A stretch of DNA of 60,294 nucleotides from a virus: IMG/VR virus record IMGVR_UViG_3300027499_000002; one strand, 5' to 3'. The position numbers and the translations under genes are program-made. Of the stretch, positions 1-60,294 are shown one piece after another. Under the pieces are notes generated by a model. The model was given only the letters and a program-made list of their open reading frames with translations. It searched no databases and had not been told where the DNA came from. How positions within the stretch are numbered: position 1 is the stretch's first letter; every line of letters begins with the position of its first letter.

Positions 1-127
1 GCCAGAGGGCTAGTTGTCGGGCTAGGACGCTAACTCAGAAATCCGGTGGCAATATTTCCGGGAATTTCGGTGTCCAGGAAATCGATTTTTTCCTGCCCAG
101 GGCGCTCGGTCACGCGGGGGCTGCTCC
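1..127. repeat. 127-bp terminal redundancy identical to 60168..60294 (circular junction / assembly overlap)
   Basis: The first 127 nt equal the last 127 nt base for base. The ORF starting at ATG 60032 reads in frame through the junction into 3..752. Confidence 0.9.
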
Positions 128-752
128 TTACATTCCGACCGAAACAATACTGAACTGGTACGCACTGGTCCAAAAAGTCGCGGCGATTTACCAGTACAAC
201 AAACTTCGGATCAACTCGCTTGAAATCTCGGGCCAGGAATCGCAGTACCTAAACTGGACGGTTGCGTGTGTCGGTGAGCTTGAAGAGGTGTTCGGATCAA
301 GCTATCCGGCTACTCCGGTCCCTGAGTGCGGGACGGCATTCGTGCTTTCTGATTGCACCCTGACCTACGGTGCAACGGCGTACAAAATGCAATCGTTCAC
401 GCTGTCGATCGACAACTCCCTGGATCCGAACCAGTACGAAAACTCGCTGACTCCTACGAGGTTCGAGTCCCAAGACCTGATCGTTCAGCTATCAGTGCAG
501 ACGGCGTTCCGGTCGGATACTTTGGCCCTTTACGATGCAGCTCTGGCAGGTGCTGAGGCATCGCTGGCGGTGACGGATGGAACGACAACGTACTCGTTCA
601 ACTTTGGGAACTTGAAGTACATGAGCGGCGGTCCTACGGTCCCGGGTCGGGGACGAATCAATCAGGCTCTGACGTTCGAGGCCCTGCGAAAAACGAACAT
701 CTTGACGACCACGGCTGATAACCAAATTCACGTTACGAAGACCGTCGTATAG
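3..752 (+). CDS. major tail tube protein, C-terminal part (gene starts at 60032 and wraps the junction)
   Basis: The frame is open from the window start and is in phase with ATG 60032 once the 127-bp repeat is collapsed. It lies directly upstream of the chaperone, frameshift and tape-measure genes. Function is assigned by position only. Confidence 0.5.
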   Translation, partial: QRASCRARTLTQKSGGNISGNFGVQEIDFFLPRALGHAGAAPYIPTETILNWYALVQKVAAIYQYNKLRINSLEISGQESQYLNWTVACVGELEEVFGSSYPATPVPECGTAFVLSDCTLTYGATAYKMQSFTLSIDNSLDPNQYENSLTPTRFESQDLIVQLSVQTAFRSDTLALYDAALAGAEASLAVTDGTTTYSFNFGNLKYMSGGPTVPGRGRINQALTFEALRKTNILTTTADNQIHVTKTVV

Positions 753-779
753 CGTCACGGATTCAAGCGGCTATACTCA

Positions 780-803
780 GGGGGCTTTCAGTCCCCTTTT
801 TTT
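780..803 (+). terminator. possible weak intrinsic terminator after the tail tube gene
   Basis: A short GGGG/CCCC stem (781-784 / 793-796) is followed by a T7 run (797-803). The stem is only 4-5 bp. Confidence 0.35.
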
Positions 804-815
804 ATTGAGGTTGCC

Positions 816-1199
816 ATGAGTGGTTGGAAAGATCCGTTGATTCGGGCCGGTGTTGCGTGTCCTGCATTCGTGAAGGAAAAGGAAGGTTTGTATCCTTCGT
901 TTTTCTTCCGGTATCGTCGACCCGGGCCGGTCGAGTGTGAGCATCAACACAAGCAGTTCTCGGCATGCACCGGCGATCCTGACAAGCTGGTCGCAACCAT
1001 GCAGGCGTTCGTCGCGGCTTGGATCACTGAATGGTCGGTGAGCGATCCTTGCGATGCGGCTCACGTGAAAATGCTGACGCATCCCCTGTTGCTCAAGATC
1101 TATTTCATCATCGTTCAATCGGACCCCTCGGCCGAGATTCCTGCTGAGTTCCTCAACGCTGGCGAAACCGGATCGGCTGAGGGCGAGCAAAAAAAATAG
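816..1199 (+). CDS. tail assembly chaperone (lambda G-like)
   Basis: This 127-aa ORF lies between the tube and tape-measure genes. It ends GAG CAA AAA AAA TAG on an A8 run. Confidence 0.6.
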   Translation: MSGWKDPLIRAGVACPAFVKEKEGLYPSFFFRYRRPGPVECEHQHKQFSACTGDPDKLVATMQAFVAAWITEWSVSDPCDAAHVKMLTHPLLLKIYFIIVQSDPSAEIPAEFLNAGETGSAEGEQKK

Positions 1200-1597
1200 C
1201 AACGGCATTTTCGCTGCGGCTGGTCAACCCTTCACTGGCGGCTCGGTCCTGCGATATTTGCCGACAAATCATGTTCGATGAAGAGTCCGGCCAGCCGATC
1301 AAAGCCAGGGATGGCAAAGGCTATGCGAAGCGGACGCACAAAACCCCTTGCGATGCTTCGATCGGGTGCGCAAAGGGCCACTACAATGACAAGCCAGACC
1401 TGAATCCGAGCCAAGAGGCTGTGATCAGTCTGTACTTGGCATCGAGGGCAAGCGGCGGTGCAATGCTCAACGAAGCCGAGCGACGCGATTGGTGGCTTGC
1501 TGAGACGTTCGGCCAACTTCGAGAGATCGAGGAACGAGTGAATAAAAACACCATGGAGAATTTAATCCTCGGAATGGGAGCTGCTTTCCATGGCTGA
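816..1597 (+). CDS. tail assembly chaperone -1 frameshift fusion product (lambda GT-like)
   Basis: A -1 slip on A_AAA_AAA (1189-1196) enters the frame of ORF 1271..1597. I checked that frame codon by codon and it is open from 1187 with no stop. The product ends 8 nt inside the tape-measure gene. Confidence 0.55.
1189..1197 (+). other. slippery sequence for programmed -1 frameshift (A AAA AAA T)
   Basis: An A8 run lies immediately 5' of the zero-frame TAG (1197-1199). Confidence 0.55.
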
Positions 1598-3869
1598 GAA
1601 TGCTGAACGTGGGGTGATATTTACACTCAAGGCCCAGGTCGACGCGCAAGCGAAATCTGCCGTCGATAGCTTTTTTGCATCGCTGACTGAGGCATCAAAC
1701 AACGTCAGTTCTGCGACCGAAAAGGTGGTCAAGACTGCTGAGCGATCGGCTGAGGAAATCGTAAAGTCTTGGACGAGTGCTTTCGATGCGGTCAACACTT
1801 CTGCAAGCCAAGTCAAACAAGACGATTCGGCAATCCAAGCGTTCCTCGCTAAGAGCGGCGAAGCCTATGAAGCGTTTACAAAATCGCAGGCTGATCGACT
1901 GCAAAGGCTGACGGATGCTGAGTCTCAGAATCGCGACGTTTCGGCTATGTCGTTGGCTGAACTTCTCAACGAGCAGAACAGTCGGACCGAATCAGCCTAT
2001 GAGCGCGACAAGCGAACGGTCGATGAAGCTCTAGCCAAAGAATTGCAGGCAATGAATGCCTACTTTGCGGCTGTCGAAGCACTTCGAAACAAGGCTGCAA
2101 ACCAAGCCGAAGAGCTGACAAACGAAGAAATTGAGGACGTCCAACGGCTCGAAAAGGAAGCTGTCGACGCCACTCAGAACCGACAAAAAGCGGATGAGCG
2201 TTTTTTGAAGACGACCGGGGACGAAAGGAAACGACAGGTCGCAGAGCAAATCGGGGAAATCCGAAGGGTCGCAGTCGAGCAAGAACGAATGGCGGCTGAG
2301 GCTGGAAGGAGAAACGAACAAATCGGTGCTTCGGTCGGTCGAGTGGTCTCGGCATTCTCGGAAGGATCCGAGGCCCTGATGCGGTTTGCCAACGGGTTCA
2401 AGTATCTCGGCTTGGTCGGGGAAAAAGACCTGCAAAAGCTGACCGATGCTTTGTTGACCATCCAGGGGACGACTCAGGTATTCACCGGGGCAATCCGGCT
2501 GGTGAGGCAAGCAAGCGAAGGGTATGACGCATACCGAAAGGTAGTGCTGCTGACGGCTGATGCTCACGTTGCATTGACTGCGGCTCAGAGTGCTTCGGCT
2601 GCGTCGGGAGCGGCTGCGGCTGCTGGTGCTGGTGGCTCGACGATGGGCCGGATGGCAACTGGCGCTGCTGGTATCGGAGCAAGGCTCGGCATGGCTGCTG
2701 AGACGGTCGGTATTGCTGCCGGGGGTGCTGGCCTGACTATCTTTGCCGGTGCGTTGGCTGCTGCGTCTGGTGCGTTGTTCGCTACGGTTTCGGCTGTGGA
2801 TACGTTCCGCAATGCGTTGAAGTTTGGTGCTGGCGGTGGGGCTGCTGAGGGTTCGATCACTCAGTCGATCGGTACAAACAGCATGAATCCGTTCGCTCGG
2901 GCGATGGGGACCGGATCGGCTATCGAGGCTGGCTCAACTGTGGCTCGGGGGTTGCTCGACCCGTTTAACTTGTTCGGGCTTAAAGGCAAAACGACAAGCG
3001 AAAAGCAAGCCGAGGATGAAAAGAAAAACATCGATCGGTTGGCTCAAATCCAGGCAACCCGAGCAGAGCAGCAACGACGTGACGAAGAAGACTTGAACAA
3101 GATCGTCTCGGAGCGATCGGCGATTGAAATGCAACGGGCGGCAACCGAGCGGGAAACGATGCAACATCGGCTCGGCGCCATGGCTGCTGAGGAACGTCGG
3201 GCCAGGATCGTTGAAGAGATTTCCTCGATCGAAAAGGATAGTTCGCTTTCGGCAGAACAACGCGCCAAGCAGATGATTCAGTTCTCAATGCAACGGCTTT
3301 CGGTCGAGCGTGAAATCTCGGCCGAGCGGATGAGGTCTGCCCAGGAGACTCTTGCGGCTGCAAAGCAGGAACTGCAAACCAAAGAGCAACAATTAAAATC
3401 TGCCCAGGATGCGGCTTTGTCTGCCCAAGAACGATTCGGTTTACTGAGCGCAGAAGAACAGCAACAGTTGCTTGCATCCCAAAGGCAATTTGCGGCTGGG
3501 GCTCAGGGTGTCGGGGTCGAAGACCTCCGGAAGCTTCGCGGATTCTCGGGCGCGATGGATGAGCAGATTGCATCCGAAGCAAGACGACGGGCTCAGGCTG
3601 CTGGGTTTGGAGCGTTCCAGGCCGAGGACTTGAAACGCATTCAGGGACTGGAAGCTGAACGGCAACAAATCGAGGTCAAGGTCAAGGCGCAAGCCCAGGT
3701 TGTGGCTACCTTGGAAGTCGACGCTAAAAAGGTGGCCGCTGAAATCAATAAGCAAATCGATGCTCAGTACGGTATCATCCTCAAGACAATGGCCGAACAG
3801 ATCGGCATGACCAGCGCGAAGGTCAAAGAGCTTGAGGACGGGATGCGAAATCGATTCACGAGGATCTAA
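1590..3869 (+). CDS. tail tape measure protein
   Basis: 759 aa. Coiled-coil E/A/R/Q-rich ends flank a Gly/Ala-rich hydrophobic core (AAGAGGSTMGRMATGAAGIGARLG...). It follows the G/GT pair. Confidence 0.8.
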   Translation: MAENAERGVIFTLKAQVDAQAKSAVDSFFASLTEASNNVSSATEKVVKTAERSAEEIVKSWTSAFDAVNTSASQVKQDDSAIQAFLAKSGEAYEAFTKSQADRLQRLTDAESQNRDVSAMSLAELLNEQNSRTESAYERDKRTVDEALAKELQAMNAYFAAVEALRNKAANQAEELTNEEIEDVQRLEKEAVDATQNRQKADERFLKTTGDERKRQVAEQIGEIRRVAVEQERMAAEAGRRNEQIGASVGRVVSAFSEGSEALMRFANGFKYLGLVGEKDLQKLTDALLTIQGTTQVFTGAIRLVRQASEGYDAYRKVVLLTADAHVALTAAQSASAASGAAAAAGAGGSTMGRMATGAAGIGARLGMAAETVGIAAGGAGLTIFAGALAAASGALFATVSAVDTFRNALKFGAGGGAAEGSITQSIGTNSMNPFARAMGTGSAIEAGSTVARGLLDPFNLFGLKGKTTSEKQAEDEKKNIDRLAQIQATRAEQQRRDEEDLNKIVSERSAIEMQRAATERETMQHRLGAMAAEERRARIVEEISSIEKDSSLSAEQRAKQMIQFSMQRLSVEREISAERMRSAQETLAAAKQELQTKEQQLKSAQDAALSAQERFGLLSAEEQQQLLASQRQFAAGAQGVGVEDLRKLRGFSGAMDEQIASEARRRAQAAGFGAFQAEDLKRIQGLEAERQQIEVKVKAQAQVVATLEVDAKKVAAEINKQIDAQYGIILKTMAEQIGMTSAKVKELEDGMRNRFTRI

Positions 3870-4597
3870 TGATTTTACAAGTCGGGCCAGTCACACGGCC
3901 AAACAATGAAGCGGTAGTGGTCCCAAGCTACACTCCGATTTATGATCTGACCAGACGGGTCGAAGCGATGCGTATTCGTTGGGAAATCACCGGGCGCGTC
4001 GTGAATTATCCGGTCGCTACGCAAGCGATCACTTCGACACAAATCAGAGAGCTTGAAGCTGCTTTTAAGTCGACAAATCCAAGGTGTGCTTTGCTCGGGG
4101 ATGATCGGTCTGCTACTCCCTACTTGCTCGATCCAGGGCAATTGCTGCAGGGTCCGTACTTGATTGACTATTCGTTTCCGACTTCCGAGGCTGAGGTCTA
4201 TGCAACCGGACTGGCGTATCGGGTTTCGATAGAAGGCGTCCAGTATGTCGGGACTGGTGGTACTGACCTGATTTCATTCTCAGAAGAGCTTACAGAGGAT
4301 CCGGGCGGGACAACTTACGTTTATGTCGGAGGGGCAGTCAACCTTGCAGAGCGACAGGTTGCTTTTCAGCAAAAAACCTACAGGTACGTGCAAAGCGGGT
4401 CGGCTACTGGACTGCTGGCGTACCCTGTCATTCCACCCCCTATTTGGCCGTTCGCATTACTCGGCGCCCCAAGATGCGTTCTCCAGAACCCGATTAACCA
4501 GGGTACGATCAATACCGGTTTTCCTGTAAGCTGGGAGTACAACTACGAGTGGCCGGTCAAACTTTACGGGATTCCCCATCGAAACAATCGAGGCTAA
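3869..4597 (+). CDS. distal tail protein candidate (by position)
   Basis: 242 aa with a TAATG overlap onto the tape-measure stop. No motif recognised. Confidence 0.35.
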   Translation: MILQVGPVTRPNNEAVVVPSYTPIYDLTRRVEAMRIRWEITGRVVNYPVATQAITSTQIRELEAAFKSTNPRCALLGDDRSATPYLLDPGQLLQGPYLIDYSFPTSEAEVYATGLAYRVSIEGVQYVGTGGTDLISFSEELTEDPGGTTYVYVGGAVNLAERQVAFQQKTYRYVQSGSATGLLAYPVIPPPIWPFALLGAPRCVLQNPINQGTINTGFPVSWEYNYEWPVKLYGIPHRNNRG

Positions 4598-4600
4598 ATC

Positions 4601-5839
4601 ATGGCAACAAAATACTGGGTCGGTCGGGCTGCTTCGGTCACACAAATAACGAAGGTTGTTTTTTCTTCGATCGTTTCGACGAACACGTATTCGGTGACGA
4701 TCAATGGCAAGACCGTCAGTGCTGTTGCTGCATCAACCTCGCTCGGGGATTTGATCGACGCTCTGGTCAATGCTTGGAACAGTTCGGCAGAACCGGAACA
4801 TCGGGAAATGCTTGCGGCTCGACGGGAGGATCCAACGCTGTCGGGCTTGCAACTGACTGGAATCAACCCAGGCGTACCATCGACGGTTACCGCGGCAGCA
4901 ACAACCGGAACGGCAACGGTAACTCAACCTGCTGTGGCAAGCGGTCCGAACTTTTGGAACGTGGCCGGCAATTGGCTCGGTGGTACTCTCCCCGCGGCGG
5001 CTGACGATATCGTGGTTCGAGATTCCTCGGTCTCGATCCTGTACGGACTGACCGATACGAACAACTACGCAAGCCTGAAAATCGAATCGAGCTTCACCGG
5101 AACGATCGGACTCCCGGACACGAATGCAGTCGGGTATCCAGAATACCGAACCACAATGCTGACGCTCGGCACTGGCTCAGCGATCGTGGTCGATCTTGGG
5201 TATGGTGTGGGTGCGTTTTCTGGACGCATCAGGCTCGATGTGCAGGGCTCTAACGTGACCTATACCGTATCGGGCGCGGGGTCAAACTTCGGTGCTGCGT
5301 TCCCGTTCGAGCTTCGCAATCCTGGGGCCGGTTCAACGGTGCGAGTCTATGCCGGTGGGGTGCTGGTGAATTCTTCGACGACCGGAACGGTGGCGGCTCT
5401 CGATGTGATCCAACGGGATACCGTGGCCGCTGCGCCACAAGTAAGCATCATGCCGGAAATCACCTGCACAACGATCGAGGTCTACGGTGGGACTCTGTTG
5501 CTCGAAGGATCGGCAACAACGCTCATCGCTCGGGAGCGTGCTCAAGTGACGGTGGCAAGGGCGGCTGCGGTCGGGACGGTCAAAGTATCGAGCCAAGCTA
5601 GGATCAATTGGGATTCTTCCGGAGGCATCACAACAAAGCTTCACGTTGAGCAGGCCGGTACGATCGACTTCGGGCGCGTGGGGACTTCGAAGACCGTGGC
5701 CGCTTGCGATCTTTTCGCTGGGGGTGCGTTGCATGACCCATTGGACAACATCACGTTTACCGCTGGCGTGGTTCTCCAAGCTTGCAGAATATCCGATGTG
5801 ACGATCGATCTAGGGGTCGGAGTGACCATCAATGGCTAA
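4601..5839 (+). CDS. tail tip protein, beta-helix-like repeats
   Basis: 412 aa with a G/T/V/A-rich repetitive beta-strand pattern and an N-terminal YWVG...NW...GG..P motif. It sits in the tail module. Confidence 0.35.
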   Translation: MATKYWVGRAASVTQITKVVFSSIVSTNTYSVTINGKTVSAVAASTSLGDLIDALVNAWNSSAEPEHREMLAARREDPTLSGLQLTGINPGVPSTVTAAATTGTATVTQPAVASGPNFWNVAGNWLGGTLPAAADDIVVRDSSVSILYGLTDTNNYASLKIESSFTGTIGLPDTNAVGYPEYRTTMLTLGTGSAIVVDLGYGVGAFSGRIRLDVQGSNVTYTVSGAGSNFGAAFPFELRNPGAGSTVRVYAGGVLVNSSTTGTVAALDVIQRDTVAAAPQVSIMPEITCTTIEVYGGTLLLEGSATTLIARERAQVTVARAAAVGTVKVSSQARINWDSSGGITTKLHVEQAGTIDFGRVGTSKTVAACDLFAGGALHDPLDNITFTAGVVLQACRISDVTIDLGVGVTING

Positions 5840-7730
5840 CGCGCCTCAGGGTACTTTCCAGTTCGCCGGGGTGTTCGCCGAGGGGGAGTTCCAGGTCCAT
5901 CGGTCCGGATCAACGTTGCCTGATACGATCACGGCTCAATTCACTCTAAATTCGGTGATACCTCAGTACGGGGATATTCGAGTCGCGTACGGGAATCAAT
6001 CGATCACGATTCCTGGATGCCGAGTGGTTCGAGCAGAAGTCCAGGGCGGTACTTCGGGCCGGTACCGTGAAGTGCAATTCGAGGATCGACGCTGGCGATG
6101 GCAGTATGCGTATGCGTTCGGGAACGTGAACATCGAAAGCATTCGACTGTTCAAATCCAGTGCAAACCGAGTTTCTGCCGTCGAAGTGATTAACCTGCTG
6201 CTTGGGATAGTCGGTGAGCAAAACGCGCAGTTGTCACCGCCGAATGCGTTTGGTCAGTTGTCTTTCGATAGCTACGGTAACGTCGACAAATGGAATCCAT
6301 ATTCCGAGCCTCAGCACTTTGACGGCCGGACTGTGGCTGAATGTCTCGATGAGGTCTTGAGCTTCTACAACGCTCGGCTTTATCTCGGATGGGACAATCG
6401 AGTTCGCATTTTTGTGCCAGGGTATGGGGCCAACATCCCGAACGATATTCGGGTTATGGACTACACGGTTTCGGTGACTCCCCCTGTCGTGCCTGAGTCG
6501 GTTGTTTTTGAGTTCGCCGACACGACGTTCACAAATGATTTTGTGCTCAAAGCCGTTGGGTACAAATGGGACACGGCGGCAGAGAATCCAAGCACTTCGC
6601 TGGTCCCGATCAATGAGTTAAACTACGGGCCGCTAAACCCAACTACGAACAAAGTCGATTGGACCTACTCTGACCCTCCGCTGTTCAATCGCATTCAGGA
6701 CAAAAAAATCCGGGAACTTTGCAGGCGCACTATTTTCAAGCTGTACCGAATCGATTCGTCTAAGCGGGTTTCCTTGCTGAACCCTTTTCAAAATGCCAAT
6801 ACTCAAGGGCTAGGTCTGGATTTTAATCCGGAAGATTTTGTCCTGGATGATGCGTTGTATGTCGACCATCCGCTCTCGCAATCTTTCAGGCAACCTCAAA
6901 AACCGACTGCATGGAAAAATGCCGGAATTGACGCAGACTATCAGCGATGCAGTTTTGATGAGGACTCTCGAAACTATATGGTGATGGGGTACTTTGCAGA
7001 TAGGACGATCCATCAGACAAATAACAACGTTGCTATTCCAGCAAACTACCAAATGACGGGTCAAGAGTTTGCTGCATTCGATGAGCCGACCTTGCGTACC
7101 AACTTTCCAAAGAGCGTCTACAACGGATCGTTTGAATTTGATGCTCAGGAACGATTGGTCAAGCTTTCGAATGCGTTGGTGTTCATCAATCGCAATCAAA
7201 CTGGGGCAGTGCAACAGGCAACCTATCAGCCTGCAAAATTGCTCTTAAGGGCAAGCCATCGACTTCGGAGGCGTGCTGACTTTGAATTCCTGAGGGCAGT
7301 GATTCCGTTTCGGCTCAACAGTCCTCTTTCGGTTCCTGGCATGGTAGAAAAAATTAGGATCGACGATCGGTTATTGTTCGATCGATTCTATGGGGTGACG
7401 ATACCAGAAATCCAAACCAGAATTCAGCCTTACCTTGCCAACTACGTCGCATCGAAGACGGTATCCGAGTCGGCTACGGTCCCGATGAAAGGATTCGCGT
7501 TTGACATTTCCCCGGACGGGAATATTCCAACGGTTTCGTTCTCCAGGAACTCAGCAGGGCAATGCACAACAAGCGTGCAATGGCAGAAGGAAAACCCGTC
7601 GATTTTCCCGATGTACGATGAACTCAGTGGGGCTCAACGATCGAGAGCAACATCAAGAGCAGTCGCTAGGAATCAAAAAAAGCAAGCTTCACAAATTCAA
7701 AAGTTCTTGACCAAAAAGGGGCTTGTCTAG
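5832..7730 (+). CDS. tail hub / tail-associated protein candidate
   Basis: At 632 aa it is the largest ORF after the tape measure, and it overlaps both neighbours. Confidence 0.35.
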   Translation: MANAPQGTFQFAGVFAEGEFQVHRSGSTLPDTITAQFTLNSVIPQYGDIRVAYGNQSITIPGCRVVRAEVQGGTSGRYREVQFEDRRWRWQYAYAFGNVNIESIRLFKSSANRVSAVEVINLLLGIVGEQNAQLSPPNAFGQLSFDSYGNVDKWNPYSEPQHFDGRTVAECLDEVLSFYNARLYLGWDNRVRIFVPGYGANIPNDIRVMDYTVSVTPPVVPESVVFEFADTTFTNDFVLKAVGYKWDTAAENPSTSLVPINELNYGPLNPTTNKVDWTYSDPPLFNRIQDKKIRELCRRTIFKLYRIDSSKRVSLLNPFQNANTQGLGLDFNPEDFVLDDALYVDHPLSQSFRQPQKPTAWKNAGIDADYQRCSFDEDSRNYMVMGYFADRTIHQTNNNVAIPANYQMTGQEFAAFDEPTLRTNFPKSVYNGSFEFDAQERLVKLSNALVFINRNQTGAVQQATYQPAKLLLRASHRLRRRADFEFLRAVIPFRLNSPLSVPGMVEKIRIDDRLLFDRFYGVTIPEIQTRIQPYLANYVASKTVSESATVPMKGFAFDISPDGNIPTVSFSRNSAGQCTTSVQWQKENPSIFPMYDELSGAQRSRATSRAVARNQKKQASQIQKFLTKKGLV

Positions 7731-8383
7731 TGTTCCTCGATCTACAAGTACCCTACGCATTCAAGAACCAGACCGGGTATGAGATACCCCCCTACGGGGT
7801 GGTAGTCATCACGGGCGCGACGGTCCAAGAGGGTGAAATTGTATTCTCGATTCGCAGGCCAACGGCAAGCGACGAGATCGACCAAGAACCAGCAAGCGTT
7901 CTGTTCAACGGCATCCAGCCTGTACTGAACAACCTCGACGGCGTTGGAACACGAACCCTGCCGGTGCAAGCTTTGATCGAGCAACCATCCTCGGACCATC
8001 CAAGCGGTCTTGCTGTTGGCCTTAAGGCTGATTCGTTCGCTCTGGCCGAAGGTGGAAGCTGCTTTAAGATCTTGGCGAAAGACTTGACGGACCCTCATAT
8101 TCAGTCCGGGCATGGGGTGTACTTCGTCGAGGCGTATCATGGTCAAACAGATTTTTACATAGGCAAAAGCACTTCGGGCATACTAGGGCGCGTCGGCACT
8201 CAAATGTACAAAAGCGGTATCACTATCTACCTTGAGAATTCTGCTGGCGTGTTGTCTGTGCGTACTGGTGACAACTTCGTTGGGATCCAAGCCTACAACA
8301 TTGCAACGGAGGCTGTTTTGGAAAATGGCTGGATAAAAATCTGGCGAGTCGGGAAAAGATACTACTGCCAAGGGCTATGCTAA
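7730..8383 (+). CDS. hypothetical tail-module protein
   Basis: 217 aa with a GTG start overlapping the upstream stop (TAGTG). Confidence 0.35.
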   Translation: MFLDLQVPYAFKNQTGYEIPPYGVVVITGATVQEGEIVFSIRRPTASDEIDQEPASVLFNGIQPVLNNLDGVGTRTLPVQALIEQPSSDHPSGLAVGLKADSFALAEGGSCFKILAKDLTDPHIQSGHGVYFVEAYHGQTDFYIGKSTSGILGRVGTQMYKSGITIYLENSAGVLSVRTGDNFVGIQAYNIATEAVLENGWIKIWRVGKRYYCQGLC

Positions 8384-9435
8384 TGGGCTGCAATAATGAC
8401 TGTGCTTTGTGCTGCTGCTGTGGTCCCGGGGAGCTTGTCGAGCTTCCGGACTACTACTGCCGGTTTCACTCGATACTGCCGGTCGAAGGCTTCAACTACA
8501 ACTGTACCGACACGACGCGTCAGTTCATGAACTGGGAGCTCACCAAGCAAAAGGCCGATGAAGCTACGTCTGCTTTTTTCTCGCTGCTGGCCGACAACTA
8601 TTATGCGTACCAAGCAGCAACGGAGTTCAGACGAGACGAAGACGTTTCATGTTTTATAAGCTATGGGACGTTTTTTAATCCGTACTATCAGTACGGGTAT
8701 GTTTGCTTTGATGGTGGGTCTGGTGAGTTTGAAACAACAGGATGGAAAGAAATTGAACGACTTCAATACAGATGTAGAGATTTTTCCTCGCTAGGCAACC
8801 CCTTCAAATGCATCAGGTCGCAAACCTGGGCTCGCATTACCTATGACACTTCGTTGCCGAAAATAAAAATCACTCGATGCAAGGTTCCGAACGAAGCGTG
8901 CGAATCAGAGGTATCAGCAGAAGAAGATCTATCTGTCGGTGATTGCGGATACTTGGTGGTAGCTACGATAGATATTTGCTACAAGATCGAAACGCAATCA
9001 TACTTTTTTACAGGTCAACCGAACGCTCCCTGTAGTGACCTTCCGGACTTTTACGATACGCCGACCGGCACGATAACCACTGTGGCTCAGGGTACAGTCT
9101 GTGTGACTCGCTCTAAAGTGTTCAAGAGCTTAAAAAACGATCCGTCGGACCCTGATAGAATTTATTTTGAGCTTAACGATTCAGACAGCGCGATCGATTG
9201 CTGCAAAGATTGGCCAAGTCCATTCCTGCGGTTGACTTCACCTCTCGGAAAGCCGGAGGACTGGAATGACGACAATTTTCGTTGCTCATGCGAAACGAAA
9301 ACATCGTTCGAGATCAAAGGAGATGAATGTGTTGACCTGTCCGGTTTGATTTGCTCGGACGATTATATTTGCGAGCGCGATGGATGGATTCTTCAAACGC
9401 CAGCAGGGAAGCTTTGGAGGTTTTGGTGGCAATAG
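8377..9435 (+). CDS. cysteine-rich tail-module protein
   Basis: 352 aa and very Cys-rich, including N-terminal MGCNNDCALCCCCGPG. No known domain recognised. Confidence 0.4.
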   Translation: MLMGCNNDCALCCCCGPGELVELPDYYCRFHSILPVEGFNYNCTDTTRQFMNWELTKQKADEATSAFFSLLADNYYAYQAATEFRRDEDVSCFISYGTFFNPYYQYGYVCFDGGSGEFETTGWKEIERLQYRCRDFSSLGNPFKCIRSQTWARITYDTSLPKIKITRCKVPNEACESEVSAEEDLSVGDCGYLVVATIDICYKIETQSYFFTGQPNAPCSDLPDFYDTPTGTITTVAQGTVCVTRSKVFKSLKNDPSDPDRIYFELNDSDSAIDCCKDWPSPFLRLTSPLGKPEDWNDDNFRCSCETKTSFEIKGDECVDLSGLICSDDYICERDGWILQTPAGKLWRFWWQ

Positions 9436-9464
9436 TTACAATCGGTGGTACTCACGTAAGATCG

Positions 9465-10391
9465 ATGCAGCGTCCTTTGCCGTTGTGGTCCGAGCTACAC
9501 TTGCAGGAGCTTTACAAGCCTCAGTGGTTCGCAGCATGGAAGGCTCGGGTTCCTCAAGTCGGCTGCGGATGCGATGCCCTGTTCGATGAAATCTTGGAAA
9601 CGTTTCCAGAGGTCTACGGTGACGCTGACCGGCAATTCCTTCGAGGAATCGACTGGCACAACGCTGTGAGTCGCAAACCGAAGGTCAATCATCCTGAGAT
9701 TTCCTACGATCTAGCTCGAACGCTGTGGCGTCACCAGAGGCCGGCAACAGGCCGAACTCGCTGCATCGTGACCGTGGCGACCGGGAGCAAGTTCCGTGAA
9801 CTGCTTGAAGTGACACGGCCAAGTCTAAAAGCCTATGCAGAAAAATGCAACGCTGATTTTATTGAGCTGACGAATCAAACTGAGCTATGGTGGGGTCTGG
9901 AAAAGTTTCGAGCAAGGCACTTCGTCGAGCAGTACGAAGAGACGGTTTTTATCGATGCGGACTGTGTGGTAAACCCTGCTGCGCCTTCAATCTTTGGTCG
10001 GCCTGAATCGCTGGCGTTGCACGATGATTATCCGATGCTGAGCCAAGTCGAGTGGATTAACGCTGAACGATCGTCGGTAGAGGCATCGCTCGGGCTCAAG
10101 TTCGAGCGTCGGGATACTTGTCTGAACTCAGGCGTGGTTTATTCGCGCCGCGATGCTGCTGGCGTGTGGGACCGTCCTGGGTCGGAGATTGCAACAAGTC
10201 ACACTGCCGAGCAGCTATTCGTCGAGCAGTCTGCGTTTCGAATCGGCTATGAAAACCTGGACTCTCGATGGAACTGGCAGTTCTACTTCCGAGACTTTTG
10301 GAAACATGCTGCTGATGCCTGGATCGTTCATTTTGCAACATCGAATCAGAAGCGAGAGAACGCGAGTCGGATGCTAGATATTTGGGGGTGA
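9465..10391 (+). CDS. glycosyltransferase, GT8-like nucleotide-diphospho-sugar transferase fold
   Basis: CIVTVATGSKF...(Rossmann start), the DxD-type motif VFIDADCVV and LNSGVVY support the call. The ORF track starts at 9351, but I prefer ATG 9465, which lies after the upstream stop. Confidence 0.5.
   Translation: MQRPLPLWSELHLQELYKPQWFAAWKARVPQVGCGCDALFDEILETFPEVYGDADRQFLRGIDWHNAVSRKPKVNHPEISYDLARTLWRHQRPATGRTRCIVTVATGSKFRELLEVTRPSLKAYAEKCNADFIELTNQTELWWGLEKFRARHFVEQYEETVFIDADCVVNPAAPSIFGRPESLALHDDYPMLSQVEWINAERSSVEASLGLKFERRDTCLNSGVVYSRRDAAGVWDRPGSEIATSHTAEQLFVEQSAFRIGYENLDSRWNWQFYFRDFWKHAADAWIVHFATSNQKRENASRMLDIWG
9594..9609. repeat. palindrome copy TTGGAAACGTTTCCAg (15/16)
   Basis: Lies inside the glycosyltransferase ORF, where it is read as L-E-T-F-P. 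Confidence 0.9.
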
Positions 10392-10432
10392 GCATTCGAG
10401 CTGTAAGATTTTCTGCAAAGGAGAATCACTGA

Positions 10433-10756
10433 ATGGATCTGTTGTTTTTGAGTGCCGAATTTGCAATGCGATTGCAGGCTGGAGCTGCTGGCTCGCTGGT
10501 GAGTGTTTTGACCTCAAAGCACGAACCAACAGAAAGCGTATCGAAGCGACTCTTTTGTGGGTGGCTCGTCGCGGTGTTCTGCGCTCCGCTTGCGATATCG
10601 CTTGCTGAAGCATTCCTTTTGTCAGAAGAAATCGTCAAGCGTATTGATCGCGCCGATGCCGAGATGGTTTCAGCCTTTTTCGTCGGCCTCGTTGGCTGGC
10701 AAGGAATCAAGTTTGTGAACAAACGCGCGGCAAGGTTTTCGGCTGAAAATGAATGA
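10433..10756 (+). CDS. holin-like membrane protein
   Basis: 107 aa with hydrophobic helices and a good RBS (AAGGAGA). It is the first gene of the cassette that ends in the peptidase. Confidence 0.4.
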   Translation: MDLLFLSAEFAMRLQAGAAGSLVSVLTSKHEPTESVSKRLFCGWLVAVFCAPLAISLAEAFLLSEEIVKRIDRADAEMVSAFFVGLVGWQGIKFVNKRAARFSAENE

Positions 10757-11078
10757 AGTAACGTTTTCCATTCTACAGATCCTCGGACGGTTGGCGGTCG
10801 TTGTGCTTTGCTACCATGCGGTGACGATGGTTTGTTCATGTCATGAAAACTGCACGAAGTTTCGACACAGCCTCCGGACTGTGCTAGGATGGGTATCGGG
10901 TGCGGTCGCGTGCGCCGGGTTGTTCTATCCGGTTGTCGGTGGTGCGGTCGCTTTATTTTTGGTGGCTGCTATTTGGTTTGCGGAGCTAGACTATGAAACG
11001 AAGAGCAAAGCGCAGGCGTTTAGGTTTCCCGAAGTCGGCGAGACAAGTAGTGATGTCGGAAGTGGCGTCAGTCGCTGA
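10749..11078 (+). CDS. membrane protein (holin/antiholin candidate)
   Basis: 109 aa with 2-3 predicted TM helices and an ATGAATGA overlap with the upstream gene. Confidence 0.4.
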   Translation: MNEVTFSILQILGRLAVVVLCYHAVTMVCSCHENCTKFRHSLRTVLGWVSGAVACAGLFYPVVGGAVALFLVAAIWFAELDYETKSKAQAFRFPEVGETSSDVGSGVSR

Positions 11079-11247
11079 ACTGGGGCTGCCGGAAGACGAA
11101 GCGAAAGCCGAGCTTGAGAAGAGAGTGATTGCAAGATTCGATCCTGCATCGATTCTGATTTCTCTTTTGGTTTCCTGGGCAATCAAACAACTGATTGCAT
11201 GGATCTACGGCAAGATAAAGAACAGGGAGATCGGCGACGATGACTGA
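11053..11247 (+). CDS. small C-terminally anchored membrane protein
   Basis: Internal ATG of ORF 10993..11247. It has an acidic N-terminus followed by the TM segment ILISLLVSWAIKQLIAWIY. Confidence 0.3.
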   Translation: MSEVASVAELGLPEDEAKAELEKRVIARFDPASILISLLVSWAIKQLIAWIYGKIKNREIGDDD

Positions 11248-11836
11248 GGAACTGCAACCAGACCCCAAGCCGGATCCAAAGCCCAAGCGGCCAAAGCCTA
11301 AACCTAAGCCAGTATTGAAACCGGACACAAAGCCGGACCCTGAACCTCCGAAGCGGAAACGGAAGCGCGTTCGCAAGCCGACCGTCCAGGGATTCAAAAT
11401 CGATTGGGCCGGGATCGATTGGTACGCAATCGGGCTCGGGCTGCTTGCTCTGATCACGGTCGCGCCCTACGTTCTGCCACTGCTCAAGGACGTTCGAATC
11501 ACTCCGGTTGTGTTCTACGATCTTGGAAACGTTTCCAACTGGTTCGAGACCGTGGCCAGCGACGACCCCAAGGCTGACATGCCGAAATACGTGGATGCAC
11601 TGAGGGCAACCGCATCGGCAGAAATTAGTGATGTTTCAAAAATTGATGAGAAGCTCCAGGAAGAGGTCGAAGCAAACCTCGGGCGTGTGGGCTGGCTGAA
11701 CTGGGGCTTGTTCAATGCCGAGATCCTCAAAGAGATTCGCAAGCTTCGCGACGATAAAAAAATCGACGCAACGGTAAAGAGTCACCAAGCATTTCTATTG
11801 GCCGTCGCTGACGAGCTGGAAAAGGTAGGTCAATGA
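11240..11836 (+). CDS. Pro/Lys-rich membrane-anchored protein (spanin-like by position)
   Basis: The PKPDPKPKRPKPKPKP low-complexity N-terminus is followed by one TM helix. It lies immediately upstream of the peptidase. Confidence 0.35.
   Translation: MTEELQPDPKPDPKPKRPKPKPKPVLKPDTKPDPEPPKRKRKRVRKPTVQGFKIDWAGIDWYAIGLGLLALITVAPYVLPLLKDVRITPVVFYDLGNVSNWFETVASDDPKADMPKYVDALRATASAEISDVSKIDEKLQEEVEANLGRVGWLNWGLFNAEILKEIRKLRDDKKIDATVKSHQAFLLAVADELEKVGQ
11523..11538. repeat. palindrome copy TTGGAAACGTTTCCAA (16/16)
   Basis: Lies inside ORF 11240..11836, where it is read as G-N-V-S. Confidence 0.95.
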
Positions 11837-12825
11837 TGCCGATTTGGGACAAGTATCTCGACGGGTCTCTTGAGGGTGCAAAGCACGATCGGAACCATCA
11901 AAGGGAGTTTGCTGCGAAGTCGATCGCTCCGGTCTACGCTGCGGCTGCACCGCGGGTAATGGACAGGGAACCCTCGAAGGATGTGTTCTTGGGGCGGTAT
12001 GCCGTGATGGGTATGCAAAGCCTCTACGGCAGGAACTTCCGTTGGTATCCGCAGTTTCAAGAGTGGGGAACCTGCGTCGGGCAGAGTCACGCCGGGATTT
12101 TTTCGATCACGCTGGCAATCAGTTCGTTGCTTGCCGGCCTCAAGTTCCCGGGTCGGGTGGCAGTCGCTCCGATCTATGCAGGGTCGCGGGTCGATATCGG
12201 AAAGCACCCTGGAACCTGGGAGGGCTCGGTCGGTTCTTGGGCTGCTCAATGGGGAACGCAGTTCGGGGCCGTAACGTACCGAGAACTCGGTCACGACGAC
12301 AACCCAAAGACGGACAAGGAATGGCTCGCGACGATGCTTGCAGACGAGAAGCAAGCGATGGCCTGGACAAACTCGCGGGAGGGAGTCCCGAAGGCTACCG
12401 AGGGGCTTGCCAAGCTACGTCCGATCGTTCACGCGCCCTTGGTGCAAACCACCGAAGAGGTCAAGGCTGCACTGACGAACCTGACGCCTATCAACGTCTG
12501 CGGACAAGTGCATCCATCGAAGCAGCTCAACGACAAAGGATCCGCGAAGCAGGTAAAGCGCGGGGGAGGTCACTCGACGGCGATTATCGGCCAGTACTTC
12601 GATGGCTCAACTTGGCACTTCGATTTTCTAAATTCGTGGTGGTACTATTATTCAGGCGGTTTCTGTCGACCTGGAAACAAAATCGACATGCAGTTCAAGG
12701 GCTCGGTCTGTCGAATCACCGAAGCAGAACTCAAGCTGTGGCTGCAAGAAAGGGACTCCTACGCGATGGTAGGGGTCCAGGGCCTCGAACCGATCGACAA
12801 AGAGTACTCGCGTCTAATGGCCTAA
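11833..12825 (+). CDS. papain-like (C1-type) cysteine peptidase, endolysin candidate
   Basis: The Cys motif WGTCVGQSHAG, the His motif GGGHSTAIIGQY and FLNSWW occur in the order typical of the Cys...His...Asn-Ser-Trp arrangement. It is the last gene of the lysis cassette. Confidence 0.55.
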   Translation: MMPIWDKYLDGSLEGAKHDRNHQREFAAKSIAPVYAAAAPRVMDREPSKDVFLGRYAVMGMQSLYGRNFRWYPQFQEWGTCVGQSHAGIFSITLAISSLLAGLKFPGRVAVAPIYAGSRVDIGKHPGTWEGSVGSWAAQWGTQFGAVTYRELGHDDNPKTDKEWLATMLADEKQAMAWTNSREGVPKATEGLAKLRPIVHAPLVQTTEEVKAALTNLTPINVCGQVHPSKQLNDKGSAKQVKRGGGHSTAIIGQYFDGSTWHFDFLNSWWYYYSGGFCRPGNKIDMQFKGSVCRITEAELKLWLQERDSYAMVGVQGLEPIDKEYSRLMA

Positions 12826-12918
12826 TTTGGCCGTTTGTGGGGTTTCCAAAGCCCGGACAATGGCGTTATAGTGTTTGGCGAGGGTTGGAACCCCTCGACG
12901 GCAGGTGCTGGAACGAAA

Positions 12919-12955
12919 AGAGCCCAGGTTTCCCTAGGCTCTCTCGTGGTTTTTT
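12919..12955 (+). terminator. possible terminator of the late/lysis operon
   Basis: AGAGCCCAGG-tttc-CCTAGGCTCT forms a 10-bp stem with one mismatch. A T6 run (12950-12955) lies 7 nt downstream. Confidence 0.4.
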
Positions 12956-13097
12956 GCGAGACCATCCAACACCGAGAATTGTAGCAAAGTGATCTGACCG
13001 AAACAAGCGGCAAACTAGATCGGGGCAAAACTCGGATGAAAATCTTGGCAGTGCTGTCTGCGTGTGTGCGTCGAATGATCAGGCAGGGAGCTAGCGG

Positions 13098-13345
13098 CTG
13101 CGGTCGATACCGCAGAGGGATAGTCTCGGCCGCAAGCCGAGGCGAGCCGGTTCGACCGGCGACTGGAAGGGGCTCGCACCCCCTGATTGGATTTTTCGCG
13201 TGGTAGCTAAATCCGGGCTCTGTCTGACCTGACAACCCGGTCCAGGACGCCAAAAGACGCGAAGGGTCCGAGTCCCTGGGGGTCAACATGCCCCTGGCGC
13301 TGCTGTGATTCTGCTGGTTTCCCCTGTCCAGGGCTGGTGTCCTGG
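13098..13345. other. hairpin-dense GC-rich non-coding block (structured RNA, ori or pac candidate)
   Basis: Consecutive short stems include CTGCGG/CCGCAG 13098-13115, CTCGGC/GCCGAG 13125-13141, GCCGG/CCGGC 13146-13160 and GGATTT/AAATCC 13189-13214, among others. No plausible ORF is present. Confidence 0.3.
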
Positions 13346-13424
13346 GACAAAGGGCGGGCGCGCGCAGGGCCGAAAAAACCAAAAAACGACCAAAAAAAGG
13401 AATCTTGCTTTTTTTCTGCTGGTC

Positions 13425-13436
13425 GGTGGCGTTAGA
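13425..13436 (+). promoter_or_regulatory. promoter-like motif GGTGGCGTTAGA
   Basis: Preceded by TTTTTTTCTGC. It lies in the gene-free region upstream of early unit 1. Confidence 0.45.
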
Positions 13437-13471
13437 TGATTGCCAGGGAAAAGCTTGGGAAAACGCAGGGC

Positions 13472-13535
13472 GAAAAACTTTTTGAGATTTCGCGCCCCGT
13501 TTTCGGCCAAACTGGGCCCTAGATACTATGGGGAC
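13472..13535 (+). promoter_or_regulatory. early promoter unit 1 (sigma70-like -10 TACTAT)
   Basis: The block GAAAAACTTTTTGAGATTTCGCGCCCC...AAACTGGGCCCTAGATACTATGGGG is repeated at 14128 and, in part, at 29585. It is followed by a 5' hairpin and the conserved leader CTCTAAG-GGAGACGATGA-CGATG. Confidence 0.55.
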
Positions 13536-13581
13536 GGATGTACCGTACCCTTGAGACCCTCTAAGACGGAGACGATGAACG

Positions 13582-13860
13582 ATGACCATAGACGAACTGA
13601 TTGAACGGCTCGAAGAATACCGCGATGAAATTGGCGGGGATGCCGAAGTTCGATTGATGACCCAACAAAACTGGCCCTTTGAAAACACTGTATGTGGTCT
13701 AGCTTCCGGTTCAGAAATCAACGATTCTAGCGATGACGACGAAGAAGATGATGACCAAGAAGATGATGACGAAAATACAGCCGATCAATCGGTGCTCTAT
13801 ATCGTTGAAGGCAACCAGATAGGCTATGGAACAAAGCAAGCCTGGAACGTTGCACGCTAA
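13582..13860 (+). CDS. early acidic protein
   Basis: 92 aa with the poly-acidic run DSSDDDEEDDDQEDDDENTAD. It is the first gene behind early unit 1. Confidence 0.6.
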   Translation: MTIDELIERLEEYRDEIGGDAEVRLMTQQNWPFENTVCGLASGSEINDSSDDDEEDDDQEDDDENTADQSVLYIVEGNQIGYGTKQAWNVAR

Positions 13861-13904
13861 CCCTTTGGCTAAACCAGTTTTCTCTAAGCAGGAGATTTTT
13901 TACG

Positions 13905-14129
13905 ATGGTACTTTCCCAAACAATCGAAATCGGACAAGTCTACGAGGTCAAAGGGTACGGATACCCAATGCTGGTCGAACGGATGGACAGACTGGTCCCG
14001 GTGATCGTCAAGTCGGTGACGTTGCGACCGGCGACCCAGGTCGATGGCGTCTGGCGGACCTATGGGATGTTCGAGCTGCAAATCCCAGGGAGTCGAGTAG
14101 GCGAACAACTGGTCAAGAAAATCGGTTGA
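13905..14129 (+). CDS. hypothetical early protein
   Basis: 74 aa with the RBS AGGAGA in leader CTCTAAGCAGGAGATTTTTTACGATG. Confidence 0.55.
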   Translation: MVLSQTIEIGQVYEVKGYGYPMLVERMDRLVPVIVKSVTLRPATQVDGVWRTYGMFELQIPGSRVGEQLVKKIG

Positions 14130-14188
14130 AAAGTTTTCGAGATTCCGCGCCCAGTTCCTTCGGGGATTGGGCCCTATGTAATGGGGCC
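14128..14188 (+). promoter_or_regulatory. early promoter unit 2 (-10 TGTAAT)
   Basis: GAAAAGTTTTCGAGATTCCGCGCCC...TGGGCCCTATGTAATGGGG is a near-repeat of unit 1. Confidence 0.55.
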
Positions 14189-14235
14189 GGATTTCCCGGT
14201 CTTTGAAGATTACTCTAAGCAGGAGACGATGAGCG

Positions 14236-14520
14236 ATGGCGAAACTACTCAAGAGGCTACAGGCGATCGAGGAACTGGACTGCGTTCTGCAGAACTGGTG
14301 TTCTGACGACGACAAGCGGTCAGAGGACTACTCGATAGAGTTGCTGTTGGATCTGGCAGTCGAGCGACGAGCGGAGTTCTACGAAGACGGTCACAGTCTT
14401 TGCGAATCGTTGCAGGGCGACCGTGGGCCGGAGGAAAAGCGATACGCAAAATCGCAACTGGCAAAGATTAATCGATGGATCGAAGCCGCAAACAAAGCGG
14501 TCAACGAAGCGACCAAATAA
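14236..14520 (+). CDS. hypothetical early protein
   Basis: 94 aa. It lies behind early unit 2 and carries the same leader as gene 13582. Confidence 0.6.
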   Translation: MAKLLKRLQAIEELDCVLQNWCSDDDKRSEDYSIELLLDLAVERRAEFYEDGHSLCESLQGDRGPEEKRYAKSQLAKINRWIEAANKAVNEATK

Positions 14521-14537
14521 CCGATAGCAAGCCCCCT

Positions 14538-14559
14538 GCCGGGATAGTCCCCGGCTTTT
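14538..14559 (+). terminator. intrinsic terminator
   Basis: GCCGGG-atagtc-CCCGGC is followed by TTTT, directly after the stop of gene 14236..14520. Confidence 0.55.
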
Positions 14560-14583
14560 CACTCTACGAAGGAGATTTTGACG

Positions 14584-15024
14584 ATGGCAATCAACACACA
14601 ACACAAGACGATCGATGGACTCTACGTCTACGATCTTGCACCGCAGTCTGCCGAGTTGCTGGCCGTGGCTGGTCCGAGCGGGTACGACGGGCCGATCAAT
14701 CAGGACAAGCTCCCCGAGGGGTTTCGATGGGTATCGGATACCGAATGGGAATCGCTGCTCTTAGGCGATGAAGCTCAAAAGGTCCGGGTCGACGACGAAG
14801 GATTTGTGTTCACGAACTTGCTTTTCCCCGGTGGGCTGCAAGATGACGTTCTGATCGTCGAAGGGATGGTGACTGCTCGCGGCGAGCAACTGTACGGAGT
14901 CTTTGCAAGCGTCTGGCACGCAAGGCAACCTGACGCCGATGATCGTTGCATCGGAACCGTCGGCGGTGAGTTCTTGACAAAAGCCCAACGAGAGTTCGCG
15001 GAATGGAACTCGACGCTACTGTAG
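14584..15024 (+). CDS. hypothetical protein
   Basis: ATG at 14584 with RBS GAAGGAGA (the track starts at TTG 14578). 146 aa. Confidence 0.55.
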   Translation: MAINTQHKTIDGLYVYDLAPQSAELLAVAGPSGYDGPINQDKLPEGFRWVSDTEWESLLLGDEAQKVRVDDEGFVFTNLLFPGGLQDDVLIVEGMVTARGEQLYGVFASVWHARQPDADDRCIGTVGGEFLTKAQREFAEWNSTLL

Positions 15025-15062
15025 TGTCGGGTCAGAGGTAATTTCACAACAGACGGTGCATC

Positions 15063-15260
15063 ATGGCATTGAGTATTAACGCAAAACGATACGATGTGTT
15101 TTGGGTCGGCGGGTCAACCAAGATCACGGTCGAGGGTCTCGGCGATCGAAAGGTCAAGCTGCTGGTCGAAGGCCCGGAAGGTGTCCGAGTCGAGCGCGAG
15201 GCGTTTATCCGCAAGAAGGATCCAACCGATCCGAGATTGCCCGAAAATCTAAAAAAATGA
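15063..15260 (+). CDS. CsrA/RsmA-like RNA-binding protein
   Basis: 65 aa. It aligns by eye along its whole length to E. coli CsrA: ITVEGLGDRKVKLLVEGPEGVRVEREAF versus [28 protein letters not shown]. Confidence 0.5.
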   Translation: MALSINAKRYDVFWVGGSTKITVEGLGDRKVKLLVEGPEGVRVEREAFIRKKDPTDPRLPENLKK

Positions 15261-15278
15261 CGTTTCCTTTTTTGCGTT

Positions 15279-15290
15279 GGTGGCGTTGAT
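15279..15290 (+). promoter_or_regulatory. promoter-like motif GGTGGCGTTGAT
   Basis: Preceded by CCTTTTTTGCGTT. A palindrome lies 3 nt downstream and ATG 15336 lies 46 nt downstream. Confidence 0.5.
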
Positions 15291-15293
15291 AGT

Positions 15294-15309
15294 TTGGAAA
15301 CGTTTCCAA
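15294..15309. repeat. palindrome copy TTGGAAACGTTTCCAA (16/16), operator-like position
   Basis: Intergenic, between the promoter-like motif and the AAA+ gene. Confidence 0.95.
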
Positions 15310-15335
15310 GATTCTTCATTCAAACAGGTGAGACT

Positions 15336-16796
15336 ATGCAGGTTTCAAGAGCATTTCGAGCTGGCGTTCCATTGGTTTCTGTGACGACGGGCGACCCAGC
15401 GGCAACGATCAAAACGATCCGAGAGCAGTTCGCTGATTTCCAGGATCCGGTCGGGGTGATTGTGTGGGATGTGGTCCGTGGGGCCAGAACCACGAAGGAC
15501 GATATCAAAGCGACCGAAGCACTGGCCGGACTTCCCCAGCAGGACTACAGCAATTCGCTGATCAATTTCTTGGCTGACCTCGGCGAGCTTGCCAACCGTC
15601 AAGCGGTGATCGTCTGCAACGCGCACAAGTTCCTCGACGACCCTCGGGCGATCCAAGCGGTATGGAATCTCAGGGATGATTTCAAAGCCAGCAAAAAGAC
15701 TTTGGTTCTGCTAGGTGTTGCAACCTTGCCACCGGAGCTGATCCACGATGTGGTCCAGTTCGACGATCCGCTGCCGAACCAAGAGCAACTGCGTGGAATC
15801 ATCTCTACGGTCTGCGAGTGGGGACAAGCCGACGCAAGCCAAGAGACGATCGAGAGCGGTGCGAATGCAGCTATCGGGGTCACAGCGTTCTGTGCCGAGA
15901 ATCTGGCAAGCCTTGCAATGAGCAAGACCGAAGGCTTGGAAGTGGATCAACTGTGGGAATCGAAACGAAAGAAGATCGATCAGACACCGGGGCTTCGCGT
16001 TGTCACCCAGTCGGGGGGCTTCGATAAAATCGGCGGCTGCGATGCGTACAAAACCTTCATGCGTCGGGTGCTGGCCGGCAAAGCGAAGCCTAAGGCGATC
16101 GTCTTCATCGACGAGATTGAAAAGTGCCTCGGGGCATCCGGCTCGGACACCAGCGGGGTATCCCAAGACCAACTTGGTCAACTGTTGTCTTGGATGCAAG
16201 ACAAAAGGGCGACCGGTACTATCCTGGTCGGTCCCCCTGGGGCTGCGAAGTCGGCCGTAGCGAAGGCGGCGGGGTCCGAGGGTGGAATCCCAACGATCCA
16301 ACTTGACCTCGGGGGTACGAAGGGTTCGCTGGTCGGACAGTCTGAGGCACAAATCCGCGAAGCGCTGAAGGTGATCGATGCGATCAGCGGGGGAGAGACC
16401 CTGTGGATTGCGACCTGCAATTCGCTGACGGACCTACCACCGGAACTCAAGCGACGGTTCAAATTGGGAACTTGGTTCTTCGACCTGCCGGATCGGATCG
16501 AACGCGCGGCGATCTGGTCCCTGTACGCTGCGAAGTTCGGCCACACGGATCAAGCTCAGATTCACCGGCTGCTCGACTGCGAATGGACCGGGGCCGAGAT
16601 CGAGTCCTGCTGCGAGATTGCCGACTCGCTCGGGATCACGCTGGACCAAGCAGCGGCCTACATTGTGCCGGTCGCCAAGCAAGCACCAGAAGCAATCGCC
16701 AAGCTACGAGCTGGGGCCGAGGGCCGGTTCCTGTCGGCAAGTGTTCCTGGTCCATACACTCGGCAAAAAGAAATCGCGAAAAGAACGATCGAGTAG
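15336..16796 (+). CDS. AAA+ family ATPase
   Basis: It has Walker A ILVGPPGAAKS, a Walker-B-like AIVFIDEIEK and a sensor/Arg region LWIATCNSLTDLPPELKRRF. I use ATG 15336 with RBS AGGTGAG. Confidence 0.7.
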   Translation: MQVSRAFRAGVPLVSVTTGDPAATIKTIREQFADFQDPVGVIVWDVVRGARTTKDDIKATEALAGLPQQDYSNSLINFLADLGELANRQAVIVCNAHKFLDDPRAIQAVWNLRDDFKASKKTLVLLGVATLPPELIHDVVQFDDPLPNQEQLRGIISTVCEWGQADASQETIESGANAAIGVTAFCAENLASLAMSKTEGLEVDQLWESKRKKIDQTPGLRVVTQSGGFDKIGGCDAYKTFMRRVLAGKAKPKAIVFIDEIEKCLGASGSDTSGVSQDQLGQLLSWMQDKRATGTILVGPPGAAKSAVAKAAGSEGGIPTIQLDLGGTKGSLVGQSEAQIREALKVIDAISGGETLWIATCNSLTDLPPELKRRFKLGTWFFDLPDRIERAAIWSLYAAKFGHTDQAQIHRLLDCEWTGAEIESCCEIADSLGITLDQAAAYIVPVAKQAPEAIAKLRAGAEGRFLSASVPGPYTRQKEIAKRTIE

Positions 16797-16812
16797 TTTT
16801 TTCCGCTCGGTT

Positions 16813-16824
16813 GGTGGCGTTGAT
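16813..16824 (+). promoter_or_regulatory. promoter-like motif GGTGGCGTTGAT
   Basis: Preceded by TTTTTTCCGCTCGGTT. ATG 16862 lies 38 nt downstream. Confidence 0.5.
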
Positions 16825-16861
16825 ATATTGTGATCGTTCTTTTTTTTCACGGAGTTTCAAA

Positions 16862-17764
16862 ATGAGTCTAGGTACACAACTGGCCGAACAGATGAGCGGC
16901 TGCAAGCTCGAAGTCACAAGCTTTTCGTCGGGAAAGAAATTCACCGACGGCCAACGGGCTCGGATGGCTGAGTTCTTCGAGTCCGAGGTCAAGTCGGTTT
17001 CGGGGACACGGCAAATTCTTAACAAGAAGATACCGCAGGTCAAAGCGGTGTACGCAATCATTCGATCGGCCCGCGCTCTGTGGCAGGGCTACACGGTCAA
17101 GTACGAAGAGGGAACCAGACTGATCAAAGCCGACAAGATCGTCTGGATGAACGAGCAGATTGCGAGCTTCCAAGCTCACCTGCAAGCAGCGAAGGATGAG
17201 TTGTGGGCAAACTGGGAAGCGGTCAAGGCTGATGCCAAGACTCGACTGGCCGATCTGTATGTCGATTCGGATTACAACTTCGATGTTCGGCAAACGATCT
17301 GGATCAACATTTCGTACCCATCGGTCCAGCCAGACGGCAAGCTCGAACAGCTTTCTAAGGAACTGTGGGACAAAGAAATGGCAAAGTTCGCCATCAAGTT
17401 CGACGAGGCGGCTCATGCTGCCGAGGCTGCGTTGCGTCAAGAGTTTGCGGCTATGATTGCAGGTGTGGCCGAACGCTTGGAGGGGGGCGAATCTGAGGAC
17501 GGAAAGAAGCGCGTTTTGCAACAGCGAGCGGTCGATAACATCGTTGAGTTCGCGGATCGGTTTCGGGCTCTTTCGATCGGAGACAATGCCGAGCTCGATG
17601 CGCTGGTACGACAAGCCGAGCAGCTTGCGGTCGGGCTAGATACCAAGGCCATGAAAGCCGACTCGGGCCAGCAAACGGCAATGCGAGAAGCGTTCGCACG
17701 GCTCAAGACCTCGATCGATGCCCACGTGGTCACGGCTGCTGAGCGAGTAATCGAATTCGAATAA
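16862..17764 (+). CDS. hypothetical protein (helical)
   Basis: 300 aa. I use the internal ATG of track ORF 16403..17764, because the upstream part overlaps the AAA+ gene out of frame. Confidence 0.55.
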   Translation: MSLGTQLAEQMSGCKLEVTSFSSGKKFTDGQRARMAEFFESEVKSVSGTRQILNKKIPQVKAVYAIIRSARALWQGYTVKYEEGTRLIKADKIVWMNEQIASFQAHLQAAKDELWANWEAVKADAKTRLADLYVDSDYNFDVRQTIWINISYPSVQPDGKLEQLSKELWDKEMAKFAIKFDEAAHAAEAALRQEFAAMIAGVAERLEGGESEDGKKRVLQQRAVDNIVEFADRFRALSIGDNAELDALVRQAEQLAVGLDTKAMKADSGQQTAMREAFARLKTSIDAHVVTAAERVIEFE

Positions 17765-17787
17765 ACGGCGCTTTACTTTTTTCCGTT

Positions 17788-17799
17788 GGTGGCGTTAGA
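17788..17799 (+). promoter_or_regulatory. promoter-like motif GGTGGCGTTAGA
   Basis: Preceded by TTTTTTCCGTT. A palindrome lies 3 nt downstream and ATG 17846 lies 47 nt downstream. Confidence 0.5.
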
Positions 17800-17802
17800 A
17801 GT

Positions 17803-17818
17803 TTGGAAACGTTTCCAA
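17803..17818. repeat. palindrome copy TTGGAAACGTTTCCAA (16/16), operator-like position
   Basis: Intergenic, with the same flank (AGTTTGGAAACGTTTCCAAGATT) as the copy at 15294. Confidence 0.95.
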
Positions 17819-17845
17819 GATTTGAACCTAGTTTTGAGGGAAATC

Positions 17846-18247
17846 ATGAGTCACATAGCTACGGTCGAGGTCGAATTTCGGGACATGGACGCACTAGCGA
17901 AAGCCTGTGTAAAGTGCGGGGTCGAGCTTCGGCAGGACCAAAAAACGTTCAAGTGGTACGGAGGCAAGGTCAGTCCATGCGACTCTGCGATCGTTCATCC
18001 AAACCCAAAAGCGTACCAGATCGGGGTCCACAAGACCGAGACCGGCTTGCGAATCGAGTTCGACCCGTACATGAGCGGATACGGGATGCAGAACGCTGTG
18101 GCGTTCGAGGACGATCTTAGGGGGCTTGGCAAGCTCCAGCAAGCCTATGCGGTCGAGGTCGCTCGAAAACAAGCCAAAAAGCAGGGGTTCTCAGTCCGCG
18201 AGCAAGTGCAAGCGGACGGTCGGGTCAAACTTACTCTTTCGAGGTAA
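17846..18247 (+). CDS. DUF1257 (Ycf35-like) family protein
   Basis: The N-terminus MSHIATVEVEFRDMDALAKAC... and the length fit the DUF1257 pattern MSHxxxIxxxIxDxxxLxxAL. Confidence 0.5.
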   Translation: MSHIATVEVEFRDMDALAKACVKCGVELRQDQKTFKWYGGKVSPCDSAIVHPNPKAYQIGVHKTETGLRIEFDPYMSGYGMQNAVAFEDDLRGLGKLQQAYAVEVARKQAKKQGFSVREQVQADGRVKLTLSR

Positions 18248-18249
18248 TC

Positions 18250-18432
18250 ATGGAATCTGTTGAAATCATCATCGACAAGACTGGCAAGGCGACCGTCGAG
18301 GTCAACGGCTGCACTGGCAAGGGCTGCGAGGCTGTGACTGAGGCAATCGAAAAAGCACTCGGTACGGTCTCGGCAAACGATCGCAAGCCGGAATACTTTC
18401 AGCAGGCTCAGGGCCAGCAGGCGAAGCGATGA
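18250..18432 (+). CDS. DUF2997-like small protein
   Basis: 60 aa. IIIDKTGKATVEVNGCTGKGCEAVTEAIEKALG fits the DUF2997 pattern, and it sits adjacent to the DUF1257 gene. Confidence 0.5.
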   Translation: MESVEIIIDKTGKATVEVNGCTGKGCEAVTEAIEKALGTVSANDRKPEYFQQAQGQQAKR

Positions 18433-18755
18433 GGCCGACGCTCTACTACGAGATCAAAGCATCGAGAGAGTTCCCAATGCGTTCCGAGCTGACTCGGCTG
18501 GTTCGATGCACCAGGGACGATGCAAGCGAAGGGGTCGGGAAGTGGCTGATTGAGATTCTTGAATTCCCGATGGACGGGATTCTTGACACAACATTCGTTC
18601 CGGATGCGCCTCATGCAAGCAGGCAGATTGGACGAATCGTCTGCGGGAAGGTTATCTGTGCCTTGTCGCTCGGGAGCAGGATTGAGTGGTCTGCGGAATA
18701 CCGTCAGATCACGATGGAAGAGGCCCTAGATCTACTCGATTTGATAAAGGTGTAG
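18429..18755 (+). CDS. hypothetical protein
   Basis: 108 aa with an ATGA overlap onto the upstream stop. Confidence 0.5.
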   Translation: MRPTLYYEIKASREFPMRSELTRLVRCTRDDASEGVGKWLIEILEFPMDGILDTTFVPDAPHASRQIGRIVCGKVICALSLGSRIEWSAEYRQITMEEALDLLDLIKV

Positions 18756-18757
18756 AG

Positions 18758-19087
18758 ATGAGCGCGTTGCAAGACCGTCCAAGGATGAAGTTCTACAAAA
18801 TCCATTTTCGGAGAAAAAAGCCAGACGTTTCCAAGATTTGTTTTGTGGTAGGAATCGAAGAAGACAAAGCCTTCGAAAACCTAAGAGCCTTGCACCCAAT
18901 TTTCGAGCACAAGTTTCGAGGATGGACATTTGGCTACGCCCCAATCTCCGAGAGCAATTTCGAGCGAAGGATACAAGAGGCGCAAGAAACAAGCTTGATC
19001 GATTTTGACCATCGGCACCCAGACCGTCTGTTCGAGGATATCAAGAATATCAGTGGTAACTTTTTTGACCCATGGCGCTTTACTTGA
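18758..19087 (+). CDS. hypothetical protein
   Basis: The internal ATG at 18758 lies directly after the upstream TAG. 109 aa. Confidence 0.5.
   Translation: MSALQDRPRMKFYKIHFRRKKPDVSKICFVVGIEEDKAFENLRALHPIFEHKFRGWTFGYAPISESNFERRIQEAQETSLIDFDHRHPDRLFEDIKNISGNFFDPWRFT
18825..18835. repeat. palindrome half-site ACGTTTCCAAG
   Basis: It shares the right flank CGTTTCCAAGATT with the copies at 15294 and 17803. It lies inside ORF 18758..19087. Confidence 0.6.
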
Positions 19088-19094
19088 TCGGTTT

Positions 19095-19106
19095 GGTGGC
19101 GTTAGA
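19095..19106 (+). promoter_or_regulatory. promoter-like motif GGTGGCGTTAGA
   Basis: ATG 19123 lies 17 nt downstream. Confidence 0.4.
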
Positions 19107-19122
19107 AGGGTGGAGGATTGCA

Positions 19123-19362
19123 ATGGAAATCACACTTTTGGTTGGTGCTTCGGTCGAAGCAATTTACGCAGATGATGCGGTCGAACTGCTCAAAGATCTT
19201 GGAAACGTTTCCATCCGGCGAGCATCGCACGTTGAGCCAGAAGGTGACGGCTGGTCGGCTGATATGTCGCCGGTCGGTGGTCCAGTCCTCAGTGGTTTCT
19301 CGAAGCGTCAAGATGCGATCGACGCTGAAATCAAGTGGTTAAGGAGGAACAAAAATTTGTAG
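19123..19362 (+). CDS. hypothetical protein
   Basis: 79 aa (MEITLL...). Its 3' end (DAIDAEIKWL) is duplicated at 19830. Confidence 0.5.
   Translation: MEITLLVGASVEAIYADDAVELLKDLGNVSIRRASHVEPEGDGWSADMSPVGGPVLSGFSKRQDAIDAEIKWLRRNKNL
19199..19214. repeat. palindrome copy TTGGAAACGTTTCCAt (15/16)
   Basis: Lies inside ORF 19123..19362, where it is read as G-N-V-S. Confidence 0.9.
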
Positions 19363-19386
19363 GGTGGATGTTGTGGTTCTATTGAG

Positions 19387-19791
19387 TTGTATCGTTTTTT
19401 GAAAGTGTTTAGGTTGCCTATGTGGTTGTTTACAAAATATGGTTTTATCAGTGCCGTCAACGCAAGGCTTGGGGGTCCAAATCGCTCGTCACCTCCTGAC
19501 CCAAGTCTGATCGTTATTCGTGCTCGTGTGCGTTCGCACATGCAAAATTTGTTCAATGCGTTTCCTAGCTTGCTGAGTGGTTTTGAAATCAACGAAGATA
19601 CGGTTGGTCAGCGTGATTACAAATACATTGCAATCGTACCAAAAGCGGTTTGGGTCAGGTTAGTTTCTGAACTGGCAAACGAAATGAACTACCCGAAGTT
19701 CAAATCGTCTTTGATCGACTTCGATGGAAAAAATGATTATCACGATTCGTTGCTAGACGTTTGGAACCTAATGTATGAAACTCAAAAATAG
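19387..19791 (+). CDS. hypothetical protein on an AT-rich inserted segment (moron)
   Basis: 134 aa from TTG 19387 (alternative start ATG 19420). The local composition is visibly more AT-rich than the flanks, and the segment is bracketed by duplicated junction sequences. Confidence 0.5.
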   Translation: MYRFLKVFRLPMWLFTKYGFISAVNARLGGPNRSSPPDPSLIVIRARVRSHMQNLFNAFPSLLSGFEINEDTVGQRDYKYIAIVPKAVWVRLVSELANEMNYPKFKSSLIDFDGKNDYHDSLLDVWNLMYETQK

Positions 19792-19803
19792 GGATTTGTA
19801 ACG

Positions 19804-19875
19804 ATGGGTTTTTCAAACGGTCAAGGTGTGATCGACGCTGAAATCAAGTGGCTAAAATCAAATAGGGGTTTGTAA
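19804..19875 (+). pseudogene. chimeric relic ORF: 5' end of the exonuclease gene fused to the 3' end of gene 19123
   Basis: The ORF encodes MGFSNGQG|VIDAEIKWLKSNRGL*. The first 8 codons copy the start of 19878 and the rest copies the end of 19123..19362. Confidence 0.6.
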
Positions 19876-19877
19876 CG

Positions 19878-20681
19878 ATGGGATTTTCAAACGGTCAAAG
19901 TCTGATAGGTGAATCTGCCGAGGCGTACCATCGCCGGGGCGAGATTTCAGCTTCGATGGTCAAGACGTTTCTGTCCTCGCCGGAAGAATTCTACTGGACG
20001 CACATTCAGAAGCGGCCGACGAAAACCAGCCAAGCGATGGACTTCGGTACCGTGGTCCACGAGGATCACTTGCTGGCGATTTGGGAACAGTCTTGGATCC
20101 AGATTCCACGGGAGGCCCTATCGTCGAATGGAGCTCGAAGGGGCTCTGCCTGGGATGCGTTTAAGCGAGAGAACGAAGGCAAAATCCTGCTTAAAGAGGA
20201 ACAGACTGACAAGCTGAAATGGATCCGCGAAGCTCTGGAAAACAACCCGCTGGCAAGGGAGTTGCTTGAAAGAGAATCGGTCAACGAAATCACGATCACG
20301 GCTGATGCACCGCTCAGCGATGGGACAGTTCAACCGATGCGAGGACGGATCGACAAGCTCCACGAAGCGATTGTGGACCTGAAAACCCTGTCTGACCTGG
20401 ACGATCGAACCGTGCAGTACAGGCCGAGGGACCACAAGTGGGATATCCAGGGAGTGAACTATCAACTGCTGGTGCAGTCGATTCGCGGTGGCTCGCTTCC
20501 GGATGTATACTTCATCGGAGTTGAGACAACGGTACCGTTCCGTTGTGAGGTTTTTCATCCGAGCCACCAGACGTTGGCGGCTGCTGCGCTGCAGCTCCAG
20601 GATGCGATCGAAGAGATCGTTGAACGGACCAAGAGCGGCAACTGGCATCGTCACGGTTGGCCGGAACCATTTAGGTTTTAG
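19878..20681 (+). CDS. PD-(D/E)XK exonuclease (RecE/DUF3799-like)
   Basis: Supported by the N-terminal SASMVKTFLSSPEEFYW...DFGTVVHE and by the GRIDKL...IVDLKT D-x(n)-D/E-x-K motif. Confidence 0.6.
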   Translation: MGFSNGQSLIGESAEAYHRRGEISASMVKTFLSSPEEFYWTHIQKRPTKTSQAMDFGTVVHEDHLLAIWEQSWIQIPREALSSNGARRGSAWDAFKRENEGKILLKEEQTDKLKWIREALENNPLARELLERESVNEITITADAPLSDGTVQPMRGRIDKLHEAIVDLKTLSDLDDRTVQYRPRDHKWDIQGVNYQLLVQSIRGGSLPDVYFIGVETTVPFRCEVFHPSHQTLAAAALQLQDAIEEIVERTKSGNWHRHGWPEPFRF

Positions 20682-20693
20682 GGAGATTTGGTT

Positions 20694-21026
20694 ATGGACA
20701 AGAAGATCAGCGGAAGCTTCGAGCGCAAGCTTCGCAAAGAGATTTCAGCGTCGGTTGAAGACATTGCGAGCACGACGAAGACGCGACCGATGGCAGCGGG
20801 ATCGAAATTTATTGACATTGTTTTTCGAGTTGCCAGGGAGTTCACTGCCGAGCAATTGAAGGGCATGGACAAGGCAACTCTGTTGCAAATCGTTGGCAAG
20901 GCGTATGACGACTACATTTTGAAGATCGACCTTCCCGGCGAGTTCGATGCGATCTTCCACACGTTGCTCAAGCAGACGGCGATTACGACGGTCGGGATTG
21001 CATTCGATCGATTTTTGGCAAAATAG
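20694..21026 (+). CDS. hypothetical protein
   Basis: 110 aa, ATG 20694 with RBS AGGGAG. Confidence 0.5.
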   Translation: MDKKISGSFERKLRKEISASVEDIASTTKTRPMAAGSKFIDIVFRVAREFTAEQLKGMDKATLLQIVGKAYDDYILKIDLPGEFDAIFHTLLKQTAITTVGIAFDRFLAK

Positions 21027-21043
21027 TTTTTAGCCGAGCGATC

Positions 21044-21055
21044 GGTGGCGTTAGT
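21044..21055 (+). promoter_or_regulatory. promoter-like motif GGTGGCGTTAGT
   Basis: Preceded by AGTTTTTAGCC. ATG 21102 lies 47 nt downstream. Confidence 0.4.
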
Positions 21056-21101
21056 TGGTTATGACTGGTTTGTGTTTAGTTCCTTCATCTAGGAGAACAG
21101 T

Positions 21102-21524
21102 ATGAAGCGATTTTTTTTAGCGTGCTGGATGCTCGCGGCGACGGTCCCTGTGTTGGCTCAGGAGTGTACTACGGGGCAGTGCTTCCGCAGTCCCTCGGAC
21201 AGGCCGGTAGTAGCGGTCGCTCAAGCTGCGATTGAGATTCCGGTGCGAATTGTCGAGCACGTGGTCTGCGAGGTTCAGCCTGTGCGTTCGATCGTTGCTT
21301 GCAACGGACTGGCGCAGTACAAGGCTGAGCGGCAGGCTGCAAGCGGTCGTCTGTATCACGTTGGCGGCGGTTTCAATGGCGGCTGTGCTGAGGGAGTCGG
21401 GTTCTCGACAAGCTCCCCGGACGCTGCGATTCGAGCGTGCTGCTACTGGGGCCGCAGGCCAGTCCGAGAAATCGGCGTAGCGCGTGGCCGAAACGGATGG
21501 TACGCAACAGTGATTTACGAGTGA
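21102..21524 (+). CDS. secreted small protein (weak CAP/SCP-like C-terminus)
   Basis: It has the signal peptide MKRFFLACWMLAATVPVLAQE. The C-terminal GRLYHVGGGF..AEGVGFSTSSPDAAIRA...IGVA...WYATVIY loosely resembles YkwD/CAP motifs. Confidence 0.45.
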   Translation: MKRFFLACWMLAATVPVLAQECTTGQCFRSPSDRPVVAVAQAAIEIPVRIVEHVVCEVQPVRSIVACNGLAQYKAERQAASGRLYHVGGGFNGGCAEGVGFSTSSPDAAIRACCYWGRRPVREIGVARGRNGWYATVIYE

Positions 21525-21571
21525 TTCATGCTCGGCAGTCGGGGGGAGAGGATCGGCTGTCGGGGGTGTGA

Positions 21572-21663
21572 GGATCGGGTCCACTGCAATGTTTTGCTCG
21601 TGCAACGCAGGGATATTTGGTAAGGGCACGAGACCAAGTAGGGTTCAAATCCCTGCCCGATCC
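21572..21663 (+). ncRNA. tRNA-like element (T-arm plus acceptor-type closing stem), non-canonical
   Basis: GGATCGGG (21572-79) pairs with CCCGATCC (21656-63). A canonical T-arm TAGGG-TTCAAAT-CCCTG lies at 21639-55. I could not fold a D-arm or anticodon arm in the 59 nt between them. Confidence 0.25.
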
Positions 21664-22012
21664 TTTTGTTGAAAATACCGCAAGGAGATCCGCGAGGTAG
21701 CCTTGAGTGCGAAGTAAAAAAAGGCTTTCGGGCAGTTTGCACTTGAAACAGCGGAGAGGATCGTATCGGTGCGATTTACCGCACGGCGTTGCAGGGCTCT
21801 ACGGAGCCACAAGCGCCGGAACGTAGCCAAGTCGATTTGCAGGTGAAAATCTGTACGGTCCTTTTGCCGAACCACACCGGGGCGGCGTTTATGAAGGCTG
21901 AAATGCAGTCGACCTTCCTTGAAGAACTGATTGCGTTCACGCTAAAAAACGAATGCTCACTAAATTGGTGCAGGTCAGTGTTGGTCTGCGTGCAGGAAAA
22001 CAAAGAGGGATC

Positions 22013-22231
22013 ATGAGCCAACCTATCGATCAACAACCTGATATCGGCTCTGACCTGAGGGACTTCGGCGATGACGACGGTCCCGAACCTACTTGCATGA
22101 ACTGCGGAGGGGATGGTTTTGTCGACTCGGTAGCCGGGGAGTCAGGTAGATACGGCTGGGATGAAGACGGGCCGGGAACGTGTCCGAACTGCAACGGAAG
22201 TGGGCTCGGGAAAGATCAACAGTGGTTCTAG
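22013..22231 (+). CDS. DnaJ-type zinc-finger small protein
   Basis: 72 aa with two CxxCxGxG motifs (CMNCGGDG and CPNCNGSG). Confidence 0.5.
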   Translation: MSQPIDQQPDIGSDLRDFGDDDGPEPTCMNCGGDGFVDSVAGESGRYGWDEDGPGTCPNCNGSGLGKDQQWF

Positions 22232-22245
22232 GGAAAGATTCAATC

Positions 22246-22464
22246 ATGCGAAACAACTGTGTGAAAATAGGAATGCAGGTAATGACCGCGACAGTATCGG
22301 GCGAGCTAGTTTCTTGCACGGTCCTAGAGCAATGCACGCTAGATGTTCGGCAGTGGGTTCTCGCTTCGCCTTCGCACGGTTACGCGATTCAACGTCATCA
22401 TTGTGAATTCACCTCTATTACTGAGGAAACGAAAGAAATCGAAAGGTCGATAGGCAAGGCTTAA
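22246..22464 (+). CDS. hypothetical protein
   Basis: 72 aa, from an internal ATG of track ORF 22180..22464. Confidence 0.45.
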   Translation: MRNNCVKIGMQVMTATVSGELVSCTVLEQCTLDVRQWVLASPSHGYAIQRHHCEFTSITEETKEIERSIGKA

Positions 22465-22466
22465 CC

Positions 22467-23609
22467 ATGGCAGAAAACACAAAAATAGAGTGGGCTCATC
22501 ACACCTTCAACCCCTGGATCGGTTGCACGAAAGTCAGTCCAGCGTGCAAGAATTGCTATGCCGAACGAGATTTCGATCATCGGCTTGGGCAGGTTCAATG
22601 GGGGCCAAACGGAACGCGAGTCCTGACAGGGATTGAGAACTGGGCTAAGCCGGTAAGGTGGAACATGCTGGCAAAGCGTCGAGGTCAATCAATGACCTAC
22701 GGTGAGGCTGTTGCAGTCTACGGCAAGGAGCTTCCCAAGTGTGAAGGTCACCAATGGGACAATCGCACCAAGGACGAAAACAACGCATGGTTACGTGAGC
22801 ATGGAGTCGATCCGCTTCGCAGGCCAAGAGTCTTCTGCGCAAGCCTAGCCGATGTGTTCGAGGACTGGCAAGGGCCGATCTTGAACAGCAAGGGCGAGCG
22901 AGGCGTGATTGATTGCAATGGAGGCTGGTGGTTTACGAATGGTCCCGTGAGCAATTGCTACGAGCTGACAATGGATGTTGTTCGTCAGAGGTTGTTCGCT
23001 CTGATCGATGCAACGCCGAACCTCGATTGGCTGCTGCTGACGAAAAGACCGGAAAATGTTCTTGGAAAGTGCATGTGGCCTATTCACCCGAGCGGCATAT
23101 ACCAAGAGGGGATGAGTTTTGCCGAGTCGCATCGCCGAGCGAACGTTTGGCTCGGAACTTCTGTTGAAAATCAAGAATACGCCGACAAGCGGATACCGGA
23201 GCTGCTACGGTGCCGAGACCTTTCGCCGGTGCTATTCCTGAGCTGCGAACCGTTGCTTGAGCCCATCGATCTTAGTTACCCTGAATCGCTATATCCAGAC
23301 GGTCCAGAGCGTTGCTGTAGCGGCCACGAATGCGGATGCCAAGGTCTGCCGATCGATCCACCTGCTTACTTGCATCGCGCTTTCGGCGGAGTCGATTGGG
23401 TGATCGCTGGCGGTGAAAGCGGACAAGAAGCTAGGCCTTCCAACCCAAATTGGTTTCGATCAGTTCGGAATCAATGCGAATCTTCCAGCGTGCCATTCTT
23501 GTTCAAGCAGTGGGGCGAGTTCGGCGAGAACATGCAGCGCGTTGGAAAGGTTCGTGCTGGTCGGTCTCTCGACGGTGTGATTCACGATAAATTCCCGGTT
23601 CGGTCTTAA
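22467..23609 (+). CDS. phage Gp37/Gp68 family protein (DUF5131)
   Basis: The N-terminal signature TKIEWAHHTFNPWIGCTKVSPACKNCYAE supports the call. 380 aa. Confidence 0.7.
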   Translation: MAENTKIEWAHHTFNPWIGCTKVSPACKNCYAERDFDHRLGQVQWGPNGTRVLTGIENWAKPVRWNMLAKRRGQSMTYGEAVAVYGKELPKCEGHQWDNRTKDENNAWLREHGVDPLRRPRVFCASLADVFEDWQGPILNSKGERGVIDCNGGWWFTNGPVSNCYELTMDVVRQRLFALIDATPNLDWLLLTKRPENVLGKCMWPIHPSGIYQEGMSFAESHRRANVWLGTSVENQEYADKRIPELLRCRDLSPVLFLSCEPLLEPIDLSYPESLYPDGPERCCSGHECGCQGLPIDPPAYLHRAFGGVDWVIAGGESGQEARPSNPNWFRSVRNQCESSSVPFLFKQWGEFGENMQRVGKVRAGRSLDGVIHDKFPVRS

Positions 23610-23627
23610 TGAAGGAAAAAAGTAGCA

Positions 23628-23873
23628 ATGAATATTTTCAGGAAGCTACCATCGTTCGAGCGTACCAAGCCTCAACTTGCGGTCGGCTGCTGGGTGGTCG
23701 AGTTTGCTTGGATTGAACGGTGCTGGGAGGGAGCAGGCTGGAGGTCTTTTTCCTTCGGAGTGTTCCGCATCGAGCGAGGGGTTGATGAGGGCGAACGAAT
23801 GTTGACTCCACAAACGATCCGAGGGTTCCGGCGCGAGTATCGAATCTGGTTGCCTTGGGTGCGGGTGAACTGA
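23628..23873 (+). CDS. hypothetical protein
   Basis: 81 aa, Trp/Arg-rich. Confidence 0.4.
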   Translation: MNIFRKLPSFERTKPQLAVGCWVVEFAWIERCWEGAGWRSFSFGVFRIERGVDEGERMLTPQTIRGFRREYRIWLPWVRVN

Positions 23874-24148
23874 TGAGCAAGAACTACGTGATGGCGATCT
23901 GCACAAAATGCAACAAGGAATACCGCAGCAACGGAAAAAGCTTATGTTGCCAATATTGCTATCGAGGGGTCGCGGCTCCTAATCGATCGGCTGAGCTTGT
24001 CGCGCCCCATCGATGCGGGAAATGCGGAAAGAAAATTAACACGCGCGAATGCTTGGGGTGTTTGACCCTCGAACGGATAGAATCTGCGAAAAAAGAACCG
24101 GAAGAGGTTTCCGTTGACGATCCGGTGGCGTTGGAAGATTGTGATTGA
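23873..24148 (+). CDS. zinc-ribbon protein
   Basis: TGATG coupling to the upstream gene. It has the CxxC pairs CTKCNK, CCQYC, CGKCGK and CLGC. Confidence 0.5.
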   Translation: MSKNYVMAICTKCNKEYRSNGKSLCCQYCYRGVAAPNRSAELVAPHRCGKCGKKINTRECLGCLTLERIESAKKEPEEVSVDDPVALEDCD

Positions 24149-24163
24149 GTCGCTGCCTGTGGC

Positions 24164-24175
24164 GGTGGCGTTGTG
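24164..24175 (+). promoter_or_regulatory. promoter-like motif GGTGGCGTTGTG (a second copy at 24124)
   Basis: ATG 24206 of the ERF gene lies 31 nt downstream. Confidence 0.4.
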
Positions 24176-24205
24176 TAGGTGGCTGCAATACGAAAGGGAA
24201 AAGCC

Positions 24206-25069
24206 ATGTTGCAAATGGAAAATCTGGAGTTCTCGGAAAAGTTCGATCTGTTGGCTGCGGCTCTTGCCGCGTTTCATCTGGAATGCCCGAAGGTCAAAAA
24301 GACTACGTACAACAAGCACCACGAAAAGATGTACGCCGACCTGGGGAATATTCTTCAAGTGGTCAACCCTGTGCTTGCGAAGCATGGTCTGTCGGTGGTT
24401 CAAATCCCGTTGGGTGAACTGACCCTGATTACGATGCTGCTTCATACTTCCGGGCAGTTCATTAAAGCGACGACCCCGATCCGGGTAATGGAAGTGATCG
24501 TCAAGCGGGGAAACGGGAAAGAAATTCCGGACACGATCGGCGTGACGCCACAAGCCTACGGAAGCGGACTGACGTACCAGCGACGGTACACGCTGACTTC
24601 TATGCTGTCGATTTGCCTCGATGAAGACGATGACGACGGCGAGGGCGCAGAAGAGGGAGCGAGGCCCAAGAGCAGGTTCTTGGAAACTGACAATCCGGTC
24701 CCCAAAGACGCTTTCGATGCGAAACCGACGCAGCAATCTAAGCCTGAGCCGAAGACACTGGAAATGCTTACCGAGACTCGAATCGGCGAGATCCTGACCA
24801 TGATGGCCTCGGCAAGCGAATCGCAGCTACCGAAGATGGAGCAATCGCTAAACAACCACGGAATCGCAGGAACGATCAGCAAGGACGACTGGGCGATGCT
24901 GTCCGCTACAATGCTGTCGCGAATGATAACCGTGGCGTCAAGCCCGACTGAGTTGGGCAAGGTCACAAGCAAGCTTGCAGCGTACCGATCTAAGGGGCTC
25001 GTGTCCGAAGAAGCCTTTGCGAAACTCAACGAATCACTGACAAAGCGAACCGAAGAATTTAAGGTTTAG
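24206..25069 (+). CDS. erf: ERF-family single-strand annealing protein
   Basis: Supported by YADLGNILQVVNPVLAKHGLSVVQ...LLHTSGQ...QAYGSGLTYQRRYTLTSMLSICLDEDDDDG. Confidence 0.7.
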   Translation: MLQMENLEFSEKFDLLAAALAAFHLECPKVKKTTYNKHHEKMYADLGNILQVVNPVLAKHGLSVVQIPLGELTLITMLLHTSGQFIKATTPIRVMEVIVKRGNGKEIPDTIGVTPQAYGSGLTYQRRYTLTSMLSICLDEDDDDGEGAEEGARPKSRFLETDNPVPKDAFDAKPTQQSKPEPKTLEMLTETRIGEILTMMASASESQLPKMEQSLNNHGIAGTISKDDWAMLSATMLSRMITVASSPTELGKVTSKLAAYRSKGLVSEEAFAKLNESLTKRTEEFKV

Positions 25070-25070
25070 G

Positions 25071-25370
25071 ATGTCTGAGCGACAAGGTAAAACGGATTTC
25101 GATGTACTGATCGAACTGATCGCTGGTATCGCGCCGGCTTTGATCTCGATCGATCCGGGGCAAGAATGGACGGCAGAAGAAATCGCAGAGATGGCCGTCG
25201 ATCAAGCGCAAGCGATTCAACTCGAACTGAAACGGCGAAAGAAAAATGAGCGTGAAAACCAAACTAGTCACAACAAGCCTGCTGATCCTCGATTCGAGGC
25301 TTCAATGCCGGGAGACGGTCCCCGAAGGGATCATCAAGGAATACGAGGATGGATGGAAAGACAAGGTTGA
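25071..25370 (+). CDS. hypothetical small protein; the last ~40 codons overlap the ParB gene out of frame
   Basis: The first ~58 codons look coding. After 25246 the ParB frame has the coding-like third-position pattern, so the true C-terminus is uncertain. Confidence 0.35.
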   Translation: MSERQGKTDFDVLIELIAGIAPALISIDPGQEWTAEEIAEMAVDQAQAIQLELKRRKKNERENQTSHNKPADPRFEASMPGDGPRRDHQGIRGWMERQG

Positions 25371-26130
25371 TTTTCCACCGGTCCAGGTCTTCGAGGTCGA
25401 AGGCGAACTGTACGTGGTCGATGGATTCTGCCGAGTAATGGCAGCGTCGAATATTGGCAAGTCTAAAATCCCCGCGACTGTCACCAGGGGGACGTTCAGC
25501 GATGCGGTCCGGGCTGCTTGCGGTGCGAACTATGCCCACGGCCTGAGGCGCACAAACGCAGACAAACGCAAGGCGGCGATGATTGCGATCGCACAGTTCC
25601 CGGACGAAACGACCCGGGCTCTGGCTGAAATCTGCGGGGTGTCCCATGCCTATATCGGAAACCTCCGAGACGGGGAAAAGAAGATCGAAAAGCTGATCGA
25701 TCAAGCGGCTGCGGGTGAAGTACCGGAGCTGACCCCTGAGCCAAAGCCTAAGCGTGAAAGGCCACCAGCAAAGCCCGATGCCGGAATTCCGGTTCCCGGC
25801 TGGAAGTGCTCAGACTGCGCTGGCGTGAACCAAGTGCTGACCGATGGCGGGTACGCTTGCTCGGCTTGCTTGTGTCCGGTCGGTCACGTTGGCGTGACGC
25901 CGAGCGCGATTGTGATCGACGATTCAATTCCAGAAACCGAGGAAAACACAACAGATTCGGAAGAAACTTTGGAAACGTTTCCAAACTCGACCGATCCGGA
26001 CCCGGAAAAAATGCCAGCGGTTCACACTGCCTGGGGGCGATTCATCCGGGCTTGTGACGCTGCGAAATGTTCGTCGGTATTTCAGAAAGAAATCGAATCG
26101 GTAACCAAGAAGCTTCGAGGGCTGCAATGA
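25246..26130 (+). CDS. ParB/Srx-fold nuclease-like domain protein with C-terminal zinc ribbon
   Basis: Supported by VQVFEVEGELYVVDGFCRVMAA (the DGxHR-type motif), HTH-like TRALAEICGVSHAYIGNL and WKCSDCAG...CSACLCP. Confidence 0.6.
   Translation: MSVKTKLVTTSLLILDSRLQCRETVPEGIIKEYEDGWKDKVDFPPVQVFEVEGELYVVDGFCRVMAASNIGKSKIPATVTRGTFSDAVRAACGANYAHGLRRTNADKRKAAMIAIAQFPDETTRALAEICGVSHAYIGNLRDGEKKIEKLIDQAAAGEVPELTPEPKPKRERPPAKPDAGIPVPGWKCSDCAGVNQVLTDGGYACSACLCPVGHVGVTPSAIVIDDSIPETEENTTDSEETLETFPNSTDPDPEKMPAVHTAWGRFIRACDAAKCSSVFQKEIESVTKKLRGLQ
25969..25984. repeat. palindrome copy TTGGAAACGTTTCCAA (16/16)
   Basis: Lies inside the ParB-like gene's acidic C-terminal linker, where it is read as L-E-T-F-P. 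Confidence 0.95.
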
Positions 26131-26384
26131 GCAATCCAGTTTGGCAGGTCGGGCCGGTTAAACTGTCCAGAGGTTGTGATGCTGTTATCCATTCGTTTTG
26201 CGAAAAGCGACAGAAATACATCGGAGAATGGAAGGGCATAAGCTGGCGTTTTTATGCTGCTGAGTGGAATATGAAGGGGGAGTATACTGTCGAAGGAATA
26301 GGCGACCCTATTCTTAACCTAGTCCCTCCATTGAAAAAAACGGGAGTCGATCGCGAAGTCACAGAATGGGAGGGGCTATCGTGA
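26127..26384 (+). CDS. hypothetical protein
   Basis: 85 aa with an ATGA overlap onto the ParB stop. Confidence 0.5.
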   Translation: MSNPVWQVGPVKLSRGCDAVIHSFCEKRQKYIGEWKGISWRFYAAEWNMKGEYTVEGIGDPILNLVPPLKKTGVDREVTEWEGLS

Positions 26385-26590
26385 TCCGCATTAAGTTCAT
26401 CCACGACACAGAAACAAAAAAAGTATCGTCGCTTAAATTTGTCTCGACAAAGGACGATGATGCAACTTTGGATTTTTTGACGAAACTCTGTAGCGTGATG
26501 CTTCGCGGTGGCGTTGTTGTGATGGACCCAGGGCTGGCAACGGAAGTGATTTACGAAGCTCCTGGGGTTGATGTTGTTGAAGCTCAATGA
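26381..26590 (+). CDS. hypothetical protein
   Basis: Starts either at GTG in a GTGA overlap or at ATG 26366. About 70 aa. Confidence 0.4.
   Translation: MIRIKFIHDTETKKVSSLKFVSTKDDDATLDFLTKLCSVMLRGGVVVMDPGLATEVIYEAPGVDVVEAQ
26507..26518 (+). promoter_or_regulatory. promoter-like motif GGTGGCGTTGTT (intragenic, upstream of the helicase)
   Basis: GATTTTTTGA lies 30 nt upstream. The helicase ATG 26598 lies 80 nt downstream. Confidence 0.25.
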
Positions 26591-26597
26591 GGGGAAG

Positions 26598-28202
26598 ATG
26601 ACCACAAGCAATTGGCCGCACCAGGACTTGGCGAAGGAACGAATCAGGGATGCCAGAGCGCGAGGCATCAAGTCGGTTATCGCGGCTGCCCCATGCGGGG
26701 CCGGTAAGTCGCGGGTTATGCAACAGCTCACTGAGGAAGAACGCTCGGTCGGCGGTAGCGTGAGGATCTATCTCCACCGGACGATGCTCAAAGAGCAATT
26801 GTCAGAGTCATTCACTCGGGCCGGTCTGGATCATGGAATCATGGCGGCGGGACACGAATACGACGAATCGAAACCGATCCAGATTTGCATGACGGATTCA
26901 GTGTTCGCTCGGGCGATCCGGAAGTCGACCTGGGATCTTGGAAACCCATCGTTGGTTCTGTTCGATGAGGCGCACTTGCAAACCAAAAACAAGGCGATAT
27001 CGATCGTCGAAGGTGGCCAGACTGACGGCGGTGCAACTTGGCAAGGCCACAAGGCGAGAGGGGCTTTCGTGCTCGGCATGTCGGCAACGCCGGTCAACTG
27101 CGGAAAGATGTACGAAGAGCTGATCGACTTTGGAAGCTACTCGGAAATGAGACGGGTCAAGGCTCACTTGCCTGTCAGGGTCTACTCTCCTAGCGAAATC
27201 GATTGCTCGGGCTTGAAGCAGGACGTTGACAATGAATTTAGCAGCAAGCAGCTCGAACCGAGGTCCTACAAGATATTTGGCGATGCGTATGCGAACTGGA
27301 GGATCCTGAATCGAGACAGTAGGCCGACGATCCTGTTTGCTCCATCGGTGCCGGCTTCGCGTTGGTTCGCCGAAGAGTGGGCAAAGATGGGTGTCCCGGT
27401 CGCTCATATCGACGGGGAGACTTGCTTACTACCACACCGCAGTTCAACCGGCTCGATCGTCCTAGAGACCTACGACACGACGGCCGAGACTCGAGCGCAG
27501 GTGATGGCGATGAGCAAAAGCGGTGAAATCAAGGTACTGATGAACCGATTTATTTTGCGCGAGGCGATCGACATGCCATGGCTGTACCACGGTATCGCAG
27601 CTACGGTGTTCGGTGGAATCGCAACGTACTTGCAATCGGTCGGACGGATCCAAAGGTACTTTCCAGACTACGAGTACAAGATACTTCAAGACCACGGCGG
27701 GAGCTTCTGGCGACACGGAAGCCCGAACATGGACAGGGAATGGACGCTTGGATGCACGAACAAAACGATTGCTCAGGGCCGAGCTACACGAATCGCGAAA
27801 GCAGACAAGCCGCAGGACGTTGAGGGGATTTGCTGTCCGAAGTGCAAGGTCTGGCGTCAATACGGGCAACGGTGTCCAGGCTGTGGCCATGCTCACGCGC
27901 AGAGTGTCCGATCAGTGCAGATGGTCGGCGGCGAACTTAAACTGATGCGAGGCTTGGTCAACAAGCAAAAGAAAAAGACGTCCAAGAACGCAAACCAAAT
28001 TTGGGTCTCGGTCCTGTACTCGATGTCGAGGTCCGACAAACCGTGCAGTAGTGCGGTTGCGGTCTGGCAGGCGCGATGTGCGAAAGAGGGCGTTTGGGCC
28101 AACCCTGCCGAGCTACGATTCAAGCCACCGGCGCACGGATCGGTCGACTATCATCGTAGGGTAAGTGATGTGTTTCCCTGGACAAGGCCGAGGGTGAAAT
28201 GA
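26598..28202 (+). CDS. SF2 DEAH-box DNA helicase with C-terminal zinc ribbon
   Basis: It has Walker A AAPCGAGKS, the DEAH box VLFDEAH, motif VI-like QSVGRIQR and CCPKCKV...CPGCGH. Confidence 0.75.
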   Translation: MTTSNWPHQDLAKERIRDARARGIKSVIAAAPCGAGKSRVMQQLTEEERSVGGSVRIYLHRTMLKEQLSESFTRAGLDHGIMAAGHEYDESKPIQICMTDSVFARAIRKSTWDLGNPSLVLFDEAHLQTKNKAISIVEGGQTDGGATWQGHKARGAFVLGMSATPVNCGKMYEELIDFGSYSEMRRVKAHLPVRVYSPSEIDCSGLKQDVDNEFSSKQLEPRSYKIFGDAYANWRILNRDSRPTILFAPSVPASRWFAEEWAKMGVPVAHIDGETCLLPHRSSTGSIVLETYDTTAETRAQVMAMSKSGEIKVLMNRFILREAIDMPWLYHGIAATVFGGIATYLQSVGRIQRYFPDYEYKILQDHGGSFWRHGSPNMDREWTLGCTNKTIAQGRATRIAKADKPQDVEGICCPKCKVWRQYGQRCPGCGHAHAQSVRSVQMVGGELKLMRGLVNKQKKKTSKNANQIWVSVLYSMSRSDKPCSSAVAVWQARCAKEGVWANPAELRFKPPAHGSVDYHRRVSDVFPWTRPRVK

Positions 28203-28750
28203 GTTGGATGGAATTTACTTCGAGGAAACAACTTGCAGCATGGTTGCTGTTCAGCGATCAGGGCCTACGGTTCCTGTCCTGGTTCTTCCGGAAGTATTAC
28301 AAGAGCATAATGAATACCGAGGCCGGCAACGCAGCTTACGAGTGGATACGATCGGAAATCATTCGCGAGGAACAAGAGCGAGGCTTGGCGCGACGGATCG
28401 TGATCGAGCGATTCCCGGATGGATTCCTGAAAGTATACGGGGAAAAAACCGACGTTGTTTTTATTCACAGGCTTATTGTCCCGAACGACACGGCGTTAAA
28501 GCTTGAAGAACGACTGGCTGAGTTGAGCTGTCCGAAGAGAGCAAAGGAGACGTACGATGGCAGGGTGTTGGCAACGGATTTTTATCAGGGGCGAACCGTG
28601 GAGCAAGAGGCCAAGCGCAGAGCGAGGATCGACATTTCAGAAGCGATCGGTCGAGCAGTGCCTAAGACGGATCGAGTCAACGCGAAATATCGAGCTGGTG
28701 ATCACGTCGCTGGAGCTGGTGGAGTATCAAGAAACGCCGGGGGTGTTTGA
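28199..28750 (+). CDS. hypothetical protein
   Basis: ATGA overlap with the helicase stop. The last ~25 codons have an atypical third-position pattern. Confidence 0.45.
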   Translation: MSWMEFTSRKQLAAWLLFSDQGLRFLSWFFRKYYKSIMNTEAGNAAYEWIRSEIIREEQERGLARRIVIERFPDGFLKVYGEKTDVVFIHRLIVPNDTALKLEERLAELSCPKRAKETYDGRVLATDFYQGRTVEQEAKRRARIDISEAIGRAVPKTDRVNAKYRAGDHVAGAGGVSRNAGGV

Positions 28751-28823
28751 TGCGATCTGCAAAGGGTGGGAAGGATCGAACCGAGATTTGCTTACAGAGC
28801 TCATTTCGGCCTTGGGAGCTTGA
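28557..28823 (+). CDS. possible overlapping small ORF
   Basis: A strong RBS (AAGGAGA) lies 6 nt before ATG 28557. The distal half (IELVITSLELVEYQETPGVFDAICKGWEG...) has genome-typical G/C-ending codons. It overlaps both neighbours. Confidence 0.3.
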   Translation: MAGCWQRIFIRGEPWSKRPSAERGSTFQKRSVEQCLRRIESTRNIELVITSLELVEYQETPGVFDAICKGWEGSNRDLLTELISALGA

Positions 28824-29205
28824 CGGCTACAGGGCCAAGTTCGAGTACGATGCAATGCGTTCGCTATTCGCTTGCTGCTGGGCCTGTGGCGCGAGTCGCA
28901 AGCCGATGGAGTATTACGGGCCATGGCTGATCGAACGTGCTCATATCGCGAATAAACCCCGCAGAGAGGACAGACGGCTGGTAGTGATGCTCTGCACAAT
29001 TTGTCACAAGAGCGAGCACGGCGAACGGCTCAAGGGATTTGATCGACCGAGGCTTACAGTGGGGCAGATGCTCGCGTTGAAACTTGAATGTGACCCTGAC
29101 TGGTACGACTTGAGGTTTCTTCAAAAACATTCGGTCAGGCTGCTGTATGCCGAGCCGGTCGTCAGGTGGTACGTCGAAGAAAGGATCCGGAACCGTGGTA
29201 ATTGA
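28750..29205 (+). CDS. HNH endonuclease
   Basis: Supported by CWACG...ERAHI...LCTICHKSEHG. The start is either ATG 28750 (TGATG coupling) or ATG 28855. Confidence 0.6.
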   Translation: MRSAKGGKDRTEICLQSSFRPWELDGYRAKFEYDAMRSLFACCWACGASRKPMEYYGPWLIERAHIANKPRREDRRLVVMLCTICHKSEHGERLKGFDRPRLTVGQMLALKLECDPDWYDLRFLQKHSVRLLYAEPVVRWYVEERIRNRGN

Positions 29206-29557
29206 TCTTCCGTGGCCGCGAGGCGTGACGGCGCAAAACGAGAGCAAGTGGCAAGGCAAAATCAGGCCGATTGCCGACTTGAAGCTCATCGCCAAAATGA
29301 TCACGCTTGACCAAATATCTCGGGGCCAGTCCCCGGTCAAGGGTCCACATGTGATCCACTATCGGTTCTTTGTTCCGGACAACCTCCGGAGAGACCGAGC
29401 GAACATGGTCCAAATGTGCAAAGCCCTGGTCGATGGGGTCGTCGCTGCTGGTGCGATCGAGGGGGACCACTGGCAAATTTCCTGGATTGGGCGGGTCGAG
29501 GTCGAGATTCGCAAGGGAAATCCTGGCGTTCGGCTGGAAATCGTCAGTTGCGCGTAA
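29195..29557 (+). CDS. rusA: RusA-like Holliday junction resolvase
   Basis: FFVPDNLRRDRANMVQMCKALVDGVVAAGAIEGDHWQI matches the RusA core pattern (rrRDxDNxxKxxxDxl...DD). I prefer GTG 29195, although the track begins at 29147. Confidence 0.55.
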   Translation: MVIDLPWPRGVTAQNESKWQGKIRPIADLKLIAKMITLDQISRGQSPVKGPHVIHYRFFVPDNLRRDRANMVQMCKALVDGVVAAGAIEGDHWQISWIGRVEVEIRKGNPGVRLEIVSCA

Positions 29558-29584
29558 AAAAATTGATGAAAAAAATAGGTTAAA

Positions 29585-29630
29585 CCGCGCCCTGGGGTGC
29601 TCGAAACTGGGCCTGGGTGTATAATGGATC
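29585..29630 (+). promoter_or_regulatory. early promoter unit 3 (TGTATAAT)
   Basis: CCGCGCCC...AAACTGGGCCTGGGTGTATAATGG shares the CGCGCCC and AAACTGGGCC blocks with units 1 and 2. It drives the sigma factor gene. Confidence 0.55.
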
Positions 29631-29683
29631 GTGTGACGGGTCGCTGACCCGATTGTTTCTGAAAAGATTTGAAAGGGCAGGAA

Positions 29684-30145
29684 ATGCTTGAAGTTCTGGA
29701 TGGTTTGCGTGGCGTGATTCGGTCGAAAATCCGAGGCGTAGAGGCCAAAATCGACATTGATGATGTGATGCAGGATGCGGCGATTGCGATCCTCACAGGT
29801 TACGGGGCCGCACCTCGAACCAAGGCAGTTTGGACGGCAAAATCGGCTCGCCGGAAGTGCTGGCGGGACTCACGACGGGACCACGAACGGTTGGTCAACG
29901 GGGGAAACCCGAACCAAGAAATCAGCCACAACCTGCTTGAGGATCTGATCCGTGGTGAAGAGACCAAGCAACTCGGTCAGGCGATCAACCAGCTCGACCC
30001 GGACACGCTGACGGCGATCCGGATGCGGTTCTACGAGGACAAGGCGTTCGCCGAGATTGCCGATCACTTCGGGGTCTCGAATCCTACCGCGGCGGCGATG
30101 GTTCGGCGTGGCCTGGAAACCCTCCGAGAAGCTATCGGCGAATAA
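29684..30145 (+). CDS. ECF-type sigma-70 family sigma factor
   Basis: It has region 2-like DDVMQDAAIAIL...W...ARRKCWRDSRRD and region 4 HTH LTAIRMRFYEDKAFAEIADHFGVSNPTAAAMVRRGLETLREAI. Confidence 0.65.
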   Translation: MLEVLDGLRGVIRSKIRGVEAKIDIDDVMQDAAIAILTGYGAAPRTKAVWTAKSARRKCWRDSRRDHERLVNGGNPNQEISHNLLEDLIRGEETKQLGQAINQLDPDTLTAIRMRFYEDKAFAEIADHFGVSNPTAAAMVRRGLETLREAIGE

Positions 30146-30156
30146 GGATCTGAGCA

Positions 30157-30414
30157 ATGCGAGTCCAAAAAACGCAGTGCTCCACGTGTATCTACCGTCC
30201 AGACTCGCCCCTGGACCTAGCGAAGCTTGAGGCTGATGTGGCTGACGGATACGGTGGGTTTAAGGGGCATCGGATTTGCCACCATAGCGATGATGCTTGC
30301 TGTGCTGGGTTCTGGGCTCGACACAAGAACGAGTTCCAGTTGGGGCAGATTGCGCAGCGGTTCGGGGTGGTCGAGTTTGTTCAAGATGACACTTTGAAGG
30401 GTAAAACAAAATGA
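30157..30414 (+). CDS. Cys/His-rich small protein (anti-sigma candidate by position)
   Basis: 85 aa with CSTC...GHRICHHSDDACCAGFW. It lies immediately downstream of the sigma gene. Confidence 0.4.
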   Translation: MRVQKTQCSTCIYRPDSPLDLAKLEADVADGYGGFKGHRICHHSDDACCAGFWARHKNEFQLGQIAQRFGVVEFVQDDTLKGKTK

Positions 30415-30887
30415 CTGATAGCAGGAAGACTTTCGCGCTGGTTGGATGCTCGAAGAAAAAACGAGTATCGAAAGATTCATTCCGCGACTTTGTGCCGGCG
30501 CGTGAGCTTTACACTTCGGACCTGTTTCAGAAGCGAGTCGCGCACGTCGAGGGTCGAGGCTTGCCGTGGTTCATCCTCAGTGCGAAATCAGGGTGTATTA
30601 CGCCGATCACTCCGTTGAGGCTCTACGATATCAAGATGGGCGACAAAGCACCTATCGACGTTGCTGCTTGGCACGTTGGCGCGGCTAGTCAATTCGTGGA
30701 TCTTCTGTACCACGACTGGGACATTCGAGACCTGAAAGAGGTCGAGGTTGAATTGCACGCAGGGGCAAACTACTCGAAGCCGCTCGCAGACATTTTGGTT
30801 TTGTTGGGTATCAGGGTCATTCTTCCGGTTCGAGGAATGGGGATCGGTCAGCAACTCAAGCACTACAAGGAATCGGTTTCATCATGA
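30411..30887 (+). CDS. hypothetical protein (DUF6884-like pattern)
   Basis: It contains ALVGCSKKK...PARELYTSDLF...WFILSAKSGCITP...LYD. Confidence 0.4.
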   Translation: MTDSRKTFALVGCSKKKRVSKDSFRDFVPARELYTSDLFQKRVAHVEGRGLPWFILSAKSGCITPITPLRLYDIKMGDKAPIDVAAWHVGAASQFVDLLYHDWDIRDLKEVEVELHAGANYSKPLADILVLLGIRVILPVRGMGIGQQLKHYKESVSS

Positions 30888-31138
30888 GCCAAAATCAAGC
30901 AGGCTGGCGTCAGTGGAAGGTCACGGCCTACACTGGCAAAAATCGGAACGTGATGCTTGGGTCAAGCTACGTGCTGGCCGACACCGAACGACAGGCGATG
31001 GAGCTCGGCAGGCGTGCGTTGCGTCTGATCGGAGTGCGGGGATCTTTCCGGGTCTCAGCCTCGCAGTACTTCCCTTGGAGGGATCTGGCCTTTTCTGGTT
31101 TTGTTTTTCAGGTTGCCGGAAGTCCGGCGAAAGGGTAG
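30884..31138 (+). CDS. hypothetical protein
   Basis: 84 aa with an ATGA overlap. Confidence 0.45.
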   Translation: MSQNQAGWRQWKVTAYTGKNRNVMLGSSYVLADTERQAMELGRRALRLIGVRGSFRVSASQYFPWRDLAFSGFVFQVAGSPAKG

Positions 31139-31310
31139 AGCCATAGACCAACCGACAGACTGGATCGAAAGACAGACGGCCAAGCTGCTGGCAAGGGCAA
31201 AGCGTTCGGGGTACTTCCGAGAAGTGATTCAGGACGCAAAGCATTTTGAGTCTCAGGGGTACGTGTGGGATGTGGCCCTTGCGATAGCTTGCGGCTACTG
31301 GTGTTCATAA
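31101..31310 (+). CDS. hypothetical protein
   Basis: 69 aa. The start is uncertain because it overlaps the upstream gene by 38 nt. Confidence 0.35.
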   Translation: MFFRLPEVRRKGRAIDQPTDWIERQTAKLLARAKRSGYFREVIQDAKHFESQGYVWDVALAIACGYWCS

Positions 31311-31334
31311 ACAAACAGGAGGTCAATCAAGACT

Positions 31335-31787
31335 ATGAAAGCACTAACGATAAGCCAACCGTTTGCATCGCTGATTGCCAGCGGTGAAAAGTGGATCGAG
31401 AACCGAAGTTGGTACACTTCCTACCGTGGTCCGCTTGCGATCCATGCTGGGAAGGGACTGCAATATCTCGATCGAGAAGAGGTCAAGGGCTACCCCACTG
31501 GATCTATAATTGCAACAGCGCGTCTATCCGCTTGTGTCGTCCGAGAGGAACTGCAAAGGATGGCGTTCCATTCAACCACGAATGGCAACGAGTTGATTCC
31601 AGGTGCGAAAGTAACATGGAGGCAGGCTTTCGATCATGCTTATACCGAAGGGCCTTGGTGCTGGATACTTGAAGACTTTCAAGCGATCGAGCCGATACAG
31701 GTCAAAGGGGCTCAGGGCCTATGGGCGGTCCCATCGGAAATCCTTGAGTCAATCGCTGCAAGCCAGAAAGCACAATTCAGCCTATAA
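31335..31787 (+). CDS. ASCH domain protein
   Basis: Supported by MKALTISQPFASLIASGEKWIENRSWYTSYRGPLAIHAGK. Confidence 0.6.
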   Translation: MKALTISQPFASLIASGEKWIENRSWYTSYRGPLAIHAGKGLQYLDREEVKGYPTGSIIATARLSACVVREELQRMAFHSTTNGNELIPGAKVTWRQAFDHAYTEGPWCWILEDFQAIEPIQVKGAQGLWAVPSEILESIAASQKAQFSL

Positions 31788-31872
31788 AAAAATAGCGTTG
31801 CGTTTTTCTGCTTTGTTGCGTTGGTTTCGATCTTGGGTTACTCTGTTGGTTCCTTCAAACCTCGGAGTGAAC

Positions 31873-32466
31873 ATGGCAAAAAAGAAAACAGACGCGCAAG
31901 CTCCACCCAAAAACGAACCGACTCAGTGGCGGTCGAAGATCGTCGGGCATGGCAAGGTTGCTGCGTCGCAACTACTGGCCAACCCGTTCAACCATCGCAG
32001 GCATCCTGTGAAGCAACGAGAGCTTGTCTCGGCCTCAATTGATAGGGTTGGAATAGTTAAATCGATTCAAGTCAATAGAGTGACTGGCCGTATCTTAGAC
32101 GGTCACGAGCGCGTTATGCAAGCATTGAGCCGTGGGGATGGTACTCTGGTCGATGTAGAGTACGTCGAACTATCCGAGGAAGATGAAAAAAAAGCGCTGT
32201 TGATTTTGGATGCGTCGAGAGAGATGGCAGGGATCGACAATGATAGGCTTGACGAGTTGGTTGAGCAAAGCGCATTGCCGGACTTTTTCGATGACTATGT
32301 TAGCGGGTTAGTACTGAGTGATTCTGGTCCGCAAAAAAAGTTCGCTGTCCCGTTGACCAAGTTTCTTCGGGTCGAAGTGGAAATCCCTGATGCTCTGGAA
32401 GTTCAGCAAGGAGTTTCCAATGTGCTGAAATCAATGGGTCTTGAAGCAATGGTCGAGGTCTTTTGA
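31873..32466 (+). CDS. ParB N-terminal (Srx-like) domain protein, paralog 1
   Basis: Supported by LLANPFNHRRHPVKQRELVSASIDRVGIVKSIQVNRVTGRILDGHERV. A degenerate promoter motif lies upstream at about 31815. Confidence 0.6.
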   Translation: MAKKKTDAQAPPKNEPTQWRSKIVGHGKVAASQLLANPFNHRRHPVKQRELVSASIDRVGIVKSIQVNRVTGRILDGHERVMQALSRGDGTLVDVEYVELSEEDEKKALLILDASREMAGIDNDRLDELVEQSALPDFFDDYVSGLVLSDSGPQKKFAVPLTKFLRVEVEIPDALEVQQGVSNVLKSMGLEAMVEVF

Positions 32467-33062
32467 TGTGGATAAGCAAGATCGTCGATCACGGTAGGGT
32501 CAAGTGCACAGAGGTTAAGTTGCATCCTTTGAATTACCGAACGCACAGCGAAAAGCAACAGGAGATAGTTCGAGATTCGATTACTGAACTAGGAATTGTC
32601 CAGTCCATTATTATCAATCGGACGACAGGCCGTTTAATCGACGGCCACGCAAGGGTGGGTGAGGCTTGCAAGCGACAGGCTGAAACGGGACAAGATATTT
32701 TTTTAGACGCAGAGTACGTTGAACTGAGCGAAAAGGAAGAATTACAAGCGCTTTTGTTGCTTGATGGTTCTGGCGCTCTGGCAAGACAGGACCGCGAGTT
32801 AATTGGCATGCTGGTCGATGGAATGACCTGGGAGACGGAATCCTTGCAGAATTTTCAGAAAGAGCTTGCGGTTCATTATGCGAATGATGGGGAATGGGGT
32901 GGCAAAAGGGATGCGGACATTGACAGCATAAAGGATTGGAGCAACGACGATATCAAACGACTGGTCAAGGTGGCTATTCCTGTGGAGAGATGGTCTGAGG
33001 TTGCGGAAGCCGTTAATGGTTGGCTCGAAGCGGCCGGGTATGAATACCGGGTGATCCAATGA
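32466..33062 (+). CDS. ParB N-terminal (Srx-like) domain protein, paralog 2
   Basis: Supported by LHPLNYRTHSEKQQEIVRDSITELGIVQSIIINRTTGRLIDGHARV, with TGATG coupling to paralog 1. Confidence 0.6.
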   Translation: MWISKIVDHGRVKCTEVKLHPLNYRTHSEKQQEIVRDSITELGIVQSIIINRTTGRLIDGHARVGEACKRQAETGQDIFLDAEYVELSEKEELQALLLLDGSGALARQDRELIGMLVDGMTWETESLQNFQKELAVHYANDGEWGGKRDADIDSIKDWSNDDIKRLVKVAIPVERWSEVAEAVNGWLEAAGYEYRVIQ

Positions 33063-33919
33063 AGTTACCTGTACTGGTGTCGTATGCCTACGCAAGAAAA
33101 TCCATAGCGAAGTTCGAAGCGTTAATTGCAGACGATCGAATAGAAGTACTTTTGGATTGCGGGGCGTTCACGGCAAAAAATGCCGGAGAGGTAATCACGC
33201 TTGATGCCTATTGCGAATTCCTGGACACCTATCGTGATCGGATATTCAAATACTTGGCTCTGGACGTAGTTGGAGATCCAGTTCAGACTGAAGCGAATCT
33301 GCGAGACATGCTAGATCGCGGGTACCTTCCGTCACCAGTTCATGTTAGGGGTGATGATGAAAGGAAGATGAACGAGCTTTTTGAAATGAGCGATTTTGTG
33401 GCGTTGGCAGGACTACGAATTCCAGGTCGGGGGCAATGCGATGGATCCTATATCAAAAAGAAGATGGAATGGGCGGCAGGACGGAACGTTCACTGGCTGG
33501 GATTTGTACGCGCAGAATATTTCCAGTTGCGTCCTTACAGCTGCGATTCGGTTTCGTGGTCTACCGGGGAGCAATTCGGTAACATGCATTGCTACCTAGG
33601 AAACGGAAGATTCGTAACGAGAACTTTTTCCAGGCGTGGCGAGATTTGGTCGAATCGACGCGCTCGAGATTTGGTTTTGCAGAGCGGAGTAACCCAGGGA
33701 CAATTCAACGACCAGAGGTTCTGGACTTCCAACCGAGGTATGGAGGGCTGGAAGTACATGACGGTTTTAGTTTCTGGCGAATCTTGGATCAGATACGTTT
33801 GGGATATCTACCAACGCTACGGCGTGAAGATTTTTATGGCCTCGACATTGACCGATCCACAAGTGGCGGCGATCAATTACGGATTAGAACAAAACCCGGA
33901 GCTATTCGATGGCAGCTAG
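33059..33919 (+). CDS. dpdA: DpdA-like DNA-guanine transglycosylase (TGT-fold)
   Basis: LLDCGAFTAKN, ALDVVGDP and VHWLGF...PYSCDSVSWS resemble the phage DpdA pattern. The gene is embedded in the queD/queE/folE cluster. Confidence 0.55.
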   Translation: MKLPVLVSYAYARKSIAKFEALIADDRIEVLLDCGAFTAKNAGEVITLDAYCEFLDTYRDRIFKYLALDVVGDPVQTEANLRDMLDRGYLPSPVHVRGDDERKMNELFEMSDFVALAGLRIPGRGQCDGSYIKKKMEWAAGRNVHWLGFVRAEYFQLRPYSCDSVSWSTGEQFGNMHCYLGNGRFVTRTFSRRGEIWSNRRARDLVLQSGVTQGQFNDQRFWTSNRGMEGWKYMTVLVSGESWIRYVWDIYQRYGVKIFMASTLTDPQVAAINYGLEQNPELFDGS

Positions 33920-34259
33920 TATTTTTTGCAGGTTTACGTTTGAGGCTTTCCATCATTGGCCGAACGCTACTGAACGGTACGCCTACCTTGGAACGATCCA
34001 CCGACACGTTTTCCACGTTGAGCTGCGAAGGCCAGTCGGACACGCAAATCGCGACGTAGAGTTCATCGAGTGGAAGAACTGGGCTGTTGGAAAGGTAAAC
34101 GAACAGAAGGCTCAAGAAGTGACGCTAGGCTGGTCCTGCGAGCATTGGGGCCAATGGATGATCGAGAACCTGGACGCGACCGTGGCGATCGTTTCTGAGG
34201 ACGGGGAGAACGGCGCGATCGTGGAAAAGAATGGTGACGAATGGACAGCCGGATTTTAG
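33909..34259 (+). CDS. divergent QueD/PTPS-fold paralog
   Basis: FTFEAFHHWPNA...YLGTIHRHVFHVEL...VEFIEWK mirrors the QueD pattern F.F.AaH...LHGHxY.V.V....DF..lK, but has HRH in place of HGH. Confidence 0.4.
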   Translation: MAASIFCRFTFEAFHHWPNATERYAYLGTIHRHVFHVELRRPVGHANRDVEFIEWKNWAVGKVNEQKAQEVTLGWSCEHWGQWMIENLDATVAIVSEDGENGAIVEKNGDEWTAGF

Positions 34260-34747
34260 TTGTTTCGTACTTGACGATGGCGGTCTGTGCAAACGGACTG
34301 GTGGGATATTTCGGGCCGGTGGTCTTGCCTTTGACCGCTTTGGCGATGATCCCGTTCGAGCTGACTGTGCGTGACGTTTTGCATGAAAGATGGAATGGAT
34401 CGTTTGGCAGGCTCTCGGCTGTTGTGGTCGCAGGATCGGCCGTATCGTGGATGGTGGCTCCGCTTGCGGTCTGTGTTGCGAGTGCGTCGGCGTTCTTTTT
34501 CAGCGGGTTGTCGGACTGGCTGGTGTACCTTTCCATGGCAGGACAGCCAAAGAATCGCAAGATGATCGCAAGCAATTCGGTATCTGCGATTGTGGACTCG
34601 ATGGCTTTTCAGTTGATTGCGTTCGGTGTAATCTCTTTGGAGATTCTGGTCTCGCAGTGCGGATTCAAGATCGTCGGCGGAATGGTTTGTGTTGCGGTGT
34701 TGGCTTGGATATCATCGAGAGGAAGAAACGATGCTGACTTGTACTAG
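34241..34747 (+). CDS. YhhQ/VUT-family queuosine-precursor transporter-like membrane protein (short)
   Basis: A multi-TM protein. SNSVSAIVDSMAFQLIAFG compares with E. coli YhhQ GNVSDTLAFFFIAF, and IPFELTVRDVLHE compares with FPFIFLATDLTVR. Confidence 0.55.
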   Translation: MDSRILVVSYLTMAVCANGLVGYFGPVVLPLTALAMIPFELTVRDVLHERWNGSFGRLSAVVVAGSAVSWMVAPLAVCVASASAFFFSGLSDWLVYLSMAGQPKNRKMIASNSVSAIVDSMAFQLIAFGVISLEILVSQCGFKIVGGMVCVAVLAWISSRGRNDADLY

Positions 34748-35153
34748 ACGAATTCAGTTCTGTGCCGGACACCGGGTACACGGCCACGAAACCAAATGCA
34801 AGAATCTCCATGGCCACAACTATGTCGCTTTGTTCGAGGCGCAAGGAGACTTGGATTCGATCGGTCGAGTGATTGATTTTTCCGTCCTAAAAGAGAAGCT
34901 CGGAGGATGGATCGATCAACATTGGGATCACGGATTCATTCTGTACAGTTACGATTTTGATGCGATCAATGCGGTTTCTGCACTTCCAGGAACCAAGATA
35001 CACTTGATGCCAAGCAATCCGACGGCTGAGAACATGGCAGAATTCCTGCTCAAGTTTATCGGTCCAGAGTGCTTGGCTGGAACGGGAGTGAAGTTGATTT
35101 CAGTCACACTTTGGGAAACAGAAAATTGCTATGCAAAAGCAGTATTGGATTAA
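34731..35153 (+). CDS. queD: 6-carboxy-5,6,7,8-tetrahydropterin synthase QueD
   Basis: Supported by RIQFCAGHRVHGHETKCKNLHGHNYVALFEA...VIDFSVLK. Confidence 0.8.
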   Translation: MLTCTRRIQFCAGHRVHGHETKCKNLHGHNYVALFEAQGDLDSIGRVIDFSVLKEKLGGWIDQHWDHGFILYSYDFDAINAVSALPGTKIHLMPSNPTAENMAEFLLKFIGPECLAGTGVKLISVTLWETENCYAKAVLD

Positions 35154-35745
35154 CGAGATTTACCTGAGTATCCAAGGAGAGGGCATTCGGACCGGAGAGC
35201 CTTCGATCTTCATGCGGTTCACTGGCTGCAATATGCGCTGCGATATACATGCCAACGACAAGTCGCCTGGGGGGTTTGCTTGTGATACCGAGTTCGAAAG
35301 CGGCCGAAAGATGACCGCCGATGAAATCCTCGACGAGCTGCAAACGATCAAGGGTGATTGCGTTTGGATTGTTATGACCGGAGGCGAGCCTGGGTTGCAA
35401 GTGGACGAAGACCTTCTGCAGAAGCTAAGTGAGGATGGTTTCAAGCTAGCGGTTGAAACCAACGGCTCGGTGGCATTGCCTGCGGGGTTCCACTGGATCA
35501 CAGTTAGTCCCAAGGTGGCTGAACATGCAATCAAGCAGCGAACCGCGAACGAGGTAAAATACGTTCGCGGATACGGACAGGCTTTGCCCAAGACCGTAGT
35601 ACAGGCCGAGCATTATTTGATCTCGCCAGCGTTCAGCGGATTGGAAACAGACGCTCGGACGCTGGCATGGTGCGAACAGTTGGTTTCTGAAAGCGATACT
35701 TGGAAGCTATCGCTGCAAACCCACAAGATGAACAATTGGAGGTGA
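35131..35745 (+). CDS. queE: 7-carboxy-7-deazaguanine synthase QueE (radical SAM)
   Basis: Supported by [33 protein letters not shown] and the downstream VMTGGEP. Confidence 0.8.
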
Positions 35746-35747
35746 AA

Positions 35748-36323
35748 ATGAAGTCGATCGATCCGGCTGAAATTCCATGCGCTGAGAATGCGGTTCGAGA
35801 CCTGCTTAGATCGATCGGAGAAGATCCCGACCGAGAAGGCTTGCTGGACACTCCCAAGCGGTATGCAAAGGCGTTGCGCGAAATGACCGCAGGCTACCAA
35901 ATGGAACCGAGCAAGATCCTCGAACGGGTATTCTCCGAGGACTGTGATCAAGTGATTGTCTTGAGGGGGATTCAATTTACTTCGATGTGCGAACACCATC
36001 TGTTGCCATTCGTCGGTGTGGCCGATGTTGCCTACCTTCCAGGTGGTTCGCGTGGAGTGGTAGGACTTTCCAAGCTGGCAAGGCTGGTCGAATGCTTCGC
36101 AAGGCGACTTCAAATTCAGGAGCGAATGACAAAACAGATCGCCGAAGCTCTAGTTGAAAACCTCCAGCCGAGGGGGGTCGCAGTAATCGTAAGGGCGAAA
36201 CATTCCTGCATGAGCTGCCGAGGTGTCTTGCAGCATGATAGCGAAATGATCACCTCGAGTATGCTTGGAATGTTCCGGGACAATGCCGAGGCAAGAGCAG
36301 AACTATTGCTGTTGGTGAAATAA
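35748..36323 (+). CDS. folE: GTP cyclohydrolase I FolE
   Basis: Supported by [19 protein letters not shown]...[12 protein letters not shown]...[32 protein letters not shown]. Confidence 0.85.
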
Positions 36324-36922
36324 TGAGCCGCCGTAAAAGCGGCGCGGAACGTCGAGCGATCCGCAATAGGAACAAAAGAGCTAGGTCAGGGGCGGTCGTT
36401 GGTGAAGACTGTCCCGGTCTGCCTCGCGTTGGTGACGAGAAACCAAACACGGAACAATCCGGATCGGTGGATCAAGTGTCGCTACACCAAAGCGATACGC
36501 CCAACGAGTTGCAACAATCAGAATCTCCCTGGTGGCGTGAGTTAAGCCCGGAAAACATCGCAAAGGCAAATGCGATGGGGATGGGGGGAGCCGTGAAGTC
36601 GATGATGGACAGGCGGCTGGAACTGCGAGCGGTCTCTGAAAACTGGCCGATAAGCCGAGACGTTCGGGAGCGAATCGTTTACGAATCGATGATGGTGCTT
36701 CTCGATCCGAAAGCAGACCCGAGGCTGAAACAACGTGAGCGATGGATGCTTCACAAGATGGCAGAATCCAACACAAAGCCAAGAGACCTGCCGGTACAAA
36801 TTACAGGCAATACGACGATCACAGTCAACCAAGTCTTGGCGATGCTCGACGGTAGTTCCTCAGACGACCTAGATTTTCGGGACAGAAAGATTCTGCCGGG
36901 GTCTGTAGATGACTACGCTTGA
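36323..36922 (+). CDS. terminase small subunit candidate (by position)
   Basis: 199 aa with a basic N-terminus. It lies immediately upstream of TerL and overlaps it. Confidence 0.4.
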   Translation: MSRRKSGAERRAIRNRNKRARSGAVVGEDCPGLPRVGDEKPNTEQSGSVDQVSLHQSDTPNELQQSESPWWRELSPENIAKANAMGMGGAVKSMMDRRLELRAVSENWPISRDVRERIVYESMMVLLDPKADPRLKQRERWMLHKMAESNTKPRDLPVQITGNTTITVNQVLAMLDGSSSDDLDFRDRKILPGSVDDYA

Positions 36923-38348
36923 GCAAGCCCGGGAAGCATTCGAGAACGCTCAGGCAATGCGTTCCCCGTTGCTGATGGCCGAACGATTCTCGAAGGGCGA
37001 ATGGAAACGGGCTCGGCACTTAGCAGTTATCGACTTCGAGTTTCGCAATTTATTGAACGATCCGAATTTAGATATCCTGATTGTGAAGTGTCCGGTACGG
37101 CACGGAAAAACTGAGTACCTAGCACACTGGGCTCCGGCTTGGTTTCTGCTTCGGAATCCATACTCGAAAATCATCCTTTGCACGAACACGGCAACGCTAG
37201 CGAACAATCATTCGCGGTGGGTGCGGGACAAGGTTCATGAGCTTTCCCCGATGATGGGATTGGCCGGTGTGGACCCAATGAACTCGGCGGTGAAGAACTG
37301 GCGGCTGGAGAAGACCCACGGAAGCTGTCTTGCTGCTGGCGTCGAGGGGTCGATTCCGGGGTTCGGTGCCAACCTTTTGATCATCGACGATTACATGAAG
37401 GACGCGAAGTCGGCTTACTCGCAGCGGGTTAGGGATTCCCAGTGGGATTGGTTCGTATCGACGAGCTCGACCCGTCTGGAACCGGGGGGCAAGTTGGTTT
37501 TACTTTGTACGCCTTGGCATCCGGACGACTTGATAGGTCGGATCGAATCGAAGAAAGAAGAGCTCGACTTGCGGGTCCGATCGATCACGCTGCAAGCACT
37601 GCGCGAGGGGACCGAAAAGAAGGATCCTCTCGGTAGGGCCGAAGGCGAAGCACTGTGGCCGGAACGCTGGCCGGCAGAGGTCATGCAGCGAAGGAAGCGA
37701 CAATCAGGCCACTGGTGGGACTCGATCTACCAGGGCAACCCGAAGGGGTCTTCCATGTCGAACTGGCCGGATGCCTACTTTCAAAATATTTGGGCTCAGG
37801 ACGATGAGTTCCCGGACCCTCGGAGCTGCTACCTGTCGGCATCGTTCTTGGATCCATCAAAGGGCAAGAACACTCGGAAGGGTGACTATCAGGCGATAAC
37901 CTGGATAGGCTATCAAAACGGTTTGTTCTATGTGGATTCGGATATCGAGCGTAGGCCAGTCCCGCAGATGCTCAGGACGTTCGTTGAGTGGAATCGAGAA
38001 CGTCGAACTGCATTCGTGGGGATCGAAGCGAACGCATGGCAAGACCTCCTTGCTGACCCCTACAACGAGCTTTGCCAGGAAATGGAGTACAACGCTGACC
38101 CGCCAAACCTCGTCAACCAGACGGTCAATAAGAACGTCAGGATCGAAAGGCTTGGCAAGTGGTTTAACGATCGGCGGTTTCGGTTCCGGAATACGGCATC
38201 GAACGAGCTGCTGATCGCTCAGGCCAAAGCGTTCCCGTATGGGGATCACGATGACGGGATAGACTCCCTGGAGGCTTGCTTGGCGATGCTTTGCCGGTCG
38301 GTAGATGCCCTGCATGGAATGCACGAAGTGACCGAGACGGAAATTTAG
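36909..38348 (+). CDS. terL: terminase large subunit
   Basis: It has Walker A-like KCPVRHGKTE, Walker B NLLIIDDY and the C-terminal nuclease Asp cluster GDHDDGIDSLE. 479 aa. Confidence 0.8.
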   Translation: MTTLEQAREAFENAQAMRSPLLMAERFSKGEWKRARHLAVIDFEFRNLLNDPNLDILIVKCPVRHGKTEYLAHWAPAWFLLRNPYSKIILCTNTATLANNHSRWVRDKVHELSPMMGLAGVDPMNSAVKNWRLEKTHGSCLAAGVEGSIPGFGANLLIIDDYMKDAKSAYSQRVRDSQWDWFVSTSSTRLEPGGKLVLLCTPWHPDDLIGRIESKKEELDLRVRSITLQALREGTEKKDPLGRAEGEALWPERWPAEVMQRRKRQSGHWWDSIYQGNPKGSSMSNWPDAYFQNIWAQDDEFPDPRSCYLSASFLDPSKGKNTRKGDYQAITWIGYQNGLFYVDSDIERRPVPQMLRTFVEWNRERRTAFVGIEANAWQDLLADPYNELCQEMEYNADPPNLVNQTVNKNVRIERLGKWFNDRRFRFRNTASNELLIAQAKAFPYGDHDDGIDSLEACLAMLCRSVDALHGMHEVTETEI

Positions 38349-38364
38349 TTTTTTTCCTGAGGTT

Positions 38365-38376
38365 GGTGGCGTTAGA
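38365..38376 (+). promoter_or_regulatory. promoter-like motif GGTGGCGTTAGA
   Basis: Preceded by TTTTTTTCCTGAGGTT. ATG 38418 lies 42 nt downstream. Confidence 0.5.
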
Positions 38377-38417
38377 TTGTTGGTAGTTGTATCGAGGTCA
38401 CAAAAAAATCGAGGCGA

Positions 38418-38816
38418 ATGATGGCGTGCATACCTGGGTTAGAGCACTTGGAAAAAGAAGGATGGGAAGTGGTTGCGGTCGATTATATTAGTCAGGGTGA
38501 ATGGTATCTTGACGGCGATGCAAAGCCTCTAAAGTGGTTAAAACAAAATAAAAGTTACAGCAAGACCCTGATTGTCCGCAAGATTGTGAAGCCTGATGAG
38601 TACAGGCCGTTCAAGAACGCTGCTGAGTACCTGCCTCACTTTGATCGTCCGTTGATAACTATGGATCGACCTGGGGCGGTTCGTGTAGTCGAGTGCAACG
38701 ACAACGGCGTGTGGATCGGTCCTGGTTCGGCGATGCTGACCTATGCCCAAGTCTTAAGCGATGGATTCAGGTTCGGAGACAATGGCACCCCCTTTGGGGT
38801 CAAGGTTGAATCATGA
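38418..38816 (+). CDS. hypothetical protein
   Basis: 132 aa. It is the first gene of the accessory island between TerL and the portal. Confidence 0.5.
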   Translation: MMACIPGLEHLEKEGWEVVAVDYISQGEWYLDGDAKPLKWLKQNKSYSKTLIVRKIVKPDEYRPFKNAAEYLPHFDRPLITMDRPGAVRVVECNDNGVWIGPGSAMLTYAQVLSDGFRFGDNGTPFGVKVES

Positions 38817-39055
38817 ACACAGAAGAAACGAATAGGCTGAACGCACAGAGAGCTGAGGACGCGAAACGAATCAGCGAAGCGTACCTGGAAGCCGAACGTG
38901 CGGTTGCCAAGGTTGGAACGTTGCTTCGCACTACGTTGGCAGGCAAGTATATGTGGGCGACCCGTCACCGGACTGCGATAAGCGGAATCAAGGCGACGCT
39001 GAATATCATGCGGAAGGACGTTCCAGACTATCGGGGAAAAGAGCAGGATTCATGA
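38813..39055 (+). CDS. hypothetical protein
   Basis: 80 aa with an ATGA overlap. Confidence 0.45.
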   Translation: MNTEETNRLNAQRAEDAKRISEAYLEAERAVAKVGTLLRTTLAGKYMWATRHRTAISGIKATLNIMRKDVPDYRGKEQDS

Positions 39056-39240
39056 GCAAGCGAACTCCGATAACGTCAAAGCCCTATGCAGTGGTTTTTA
39101 AGTGGAAGGACGCAAAGCCAGGGGTCTTAGATGTGCAGGAGTATTTTGAAACGGAAGAGCAGGCAAATACTTATCTCCTTGGCCTCAATGGGAAGTTGCC
39201 AAAGGGTGTAGAGTTTGCAGGCGTTATGAAGTGGGAGTAA
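39052..39240 (+). CDS. hypothetical protein
   Basis: 62 aa with an ATGA overlap. Confidence 0.45.
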   Translation: MSKRTPITSKPYAVVFKWKDAKPGVLDVQEYFETEEQANTYLLGLNGKLPKGVEFAGVMKWE

Positions 39241-39248
39241 ATAAAATC

Positions 39249-39407
39249 ATGAGCAAAATCGACCTAAACGAACAGGAACTCGAAGCCGAGTATCGAGACT
39301 GCCAATGCGAAGCCGTCTGGTTTGAGCGTTTGCTGGTTGCTGGGGCAGTTGCAATCGGTTTGGCTGTGCTCTATTTCTGCGGGGCTCTGGGATGGATCGT
39401 AAGATAG
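39249..39407 (+). CDS. small single-TM protein (below the ORF-track cutoff)
   Basis: I translated MSKIDLNEQELEAEYRDCQCEAVWFERLLVAGAVAIGLAVLYFCGALGWIVR* by hand. 52 aa. Confidence 0.35.
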   Translation: MSKIDLNEQELEAEYRDCQCEAVWFERLLVAGAVAIGLAVLYFCGALGWIVR

Positions 39408-39643
39408 TCCGCGAGAAGCTTGCAGAGCTTGAGCAGGTCGCAGGCTGCGAGATTACGAACGCTGGCCTGGACGAGCTGGAAAAGTGGTTCGATCGAGGCT
39501 ACCACACGGCGTTGCCTGGATCGAGGGCTGACAACCTCGGCAAAGAAACCAGCCAGCAACGAGCGTTCTATCTCGGCAATTTGACGCGCCGGATCGAGCT
39601 AAGGAAGACCCTCTGCGTCGGTCGATCACTGATAAAAAAGTGA
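39392..39643 (+). CDS. hypothetical protein
   Basis: 83 aa. It overlaps the small TM ORF by 16 nt. Confidence 0.45.
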   Translation: MDRKIVREKLAELEQVAGCEITNAGLDELEKWFDRGYHTALPGSRADNLGKETSQQRAFYLGNLTRRIELRKTLCVGRSLIKK

Positions 39644-39694
39644 CGTTGTTTTTCTTTATGCGATTTCGATCGATTTGGTTTTTCCTAGCGTTTT

Positions 39695-39706
39695 CGTGGC
39701 GTTAGA
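39695..39706 (+). promoter_or_regulatory. promoter-like motif cGTGGCGTTAGA
   Basis: Preceded by GGTTTTTCCTAGCGTTTT. A palindrome lies 10 nt downstream. Confidence 0.45.
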
Positions 39707-39716
39707 TGGGTGAAGC

Positions 39717-39732
39717 TTGGAAACGTTTCCAA
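39717..39732. repeat. palindrome copy TTGGAAACGTTTCCAA (16/16; 18-bp palindrome 39716-39733)
   Basis: Intergenic, in an operator-like position. Confidence 0.95.
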
Positions 39733-39796
39733 GAATGCTGACGGTCGGTCAATGAAAACATTGGAAAACTGAAAAACGGTTTTTCAAAACTGGTTT

Positions 39797-39808
39797 GGTG
39801 GCGTTGTA
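39797..39808 (+). promoter_or_regulatory. promoter-like motif GGTGGCGTTGTA
   Basis: ATG 39827 lies 19 nt downstream. This is the second motif copy in the same intergenic region. Confidence 0.4.
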
Positions 39809-39826
39809 TTGATGGAGGATTTTTTC

Positions 39827-40081
39827 ATGGCAAATTTCGAGTGGCAAGAAGTGTCTGACGTCGTTCGCAGGTGTGTGATTGACGGCGAAATCTGGTGCGT
39901 CCAAAACGAAATGGAAGGTTTTCTTGTATGCGGTCCGTTGTGGTCAACGGAAAAGGATTGTGATTCGATGGCCGCTGCCGAGGAAGAAATCCAAAACCAA
40001 ATTGATGAGCGTCGCGCGGCGCTCGCTGAGTCGAGAGGTCAAGAGTACCAAGCATGGTGCAGAGGAAACGAGAGGGTATGA
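39827..40081 (+). CDS. hypothetical protein
   Basis: ATG 39827 follows the RBS GGAGGA. 84 aa. Confidence 0.5.
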   Translation: MANFEWQEVSDVVRRCVIDGEIWCVQNEMEGFLVCGPLWSTEKDCDSMAAAEEEIQNQIDERRAALAESRGQEYQAWCRGNERV

Positions 40082-41292
40082 GCACGGAACTACAAGCAGT
40101 TGAGCCAGACGGCAAGTTGCTTCGGTCGGCGTTTTGCGAGCAGGCTTTTACGGAGCTGTCCGCACAAGTCGCGGAGCTGGACGCAACGACCCCCGAGGGG
40201 TACGACAAAACCAAGAACGCGATTCGATGGTGTGTGAAGGCTCGATCAGCAGTGTCGAAGCTGAAAGAGGATCTGAATCGCGAAGCACTCAGGCATCAGC
40301 GAGCGGTCAATGCAGACGAAAAGTACTTGATCGATTTAATCAGAACGGTCGAGGATCCGCTGACCAAGAAAAAGAAAGCCGTTGACGACGAAGTGGAGCG
40401 CAAGCGTGCAGAGCTCGAAGCCAAGCATCAGGCATGGATCAACGGCCGGATCGCCGAAAGCGTACAAGCGACCGGAAAGCCGATCACGACCGAAGAGGCT
40501 GAGTCCTGGAGCGACGAACAGTTCGCAGAGCATATCGAAGCCGGACGGAAGGCAAAAGCAGAAGCAGACGCCAAAGCCAAAGCAGAGGCCGCTAGGCTTG
40601 CTCAGGAAGAGTCTGACCGGAAAGCCAAGATCAAGGCCGAGCAGGATCAGATCGCAGCGGACAGGGCAGAACTGGCACGCCAGAAGGCCGAACAGGATGC
40701 CGAGGCGAAACGCATCAAGGACGAGCAGGACCAACGGGACAGGGATATCGAAGCGAAGCTGGCCAAGATCCGGGAGGCTGAGGAAAAGGCAGAGCGAGAG
40801 GCCAACCTGAAACGTCAACTTGCAGAGCGTGAAGCCGAGCGAGAACAACTGAAAAACAAGACGTTCACGCTCCCTACGTTGAGTCCAGAATGGATCGAGG
40901 TTGACGAAAAGTTGACCGAGCACGACCGAGCCACAAAGCAAATGATTGAGGCTGAGGCCGCTGAGGACTTGAAGGGCGAATCGCGGGATGCGTTGGTCGG
41001 TGCTTTCGATTCGGTTGATCCGGTCTGTGCGGTGAATCGCATGGCTGTACCGGTTGAGAGTGCTCAGGAAATTATAGACGCTGCCGAGCACGAGGTAGCA
41101 CGAAACCTGATCGCTACAAACCACGGCGAAATCATGCTATTGCTGAGGACTATGCGGGTCGGAGCAACACGCCTGGAAGCGTTGCTGGATGATGCCGAAG
41201 GGGTTCTCTATGGGTATCAAAGCATGGCCGAGGATATCAGCATGGATATCGAATGCCTACAGCAAGAAATGGACAAGCTCGCACCAAAATAA
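40078..41292 (+). CDS. coiled-coil protein (K/A/E-rich)
   Basis: 404 aa with a long AKAEADAKAKAEAARLAQEE... heptad-like region and an ATGA overlap. Confidence 0.5.
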   Translation: MSTELQAVEPDGKLLRSAFCEQAFTELSAQVAELDATTPEGYDKTKNAIRWCVKARSAVSKLKEDLNREALRHQRAVNADEKYLIDLIRTVEDPLTKKKKAVDDEVERKRAELEAKHQAWINGRIAESVQATGKPITTEEAESWSDEQFAEHIEAGRKAKAEADAKAKAEAARLAQEESDRKAKIKAEQDQIAADRAELARQKAEQDAEAKRIKDEQDQRDRDIEAKLAKIREAEEKAEREANLKRQLAEREAEREQLKNKTFTLPTLSPEWIEVDEKLTEHDRATKQMIEAEAAEDLKGESRDALVGAFDSVDPVCAVNRMAVPVESAQEIIDAAEHEVARNLIATNHGEIMLLLRTMRVGATRLEALLDDAEGVLYGYQSMAEDISMDIECLQQEMDKLAPK

Positions 41293-41429
41293 TGAACGAT
41301 GAGAATTTTAATCTAGTCGACAGGATTGCCGATCGTTGCCTCTATGCAGCGGTCGGTTGTCTTGTCGTCTTGCATGCGCTGGGCTTGTATCTCGTTTGGG
41401 ATATCACGCGACAGCTTTTCTTTAGGTGA
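41292..41429 (+). CDS. small single-TM protein (below the ORF-track cutoff)
   Basis: TAATG coupling. I translated MNDENFNLVDRIADRCLYAAVGCLVVLHALGLYLVWDITRQLFFR* by hand. Confidence 0.35.
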   Translation: MNDENFNLVDRIADRCLYAAVGCLVVLHALGLYLVWDITRQLFFR

Positions 41430-41431
41430 TC

Positions 41432-41443
41432 CGTGGCGTTAGA
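41432..41443 (+). promoter_or_regulatory. promoter-like motif cGTGGCGTTAGA inside the inverted repeat CCGTGG/CCACGG
   Basis: ATG 41492 lies 49 nt downstream. Confidence 0.4.
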
Positions 41444-41491
41444 TCCACGGACGATTCGATAACCCCAAGACCCTGAAAGGGCAAACTGCAA

Positions 41492-42301
41492 ATGTCTGAC
41501 GAAAAAAAGCAAGGTGACGAAAACTGGCGTGACGCAACCCCTGACGATGTGTTCAAGGTTTTGCAGGGCGAAACCGTAAGGGCTCGGGTCAGAGAGGAAG
41601 CAAACCAGAACTGGGTCAGTACTGATGTTGACGGGTATGATCTGCATATCACTGGGTGGCATCGCGATAAATTCATCGACAGCGAGGGCAGTCATTGGAC
41701 GCAATGCCAAGTCTACTGCGAGCCAGCACCGACGCGCATTCCTAAGGACGGCTGCCGAATGCTGGAGGACAATGAAGAGCCGATGCCTGGGGACTTCATC
41801 AACTGGGGCGCGGGCTGGAACGAACTGACAGCAGCAATGTTTCCTTTGGCGTTAATTCCTTCGTGGTACTGCCGACCGATTAAAGAGCCGATCAGCAAGC
41901 CCGACCGTCTTGTACCGAAGGGCTTTCGGCTGCTTGGTGATGAGCCTCGGCTGGCGTCTGACGGCTACTGGTCGCTGAGCTGCAAAGACTGGCTTGTGAT
42001 CGGCGATCGAATCGAGATTGCAAACCGTGACTGGTGGCCAGCGATTCGGTTTGTGGTTGATGAGCCTAAGCCGGCTGGTGGATGGGAACCAACTGACGAA
42101 GAATTTCAGTACGCGAAGGATCTTTGCAGGGTTCCAGTCGACCCAATCCAAGCCGAGACTGGTTTTATCATGCAAATCAGGCTACCGGTTCCTGCGAGCG
42201 TGCTCGGCAAGCTGGGCGATATGCTTGAGAAGCACTACCCAGGATCGACGATGCGTCAGGTTGGTGGCTTTCTGGTGTTCGACGAACCGATCGAATCGTA
42301 A
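41492..42301 (+). CDS. hypothetical protein
   Basis: 269 aa, Trp-rich. No motif recognised. Confidence 0.5.
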   Translation: MSDEKKQGDENWRDATPDDVFKVLQGETVRARVREEANQNWVSTDVDGYDLHITGWHRDKFIDSEGSHWTQCQVYCEPAPTRIPKDGCRMLEDNEEPMPGDFINWGAGWNELTAAMFPLALIPSWYCRPIKEPISKPDRLVPKGFRLLGDEPRLASDGYWSLSCKDWLVIGDRIEIANRDWWPAIRFVVDEPKPAGGWEPTDEEFQYAKDLCRVPVDPIQAETGFIMQIRLPVPASVLGKLGDMLEKHYPGSTMRQVGGFLVFDEPIES

Positions 42302-42331
42302 ACTGTTTGGAGCGGTTTTTTTCCAACTGTC

Positions 42332-42343
42332 CGTGGCGTTAAA
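42332..42343 (+). promoter_or_regulatory. promoter-like motif cGTGGCGTTAAA flanked by an 11-bp inverted repeat
   Basis: GGTTTTTTTCC lies upstream. CCAACTGTCCG (42323-33) and CGGGCAGTTGG (42347-57) bracket the motif with one mismatch. ATG 42388 lies 45 nt downstream. Confidence 0.45.
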
Positions 42344-42387
42344 TAGACGGGCAGTTGGTTCATGGTTCAAGAATCGATGAGGCGAAA

Positions 42388-42822
42388 ATGAAATCACGTT
42401 TCCCGTTCGGCACCGTTGCTCTGCTGCTGCTTGTGATTACGGTTCTCGGTTGGTTCGCATACCAAGCGACCGATCCGATTCCACCAATGCCGATCGATCA
42501 ACAAATCGAAGCTGGCGATGTGGTAATCAGCCAGGGGGACAGGTCCAGCAAGTGGCCTTCGGTACGGCGTGAGTTCCTGCGAAAGCATCCATGCTGCGAG
42601 GCGTGCGATGAGACTGCTGACCTGCACGTGCATCACGTAAGGCCGTTCCACCTTTGGCCGGAACTGGAGCTGGTTGAGTCAAACCTGATAACGTTGTGCG
42701 AGTACCATCATTTTTACATTGGGCATGACGAAGACGGTCCCAGGGGACCAAAAAAACCGAATTGGAAGACCAGTAACCGAAGCGTCTGGCGCGATGCCAG
42801 GAGAGAGAAGGCGATGCGATGA
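42388..42822 (+). CDS. HNH endonuclease with N-terminal transmembrane/signal-anchor segment
   Basis: FGTVALLLLVITVLGWFAY is followed by CCEACDETADLHVHHVRP...NLITLCEYHH. Confidence 0.55.
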   Translation: MKSRFPFGTVALLLLVITVLGWFAYQATDPIPPMPIDQQIEAGDVVISQGDRSSKWPSVRREFLRKHPCCEACDETADLHVHHVRPFHLWPELELVESNLITLCEYHHFYIGHDEDGPRGPKKPNWKTSNRSVWRDARREKAMR

Positions 42823-43277
42823 TCGAACTACGAATGGTATCAGACGACCGAGGAAACTTGCAGCTACAGATGCGGTCGCGAAGCATCACTATCAGTCGTC
42901 ACGGCAGGTATTATCAAGGCGAGTGGCTTGATTGGAAGTCCGTACCGATCGTCCACGACCCTACTCAGTTAGTCGACAGGGTTGAAATCTTCGATGCAAG
43001 ATCATCGGGGGCAAAACCGGACGTTGGCCTGACTGGAAAGCAGCTTGCTGAGCTTCTTGAGAATCTTGCAGAGACTCGCGAGTGGCATCAGGACAAGGGG
43101 ATCAATCAACTCGCAGGAGACATTCAATCGAGGTCTTTTGCCAGCGGCGTAGCGGCTGGAATCTTCGAGTGCATTTCGAAAATCCAGAACATCCTAGGCC
43201 AGCAAGCAGACGAGCAAATTGCTTATGTTGTTGACTATGAAGAACCAGATCCGGACCTACCCTACCAGGGAGATTGA
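42819..43277 (+). CDS. hypothetical protein
   Basis: 152 aa with an ATGA overlap. Confidence 0.45.
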   Translation: MIELRMVSDDRGNLQLQMRSRSITISRHGRYYQGEWLDWKSVPIVHDPTQLVDRVEIFDARSSGAKPDVGLTGKQLAELLENLAETREWHQDKGINQLAGDIQSRSFASGVAAGIFECISKIQNILGQQADEQIAYVVDYEEPDPDLPYQGD

Positions 43278-43282
43278 ATTCA

Positions 43283-44041
43283 ATGAAGTCAACTTGGTTT
43301 GGAAATAAACAACGCTACGAATTTGCCAAGCTGATCCAAGAGGCCGACTACTCGATGCACGGATGGGATCTTTACAATTCGTGGCTACAGGTTGCCAGCG
43401 GGTCGATGCGTCAGGCTTGCCATGTAATGAGAACCGGGGTGAAAGACGACCGGATCGAACAGACGGTTATCGAGCACCAGAAGCGGGTAAAGCATCCTGA
43501 AAACTTCGCTCGGGCGATGGGGGTGCTTGTCGCTGCTCTGGAAAAAGAGAGTGATGATTTTCTTGGCTCGGTACTGATGGAGTGGGGCCAGAGCGATGTG
43601 CGATTTAAGGGACAATGTTTTACTCCGATGCCTGTCTGTCGGATGATGGCGGCGTTAACCATTGGGGATCGGAAGCCGGACCCGGACGAACGGCTGATGA
43701 TATCCGAGCCAACGTGCGGGGGCGGCGCGATGGTGATTGCGACTTCGGAAGTACTCAAGGCGAACGGATTTTTCCCTTGGAACTATCATTGGCAGTGCGT
43801 AGATGTTGACTGGAGGATGTTCGCGGCGTGTTACATACAGACGACCCTCCTGGGAATTCCTGCGGAGGTAGTCCATGGGAACACGTTGAGCCAAGAGCAA
43901 TGGGACACGGCTGAGACGATTTCGGCAGTGTTATACCCAGTAAGGAAAAGGCCAGCGGTGCGAATCGATGAGCCTGTGCAGGATGAGATTGTTACCGAGT
44001 CCGTTGGGCTCGGAGAGTTCAAGCAACTGACTTTATTTTAG
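43283..44041 (+). CDS. N6-adenine methyltransferase-like SAM-binding protein lacking the catalytic (D/N)PP(Y/F) motif
   Basis: It has CFTPMPVCRMM (FTP motif), motif I ISEPTCGGGAMVI and the region VDVDWRMFAACYIQTTLLGIPAEVVHGNTLS. The protein then ends with no NPPY/DPPY-type motif. I use ATG 43283 after the RBS GGGAGA. Confidence 0.45.
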   Translation: MKSTWFGNKQRYEFAKLIQEADYSMHGWDLYNSWLQVASGSMRQACHVMRTGVKDDRIEQTVIEHQKRVKHPENFARAMGVLVAALEKESDDFLGSVLMEWGQSDVRFKGQCFTPMPVCRMMAALTIGDRKPDPDERLMISEPTCGGGAMVIATSEVLKANGFFPWNYHWQCVDVDWRMFAACYIQTTLLGIPAEVVHGNTLSQEQWDTAETISAVLYPVRKRPAVRIDEPVQDEIVTESVGLGEFKQLTLF

Positions 44042-44050
44042 GGGAAGCAC

Positions 44051-44644
44051 CTAGAAGCTCTCCGAGTCTGCGAACCTCATAACGTCCTCTGAATTCAGCG
44101 TGACAAATCCTAGTCCAGTCCAAGCCATAATCCCGACAGCAACGTGAACCAAGTTCGCCGGTGTGTCGGATGAGTCGATCGACATAAGGGAGACGATCGG
44201 CCGCTCGGACTGGACCCCGTAAAGATACCGAGCCGCATCGCGTTTCATGCAGACGCCTTCTAATTTTGCGACGTTGCTTTTTTCTGCACAGTTTCTAGCC
44301 CACTCGACGGTCGAGTAGTTCACCCCGTTGATAAGTCGGACCTGTAGATCGTACCGATGCAGGATGCTTTTGGGCGTTGGCCGGCGCTCGAAGAAGTACG
44401 ACGATTCGGCGATCGTGATGTACCCCTGGGGAGTCTCATGGTACTTAATTGGGGGGATGGTAAGCTGATCGATTCGGCGTTTGAGGCTGCGATCGTACTG
44501 CCAGCGGTGACGACCGGACAGGTGGGCTATGACGGTGTTTCGGCTCAGGCCGAGTGTGGATGCAATCTGCTTTTTCGGGTATCCTCGATGGGCTTGGAAG
44601 TGGATCTGATAGATGGTCTGGTTGTCGCATCGCATGGTGAGCAA
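44051..44644 (-). CDS. helix-turn-helix DNA-binding protein (the only minus-strand gene)
   Basis: It carries the HTH KKQIASTLGLSRNTVIAHLSG. It is divergent from the portal gene, with only 32 bp between the two start codons. Confidence 0.5.
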   Translation of the reverse strand: MLTMRCDNQTIYQIHFQAHRGYPKKQIASTLGLSRNTVIAHLSGRHRWQYDRSLKRRIDQLTIPPIKYHETPQGYITIAESSYFFERRPTPKSILHRYDLQVRLINGVNYSTVEWARNCAEKSNVAKLEGVCMKRDAARYLYGVQSERPIVSLMSIDSSDTPANLVHVAVGIMAWTGLGFVTLNSEDVMRFADSESF

Positions 44645-44676
44645 CTCCGGGCTAGTATTGCGTTGAGGAAAAAACC

Positions 44677-47600
44677 ATGAACAAGATCGTCGAAACGCTG
44701 CAAGAGTCTCAAAGTCTAATCGAATCCTGGGGCGATGTCATCGACGTCACCGAGTTCATGACCGACACGCCAGGGTTCTTCCAGGCGAACTCCCTCGGCG
44801 TTTACACGCAAATTTATGACCGGGCCGATGGGCGATACCGTCCGGTCTACACCAACGAATCAGACCTGAAAATCATCCGGGCTATGGGCTGGCTGCTTGT
44901 CGAGCGGGTTCCGATGGCCCAAGCCTGGATCAACAGGCTGCTGGATTACACGATCGGGACAGGGTTCGACTGGACGATCAAGGCCAGCGATAAGCGACTG
45001 GAAAAGGCGATTCAAGCCTATGTGCGCGAGACCTTAGACAACTCGAAATGGTCCTCGGAACTCGAGCGCGAGAGCTACGCCAGGGAGGTCGGGGAGGGGG
45101 AATGCCTGATCGAGCACGTTTACGAAAACGGCCAATGCTTGGCGGTTGCTTGCGAGGCCGACGAACTGACCGAACCGGCTAGGAAGAACGAGCTCGAAGA
45201 CTGGATCGGAATCGATTACGTTCCTTCGTGGAGCTTCGGTGTTTTGACCCGGGAGAACAGGCCGCAGAATCCGATCGGGTATCACTTCGTCCGAAACGCA
45301 ACCGGAACGGATTGGGATTACGTTACGGCGGACAGGGTATCCCACTGGAAGCGGAACGTTCGGTCGCGAGCCAAGCGAGGTTTCTCGGACTTCTACAAGC
45401 CGCACTTGTACTTGCTGAGGGCCGATCGAGTGCTGACCAACACGGCAGAAGGGGCAGCGACTCAAGCGGCGATTGCTTACATCGTGGAGCACAAGGACGG
45501 CCAGCAACGGCAGGCAGAAAATATCGTCAAGCGGTTCTCCGCTCCGACAGGTCGAGTCGACCCGATGACCGGGATCATGGAACGCAAACGCAAGATGAAA
45601 CCAGGGACACGCTTGGACGTTCCCGATGGCCAAACCTACAAGGCCGGTTTGCTTGGCGCCAACAACTCAGGGATCTATATCGAGGTTATGGAGGCTGCTT
45701 TAAGGCTTGCTGGATCGGTTCATGCGTTCGTTGAGGGGATGCTGACTGGATCCTATGCGAACAACAATTTTGCCTCGGCGCTGGTGGCCGAAGGTCCGTT
45801 CATGCAGGGGAGGCTTGCCGAGCAGAGCCAACGCAAAGAACGAATGCGTGAAATGATCCTCAAGATGATTCGCCTGGGGGCCGGTAAGAGGCGATTTGCG
45901 GCTGTGGGTTATGATTCCTGGGATTCAATTCAGGATGCGATTACCGTCGAAGTGATCCCGTCTAGGATCGTTCCGATGGACCCGCTCAAGACGGCACAAG
46001 CCTTAGAGGTCCAGAAGCGAAACGGCTGGGTCTCAGACAAGACCTGTATCAACGAGCTTGGGCGAGATATCGATACCGAAACTGCCAATGGACTCAAGAT
46101 CGGCGGTGCTGAGAATCAACCCGGTGCCGGTGGTCAACCAGGAGCACAAACCAACGAAAACACAGGTGCAGCGGTTCCGGATCTTGGAAACGTTTCCAAA
46201 ACCGAGCAGGAGCAGGGCGGCGAATGGCTCGGGATTACCACGGTGCAATGGCGTCGAAACCGCAAGGCAATCACTGACGTTCTGACTGATTTCGCCAGGG
46301 GGAAGCTTAAGCGGAATGTCGCGAAGGTTCTGCTTCGATCGATCGGGATTCCGGACAGGGGAATCGAGACCATTCTGGACGACGCATCGGACGGGCAAAT
46401 CGATTCGATGCCACAAATGGAATCTTTGACCGAGGCCGAACGCAAGACGCTCAACAAGCCGTTCCGGACCTCCGGGGGGCCGAAGAAGTTTTCGGTCTAC
46501 GTGAAGAACCAAAAAGGCAACGTTGTAAAAGTCAACTTCGGTGATCCGAAGATGCGGATCAAGAGAGACGACCCTGGAAGCCGACGCAATTTCAGGGCTC
46601 GGCACAACTGCGACAGTCCAGGGCCGAAATGGAAGGCCAAATACTGGTCTTGTCGGATGTGGTCCAAGCCAAGCGTGACGAAGATCCTCAAGGAGTCTTT
46701 GGAGACTGGCGAAATCGGCTGGGACGGCAGGACGTTTGTTCGGGAGTCTTGGTTGTACAGGCAGAACCCAAGGCTGTTGGAAGTCCGCGACGGAGACGGC
46801 GACGGCAAAATCAACGACGGGAAACCAAGCGAAGCTCCTGCGGAAAAGAAGGACAAGAAAAAAAGCAACACTGTGAATCCCAAGGTTCTTGAATGGGCCA
46901 AGAAAAAGTTCAAGGACGATGCAAAGGCGCAAAACTTTGCTGAGTGGTTCGGGGATTCAAAGGTAGTCGATGCCGATGGGAATCCTTTGGTGGTCTATCA
47001 TGGAACGGATAAAAAGTTCGAAAAATTCAAGCCGTCGGAAAAAGGAATGCTTGGTAAAGGCATTTACTCGTCAGCGAAAAAAGAAGATTACGGAACTTAC
47101 TCCGCATACGCAAAAAAAGAAAACGCAGCGGTAATGCCTTTGTATGTGAAATTGGAAAATCCTCATATCGCAATCGCTGGCAAGCCCGATACGTTCGATG
47201 CGAAGCCAGAAAATGATGGCACAATTATGATTGATAGCCGAACAAAGGCCATAGTTTGGGCTGTAGCCAAAAATCCTGATCAGATCAAATCGGCAACCGG
47301 AAACAAAGGCTCGTTCAACCCGAAGTCCAACAAGATCAACGAATCACTCCAAGAGGCCAAAGACGGAGACGGAGACGGTCTGATCGATGATGGCAAGCCA
47401 ACACAGCGAGCAGCACCACCGAAGCAACCGAAAGCGAAGGCTGCAAAAGGAAAGGCCGTAGCAAAGCCAAAGGCACCAAAGCCAACTGACGATGAAAAGT
47501 TTCAAGCCTTTGAAAAACTGATCGCTGCAAAATCAGACGAAGATAAAGCAGCGTTCCGAAAATCCAAAGCCGATGGGGTATCGATTCCAATCGCCTGGAC

Positions 47601-48306
47601 TGAGGTCGCCTATTATGGCAAGGACGCTGATATCATCGCTGAGGGTCGAGACTCGAAGGGCCGCAAGCAACGAGCGGAACGACCGGACTACAGGCAAGGA
47701 CTGAGCGACCAAAACAACGCTCGAATCGCGAAGGAGCTGACACCAAAAATGGACGCAATCCGAAAGCAGTTGCGTGAGGATGCCATCGACGGAAACGAAG
47801 AATCGAAGGTGCTCTATCTGATCGCAATGACTGGATTCCGGATCGGCGGAAAGGGTGACGGCAAAGCCGAAACCGAAGCGTTTGGAGCCTCGACGCTAAG
47901 GGGCGAACACGTGAAGATCAAAGGGGATACTGTCACGTTCGATTTCCCAGGGAAAAAAGGCGTCCAACAGCAACATTCTCTGAAAGATTCTGTTGTGGCT
48001 AGCTGGTTTGGTGGCGTTAAACCTGAGGAGAATCTGTTCAAAACTCGGGATGTCAAAGTCCGTGAGGCATGGCAAGAAAAGTATGGTGGCGTCAAAGTCC
48101 ACGATATTCGACACGCCGTTGCATCGGAACTGGCAAAGGCAAACCTAGCGAAACTGATTCCACCTAAGCCCAAGAACAAGAAAGAATCCGACGCCTTGAA
48201 AACGAAGGTCGGAACGATCGTAGGCGAAAAGCTTGGCAACAATCCAAGCCAAGCCATTGGCACGTACATTGACCCATCCCTTTGGAAAGTATTGCAGGTC
48301 GCATAA
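44677..48306 (+). CDS. portal protein fused to a polyvalent C-terminal extension (PARP-like ADP-ribosyltransferase plus type IB topoisomerase)
   Basis: One uninterrupted 1209-aa ORF. Residues 1-470 are portal-sized and followed by the MuF gene. Residues 590-662 carry the FGD..RHNC..YWSC module. Residues 750-830 contain NFAEWFGDSKVVD..VVYHGT...GKGIYSS...YVKLENP. Residues 965-1209 contain FRIGG..STLRGEHV..FDFPGKKGV..VHDIRH..GTYIDPSLW. Confidence 0.65.
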   Translation: MNKIVETLQESQSLIESWGDVIDVTEFMTDTPGFFQANSLGVYTQIYDRADGRYRPVYTNESDLKIIRAMGWLLVERVPMAQAWINRLLDYTIGTGFDWTIKASDKRLEKAIQAYVRETLDNSKWSSELERESYAREVGEGECLIEHVYENGQCLAVACEADELTEPARKNELEDWIGIDYVPSWSFGVLTRENRPQNPIGYHFVRNATGTDWDYVTADRVSHWKRNVRSRAKRGFSDFYKPHLYLLRADRVLTNTAEGAATQAAIAYIVEHKDGQQRQAENIVKRFSAPTGRVDPMTGIMERKRKMKPGTRLDVPDGQTYKAGLLGANNSGIYIEVMEAALRLAGSVHAFVEGMLTGSYANNNFASALVAEGPFMQGRLAEQSQRKERMREMILKMIRLGAGKRRFAAVGYDSWDSIQDAITVEVIPSRIVPMDPLKTAQALEVQKRNGWVSDKTCINELGRDIDTETANGLKIGGAENQPGAGGQPGAQTNENTGAAVPDLGNVSKTEQEQGGEWLGITTVQWRRNRKAITDVLTDFARGKLKRNVAKVLLRSIGIPDRGIETILDDASDGQIDSMPQMESLTEAERKTLNKPFRTSGGPKKFSVYVKNQKGNVVKVNFGDPKMRIKRDDPGSRRNFRARHNCDSPGPKWKAKYWSCRMWSKPSVTKILKESLETGEIGWDGRTFVRESWLYRQNPRLLEVRDGDGDGKINDGKPSEAPAEKKDKKKSNTVNPKVLEWAKKKFKDDAKAQNFAEWFGDSKVVDADGNPLVVYHGTDKKFEKFKPSEKGMLGKGIYSSAKKEDYGTYSAYAKKENAAVMPLYVKLENPHIAIAGKPDTFDAKPENDGTIMIDSRTKAIVWAVAKNPDQIKSATGNKGSFNPKSNKINESLQEAKDGDGDGLIDDGKPTQRAAPPKQPKAKAAKGKAVAKPKAPKPTDDEKFQAFEKLIAAKSDEDKAAFRKSKADGVSIPIAWTEVAYYGKDADIIAEGRDSKGRKQRAERPDYRQGLSDQNNARIAKELTPKMDAIRKQLREDAIDGNEESKVLYLIAMTGFRIGGKGDGKAETEAFGASTLRGEHVKIKGDTVTFDFPGKKGVQQQHSLKDSVVASWFGGVKPEENLFKTRDVKVREAWQEKYGGVKVHDIRHAVASELAKANLAKLIPPKPKNKKESDALKTKVGTIVGEKLGNNPSQAIGTYIDPSLWKVLQVA
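46184..46199. repeat. palindrome copy TTGGAAACGTTTCCAA (16/16)
   Basis: Lies in the Gly/Gln-rich linker just after the portal domain, where it is read as G-N-V-S. Confidence 0.95.
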
Positions 48307-48500
48307 TGAGCGAAGTTCCGTTCGTGGTCACTGAAGAAGACGAAGACGGCGATTGGGAGCTTGCAGAGCTTGAGCCCGAAGCCGAAGCCAAGCAGTTAGA
48401 GGTCTTGCTTGGAAACACTAAACCGACTGTGGTACAGGAAAGCAATGAGCTTTCCGGTCGGCAAAAAGCAATCCTTGAAGGATGGAAAGACTACCCATGA
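48306..48500 (+). CDS. small acidic protein
   Basis: TAATG coupling, 64 aa, beginning MSEVPFVVTEEDEDGDWELAELEPEAEA. Confidence 0.45.
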   Translation: MSEVPFVVTEEDEDGDWELAELEPEAEAKQLEVLLGNTKPTVVQESNELSGRQKAILEGWKDYP

Positions 48501-48625
48501 TGAAATCACTTTTTGACAACTTCATCGTGTGGGCCTTCGGTGGCGTGACGGCTTCGCTTGCAACCTGGAAGGCCCTTGAACTGACTGCAATGCTGGTCAA
48601 ATACCTAGGGGCTTTGAATGCCTGA
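48497..48625 (+). CDS. small hydrophobic protein (below the ORF-track cutoff)
   Basis: ATGA coupling. I translated MMKSLFDNFIVWAFGGVTASLATWKALELTAMLVKYLGALNA* by hand. Confidence 0.3.
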   Translation: MMKSLFDNFIVWAFGGVTASLATWKALELTAMLVKYLGALNA

Positions 48626-49283
48626 GTTCAAGGAGCGGACGACCTACGAAGAGCGCATGACCCGGGCGATGCAAGACGTTTTCGAGGCTGCTGCTGCGGT
48701 CGCTGCTGACGGTATCGAGGCGGTCAACGCTGCAATAAAAACAGCGTTGAAAAAATACGTCGGGCCGATCCTCGAAGAGATCCAGCGACGGGTGATAATC
48801 ATCTTGCTGCTTCTGTTCGGTGACGATGATCGAACGTCCTCGGTACTCGGTGACAAGCCGGATGAGGGGCCGATTGCTGAGGACTTGAGCAAGAAGGCCG
48901 CGAAGCGAGCCGGGAAGCAAACCGATGACCTTGGGGACCAAATGGCCGACACGAATCGGTCCTGGTCGAGGGAATGGAACCCGGACGATCAATCGTTCGA
49001 GGACTGGTCCAAGGACAGGCTGTTCCCTCCGTCGCGTGCCGAGACCGTAGCGATCACAGAGACGACCACGGCGATATCACTCGGCGAGCGGGATGTGATC
49101 GACACGATCGAGGATCTAGGAGTCGAGATTGATGCTCTGTGGTTCACGAAGCGAGACGAGCGGGTGTGTCCAATCTGCGGGCCGCTTCACAATCAATCGA
49201 AGAGCCAATGGGAAGACGATTTCCCGGTCGGGCCACCTGCGCACCCTCGATGCCGGTGCTTTCTGGTTTACTATGCTAGGTGA
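48618..49283 (+). CDS. head morphogenesis protein, Mu F / SPP1 gp7 family
   Basis: The C-terminal signature is WFTKRDERVCPICGPLHN...PPAHPRCRCFLVY. Confidence 0.7.
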   Translation: MPEFKERTTYEERMTRAMQDVFEAAAAVAADGIEAVNAAIKTALKKYVGPILEEIQRRVIIILLLLFGDDDRTSSVLGDKPDEGPIAEDLSKKAAKRAGKQTDDLGDQMADTNRSWSREWNPDDQSFEDWSKDRLFPPSRAETVAITETTTAISLGERDVIDTIEDLGVEIDALWFTKRDERVCPICGPLHNQSKSQWEDDFPVGPPAHPRCRCFLVYYAR

Positions 49284-49309
49284 GCAGTGCCAGCGTAGAA
49301 TTTTGCATC

Positions 49310-49954
49310 ATGAGCAAATTCCTACGCGAATCCCAAAGCGGTATTGAGCGGGTCGACACCCAGGCCGGAATCATCTACGGCGTGAAGGTACTGGGTCCAC
49401 GGTCTCGGAACGGTCGCGTCTATGAGGACTCAGCGATCCGCAAAGCACTCCCGCTCTACGAGGGCGTGACGGTCAACATTAACCATGTTCGACCTGACCC
49501 GAAGACCGGGGCGCATGTCGAGAGGCCAATGCAAGACCGCTGGGGTGTGCTTCGCAACGTGCGGTACGTCGAGGGTAGTATCTACGCCGACCTGCACTAC
49601 ATCAAAAGCCATCCAATGACAAAGCAGCTCGTTGAGGCTGCGCAGCGATTCCCGGAAATCTTTGGGCTGTCCCATGATGCCGGTGGGGATGAGCAAATCA
49701 TCGACGGCGAACGTCGCGTGGTTGAAATGTACGAGGTCAAGTCGGTCGATGTGGTTGCCGATCCAGCCACGAATGAAGGACTGTTTGAGAGCTACCAACC
49801 GGCTAGCAATCCCATGAAATCACGGATGAAAAGACGAGCCAAGAGAATGGCCGAGATGGAAGTCAAGAGCGATATCCTGGACCCTGTTGCGATGCGAATG
49901 CAACAAAAGGCGAAGCGCATGAAAGCCATGTCTGAGCTACGCAATCAAAAATAG
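49310..49954 (+). CDS. prohead protease or scaffold-associated protein candidate
   Basis: Contains GVKVLGPRSRNGRVYEDSAIRKALPLYEGVTVNINH. It sits between MuF and the scaffold. The assignment is tentative. Confidence 0.35.
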   Translation: MSKFLRESQSGIERVDTQAGIIYGVKVLGPRSRNGRVYEDSAIRKALPLYEGVTVNINHVRPDPKTGAHVERPMQDRWGVLRNVRYVEGSIYADLHYIKSHPMTKQLVEAAQRFPEIFGLSHDAGGDEQIIDGERRVVEMYEVKSVDVVADPATNEGLFESYQPASNPMKSRMKRRAKRMAEMEVKSDILDPVAMRMQQKAKRMKAMSELRNQK

Positions 49955-50049
49955 TCGCGTTAAGTTTTCTGGTGAGCATTTCCCCGGTAGGGTATAGCAA
50001 ATCACAGGTCGGGCAAGTCCAAGAGCCAAACACTTCGGAGCGAATCCAA

Positions 50050-50709
50050 ATGAAAAAAACCTTCCGTCAAATCGTTGAATCCTGCAAGCCTGCCAAACGT
50101 CCTCAAATGGAAGTTGTCGAGTGCCTGCAAGAAGCGATGGACCAGTATCCAATGCTCGGCGAAATGGAAATGAAGCCCGAAGACAAAATGGGCGAGGGCA
50201 TGAAGAAGCCGATGGAAGAAGGCTACGGCGAGGACATGGATCCGGTCGACGGAATCAAGAGCGCGTTCAAGGCCGCGATGATGAAAGTGCTCGACGACGA
50301 TTCGTTGGACACCGCAGGGAAGCTTGCCAAACTGAAATTGATGCTCGCAGTGAGCGACAAGGCATCTGAGGCGATGGGCAGCGGTGCAATGGGCTCAGGC
50401 TCGACCGATGACGCAATGGACTCAGCGATGGAAGAATCCTACAAGGGCAAGATCGCAAGCCTGCAAGAGCAGTTGCAGCGTGCGACCTGCCGATCGTTGC
50501 TGACCGAATCCCAAATCGAGGTCTCCGAGGTCAAGCTTAAGGCACTGCTTCCACTCAAGGAATCCGAGCGAATCGAGTTGGTCAAGAGCTGGAAATCTGG
50601 AAACGTTTCCAAGCCTCGACCCGCTCGAACCGGCTCAGTGATGCAGGAAAGCTCGGTTGCGACCGAGTACCCAAAGACCTCCGAGGACTTCCGACGAGCC
50701 CTTAACTAG
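50050..50709 (+). CDS. scaffolding protein candidate
   Basis: An acidic, Met/Glu/Lys-rich helical protein upstream of the capsid genes. Confidence 0.45.
   Translation: MKKTFRQIVESCKPAKRPQMEVVECLQEAMDQYPMLGEMEMKPEDKMGEGMKKPMEEGYGEDMDPVDGIKSAFKAAMMKVLDDDSLDTAGKLAKLKLMLAVSDKASEAMGSGAMGSGSTDDAMDSAMEESYKGKIASLQEQLQRATCRSLLTESQIEVSEVKLKALLPLKESERIELVKSWKSGNVSKPRPARTGSVMQESSVATEYPKTSEDFRRALN
50597..50612. repeat. palindrome copy cTGGAAACGTTTCCAA (15/16)
   Basis: Lies inside the scaffold candidate, where it is read as G-N-V-S. Confidence 0.9.
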
Positions 50710-50760
50710 ATTTTCGAATCGTTGTTTTTTTCGATCAACAAGCCAAAAAGGTAAGACATT

Positions 50761-51480
50761 ATGAGTAAGGGTTTACTTGAGCCAGATGCAGCTCTGAAAG
50801 CACCGCGAACGTTCGGCGTGGTCGATCACTTTGCAGGACTTAACTCTTCGATTTGGACTTCGACCCTGACCGACTCGGGAACGGCTGCGGTCGGCGATGA
50901 AGTCGGTGGCGTGGTCACGCTGTCCCCCTCGGACGGAACCGTAGCTGACAACGACGAAGCATACGTTGCGACCAAAGAAATCTTCAAGATCCTGGTCGGG
51001 AAGCCAATCGCACTTGCGGCTCGGACTCAGTTTGCACAAGCAGCAACAAACGCAGCAAACGTGTTCGTCGGTTGTATGAACGCGATGACTGCAAACGCTC
51101 TGAGGGACGACGGCGCGGGGCCGAAGGCAGACTTCTCGGGGGCTGGGTTCTTCGCGAAGGACGGAAGCACGAGCCTGTTCGTGATCTACTCGGACGGGAC
51201 CACTCAGACGATCGCAGAACTCACGGCCACCAACACGCTGAACAAGCTTGCGTACTTGGCTGCGAGTGCTGACTTCCAACTGTTGGAAATTGATATCGTT
51301 CCGAAAACTTCGACGCTTGTTGACGTTGCGTTCCGTGTCAACGGAGTGACGGTCTACAAGATGCTCGATCGAACCTATGCCAACGCGACTGAAATCTCGG
51401 CTGGCCTCGGTGTAAAGAACGGGACGGCAGCTCAACAGACTTTGAAGGCTGACTTTTTCGCCTGCCATCAATCGGTTTAA
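50761..51480 (+). CDS. structural protein (capsid-associated, beta-rich)
   Basis: 239 aa, between the scaffold and the major capsid gene. No motif recognised. Confidence 0.4.
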   Translation: MSKGLLEPDAALKAPRTFGVVDHFAGLNSSIWTSTLTDSGTAAVGDEVGGVVTLSPSDGTVADNDEAYVATKEIFKILVGKPIALAARTQFAQAATNAANVFVGCMNAMTANALRDDGAGPKADFSGAGFFAKDGSTSLFVIYSDGTTQTIAELTATNTLNKLAYLAASADFQLLEIDIVPKTSTLVDVAFRVNGVTVYKMLDRTYANATEISAGLGVKNGTAAQQTLKADFFACHQSV

Positions 51481-51549
51481 CCATTCGAAACAAGTTGCTC
51501 CTATCGTGGGGGCGGCGGTAAGTTTTCTCTAAGAGAATTGAAAAGAAAC

Positions 51550-52704
51550 ATGCGAAACGCGAAAACAAACCGTCACCAGAATCTGCGACGGCTTTACGAG
51601 GCTTCGATCCGAGACAACAACGTCGAACGCTTCATGGAAGACTTTCGGCTGGCGCTTGAACAAGATCGAGCAAGCCTTGGGGATCGATATTCGGTCCGCG
51701 AGCTTTTCGAGCAATTTGTTCCGGATGGCCGCGAGGCTGTAGCGATGCTTGCGCCAACGACTTCGGGCGGATTCCAAATCCTGGAGTCTGCGGAACTGGT
51801 CGACACTTCCCAATTTGCGAACATCCTCGGACAGATCACCTACACGGCGACCCTGAACGGGTACAACGCACCGGAGTATATCGGAGACCAACTGGTCGAA
51901 ACGATTCCGACTGTGTTCTCAGGTGAGCGGATTCCTGGTGTGGGACGGCTCGGCGATGACGTTGATATCGTTTCTGAGGGTGCGGAATACCCGAACGCAG
52001 TTTTCGGTGAAGAGTTCGTCGACACGCCCGAGACGATCAAGCGTGGTCTGATCCTCAATGTGACCCGAGAAGCGATCTTCTTCGATCGTACCGGGGTGCT
52101 GATGAGCGAATGTGGTAAGACCGGCGAGCGAGTTCGCGTGAGCAAAGAAAAGCGGATCTTCGATGTGGTCTGCGGGATCGTTACAATCTATCGCCGAAAC
52201 GGTGCGGCTGCGGTTGCAACTTATCAAAGCGAAAACACCGTCTCGAATACGCTTGCTGACTTTACCTCGATCGATACGGTCGAGCAGAAGTTCAACACGA
52301 TGAGCGACCCGATCACTGGCGAACCGATTTCAATCGAGCTCGATACGATCTTGGTCCCCAAGGCCCTGAGCAACCTTGCAGGCCGAATCATGACAGCAAG
52401 CCAAACTCGAAGCGGAACGAACAGCGGGAACACTCAAACGTATGTTCCTGGGAACTCGGTCAACGTGAATGCAAGGGTTTTGACAAGCCCCTATGTTCGC
52501 CAGAAGACGACCAACGATACGACTTGGTTTGCCGGTCGACCTCGTGAAGCTTTCGTCTACATGCAAAACTGGCCGTTGACAGTGACCCAAGCCGGAGAGA
52601 ATTCCGAAGTCGGATTCACCCGGGACATTGTCGTTCGGTACAAGACCTCGGAGCGGGGCGCGGCAGGCGTTCGCGATCGACTCAAGATGTGCCGTTGCAC
52701 TTAA
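51550..52704 (+). CDS. major capsid protein (HK97-fold candidate)
   Basis: About 384 aa, in the expected position. It is followed by the strongest terminator in the genome. I use ATG 51550, although the track starts at TTG 51538. Confidence 0.65.
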   Translation: MRNAKTNRHQNLRRLYEASIRDNNVERFMEDFRLALEQDRASLGDRYSVRELFEQFVPDGREAVAMLAPTTSGGFQILESAELVDTSQFANILGQITYTATLNGYNAPEYIGDQLVETIPTVFSGERIPGVGRLGDDVDIVSEGAEYPNAVFGEEFVDTPETIKRGLILNVTREAIFFDRTGVLMSECGKTGERVRVSKEKRIFDVVCGIVTIYRRNGAAAVATYQSENTVSNTLADFTSIDTVEQKFNTMSDPITGEPISIELDTILVPKALSNLAGRIMTASQTRSGTNSGNTQTYVPGNSVNVNARVLTSPYVRQKTTNDTTWFAGRPREAFVYMQNWPLTVTQAGENSEVGFTRDIVVRYKTSERGAAGVRDRLKMCRCT

Positions 52705-52740
52705 GCCACTCGTAGTGGGCAGTTGGAAGGGACGGATCGG

Positions 52741-52772
52741 AAGCCGCCTGGGTAACACTGGGCGGCTTTTTT
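52741..52772 (+). terminator. intrinsic terminator after the major capsid gene
   Basis: AAGCCGCC-12 nt-GGCGGCTT is followed by TTTT. Confidence 0.7.
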
Positions 52773-52850
52773 CATGCCTATAGCGTCGGGAAAAAACCCG
52801 GCTAGAATTAGTGACGTACCGTTTTTTTAACTACTCAGGAGTACGAGCGT

Positions 52851-53351
52851 ATGTCGGAGAAGAAACCCCAAAATCAAGAACCCTCCCTCGAAGATCGATT
52901 GGCAAAGCTTGAGCAGGCAGAAGCCGCGATGAAAGCCAGGGAAGAGGCCGTGCAGGCCCGGGAGGAATCCCTATTGGCTCAGAAGGACTCAGGTGCTATC
53001 CGACCGATCCGGCCTTCTGAGGCTGTGACGGTCGGCGAAGGGTATCTGTTCGAGGTCAGTGGGGCAGCGGCAAACAGCACGCTTGAAACAAAGCAAATTA
53101 GATGCTGTGACGAGTCCGAAGCGGTTCGCTGGTACGTCTTGACCACTTCGGATCCTGAAAAGCCAGGGAAGCAACTCGATGTGAACAAATACCCTTTGAA
53201 GGTCAAATGCTTGGACCCTCGCAAGGCTGAGCATCGTGTTGCTGCGATGAGGCTTGCATCTATCCGAGCGAAGGCTGCAAGAGGGGGCTTGCTGACTGAC
53301 GAAGAGCAAGGCTTGCTGGAGGCTGACGAACGCAAGCGGCTCAACTACTAA
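52851..53351 (+). CDS. hypothetical head-module protein
   Basis: 166 aa with an N-terminal coiled coil. Confidence 0.45.
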   Translation: MSEKKPQNQEPSLEDRLAKLEQAEAAMKAREEAVQAREESLLAQKDSGAIRPIRPSEAVTVGEGYLFEVSGAAANSTLETKQIRCCDESEAVRWYVLTTSDPEKPGKQLDVNKYPLKVKCLDPRKAEHRVAAMRLASIRAKAARGGLLTDEEQGLLEADERKRLNY

Positions 53352-53392
53352 AGTGAGCAGTTGGTGCTTAGGATGAGGGCAACGAGGGCAGC

Positions 53393-53653
53393 ATGAGCGT
53401 ACTTACGGATCTGAAAGCACGACGAGCGACGGTTGCAGCAACGCTTGCCTCTATGTCGATCACTTCGATCGGTGGCAAGCCGAATGCAATGACGGCTGAC
53501 GGTGGCACTTCGGTCGATCACGTTGGGTTCCGAAAGTCGCTTCTCGAAGAGTTAAAAATGCTCGACGAAGCGATCCTGCGCGAGGCTGAGGTCCAGGCTG
53601 CGATAGACGACGAAGACGGCTCTTGGGAAATCGAATCACAGGTGTATTCATGA
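53393..53653 (+). CDS. gpW-like head-tail joining protein candidate
   Basis: 86 aa. The pattern LTDLKARRATVAATL...DGGTSVDHVGFRKSLLEELKMLDEAI resembles lambda gpW. Confidence 0.35.
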   Translation: MSVLTDLKARRATVAATLASMSITSIGGKPNAMTADGGTSVDHVGFRKSLLEELKMLDEAILREAEVQAAIDDEDGSWEIESQVYS

Positions 53654-54009
53654 CCATCAAATGCAGTATCGTTTCGGTTACGATTCCTAGCACCGAAACC
53701 GAAAGCAACTCTGTTGATATTCCCGAGGGCCAAAGCCTGTGTGCAATCTCGACGAACGAGGACGGATTCGACGGAGCAAACGTTGGGTATCAAGTCCAGT
53801 TTGACGGAACAAACTGGCTGCGGGTTCATGCCGTGGATTCGACGACCCATCACACAACGCTACTCGGAGCGACCAAGGGCTATGTCCCTGTCAACTCTAA
53901 CCTGTTCCTAGCTTCGGCTGCTGGGTACAAAGCAAAGATCCGCCTAAAGGCTGCAACGGCACAAACCGGTGCAATCACGTTCCAACTTCACTTCCGAGAG
54001 ATTCAATGA
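53650..54009 (+). CDS. hypothetical structural protein
   Basis: 119 aa with an ATGA overlap. Confidence 0.4.
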   Translation: MTIKCSIVSVTIPSTETESNSVDIPEGQSLCAISTNEDGFDGANVGYQVQFDGTNWLRVHAVDSTTHHTTLLGATKGYVPVNSNLFLASAAGYKAKIRLKAATAQTGAITFQLHFREIQ

Positions 54010-54473
54010 TGCAACCGAAGATTTTTGGCTTTCCTGAGTTCGCAATGGGTATCGCTCTTGGGCTGATTCTCGGTGTTTTCATTGGGATTGTGCAACCAAA
54101 GCTTGGAAACGTTTCCAAGAATCAGGACGCTGATCCGACCGACAAGATCGTCGCAGAGCTTACCGAAGCCTATCAGCAAATGCTCGCCGAGCGTAAGGCC
54201 AACGCTGAAAAGCAGTCCGAGCCTCAAGCGAGCTTGGAACCGACGATCAAAAAAGAGATCATCGTTTTTACACTTCCGAATTGTCCACCGTGCAAGACTT
54301 GGCTGGAAAATTCAAAACCATTTTGGGATGCCGGATGGACGGTCGCAGAGTGCGACAATACGCAGCATTCCTACACCAAGGCTCCAACGTTTCAAATCTG
54401 TGTCGGAGACCGGTGCTATACGTGCGTAGGCTCGCTGTCTCTGGAGTATGCTGAGCAACTGGCAAGGAGATAG
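54006..54473 (+). CDS. membrane-anchored thioredoxin-fold protein (CPPC)
   Basis: It has an N-terminal TM helix (FAMGIALGLILGVFIGIV) followed by IIVFTLPNCPPCKTW. Confidence 0.55.
   Translation: MMQPKIFGFPEFAMGIALGLILGVFIGIVQPKLGNVSKNQDADPTDKIVAELTEAYQQMLAERKANAEKQSEPQASLEPTIKKEIIVFTLPNCPPCKTWLENSKPFWDAGWTVAECDNTQHSYTKAPTFQICVGDRCYTCVGSLSLEYAEQLARR
54103..54118. repeat. palindrome copy TTGGAAACGTTTCCAA (16/16; 18-bp palindrome 54102-54119)
   Basis: Lies in the linker after the TM helix of the thioredoxin-fold protein, where it is read as G-N-V-S. Confidence 0.95.
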
Positions 54474-54478
54474 ACTTG

Positions 54479-55024
54479 ATGATCGGATGGCTTGTTTTCA
54501 TCGTTGTTTCTTGGCTGTCTGCTGACTTCATTGCAGGACTTTTCCACTGGTGGGAAGATACATACCTGACGCAAAGCGACTCGTTTATCGGGCGTCTGAT
54601 TGGTGGTCCAAATCAGCTCCACCATGCGGACCAGTACGCTTTCCTCAAGGGCTCATACTGGGAGCGAAACTACACGACGATCGTTCCAAGCCTGACGGCC
54701 ATGCTGATCTGTTTGACTTTCGAACCACTGCGCGACGGATGGCTTACGATGCTGTTTTTATCTCAAGCAAATCAGATTCACGCACTCGCGCACAGCAAAG
54801 GGAAGAACGGCTGGCTGGTTGTTTGGATGCAGCGTCTGTACATCTTTCAAAGCCCGAAGCATAATGCTGTTCACCATCGGAACCCGTTTCATGTTCGGTA
54901 TTGCGTGATGACGCCGATCCTGAATCCGGTGCTCGATGCTGTTTCTTTTTGGCGAGTCCTGGAGTTTTTTGTGCTTGCAGTTTTTTGGATTTTACCGAGA
55001 GTAAATCATGGAACCGTTGATTGA
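54479..55024 (+). CDS. CarF/TMEM189(PEDS1)/FAD4-family membrane lipid desaturase
   Basis: His-box segments align by eye with human TMEM189: ADFIAGLFHWWEDTY vs ADFGSGLVHWGADTW, NQLHHAD vs FREHHID, ANQIHALAHS vs TNQIHKWSHT, SPKHNAVHHRNPF vs PRKHHRIHHVSPH, and FWRVLE vs FWRRLE. Confidence 0.75.
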   Translation: MIGWLVFIVVSWLSADFIAGLFHWWEDTYLTQSDSFIGRLIGGPNQLHHADQYAFLKGSYWERNYTTIVPSLTAMLICLTFEPLRDGWLTMLFLSQANQIHALAHSKGKNGWLVVWMQRLYIFQSPKHNAVHHRNPFHVRYCVMTPILNPVLDAVSFWRVLEFFVLAVFWILPRVNHGTVD

Positions 55025-55448
55025 AAAACTTAGGGAAGCCGAGCACGTAAACTTGAGCGATCAAGCGGCTGCTGATGCGATCAACGCTATGACAGTGCAA
55101 GTCAAGCAATTGGCTTCTGCATTAAAAATAAAGGAATGGTCATTCGACGAGCAACTTTATTCCGCAATTATTGAAGGTTGTTCGTCTTCGGACACCCAAA
55201 TTAGGAAGCTCTGTATAAACATTCGGGGATGGATTGACGACCCAAGAGTGCAGAACGTTGACCTAGACAAGCCGTCAGCAATTGCAACGATGAATGGACT
55301 TATTGAAACCGGCATGGCTTCAAGCGATCAAGTAGATCGACTCAAAACTCTTAGATGGAAAACAATCAAGTGGACTGAATCGGTAGGCTTGCCAGCCTTA
55401 ACGCCCGGAGCCGTTAGAGTAGCTAGAGAATACATGGGGGTCAAATAA
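55008..55448 (+). CDS. hypothetical protein
   Basis: 146 aa. Confidence 0.45.
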   Translation: MEPLIEKLREAEHVNLSDQAAADAINAMTVQVKQLASALKIKEWSFDEQLYSAIIEGCSSSDTQIRKLCINIRGWIDDPRVQNVDLDKPSAIATMNGLIETGMASSDQVDRLKTLRWKTIKWTESVGLPALTPGAVRVAREYMGVK

Positions 55449-56053
55449 TGCCAACAGTAACGAAGACGACTCCGACATTTACGCAGATTTACGCTCCGGC
55501 AATTCTTGCAGACTCATCGCTTGGAACATTGCAGACTCTTGATTTAACAGCCAAAATCGGAGCGACATTGCTTGTTTGGATCGGTCGCAGGGCATCGACC
55601 GCACCAACCAGGGCGGGCTATGTCGCGATCCGAAACAGCGACAATAACGCGGCGGTTTTTCCGTCGCAGGTCTTTGACGTTGTTGGCCAGGGTCCGACGA
55701 CAGCGGCAGCAGCAACAACGCTTTCGGCTAATGCTTCGAGCGGTGCCAGCACCATTTCGATCACTAGCGCGACTGGTTTCGCCGTGGGTGATACGATTTG
55801 CCTCTCCGAGTCTGGAGGGACCAGGTTGCAGTTTGCGAGAATTGCAGGCTTGAGCGGTACGACACTTACGCTTGAGCGAAATTTAAGAGCGGCAAGCAAT
55901 AGCGGAGACACGGTTTCCAATCTTGCCGACGCTAGGCGGATCTACATTCCTGGCGGTGACATCTACGAAATCCGAACCGTAAACTATAGCGGCCTGGCAT
56001 TGGTCTTTGCGGTTGAGGCGATTGTTGACAACGGAGATACCATCACACCATAA
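55448..56053 (+). CDS. structural protein (Ala/Thr/Ser-rich)
   Basis: 201 aa with a TAATG overlap. Confidence 0.4.
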   Translation: MPTVTKTTPTFTQIYAPAILADSSLGTLQTLDLTAKIGATLLVWIGRRASTAPTRAGYVAIRNSDNNAAVFPSQVFDVVGQGPTTAAAATTLSANASSGASTISITSATGFAVGDTICLSESGGTRLQFARIAGLSGTTLTLERNLRAASNSGDTVSNLADARRIYIPGGDIYEIRTVNYSGLALVFAVEAIVDNGDTITP

Positions 56054-56817
56054 TGCTGGCGTACTACGGGCCGGAATGGGAAAGTCTTGCAAGCCGAATG
56101 GTTGACCGATGGTGTCCGTCGTTTTCTGGCAACACCGGGTTGCAGTTGCCCAGCACGATGGGAAGGAACCATGGGACGTTGACGAACATGGACCGGAATA
56201 CGTCGTGGCAAACCAACCCAGACAGGTTGTCCCTCTCGTTTGCCGGAGGATCTATCACGCATGTTGCATTCGCGGCAATTTCCTTGGGCACAATTCATTC
56301 TTGCTGCGCGTGGGTAAATCCGGTGTCTCAATTAGTTCCGTTTAATTTCGGAGGCTTCCTTGGCGACGGATCGGGAAATACTGCTCCTCTGTTTGTTGGC
56401 GGTTTAACCGCTACAAATTTCGGGTACACCGCAGGGGCCGGTGAAGTAAGCTTTGTGGGATCATCTATGATCGGATCATGGAATCACATCGCATCTGTTC
56501 GCATCGGGACGGCGGTTTCGCTTTTTCGAAACGGCATACAAGTTGCGAGCGGTACGCTGCCGGTCAATGACGCAGCAAGCCCGAGCCGAATCGGGCACAG
56601 AAACGGCACCTTTTTTTATTCTGGTCTAGCCGACGACGTTATTCTTTTCAACACCGCCCTAACCGCATCCGAATCCCGTTTCATCTACGAGCAAGGCCGG
56701 GGCGGTGGACTGCTCATGCAACCACCGAGACGACGATCCTACTTTGCTCAAGTAACAACCTTGAAAAACTATTGGTTCAGAAACCAGCAACGAATGATTG
56801 GTGGGGGAATTAGATAA
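56053..56817 (+). CDS. LamG/concanavalin-like domain structural protein
   Basis: The C-terminal hallmark is GLADDVILFNTALTASESRFIYEQG. Confidence 0.5.
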   Translation: MLAYYGPEWESLASRMVDRWCPSFSGNTGLQLPSTMGRNHGTLTNMDRNTSWQTNPDRLSLSFAGGSITHVAFAAISLGTIHSCCAWVNPVSQLVPFNFGGFLGDGSGNTAPLFVGGLTATNFGYTAGAGEVSFVGSSMIGSWNHIASVRIGTAVSLFRNGIQVASGTLPVNDAASPSRIGHRNGTFFYSGLADDVILFNTALTASESRFIYEQGRGGGLLMQPPRRRSYFAQVTTLKNYWFRNQQRMIGGGIR

Positions 56818-58100
56818 TGTATGCACGCAACAATGCGAATCCTTTGCCTATGCTGGTCGGAACCATCACCCAGATAAGTGATGGTGTGGTTCAGACTGCC
56901 GGTGTGTCCGTCAACATATCCAAAGACAATGGAGCTTACGTTGCTGGAGCCAACACACCCACAGTCGAGCAAGGAGAGTGGAGCTACACCCCAAGTCAAG
57001 CCGAAACCGATTGTAGTTCACTCAGGATTGTCATTTACAAAACCGGATGCTACTCTCGATCCATTCAAGTTGTTTTTACTGCCTCTGAATTATTCGGTTA
57101 CGCAGGAACCGATCAAAGCAAGATTGCAAATGCGACCTCGACGATTAATTTAAGCGGGACGACGATCAAATCGGTCACGGATGAAGTCACAGCAAACGCC
57201 GCAAAGATTGGAGGTCAGACGGCCAGTGCTGCTGCTCCTGTCAGCTTTCCGGCGAGTGTGGCAAATGAAACCACGGTAAGTAATCGTCCAACCCTGGCGC
57301 AGATTGAAGGCTCGACTGTCCTCGCCAAAGACGCGACCGTTGCTAAAGAGTCCACGGCTAACTCAATCTTGACGGCAATTCAAAACCTGAATAACCTGTC
57401 AGCAAAGATGAACATTTTTGGATCGCCGCTGCTGGAAATCCCGGACGCTGGATCGACGGTTTATGCTTTCACGGTGGTTGTGAAGGACGACGAGGACAAG
57501 CTAGTAGCCCTGGACGCATCACCAACGATCACGGCTGCAAATGCGGCGGGTACGAATCGATCAGGAAACCTTTCGGCGGTGTCGAACCCTTCAACAGGTC
57601 GCTACACGTTCACTTATTCGGTCCCGTCTACTCACGCTGCCGAAAGCCTTCGGATTGCTGTATCGGGTGCGGTGTCTGGTGAGGCTCGATACATCGAGTG
57701 GATCGGTGCGGTAGTCGACTATGACACGTTGACGATACTCAATGCGATCAAGGTCAAGACCGACAACTTGCCTGCAAACCCTGCGGCCGTGAGTGATATT
57801 CCAACCTCAGCGGCAAATGCCGAAGCAGTGTGGACAAGAGCAGGTCGAACTCTTTCTGAGTTTAGCTTCCAGGTCACAGTAGGAGCTTATGCGGCTGGCC
57901 AAGCTCCGTTACAGACGCTCGGGGCAAACGCTCCCGCTGGCTGGATCAATGAAGGTGCGATTGCGAACAATGCGATCACCGGGGATAAAATTGCTGCTTC
58001 GGCAGTAACGAAAGTTACAGTCGGTCTGTTCAAATACGGTGACGTTCAGCGATGGAATAGCCCTGCGAACCAAATCGACGTTACGATCACAAAGGTCTAG
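56817..58100 (+). CDS. fibre-like structural protein
   Basis: 427 aa, Ala/Thr/Ser/Val-rich and extended, with a TAATG overlap. Confidence 0.4.
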   Translation: MYARNNANPLPMLVGTITQISDGVVQTAGVSVNISKDNGAYVAGANTPTVEQGEWSYTPSQAETDCSSLRIVIYKTGCYSRSIQVVFTASELFGYAGTDQSKIANATSTINLSGTTIKSVTDEVTANAAKIGGQTASAAAPVSFPASVANETTVSNRPTLAQIEGSTVLAKDATVAKESTANSILTAIQNLNNLSAKMNIFGSPLLEIPDAGSTVYAFTVVVKDDEDKLVALDASPTITAANAAGTNRSGNLSAVSNPSTGRYTFTYSVPSTHAAESLRIAVSGAVSGEARYIEWIGAVVDYDTLTILNAIKVKTDNLPANPAAVSDIPTSAANAEAVWTRAGRTLSEFSFQVTVGAYAAGQAPLQTLGANAPAGWINEGAIANNAITGDKIAASAVTKVTVGLFKYGDVQRWNSPANQIDVTITKV

Positions 58101-58102
58101 CC

Positions 58103-58552
58103 ATGGCTGTTGTCACTACATTCTGCGACTTTTTCGGATGCTCGGGCGGTGGTCCAGCTCCGAGCCCTGGATCGGGAAGCGTACCGAACCTGCTGTCTGT
58201 AGATTACCAAGGCGACTGGCTGTACCTCGACGGTATCGAGGATCTGACGTTCGCATTCGGGCCACAACGGTACACGAACCAAACGGCATCGGGGACCGTG
58301 GCAAAGGCAAAACGATCGGCATTGACTGATCGAGAGGTTGCGGTCGCTGCTTCGACTTTCGGCTATGAACCGGATGATATGACGTTCGTAGTTTGGGCAG
58401 AGACTTTGGTTGACACGACGAATACAATTATCGAGCCGGAACCGGGGGACAAGTTCACAGCGTTTGATTTTGACTGGATCATCAAGAGCAAAAAACGCAA
58501 CGCTGATCTTTCTCAGTGGCGATGCACGGTCAGAAAGAGCACGAAGGAATGA
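58103..58552 (+). CDS. head-tail connector candidate
   Basis: 149 aa, immediately upstream of the gp10-like gene. Confidence 0.35.
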   Translation: MAVVTTFCDFFGCSGGGPAPSPGSGSVPNLLSVDYQGDWLYLDGIEDLTFAFGPQRYTNQTASGTVAKAKRSALTDREVAVAASTFGYEPDDMTFVVWAETLVDTTNTIIEPEPGDKFTAFDFDWIIKSKKRNADLSQWRCTVRKSTKE

Positions 58553-59013
58553 AAGACATATCGATCGAACTTCTGGTCGATGACGTCGAGCAGACGATCG
58601 GTCAATTGCAGTCGTTTGACTTCAAGCCGGTCTTTGAGTCGGTGCTTGATGTTTTGCACTCTGGATTCGAATCGAACTTCGATCAGACTCGAGCGCCGTA
58701 CGGAACGTGGCCTCCGCACTCCCCGAAGACGATTGCTCTTTACGGTCCGCACCCTCTATTGATTTTGACCGGGGCGATGAAAGCCGCTGTCACGCAGTCG
58801 GGATCGGCTGACCGGATAGAAGAAATCACGACAACGGAAGCAATAATTGGAACATCGCTTTTTTATGCACCGTATCAACAGTACGGGACTTCTGGACCAA
58901 ACCCGATTCCTGCAAGACCTTTTCTATGGCTTGAAGGTGATTATGTCGACCAAGTACACGAAAGATTCGCTGATGAAGTTGCAAGCAGATTACTCGGAAT
59001 CACAACTCCCTGA
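58549..59013 (+). CDS. HK97 gp10-like head-tail/tail completion protein
   Basis: Contains LILTGAMKAAVT...IGTSLFYAPYQQYGT...IPARPFLWL. I use ATG 58549 in an ATGA overlap. Confidence 0.5.
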   Translation: MKDISIELLVDDVEQTIGQLQSFDFKPVFESVLDVLHSGFESNFDQTRAPYGTWPPHSPKTIALYGPHPLLILTGAMKAAVTQSGSADRIEEITTTEAIIGTSLFYAPYQQYGTSGPNPIPARPFLWLEGDYVDQVHERFADEVASRLLGITTP

Positions 59014-59155
59014 GCTTGAACCGGATAGGATTCCTGCTCCAACTGCTGCGCCGGCAGGCAGCAAAGAGAAGGTTGAAGTCTTGCGACAACGTGTCGAAAA
59101 AAACGAGCAGCTTTGGCATCCTAACGATGATAAGACGATGGTGAAACGATGCTAG
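58943..59155 (+). CDS. hypothetical protein
   Basis: 70 aa. It overlaps the upstream gene by 71 nt, and in the overlap this frame has the more genome-typical codon endings. Confidence 0.35.
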   Translation: MSTKYTKDSLMKLQADYSESQLPELEPDRIPAPTAAPAGSKEKVEVLRQRVEKNEQLWHPNDDKTMVKRC

Positions 59156-59670
59156 GATCGAGAATCAAAATCCTTGGAGACGCAATCGTAGCAACTCTCA
59201 ATCGCGATACGGATCTTGCAGCAAGAGCATTCACGCTTCGCAAGAAACCGTACAACCGAGGGCGAACTTGGGTTCCTGGTGGTCGGGTGTCTCCGCTCGG
59301 TAGCGAAGAACAAACCAACGAGAATTCACAAGACCGGCGAGCGTTCCGGTTTGTGATTTCAGTATCTGACCCAGGCGACGGGGATCTTGTCGGGGGAATG
59401 GAAGATCATCTTGGGGCGATAGAACGCATCGAAAATATCTTTGCGAACAAATCGCACGGCGAAATGCCGATCACGCTGCGGACCACTGCTCAGGCTGCGC
59501 TTGATGCTGCGACGGCTGCGGGGAAATTCCCAACGACAAAAATTCAAGCGATCGAACTCAAGTTTGCTCCGGTCTTCATTGATCCGGCATTCGAGGCCGG
59601 CTACGATGTGAGTTCCTGTATTTTGACGATTGAATGCCTGATTACTCGTTTGGATTCGAAAGCACTATGA
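59149..59670 (+). CDS. tail terminator/neck candidate (by position)
   Basis: 173 aa. Confidence 0.35.
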   Translation: MLGSRIKILGDAIVATLNRDTDLAARAFTLRKKPYNRGRTWVPGGRVSPLGSEEQTNENSQDRRAFRFVISVSDPGDGDLVGGMEDHLGAIERIENIFANKSHGEMPITLRTTAQAALDAATAAGKFPTTKIQAIELKFAPVFIDPAFEAGYDVSSCILTIECLITRLDSKAL

Positions 59671-59981
59671 GCAATGAAAACGTTGGAAAAGCCGAATCGA
59701 TCTTGGAAACGTTTCCAAAAACCGACTCGGTTATCGAGCTGTCCGGACTACCTGAAAGCGGTCTAGTTCCTGCCGAGCAGACCGAAACCAAGGCAACCAT
59801 CGATGGCGTGTGGATTGTCGACGGACGGCTTGCGGTTTGCAATACCGAAGAAGAAGCCGTGAAGCTTTACGAGTCCTGTTTCCATATTCAGACCAGTGCG
59901 ATTCCAAGCGATCGATTCCCAAAGCCGGGGGAAAAGGTCTTGCACTATCGGAAGATCGCGATGTACGGCAGTCCTGAGTGA
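59667..59981 (+). CDS. hypothetical protein
   Basis: 104 aa with an ATGA overlap. Confidence 0.4.
   Translation: MSNENVGKAESILETFPKTDSVIELSGLPESGLVPAEQTETKATIDGVWIVDGRLAVCNTEEEAVKLYESCFHIQTSAIPSDRFPKPGEKVLHYRKIAMYGSPE
59703..59718. repeat. palindrome copy TTGGAAACGTTTCCAA (16/16)
   Basis: Lies inside ORF 59667..59981, where it is read as L-E-T-F-P. Confidence 0.95.
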
Positions 59982-60031
59982 GCAGACGCGGCGTAGAATT
60001 CATGAAATTCTAAACCCTCGGAGCAAGCTAA

Positions 60032-60294
60032 ATGTCGCAAGCAACTGCAAGCCGTCTTATCGTTTCGGACTCTGTGACCTGGGGCAGCGGGATCGGGGTC
60101 GCGTTCAATGAATGCTCCCTGGTCGGGCAGCGAACAGTTGGCATCCATCAAGGCCATCGAGGCACGCGCCAGAGGGCTAGTTGTCGGGCTAGGACGCTAA
60201 CTCAGAAATCCGGTGGCAATATTTCCGGGAATTTCGGTGTCCAGGAAATCGATTTTTTCCTGCCCAGGGCGCTCGGTCACGCGGGGGCTGCTCC
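60032..60294 (+). CDS. major tail tube protein, N-terminal part (continues at 3..752 after collapsing the 127-bp repeat)
   Basis: From ATG 60032 there is no stop before the window end, and the frame is in phase with 3..752. Confidence 0.5.
   Translation, partial: MSQATASRLIVSDSVTWGSGIGVAFNECSLVGQRTVGIHQGHRGTRQRASCRARTLTQKSGGNISGNFGVQEIDFFLPRALGHAGAA
60168..60294. repeat. 127-bp terminal redundancy (copy of 1..127)
   Basis: Identical to the first 127 nt. Confidence 0.9.

What the first reader, a model, noticed from the sequence alone, without database searches (positions are those of the whole stretch)
54006..55024. Phage-encoded CarF/TMEM189/FAD4-type lipid desaturase paired with a membrane-anchored CPPC thioredoxin-fold protein
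ORF 54479..55024 aligns by eye along its whole length with the TMEM189 (PEDS1)/CarF/FAD4 desaturase family, including all the His-rich boxes (HWWED, HHAD, QIHALAH, KHNAVHH). Members of this family make plasmalogen vinyl-ether bonds (CarF, PEDS1) or the 16:1 delta-3-trans fatty acid (FAD4).

The gene immediately upstream is separated by only 5 nt. It encodes a single-pass membrane protein with a thioredoxin-fold CPPC motif. Plant FAD4 is known to depend on the thioredoxin-fold protein peroxiredoxin Q, so a desaturase plus redox-partner two-gene module is plausible.

Both genes are embedded in the head/connector structural block, which is the placement of a late-expressed moron. The lipid desaturases I know from cyanophages belong to the classical FA_desaturase family, not this one. 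A phage that remodels host ether or unsaturated lipids late in infection would be new. The gene also gives a hint about the host, which must have a suitable lipid substrate.
Basis: partly seen in the sequence, partly recalled or inferred. Interest (0 to 1): 0.7.

Follow-up and report, generated by a model that had tools for sequence, protein, structure and literature searches.

The report
Phage lipid desaturase beside thioredoxin-like gene
A complete phage genome, probably from a virus of planctomycete bacteria, carries a host-derived membrane lipid desaturase gene next to a thioredoxin-like gene, but the two are not an obligate pair, the enzyme is not the plasmalogen-making type, and this copy has lost one of its eight essential iron-binding histidines.

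Summary
Both ORFs exist as described. ORF 54479..55024 is a full-length PF10520 lipid desaturase (E=2.6e-33). ORF 54006..54473 is a membrane-anchored protein whose C-terminal domain folds as a thioredoxin with CPPC. The window is a complete ~60.2 kb phage genome, and the pair lies between head and tail genes.

- The desaturase lacks the PEDS1/CarF-specific His and Phe. It scores 72 bits against the 500-bit CarF equivalog cut-off, so a plasmalogen product is unlikely.
- The "KHNAVHH" box is a mutated "KHHxxHH". Asn129 replaces a His found in 171 of 173 homologues and in every close relative. The equivalent His is essential in mouse PEDS1.
- The nearest cellular homologues are in Pirellulaceae (Planctomycetota). 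Prophages there carry the gene too, which points to the host.
- The thioredoxin-like gene belongs to a separate phage family. In 5 of 7 sampled loci it occurs without a desaturase.
- Conversely, the desaturase occurs without it in 2 of 15 related viral loci, three Pirellulaceae (pro)phage loci, an Erythrobacter phage and all 73 loci from bacterial genome assemblies.
- One sublineage has lost the first Cys of the motif.
- The thioredoxin domain is probably periplasmic, while the di-iron site is cytoplasmic.

Verdict: a real phage-borne PF10520 desaturase, not reported in the literature searched. A redox-partner module is not supported.

The parts
54479..55024 (+). PF10520 (Lipid_desat) membrane di-iron desaturase homologue, 181 aa, of the short bacterial type
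   Evidence: Pfam E=2.6e-33, full domain. AF2 model mean pLDDT 84.8, all-helical. The library of cluster representatives holds 1263 with E<=1e-3. dN/dS against relatives is 0.04-0.20.
54545..54559 (+). His box 1, HWWED: H23 and D27, equivalent to mouse PEDS1 H96 and D100
   Evidence: Constant offset of -73 to the mouse residue numbers given in PMC8960569. H23 is kept in 171 of 173 homologues and D27 in 169 of 173.
54620..54625 (+). His box 2: H48 and H49, equivalent to mouse H121 and H122
   Evidence: Each is kept in 171 of 173 homologues.
54779..54793 (+). His box 3, HALAH: H101 and H105, equivalent to mouse H187 and H191
   Evidence: Each is kept in 172 of 173 homologues.
54860..54877 (+). 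His box 4, H128-N129-A-V-H132-H133. The family consensus is H-H-x-x-H-H, equivalent to mouse H214, H215, H218 and H219.
54863..54865 (+). Codon 129, AAT (Asn), where 11 related viral loci have CAT or CAC (His). This is a private substitution at an essential metal-ligand position.
   Evidence: His at this column in 171 of 173 homologues. It is the only column with >=93% conservation at which the window differs. All 14 other listed members of its own 90% cluster have His. Codons compared. The exact Asn129 protein is also on record in JGI, Logan and ENA assemblies.
54006..54473 (+). Membrane-anchored thioredoxin-fold protein, 155 aa. Hydrophobic anchor at about aa 11-29, helical linker aa 44-69, thioredoxin-like domain aa 83-155.
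   Evidence: AF2 gives beta-alpha-beta-beta-beta-alpha with pLDDT 80-91 in the domain. Top Foldseek PDB hits are thioredoxins, probability 1.00, E=3.5e-4. 29 of 42 family members hit PF13098 at E<=0.01. Hydropathy.
54282..54293 (+). CPPC motif (C93-P-P-C96) at the N-terminus of helix alpha-1. The invariant Pro127 lies just before beta-3, where the thioredoxin cis-Pro loop would be.
54465..54470 (+). AGGAGA Shine-Dalgarno-like sequence, 8 nt upstream of the desaturase ATG and inside the end of the CPPC gene
   Evidence: Read directly from the sequence.
53623..54009 (+). Upstream conserved ORF (128 aa, unknown function). Its stop overlaps the CPPC start (ATGA). It marks the left edge of the variable slot.
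   Evidence: In relative L012 the same ORF is followed by an S8 peptidase cassette instead.
55008..55448 (+). Downstream conserved ORF (146 aa, unknown function), overlapping the desaturase by 17 nt. It marks the right edge of the variable slot.
   Evidence: Its homologue directly follows the cassette in L090, which has no desaturase.
51538..52704 (+). Major capsid protein (PF25209). It anchors the structural-block context.

Best explanation
The window is a complete ~60.2 kb tailed-phage genome whose host is most likely a member of Pirellulaceae (Planctomycetota).

A variable slot lies between the head genes and the tail genes. In it the phage carries a host-derived gene for a short (181 aa) membrane di-iron desaturase of family PF10520.

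Shown here:
- Family membership.
- Strong purifying selection across the phage clade.
- A sister relationship to Pirellulaceae chromosomal and prophage copies.
- Tight in-line packing with the late structural genes.

Inferred:
- The enzyme is made late in infection, inserts in the host cytoplasmic membrane with its His-rich loops in the cytoplasm, and draws electrons from host donors. No ferredoxin, cytochrome b5 or reductase family was found among the phage's ORFs.
- It introduces a double bond close to the glycerol end of a chain on an intact host glycerophospholipid. That is what both characterised family members do.
- It belongs to the large uncharacterised bacterial branch, not to CarF/PEDS1, so the product is probably not a plasmalogen.
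- In this genome a single C-to-A change has turned essential ligand His129 into Asn, so this copy may be weakened or inactive.

The upstream CPPC protein is a genuine thioredoxin-fold protein. It belongs to a separate, phage-specific family. In most relatives that family sits in its own cassette, with a 270-274 aa putative cysteine protease directly upstream and a ~70 aa membrane coiled-coil protein downstream.

It most likely acts as an exported thiol-disulfide oxidoreductase on the host envelope. It is probably not the desaturase's electron donor. The two genes are neighbours because they share the same insertion hot spot.
For: Family and active site:
- PF10520 at E=2.6e-33, full length.
- Seven of the eight family His, plus the essential Asp, map at constant offsets to the mutagenised mouse PEDS1 residues.
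- dN/dS is 0.04-0.20 for the desaturase.

Origin and host:
- The closest cellular homologues are in Pirellulaceae (45-51% identity).
- An NJ tree puts the phage clade sister to the Pirellulaceae clade.
- L017 is chromosomal, on a 570 kb contig with a SASA esterase neighbour.
- L023, in a complete Pirellulaceae chromosome, is a prophage with terminase and portal. L019 carries a portal and L018 a large terminase, so both also look phage-derived. All three carry the gene.

Not PEDS1:
- The window has Gly58 and Asn45. Phe45 and His58 co-occur in 11 of the aligned homologues.
- It scores 71.9 bits against the 500-bit CarF equivalog cut-off.
- Homologues lacking that His did not complement carF.

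His129Asn.

Electron donor and expression:
- The Pfam families reported for 81 window ORFs include no redox carrier.
- No promoter or terminator excess around the genes.

Thioredoxin-like protein:
- Thioredoxin fold.
- The family has 268 members, all unnamed.
All 7 have a 270-274 aa ORF as the preceding gene and a 58-91 aa ORF directly after.
- The desaturase lacks a thioredoxin-like neighbour in L008 and L016, in all 73 genome loci and in the Erythrobacter phage.
- The first Cys is lost in L002, L006, L007 and L012.

Topology:
- The His-bearing loops carry 2.9 and 5.8 K+R on average, against 0-0.7 on the other side.
- In the thioredoxin family the flank after the anchor is net negative.

Weak hints:
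- DsbG (E=4e-4).
- Papain-like protease 3ois (E=0.034).
- Holin phrog_9987 (E=0.0017).
Against: - No lipid product, substrate or electron donor was tested.
- The host is assigned from one gene's phylogeny plus prophage precedents. The NJ tree has no bootstrap support and contains no reference CarF, PEDS1 or FAD4 sequences.
- The periplasmic placement of the thioredoxin domain rests on a weak charge bias. In the window protein itself both flanks are net neutral.
- Within this phage group 13 of 15 loci with upstream DNA do have a thioredoxin-like homologue within about 1 kb of the desaturase.
- The window's sublineage (window, L001, L004, L005) keeps only these two genes of the cassette, joined by 5 nt. 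A facultative functional link would also explain that.
- The protease and holin assignments of cassette neighbours are below significance.
- Asn at the first position of the last box may be tolerated. From memory, front-end desaturases use Gln there, and SCD1 uses an Asn-held water.
Confidence: 0.6

Rival explanations
1. The CPPC thioredoxin-fold protein and the desaturase form a dedicated two-gene module. The CPPC protein activates or supplies reducing power to the desaturase, as peroxiredoxin Q does for plant FAD4.
For: - The genes are 5 nt apart with a Shine-Dalgarno-like sequence in between.
- 13 of 15 related viral loci with upstream DNA have a homologue upstream of the desaturase.
- In the window's sublineage only these two genes remain in the slot.
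- Both genes are under purifying selection.
- FAD4 activity is enhanced by PRXQ.
Against: - The thioredoxin-like gene occurs without a desaturase in 5 of 7 sampled loci.
- The desaturase occurs without it in L008, L016, 73 genome loci, three Pirellulaceae (pro)phage loci and the Erythrobacter phage.
- In most relatives a 58-112 aa ORF separates the two genes.
- The nucleophilic first Cys is lost in four loci that keep an intact desaturase.
- The protein is not a peroxiredoxin; there is no AhpC-TSA hit.
- The two proteins probably face opposite sides of the membrane.
Confidence: 0.2
2. The enzyme is a CarF/PEDS1-type plasmanylethanolamine desaturase. The phage converts host alkyl-ether lipids into plasmalogens.
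For: - It belongs to the same Pfam family.
- The best NCBIfam hit is the CarF model (E=5e-20).
- The essential Asp (D27) and seven of the eight His are present.
Against: - It scores 71.9 bits against the 500-bit equivalog cut-off.
- The ninth His required for CarF and TMEM189 function is Gly58, and F118 is Asn45.
- Homologues without that His (three from Arabidopsis, one from Bradyrhizobium) failed to complement carF.
- The phage clade groups with Planctomycetota, not with the single Myxococcota sequence in the tree.
Confidence: 0.07
3. In this genome the desaturase gene is a recently inactivated passenger. The His129Asn change abolishes di-iron binding, so the protein does nothing catalytic here. 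The gene may still function in sister phages.
For: - Asn129 is private to this genome. His occupies the column in 171 of 173 homologues and in all cluster mates.
- Alanine substitution of the equivalent His abolishes activity in mouse PEDS1, human TMEM189 and CarF.
Against: - The ORF is otherwise intact, with no other departure at conserved columns.
- Pairwise dN/dS to relatives is as low as between the relatives themselves, though this cannot isolate the terminal branch.
- Asn was not the substitution tested. Amide side chains occupy the analogous position in other membrane desaturases (own recollection).
- His128 lies next to it.
Confidence: 0.3

Closest known systems
FAD4 (plant and algal chloroplast 16:1 delta-3-trans desaturase acting on phosphatidylglycerol), PF10520
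   Same: It shares the Pfam family and the eight-His motif architecture (seven are kept here). Like FAD4 it lacks the PEDS1-specific ninth His. It presumably acts on an intact membrane glycerophospholipid. A thioredoxin-superfamily protein is nearby, as PRXQ is functionally for FAD4.
   Different: It is a 181-aa minimal form encoded by a phage. Position 58 is Gly, not the Arg usual in plants. The neighbouring protein is a CxxC thioredoxin-like protein, not a peroxiredoxin, and is dispensable across relatives. Substrate and regiochemistry are unknown.
CarF / PEDS1 (TMEM189) plasmanylethanolamine desaturase
   Same: It shares the Pfam family. It has the essential Asp after the first His, and the His spacing is identical.
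   Different: It lacks mouse H131 and F118 equivalents. It falls far below the NCBIfam equivalog cut-off. It lacks the extra N-terminal region of CarF and PEDS1, since NCBIfam profile positions 1-59 are not matched. The window copy also lacks the H215 equivalent.
Uncharacterised short bacterial PF10520 proteins (Planctomycetota, Verrucomicrobiota, Acidobacteriota, Bacteroidota, Alphaproteobacteria and others)
   Same: They match in length (about 170-200 aa), in motif pattern (Asn45, no His58) and in 45-51% identity to the Pirellulaceae copies.
   Different: The gene is carried on a phage genome inside the structural block. In the PNAS 2026 phylogeny a fully bacterial clade of 229 PEDS1 homologues is collapsed without comment; whether these short bacterial proteins belong to it was not checked. 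No function is known for them.
Viral lipid desaturase genes: cyanophage FA_desaturase-type auxiliary genes (own knowledge) and the giant-virus PF10520 protein of Harvfovirus (A0A3G5A308)
   Same: Each is a virus-encoded membrane lipid desaturase taken from a host. The Harvfovirus protein has the same fold (Foldseek E=1.5e-4, TM-score 0.66).
   Different: The family differs from the cyanophage genes. The host domain differs from the giant virus. Phage PF10520 genes are so far annotated only as hypothetical proteins.
Membrane-anchored or periplasmic thiol-disulfide oxidoreductases (DsbA/DsbG/TlpA-like proteins, periplasmic TrxP)
   Same: The CPPC protein has an N-terminal anchor or signal followed by a thioredoxin fold with CxxC and a proline just before beta-3. 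It gives weak sequence hits to DsbG and fold hits that include B. fragilis TrxP.
   Different: It has a minimal 73-aa domain without the helical insertions of DsbA or DsbG. It gets no Pfam hit of its own. It is phage-specific and linked to a putative protease gene.

Membership tests
PF10520 Lipid_desat (PEDS1/CarF/FAD4 superfamily) | Profile HMM match above Pfam's gathering score, over the whole domain | tested here: met
   115.9 bits against 26.4, E=2.6e-33. Residues 12-174 cover profile positions 1-173 of 175.
PF10520 Lipid_desat (PEDS1/CarF/FAD4 superfamily) | Eight conserved, essential histidines (mouse PEDS1 H96, H121, H122, H187, H191, H215, H218, H219) | tested here: not met
   Seven of eight are present: H23, H48, H49, H101, H105, H132 and H133. 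The H215 equivalent is Asn129. His occupies that column in 171 of 173 homologues and in all close relatives. Sister phages meet the feature.
PF10520 Lipid_desat (PEDS1/CarF/FAD4 superfamily) | Essential Asp four residues after the first His (mouse D100) | tested here: met
   D27 in HWWED. Asp is kept in 169 of 173 homologues.
PF10520 Lipid_desat (PEDS1/CarF/FAD4 superfamily) | Multi-pass membrane topology with all His on the cytoplasmic side | tested here: inconclusive
   The AF2 model is all-helical. Hydrophobic segments lie at 4-22, about 66-95 and 154-172. K+R residues are enriched in the His loops. This is consistent with the CarF topology but is only predicted.
PF10520 Lipid_desat (PEDS1/CarF/FAD4 superfamily) | Di-iron binding and O2-dependent desaturase activity | not testable with these tools
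   Requires protein expression, metal analysis and lipidomics.
CarF/PEDS1 plasmanylethanolamine desaturase (equivalog) | NCBIfam equivalog NF045946 score above its curated cut-off | tested here: not met
   71.9 bits against a cut-off of 500. The Pirellulaceae chromosomal homologue scores 93 bits.
CarF/PEDS1 plasmanylethanolamine desaturase (equivalog) | Ninth functionally required His (CarF H113, mouse H131) and Phe (mouse F118) | tested here: not met
   The window has Gly58 and Asn45. Phe45 and His58 co-occur in 11 other sequences of the alignment. Their requirement is documented.
CarF/PEDS1 plasmanylethanolamine desaturase (equivalog) | The host or genome supplies alkyl-ether lipid precursors (AGPS, FAR and GNPAT-type genes) | not tested
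   No such Pfam family appeared among the window ORFs. Host genomes were not examined.
FAD4-type delta-3-trans desaturase | Grouping with plastid FAD4 sequences, and Arg at the position of PEDS1 H131 | tested here: inconclusive
   Position 58 is Gly, not Arg. No reference FAD4 sequence was available for a tree.
Thioredoxin fold (CxxC oxidoreductase) | Beta-alpha-beta plus beta-beta-alpha core, CxxC at the N-terminus of helix 1, and a conserved Pro just before beta-3 | tested here: met
   AF2 places beta-1 at 83-89, C93-C96, alpha-1 at 94-101 and beta-3 at 128-133, preceded by invariant P127. pLDDT is 80-91. Foldseek matches thioredoxins with probability 1.00 and E=3.5e-4.
Thioredoxin fold (CxxC oxidoreductase) | Profile HMM match to a thioredoxin-like Pfam family | tested here: inconclusive
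   The window protein itself gives no Pfam hit. 29 of 42 relatives hit PF13098 at E<=0.01. It hits phrog_22 at E=7e-4. A profile search against PDB sequences found nothing.
FAD4-PRXQ-like desaturase/redox-partner pair | The partner is a peroxiredoxin | tested here: not met
   No AhpC-TSA or Redoxin hit. The motif is a thioredoxin-type CxxC.
FAD4-PRXQ-like desaturase/redox-partner pair | The two genes co-occur consistently across relatives | tested here: not met
   Each gene occurs without the other. Four loci have lost the first Cys.
FAD4-PRXQ-like desaturase/redox-partner pair | The partner stimulates desaturase activity | not testable with these tools
   Requires co-expression and lipid analysis.

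The most novel reading that the evidence does not exclude
Phages of Pirellulaceae carry, in one hot spot between head and tail genes, an envelope-attack cassette. It would combine a secreted protease (papain-like, subtilisin or trypsin type, depending on lineage), an exported CPPC thiol-disulfide oxidoreductase and a PF10520 lipid desaturase. Together these would dismantle or remodel the unusual planctomycete envelope, which is protein-rich and cystine-cross-linked (own knowledge), and its membrane at the end of infection. On this reading the desaturase is a lysis or exit factor rather than a metabolic booster. The recurrent protease-desaturase neighbourhood seen in at least four phage lineages would be functional.
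Probability: 0.15. Interest if true: 0.75.

Novelty: new member of a known kind. Interest (0 to 1): 0.45.

Why it matters
Only two activities are known in PF10520: PEDS1/CarF and FAD4. The large bacterial branch of the family has no assigned function.

A clade of phage and prophage copies under strong purifying selection shows that this lipid modification matters during infection of planctomycetes. Almost no phages are characterised for that phylum.

It also gives a compact 181-aa, easily expressed entry point for finding the reaction this branch catalyses.

The gene gives a concrete host prediction (Pirellulaceae) for a group of uncultured phages whose capsid has no match in the phage database.

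The natural His129Asn variant and its His129 sisters form a ready-made test of the ligand's role.

The negative result on the redox-partner idea prevents an attractive but unsupported annotation from spreading.

Tried and rejected
- Foldseek of the desaturase model against the PDB gave only non-significant hits. The best meaningful one was the Scs7p fatty-acid 2-hydroxylase, TM-score 0.38-0.46, E>1. No PF10520 structure has been solved.
- The capsid protein gave no tblastn match in the phage collection.
- Cassette proteins seen in relatives (proteases and small membrane proteins) were searched in the window and none is present.
- Pfam and PHROGs scans of those cassette proteins were mostly empty. 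Only weak hints emerged (3ois, holin).
- A profile of the thioredoxin-like family against PDB sequences found nothing.
- A look-up of contigs encoding the exact window desaturase returned nothing, although the protein itself is in the collection.
- I considered that the CPPC protein serves ribonucleotide reduction, as phrog_22's category suggests. I rejected this because no ribonucleotide reductase family appears among the window ORFs and the protein has a membrane anchor.
- I considered that the extra Cys of the window lineage (C116, C132, C137, C140) form an Fe-S site of the thioredoxin-like ferredoxin kind. I rejected this as the main reading because these Cys are not conserved in the wider family.
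- I could not inspect the geometry of Asn129 in the model, because coordinates are not exposed.
- I could not run a multimer prediction.
Full report
**1. Observation**

- The upstream ORF runs from ATG 54006 to stop 54471-54473 (155 aa). Its start overlaps the stop of ORF 53623..54009 (ATGA).
- The desaturase ORF starts at ATG 54479, five nucleotides after that stop. An AGGAGA lies 8 nt upstream of the ATG. The ORF ends at 55024 and overlaps the next ORF (55008..55448) by 17 nt.
- The 181-aa protein matches Pfam PF10520 (Lipid_desat) at E=2.6e-33 across 173 of 175 profile positions.
- The strings HWWED, HHAD, QIHALAH and KHNAVHH are all present.

**2. The window is a complete phage genome**

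- Its first 127 bases recur at 60168-60294.
- It encodes a large terminase (36909..38348). It also encodes a 1209-aa fusion of a portal, an ADP-ribosyltransferase and a topoisomerase IB core (44677..48306).
- Further structural genes are a MuF-like protein, a PF25209 capsid protein (51538..52704), a Laminin_G_3 protein (56053..56817) and a tail tube protein at 288..752.
- The two genes therefore sit between head and tail genes, all on the + strand.
- Promoter-like and terminator-like sites in 51-57 kb do not exceed the shuffled expectation. Co-transcription with the late structural genes is an inference from this packing.

**3. The active site**

Mutagenesis of mouse PEDS1 defined eight essential histidines: H96, H121, H122, H187, H191, H215, H218 and H219. 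It also defined an essential D100. H131 and F118 are important in PEDS1 and CarF only, and H214 is dispensable.

- These residues map at constant offsets (-73, then -86) onto the window protein. The equivalents are H23, D27, H48, H49, H101, H105, position 129, H132 and H133.
- In an alignment with 173 homologues, each of these columns holds His in 171-172 sequences.
- The window protein has Asn at 129. This is the only column with at least 93% conservation at which it differs.
- All 14 other listed members of its own 90%-identity cluster read KHH(A/S)VHH.
- The 11 related viral loci whose codon was read have CAT or CAC where the window has AAT at 54863-54865.
- The exact Asn129 protein is on record from JGI, Logan and ENA assemblies. 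I cannot tell whether those assemblies are independent samples.
- The retained neighbour His128 corresponds to the dispensable mouse H214.

This copy lacks one essential ligand. Asn itself has not been tested at this position. Amide side chains are used at the analogous place in other membrane desaturases (my recollection), so I call the copy possibly impaired, not proven dead.

**4. Which branch of the family**

- The PEDS1/CarF-specific His is Gly58 here, and the Phe is Asn45. Among the aligned homologues, Phe45 and His58 co-occur in 11 sequences, which marks a separate PEDS1-like subgroup.
- NCBIfam's CarF equivalog model gives 71.9 bits against a 500-bit cut-off.
- Homologues lacking that His (three from Arabidopsis and one from Bradyrhizobium) failed to replace CarF.
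- Plasmalogen synthesis is therefore unlikely.
- The protein belongs to the large short-form bacterial branch. The library of cluster representatives holds 1263 with E<=1e-3, and many of the best 150 are 170-200 aa long. No function is known for this branch.
- Both characterised family members act on intact glycerophospholipids and place the double bond next to the glycerol end of a chain. I take that as the most likely type of reaction here. This is inference.

**5. Origin and host**

- A scan of one genome per prokaryotic species found 73 loci. The nine most similar (45-51% identity) are all from Planctomycetota, eight of them assigned to Pirellulaceae: Aureliella, Pirellula and strain SH501.
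- A neighbour-joining tree places the phage clade as sister to that Pirellulaceae clade. The tree has no bootstrap support.
- The Aureliella copy lies in a 570-kb contig among ordinary genes.
- The SH501 copy, in a complete chromosome, lies in a prophage next to a gpA-type terminase and a lambda-type portal. Two more Pirellulaceae-assigned contigs (L018, L019) carry phage genes around the same desaturase: a large terminase in L018; a portal, capsid and minor tail protein in L019.
- Sixteen IMG/VR contigs carry close relatives at 58-92% identity.
- Pairwise dN/dS is 0.04-0.20, so the gene is maintained by selection in this phage group.
- In the curated phage collection only Erythrobacter phage vB_EliS-L02 (37.5% identity, annotated as hypothetical) and one uncultured 595-kb phage have a match.
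- Among predicted viral structures, a Harvfovirus "lipid desaturase domain" protein and one unnamed protein share the fold.
- No paper in the searched library links phages with this family. The Erythrobacter phage paper does not mention the gene.

**6. The upstream protein**

- It gets no Pfam hit of its own and a weak phrog_22 (thioredoxin domain) hit.
- A profile search found 268 relatives, all unnamed. Several carry a precomputed PF13098 hit, and 29 of 42 aligned members hit PF13098 at E<=0.01.
- With that alignment, AlphaFold2 predicts a hydrophobic helix at 12-28, a long linker helix at 44-69 and a C-terminal beta-alpha-beta-beta-beta-alpha domain at 83-155 with pLDDT 80-91.
- CPPC sits at the start of helix 1, and the invariant Pro127 comes just before beta-3.
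- Foldseek's best PDB matches are thioredoxins (probability 1.00, E=3.5e-4) and include the periplasmic TrxP of Bacteroides.
- The thioredoxin fold is therefore confirmed. The protein is not a peroxiredoxin.

**7. Is it the desaturase's partner?**

Evidence for a link:
- 13 of 15 related viral loci with upstream DNA have a homologue within about 1 kb upstream of the desaturase.
- In the window's own sublineage (window, L001, L004, L005) only these two genes fill the slot.

Evidence against:
Five lack a desaturase and two have one.
- All seven have a 270-274 aa ORF as the preceding gene (abutting or overlapping in most) and a 58-91 aa ORF directly after. These are the family's constant neighbours. 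In the sequences I read (L014, L015) the small ORF has a hydrophobic N-terminal stretch followed by a helix-like charged tail; I call it a membrane coiled-coil protein from inspection only.
- The desaturase lacks any thioredoxin-like neighbour in L008 and L016, in all 73 genome loci, in the three Pirellulaceae (pro)phage loci and in the Erythrobacter phage.
- In L002, L006, L007 and L012 the homologue has lost the first, nucleophilic Cys, yet the desaturase is intact.
- In most relatives another small ORF separates the two genes.
- Topology points the same way. The desaturase's His-bearing loops are rich in Lys and Arg (means 2.9 and 5.8, against 0-0.7 on the other side). That matches the experimentally cytoplasmic His of CarF.
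- In the thioredoxin-like family the stretch after the hydrophobic segment is net negative, which suggests an exported domain. This charge bias is weak, and the window protein itself is neutral on both flanks.
- The Pfam families reported for the 81 window ORFs include no ferredoxin, cytochrome b5, flavodoxin or reductase (the call lists 25 of 29 families).

I conclude that the two genes share an insertion hot spot rather than an obligate function. A facultative link remains possible, and I give it about 0.2.

**8. What the thioredoxin-like cassette may be**

- The 274-aa neighbour gives a sub-threshold hit to a papain-like cysteine protease (3ois, E=0.034).
- A 61-aa ORF of the cassette gives a sub-threshold holin hit.
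- The CPPC region gives a sub-threshold DsbG hit.
- Independently, the desaturase follows a peptidase gene in several lineages: an S8 subtilase in L002 (Pfam), with closely similar ORFs in L012 and L016, and a trypsin-like enzyme in L018, L019 and L023. The L019 enzyme has a signal-peptide-like N-terminus.
- Planctomycete envelopes are reported to be rich in protein and cystine (my recollection, not checked here). A protease plus an exported thiol-disulfide oxidoreductase would then make sense as an envelope-directed or lysis-associated set.
- This is a lead, not a finding. The window itself has none of the protease or small membrane genes.

**9. Verdict**

The finding is a new, literature-unreported phage member of a known enzyme family. 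It gives a useful host prediction and carries a natural ligand-site variant.

The plasmalogen reading and the dedicated redox-partner module are not supported.

Noticed in passing
window 44677-48306 (+): A single 1209-aa ORF combines a lambda-family portal domain, an ART-PolyVal ADP-ribosyltransferase domain and a eukaryotic-type topoisomerase IB catalytic core. This is a polyvalent portal fusion.
   Followed up: no
window 34241-36323 (+) and 30411-30887 (+): Four genes for 7-deazaguanine precursor synthesis lie in a row just upstream of the terminase. They are a Vut_1-like transporter (34241-34747), PTPS/QueD (34689-35153), a radical SAM QueE-like enzyme (35131-35745) and GTP cyclohydrolase I (35700-36323). 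A DUF6884 protein lies at 30411-30887. Together they suggest modified DNA bases.
   Followed up: partly
window 1-127 and 60168-60294: A 127-bp direct terminal repeat shows the window is a complete genome of about 60.17 kb. A tail tube gene (PF18906) at 288-752 shows that the structural block continues across the ends.
   Followed up: partly
L018:91-1347, L019:4777-5940, L023:4641-5945; also L002:2944-3870, L012:165-1085, L016:3400-4344: In several unrelated phage and prophage lineages the PF10520 desaturase lies just downstream of a peptidase gene. It is trypsin-like in three Pirellulaceae loci and an S8 subtilase in the window's relatives. The recurrence is unexplained.
   Followed up: partly
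L090-L097, L009, L014 (e.g. L014:1242-2063): A conserved 270-274 aa protein precedes the thioredoxin-like gene in all seven sampled family loci, and a similar ~275-aa ORF precedes it in L009 and L014. It has no Pfam or PHROG hit and only a sub-threshold match to a papain-like cysteine protease (3ois, E=0.034). With small membrane ORFs, one of which is weakly holin-like, it looks like a lysis or envelope cassette.
   Followed up: partly
L002:5431-5727, L006, L007, L012:2617-2913: A 98-aa version of the thioredoxin-like protein has lost the first Cys of CxxC (N-R-E-C). It keeps the second Cys, the conserved Trp and the conserved Pro just before beta-3. This is a redox-inactive or monothiol variant retained next to the desaturase.
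   Followed up: partly
window 54351-54353, 54399-54425 (CPPC protein residues C116, C132, C137, C140): The window's sublineage of the thioredoxin-like protein has four extra cysteines, three of them on the beta-3/beta-4 hairpin (ICVGDRCYTC). They are not conserved in the wider family. They may form structural disulfides or a metal site.
   Followed up: no
window 51538-52704 (+): The capsid protein (PF25209) has no tblastn match at E<=1e-5 in the 50,697-record phage collection. The phage group is unrepresented among deposited phage genomes.
   Followed up: no
window 22467-23609 (+): A 380-aa DUF5131 protein matches the 243-position profile in two stretches (E=1.3e-71). This suggests an insertion within the domain.
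   Followed up: no
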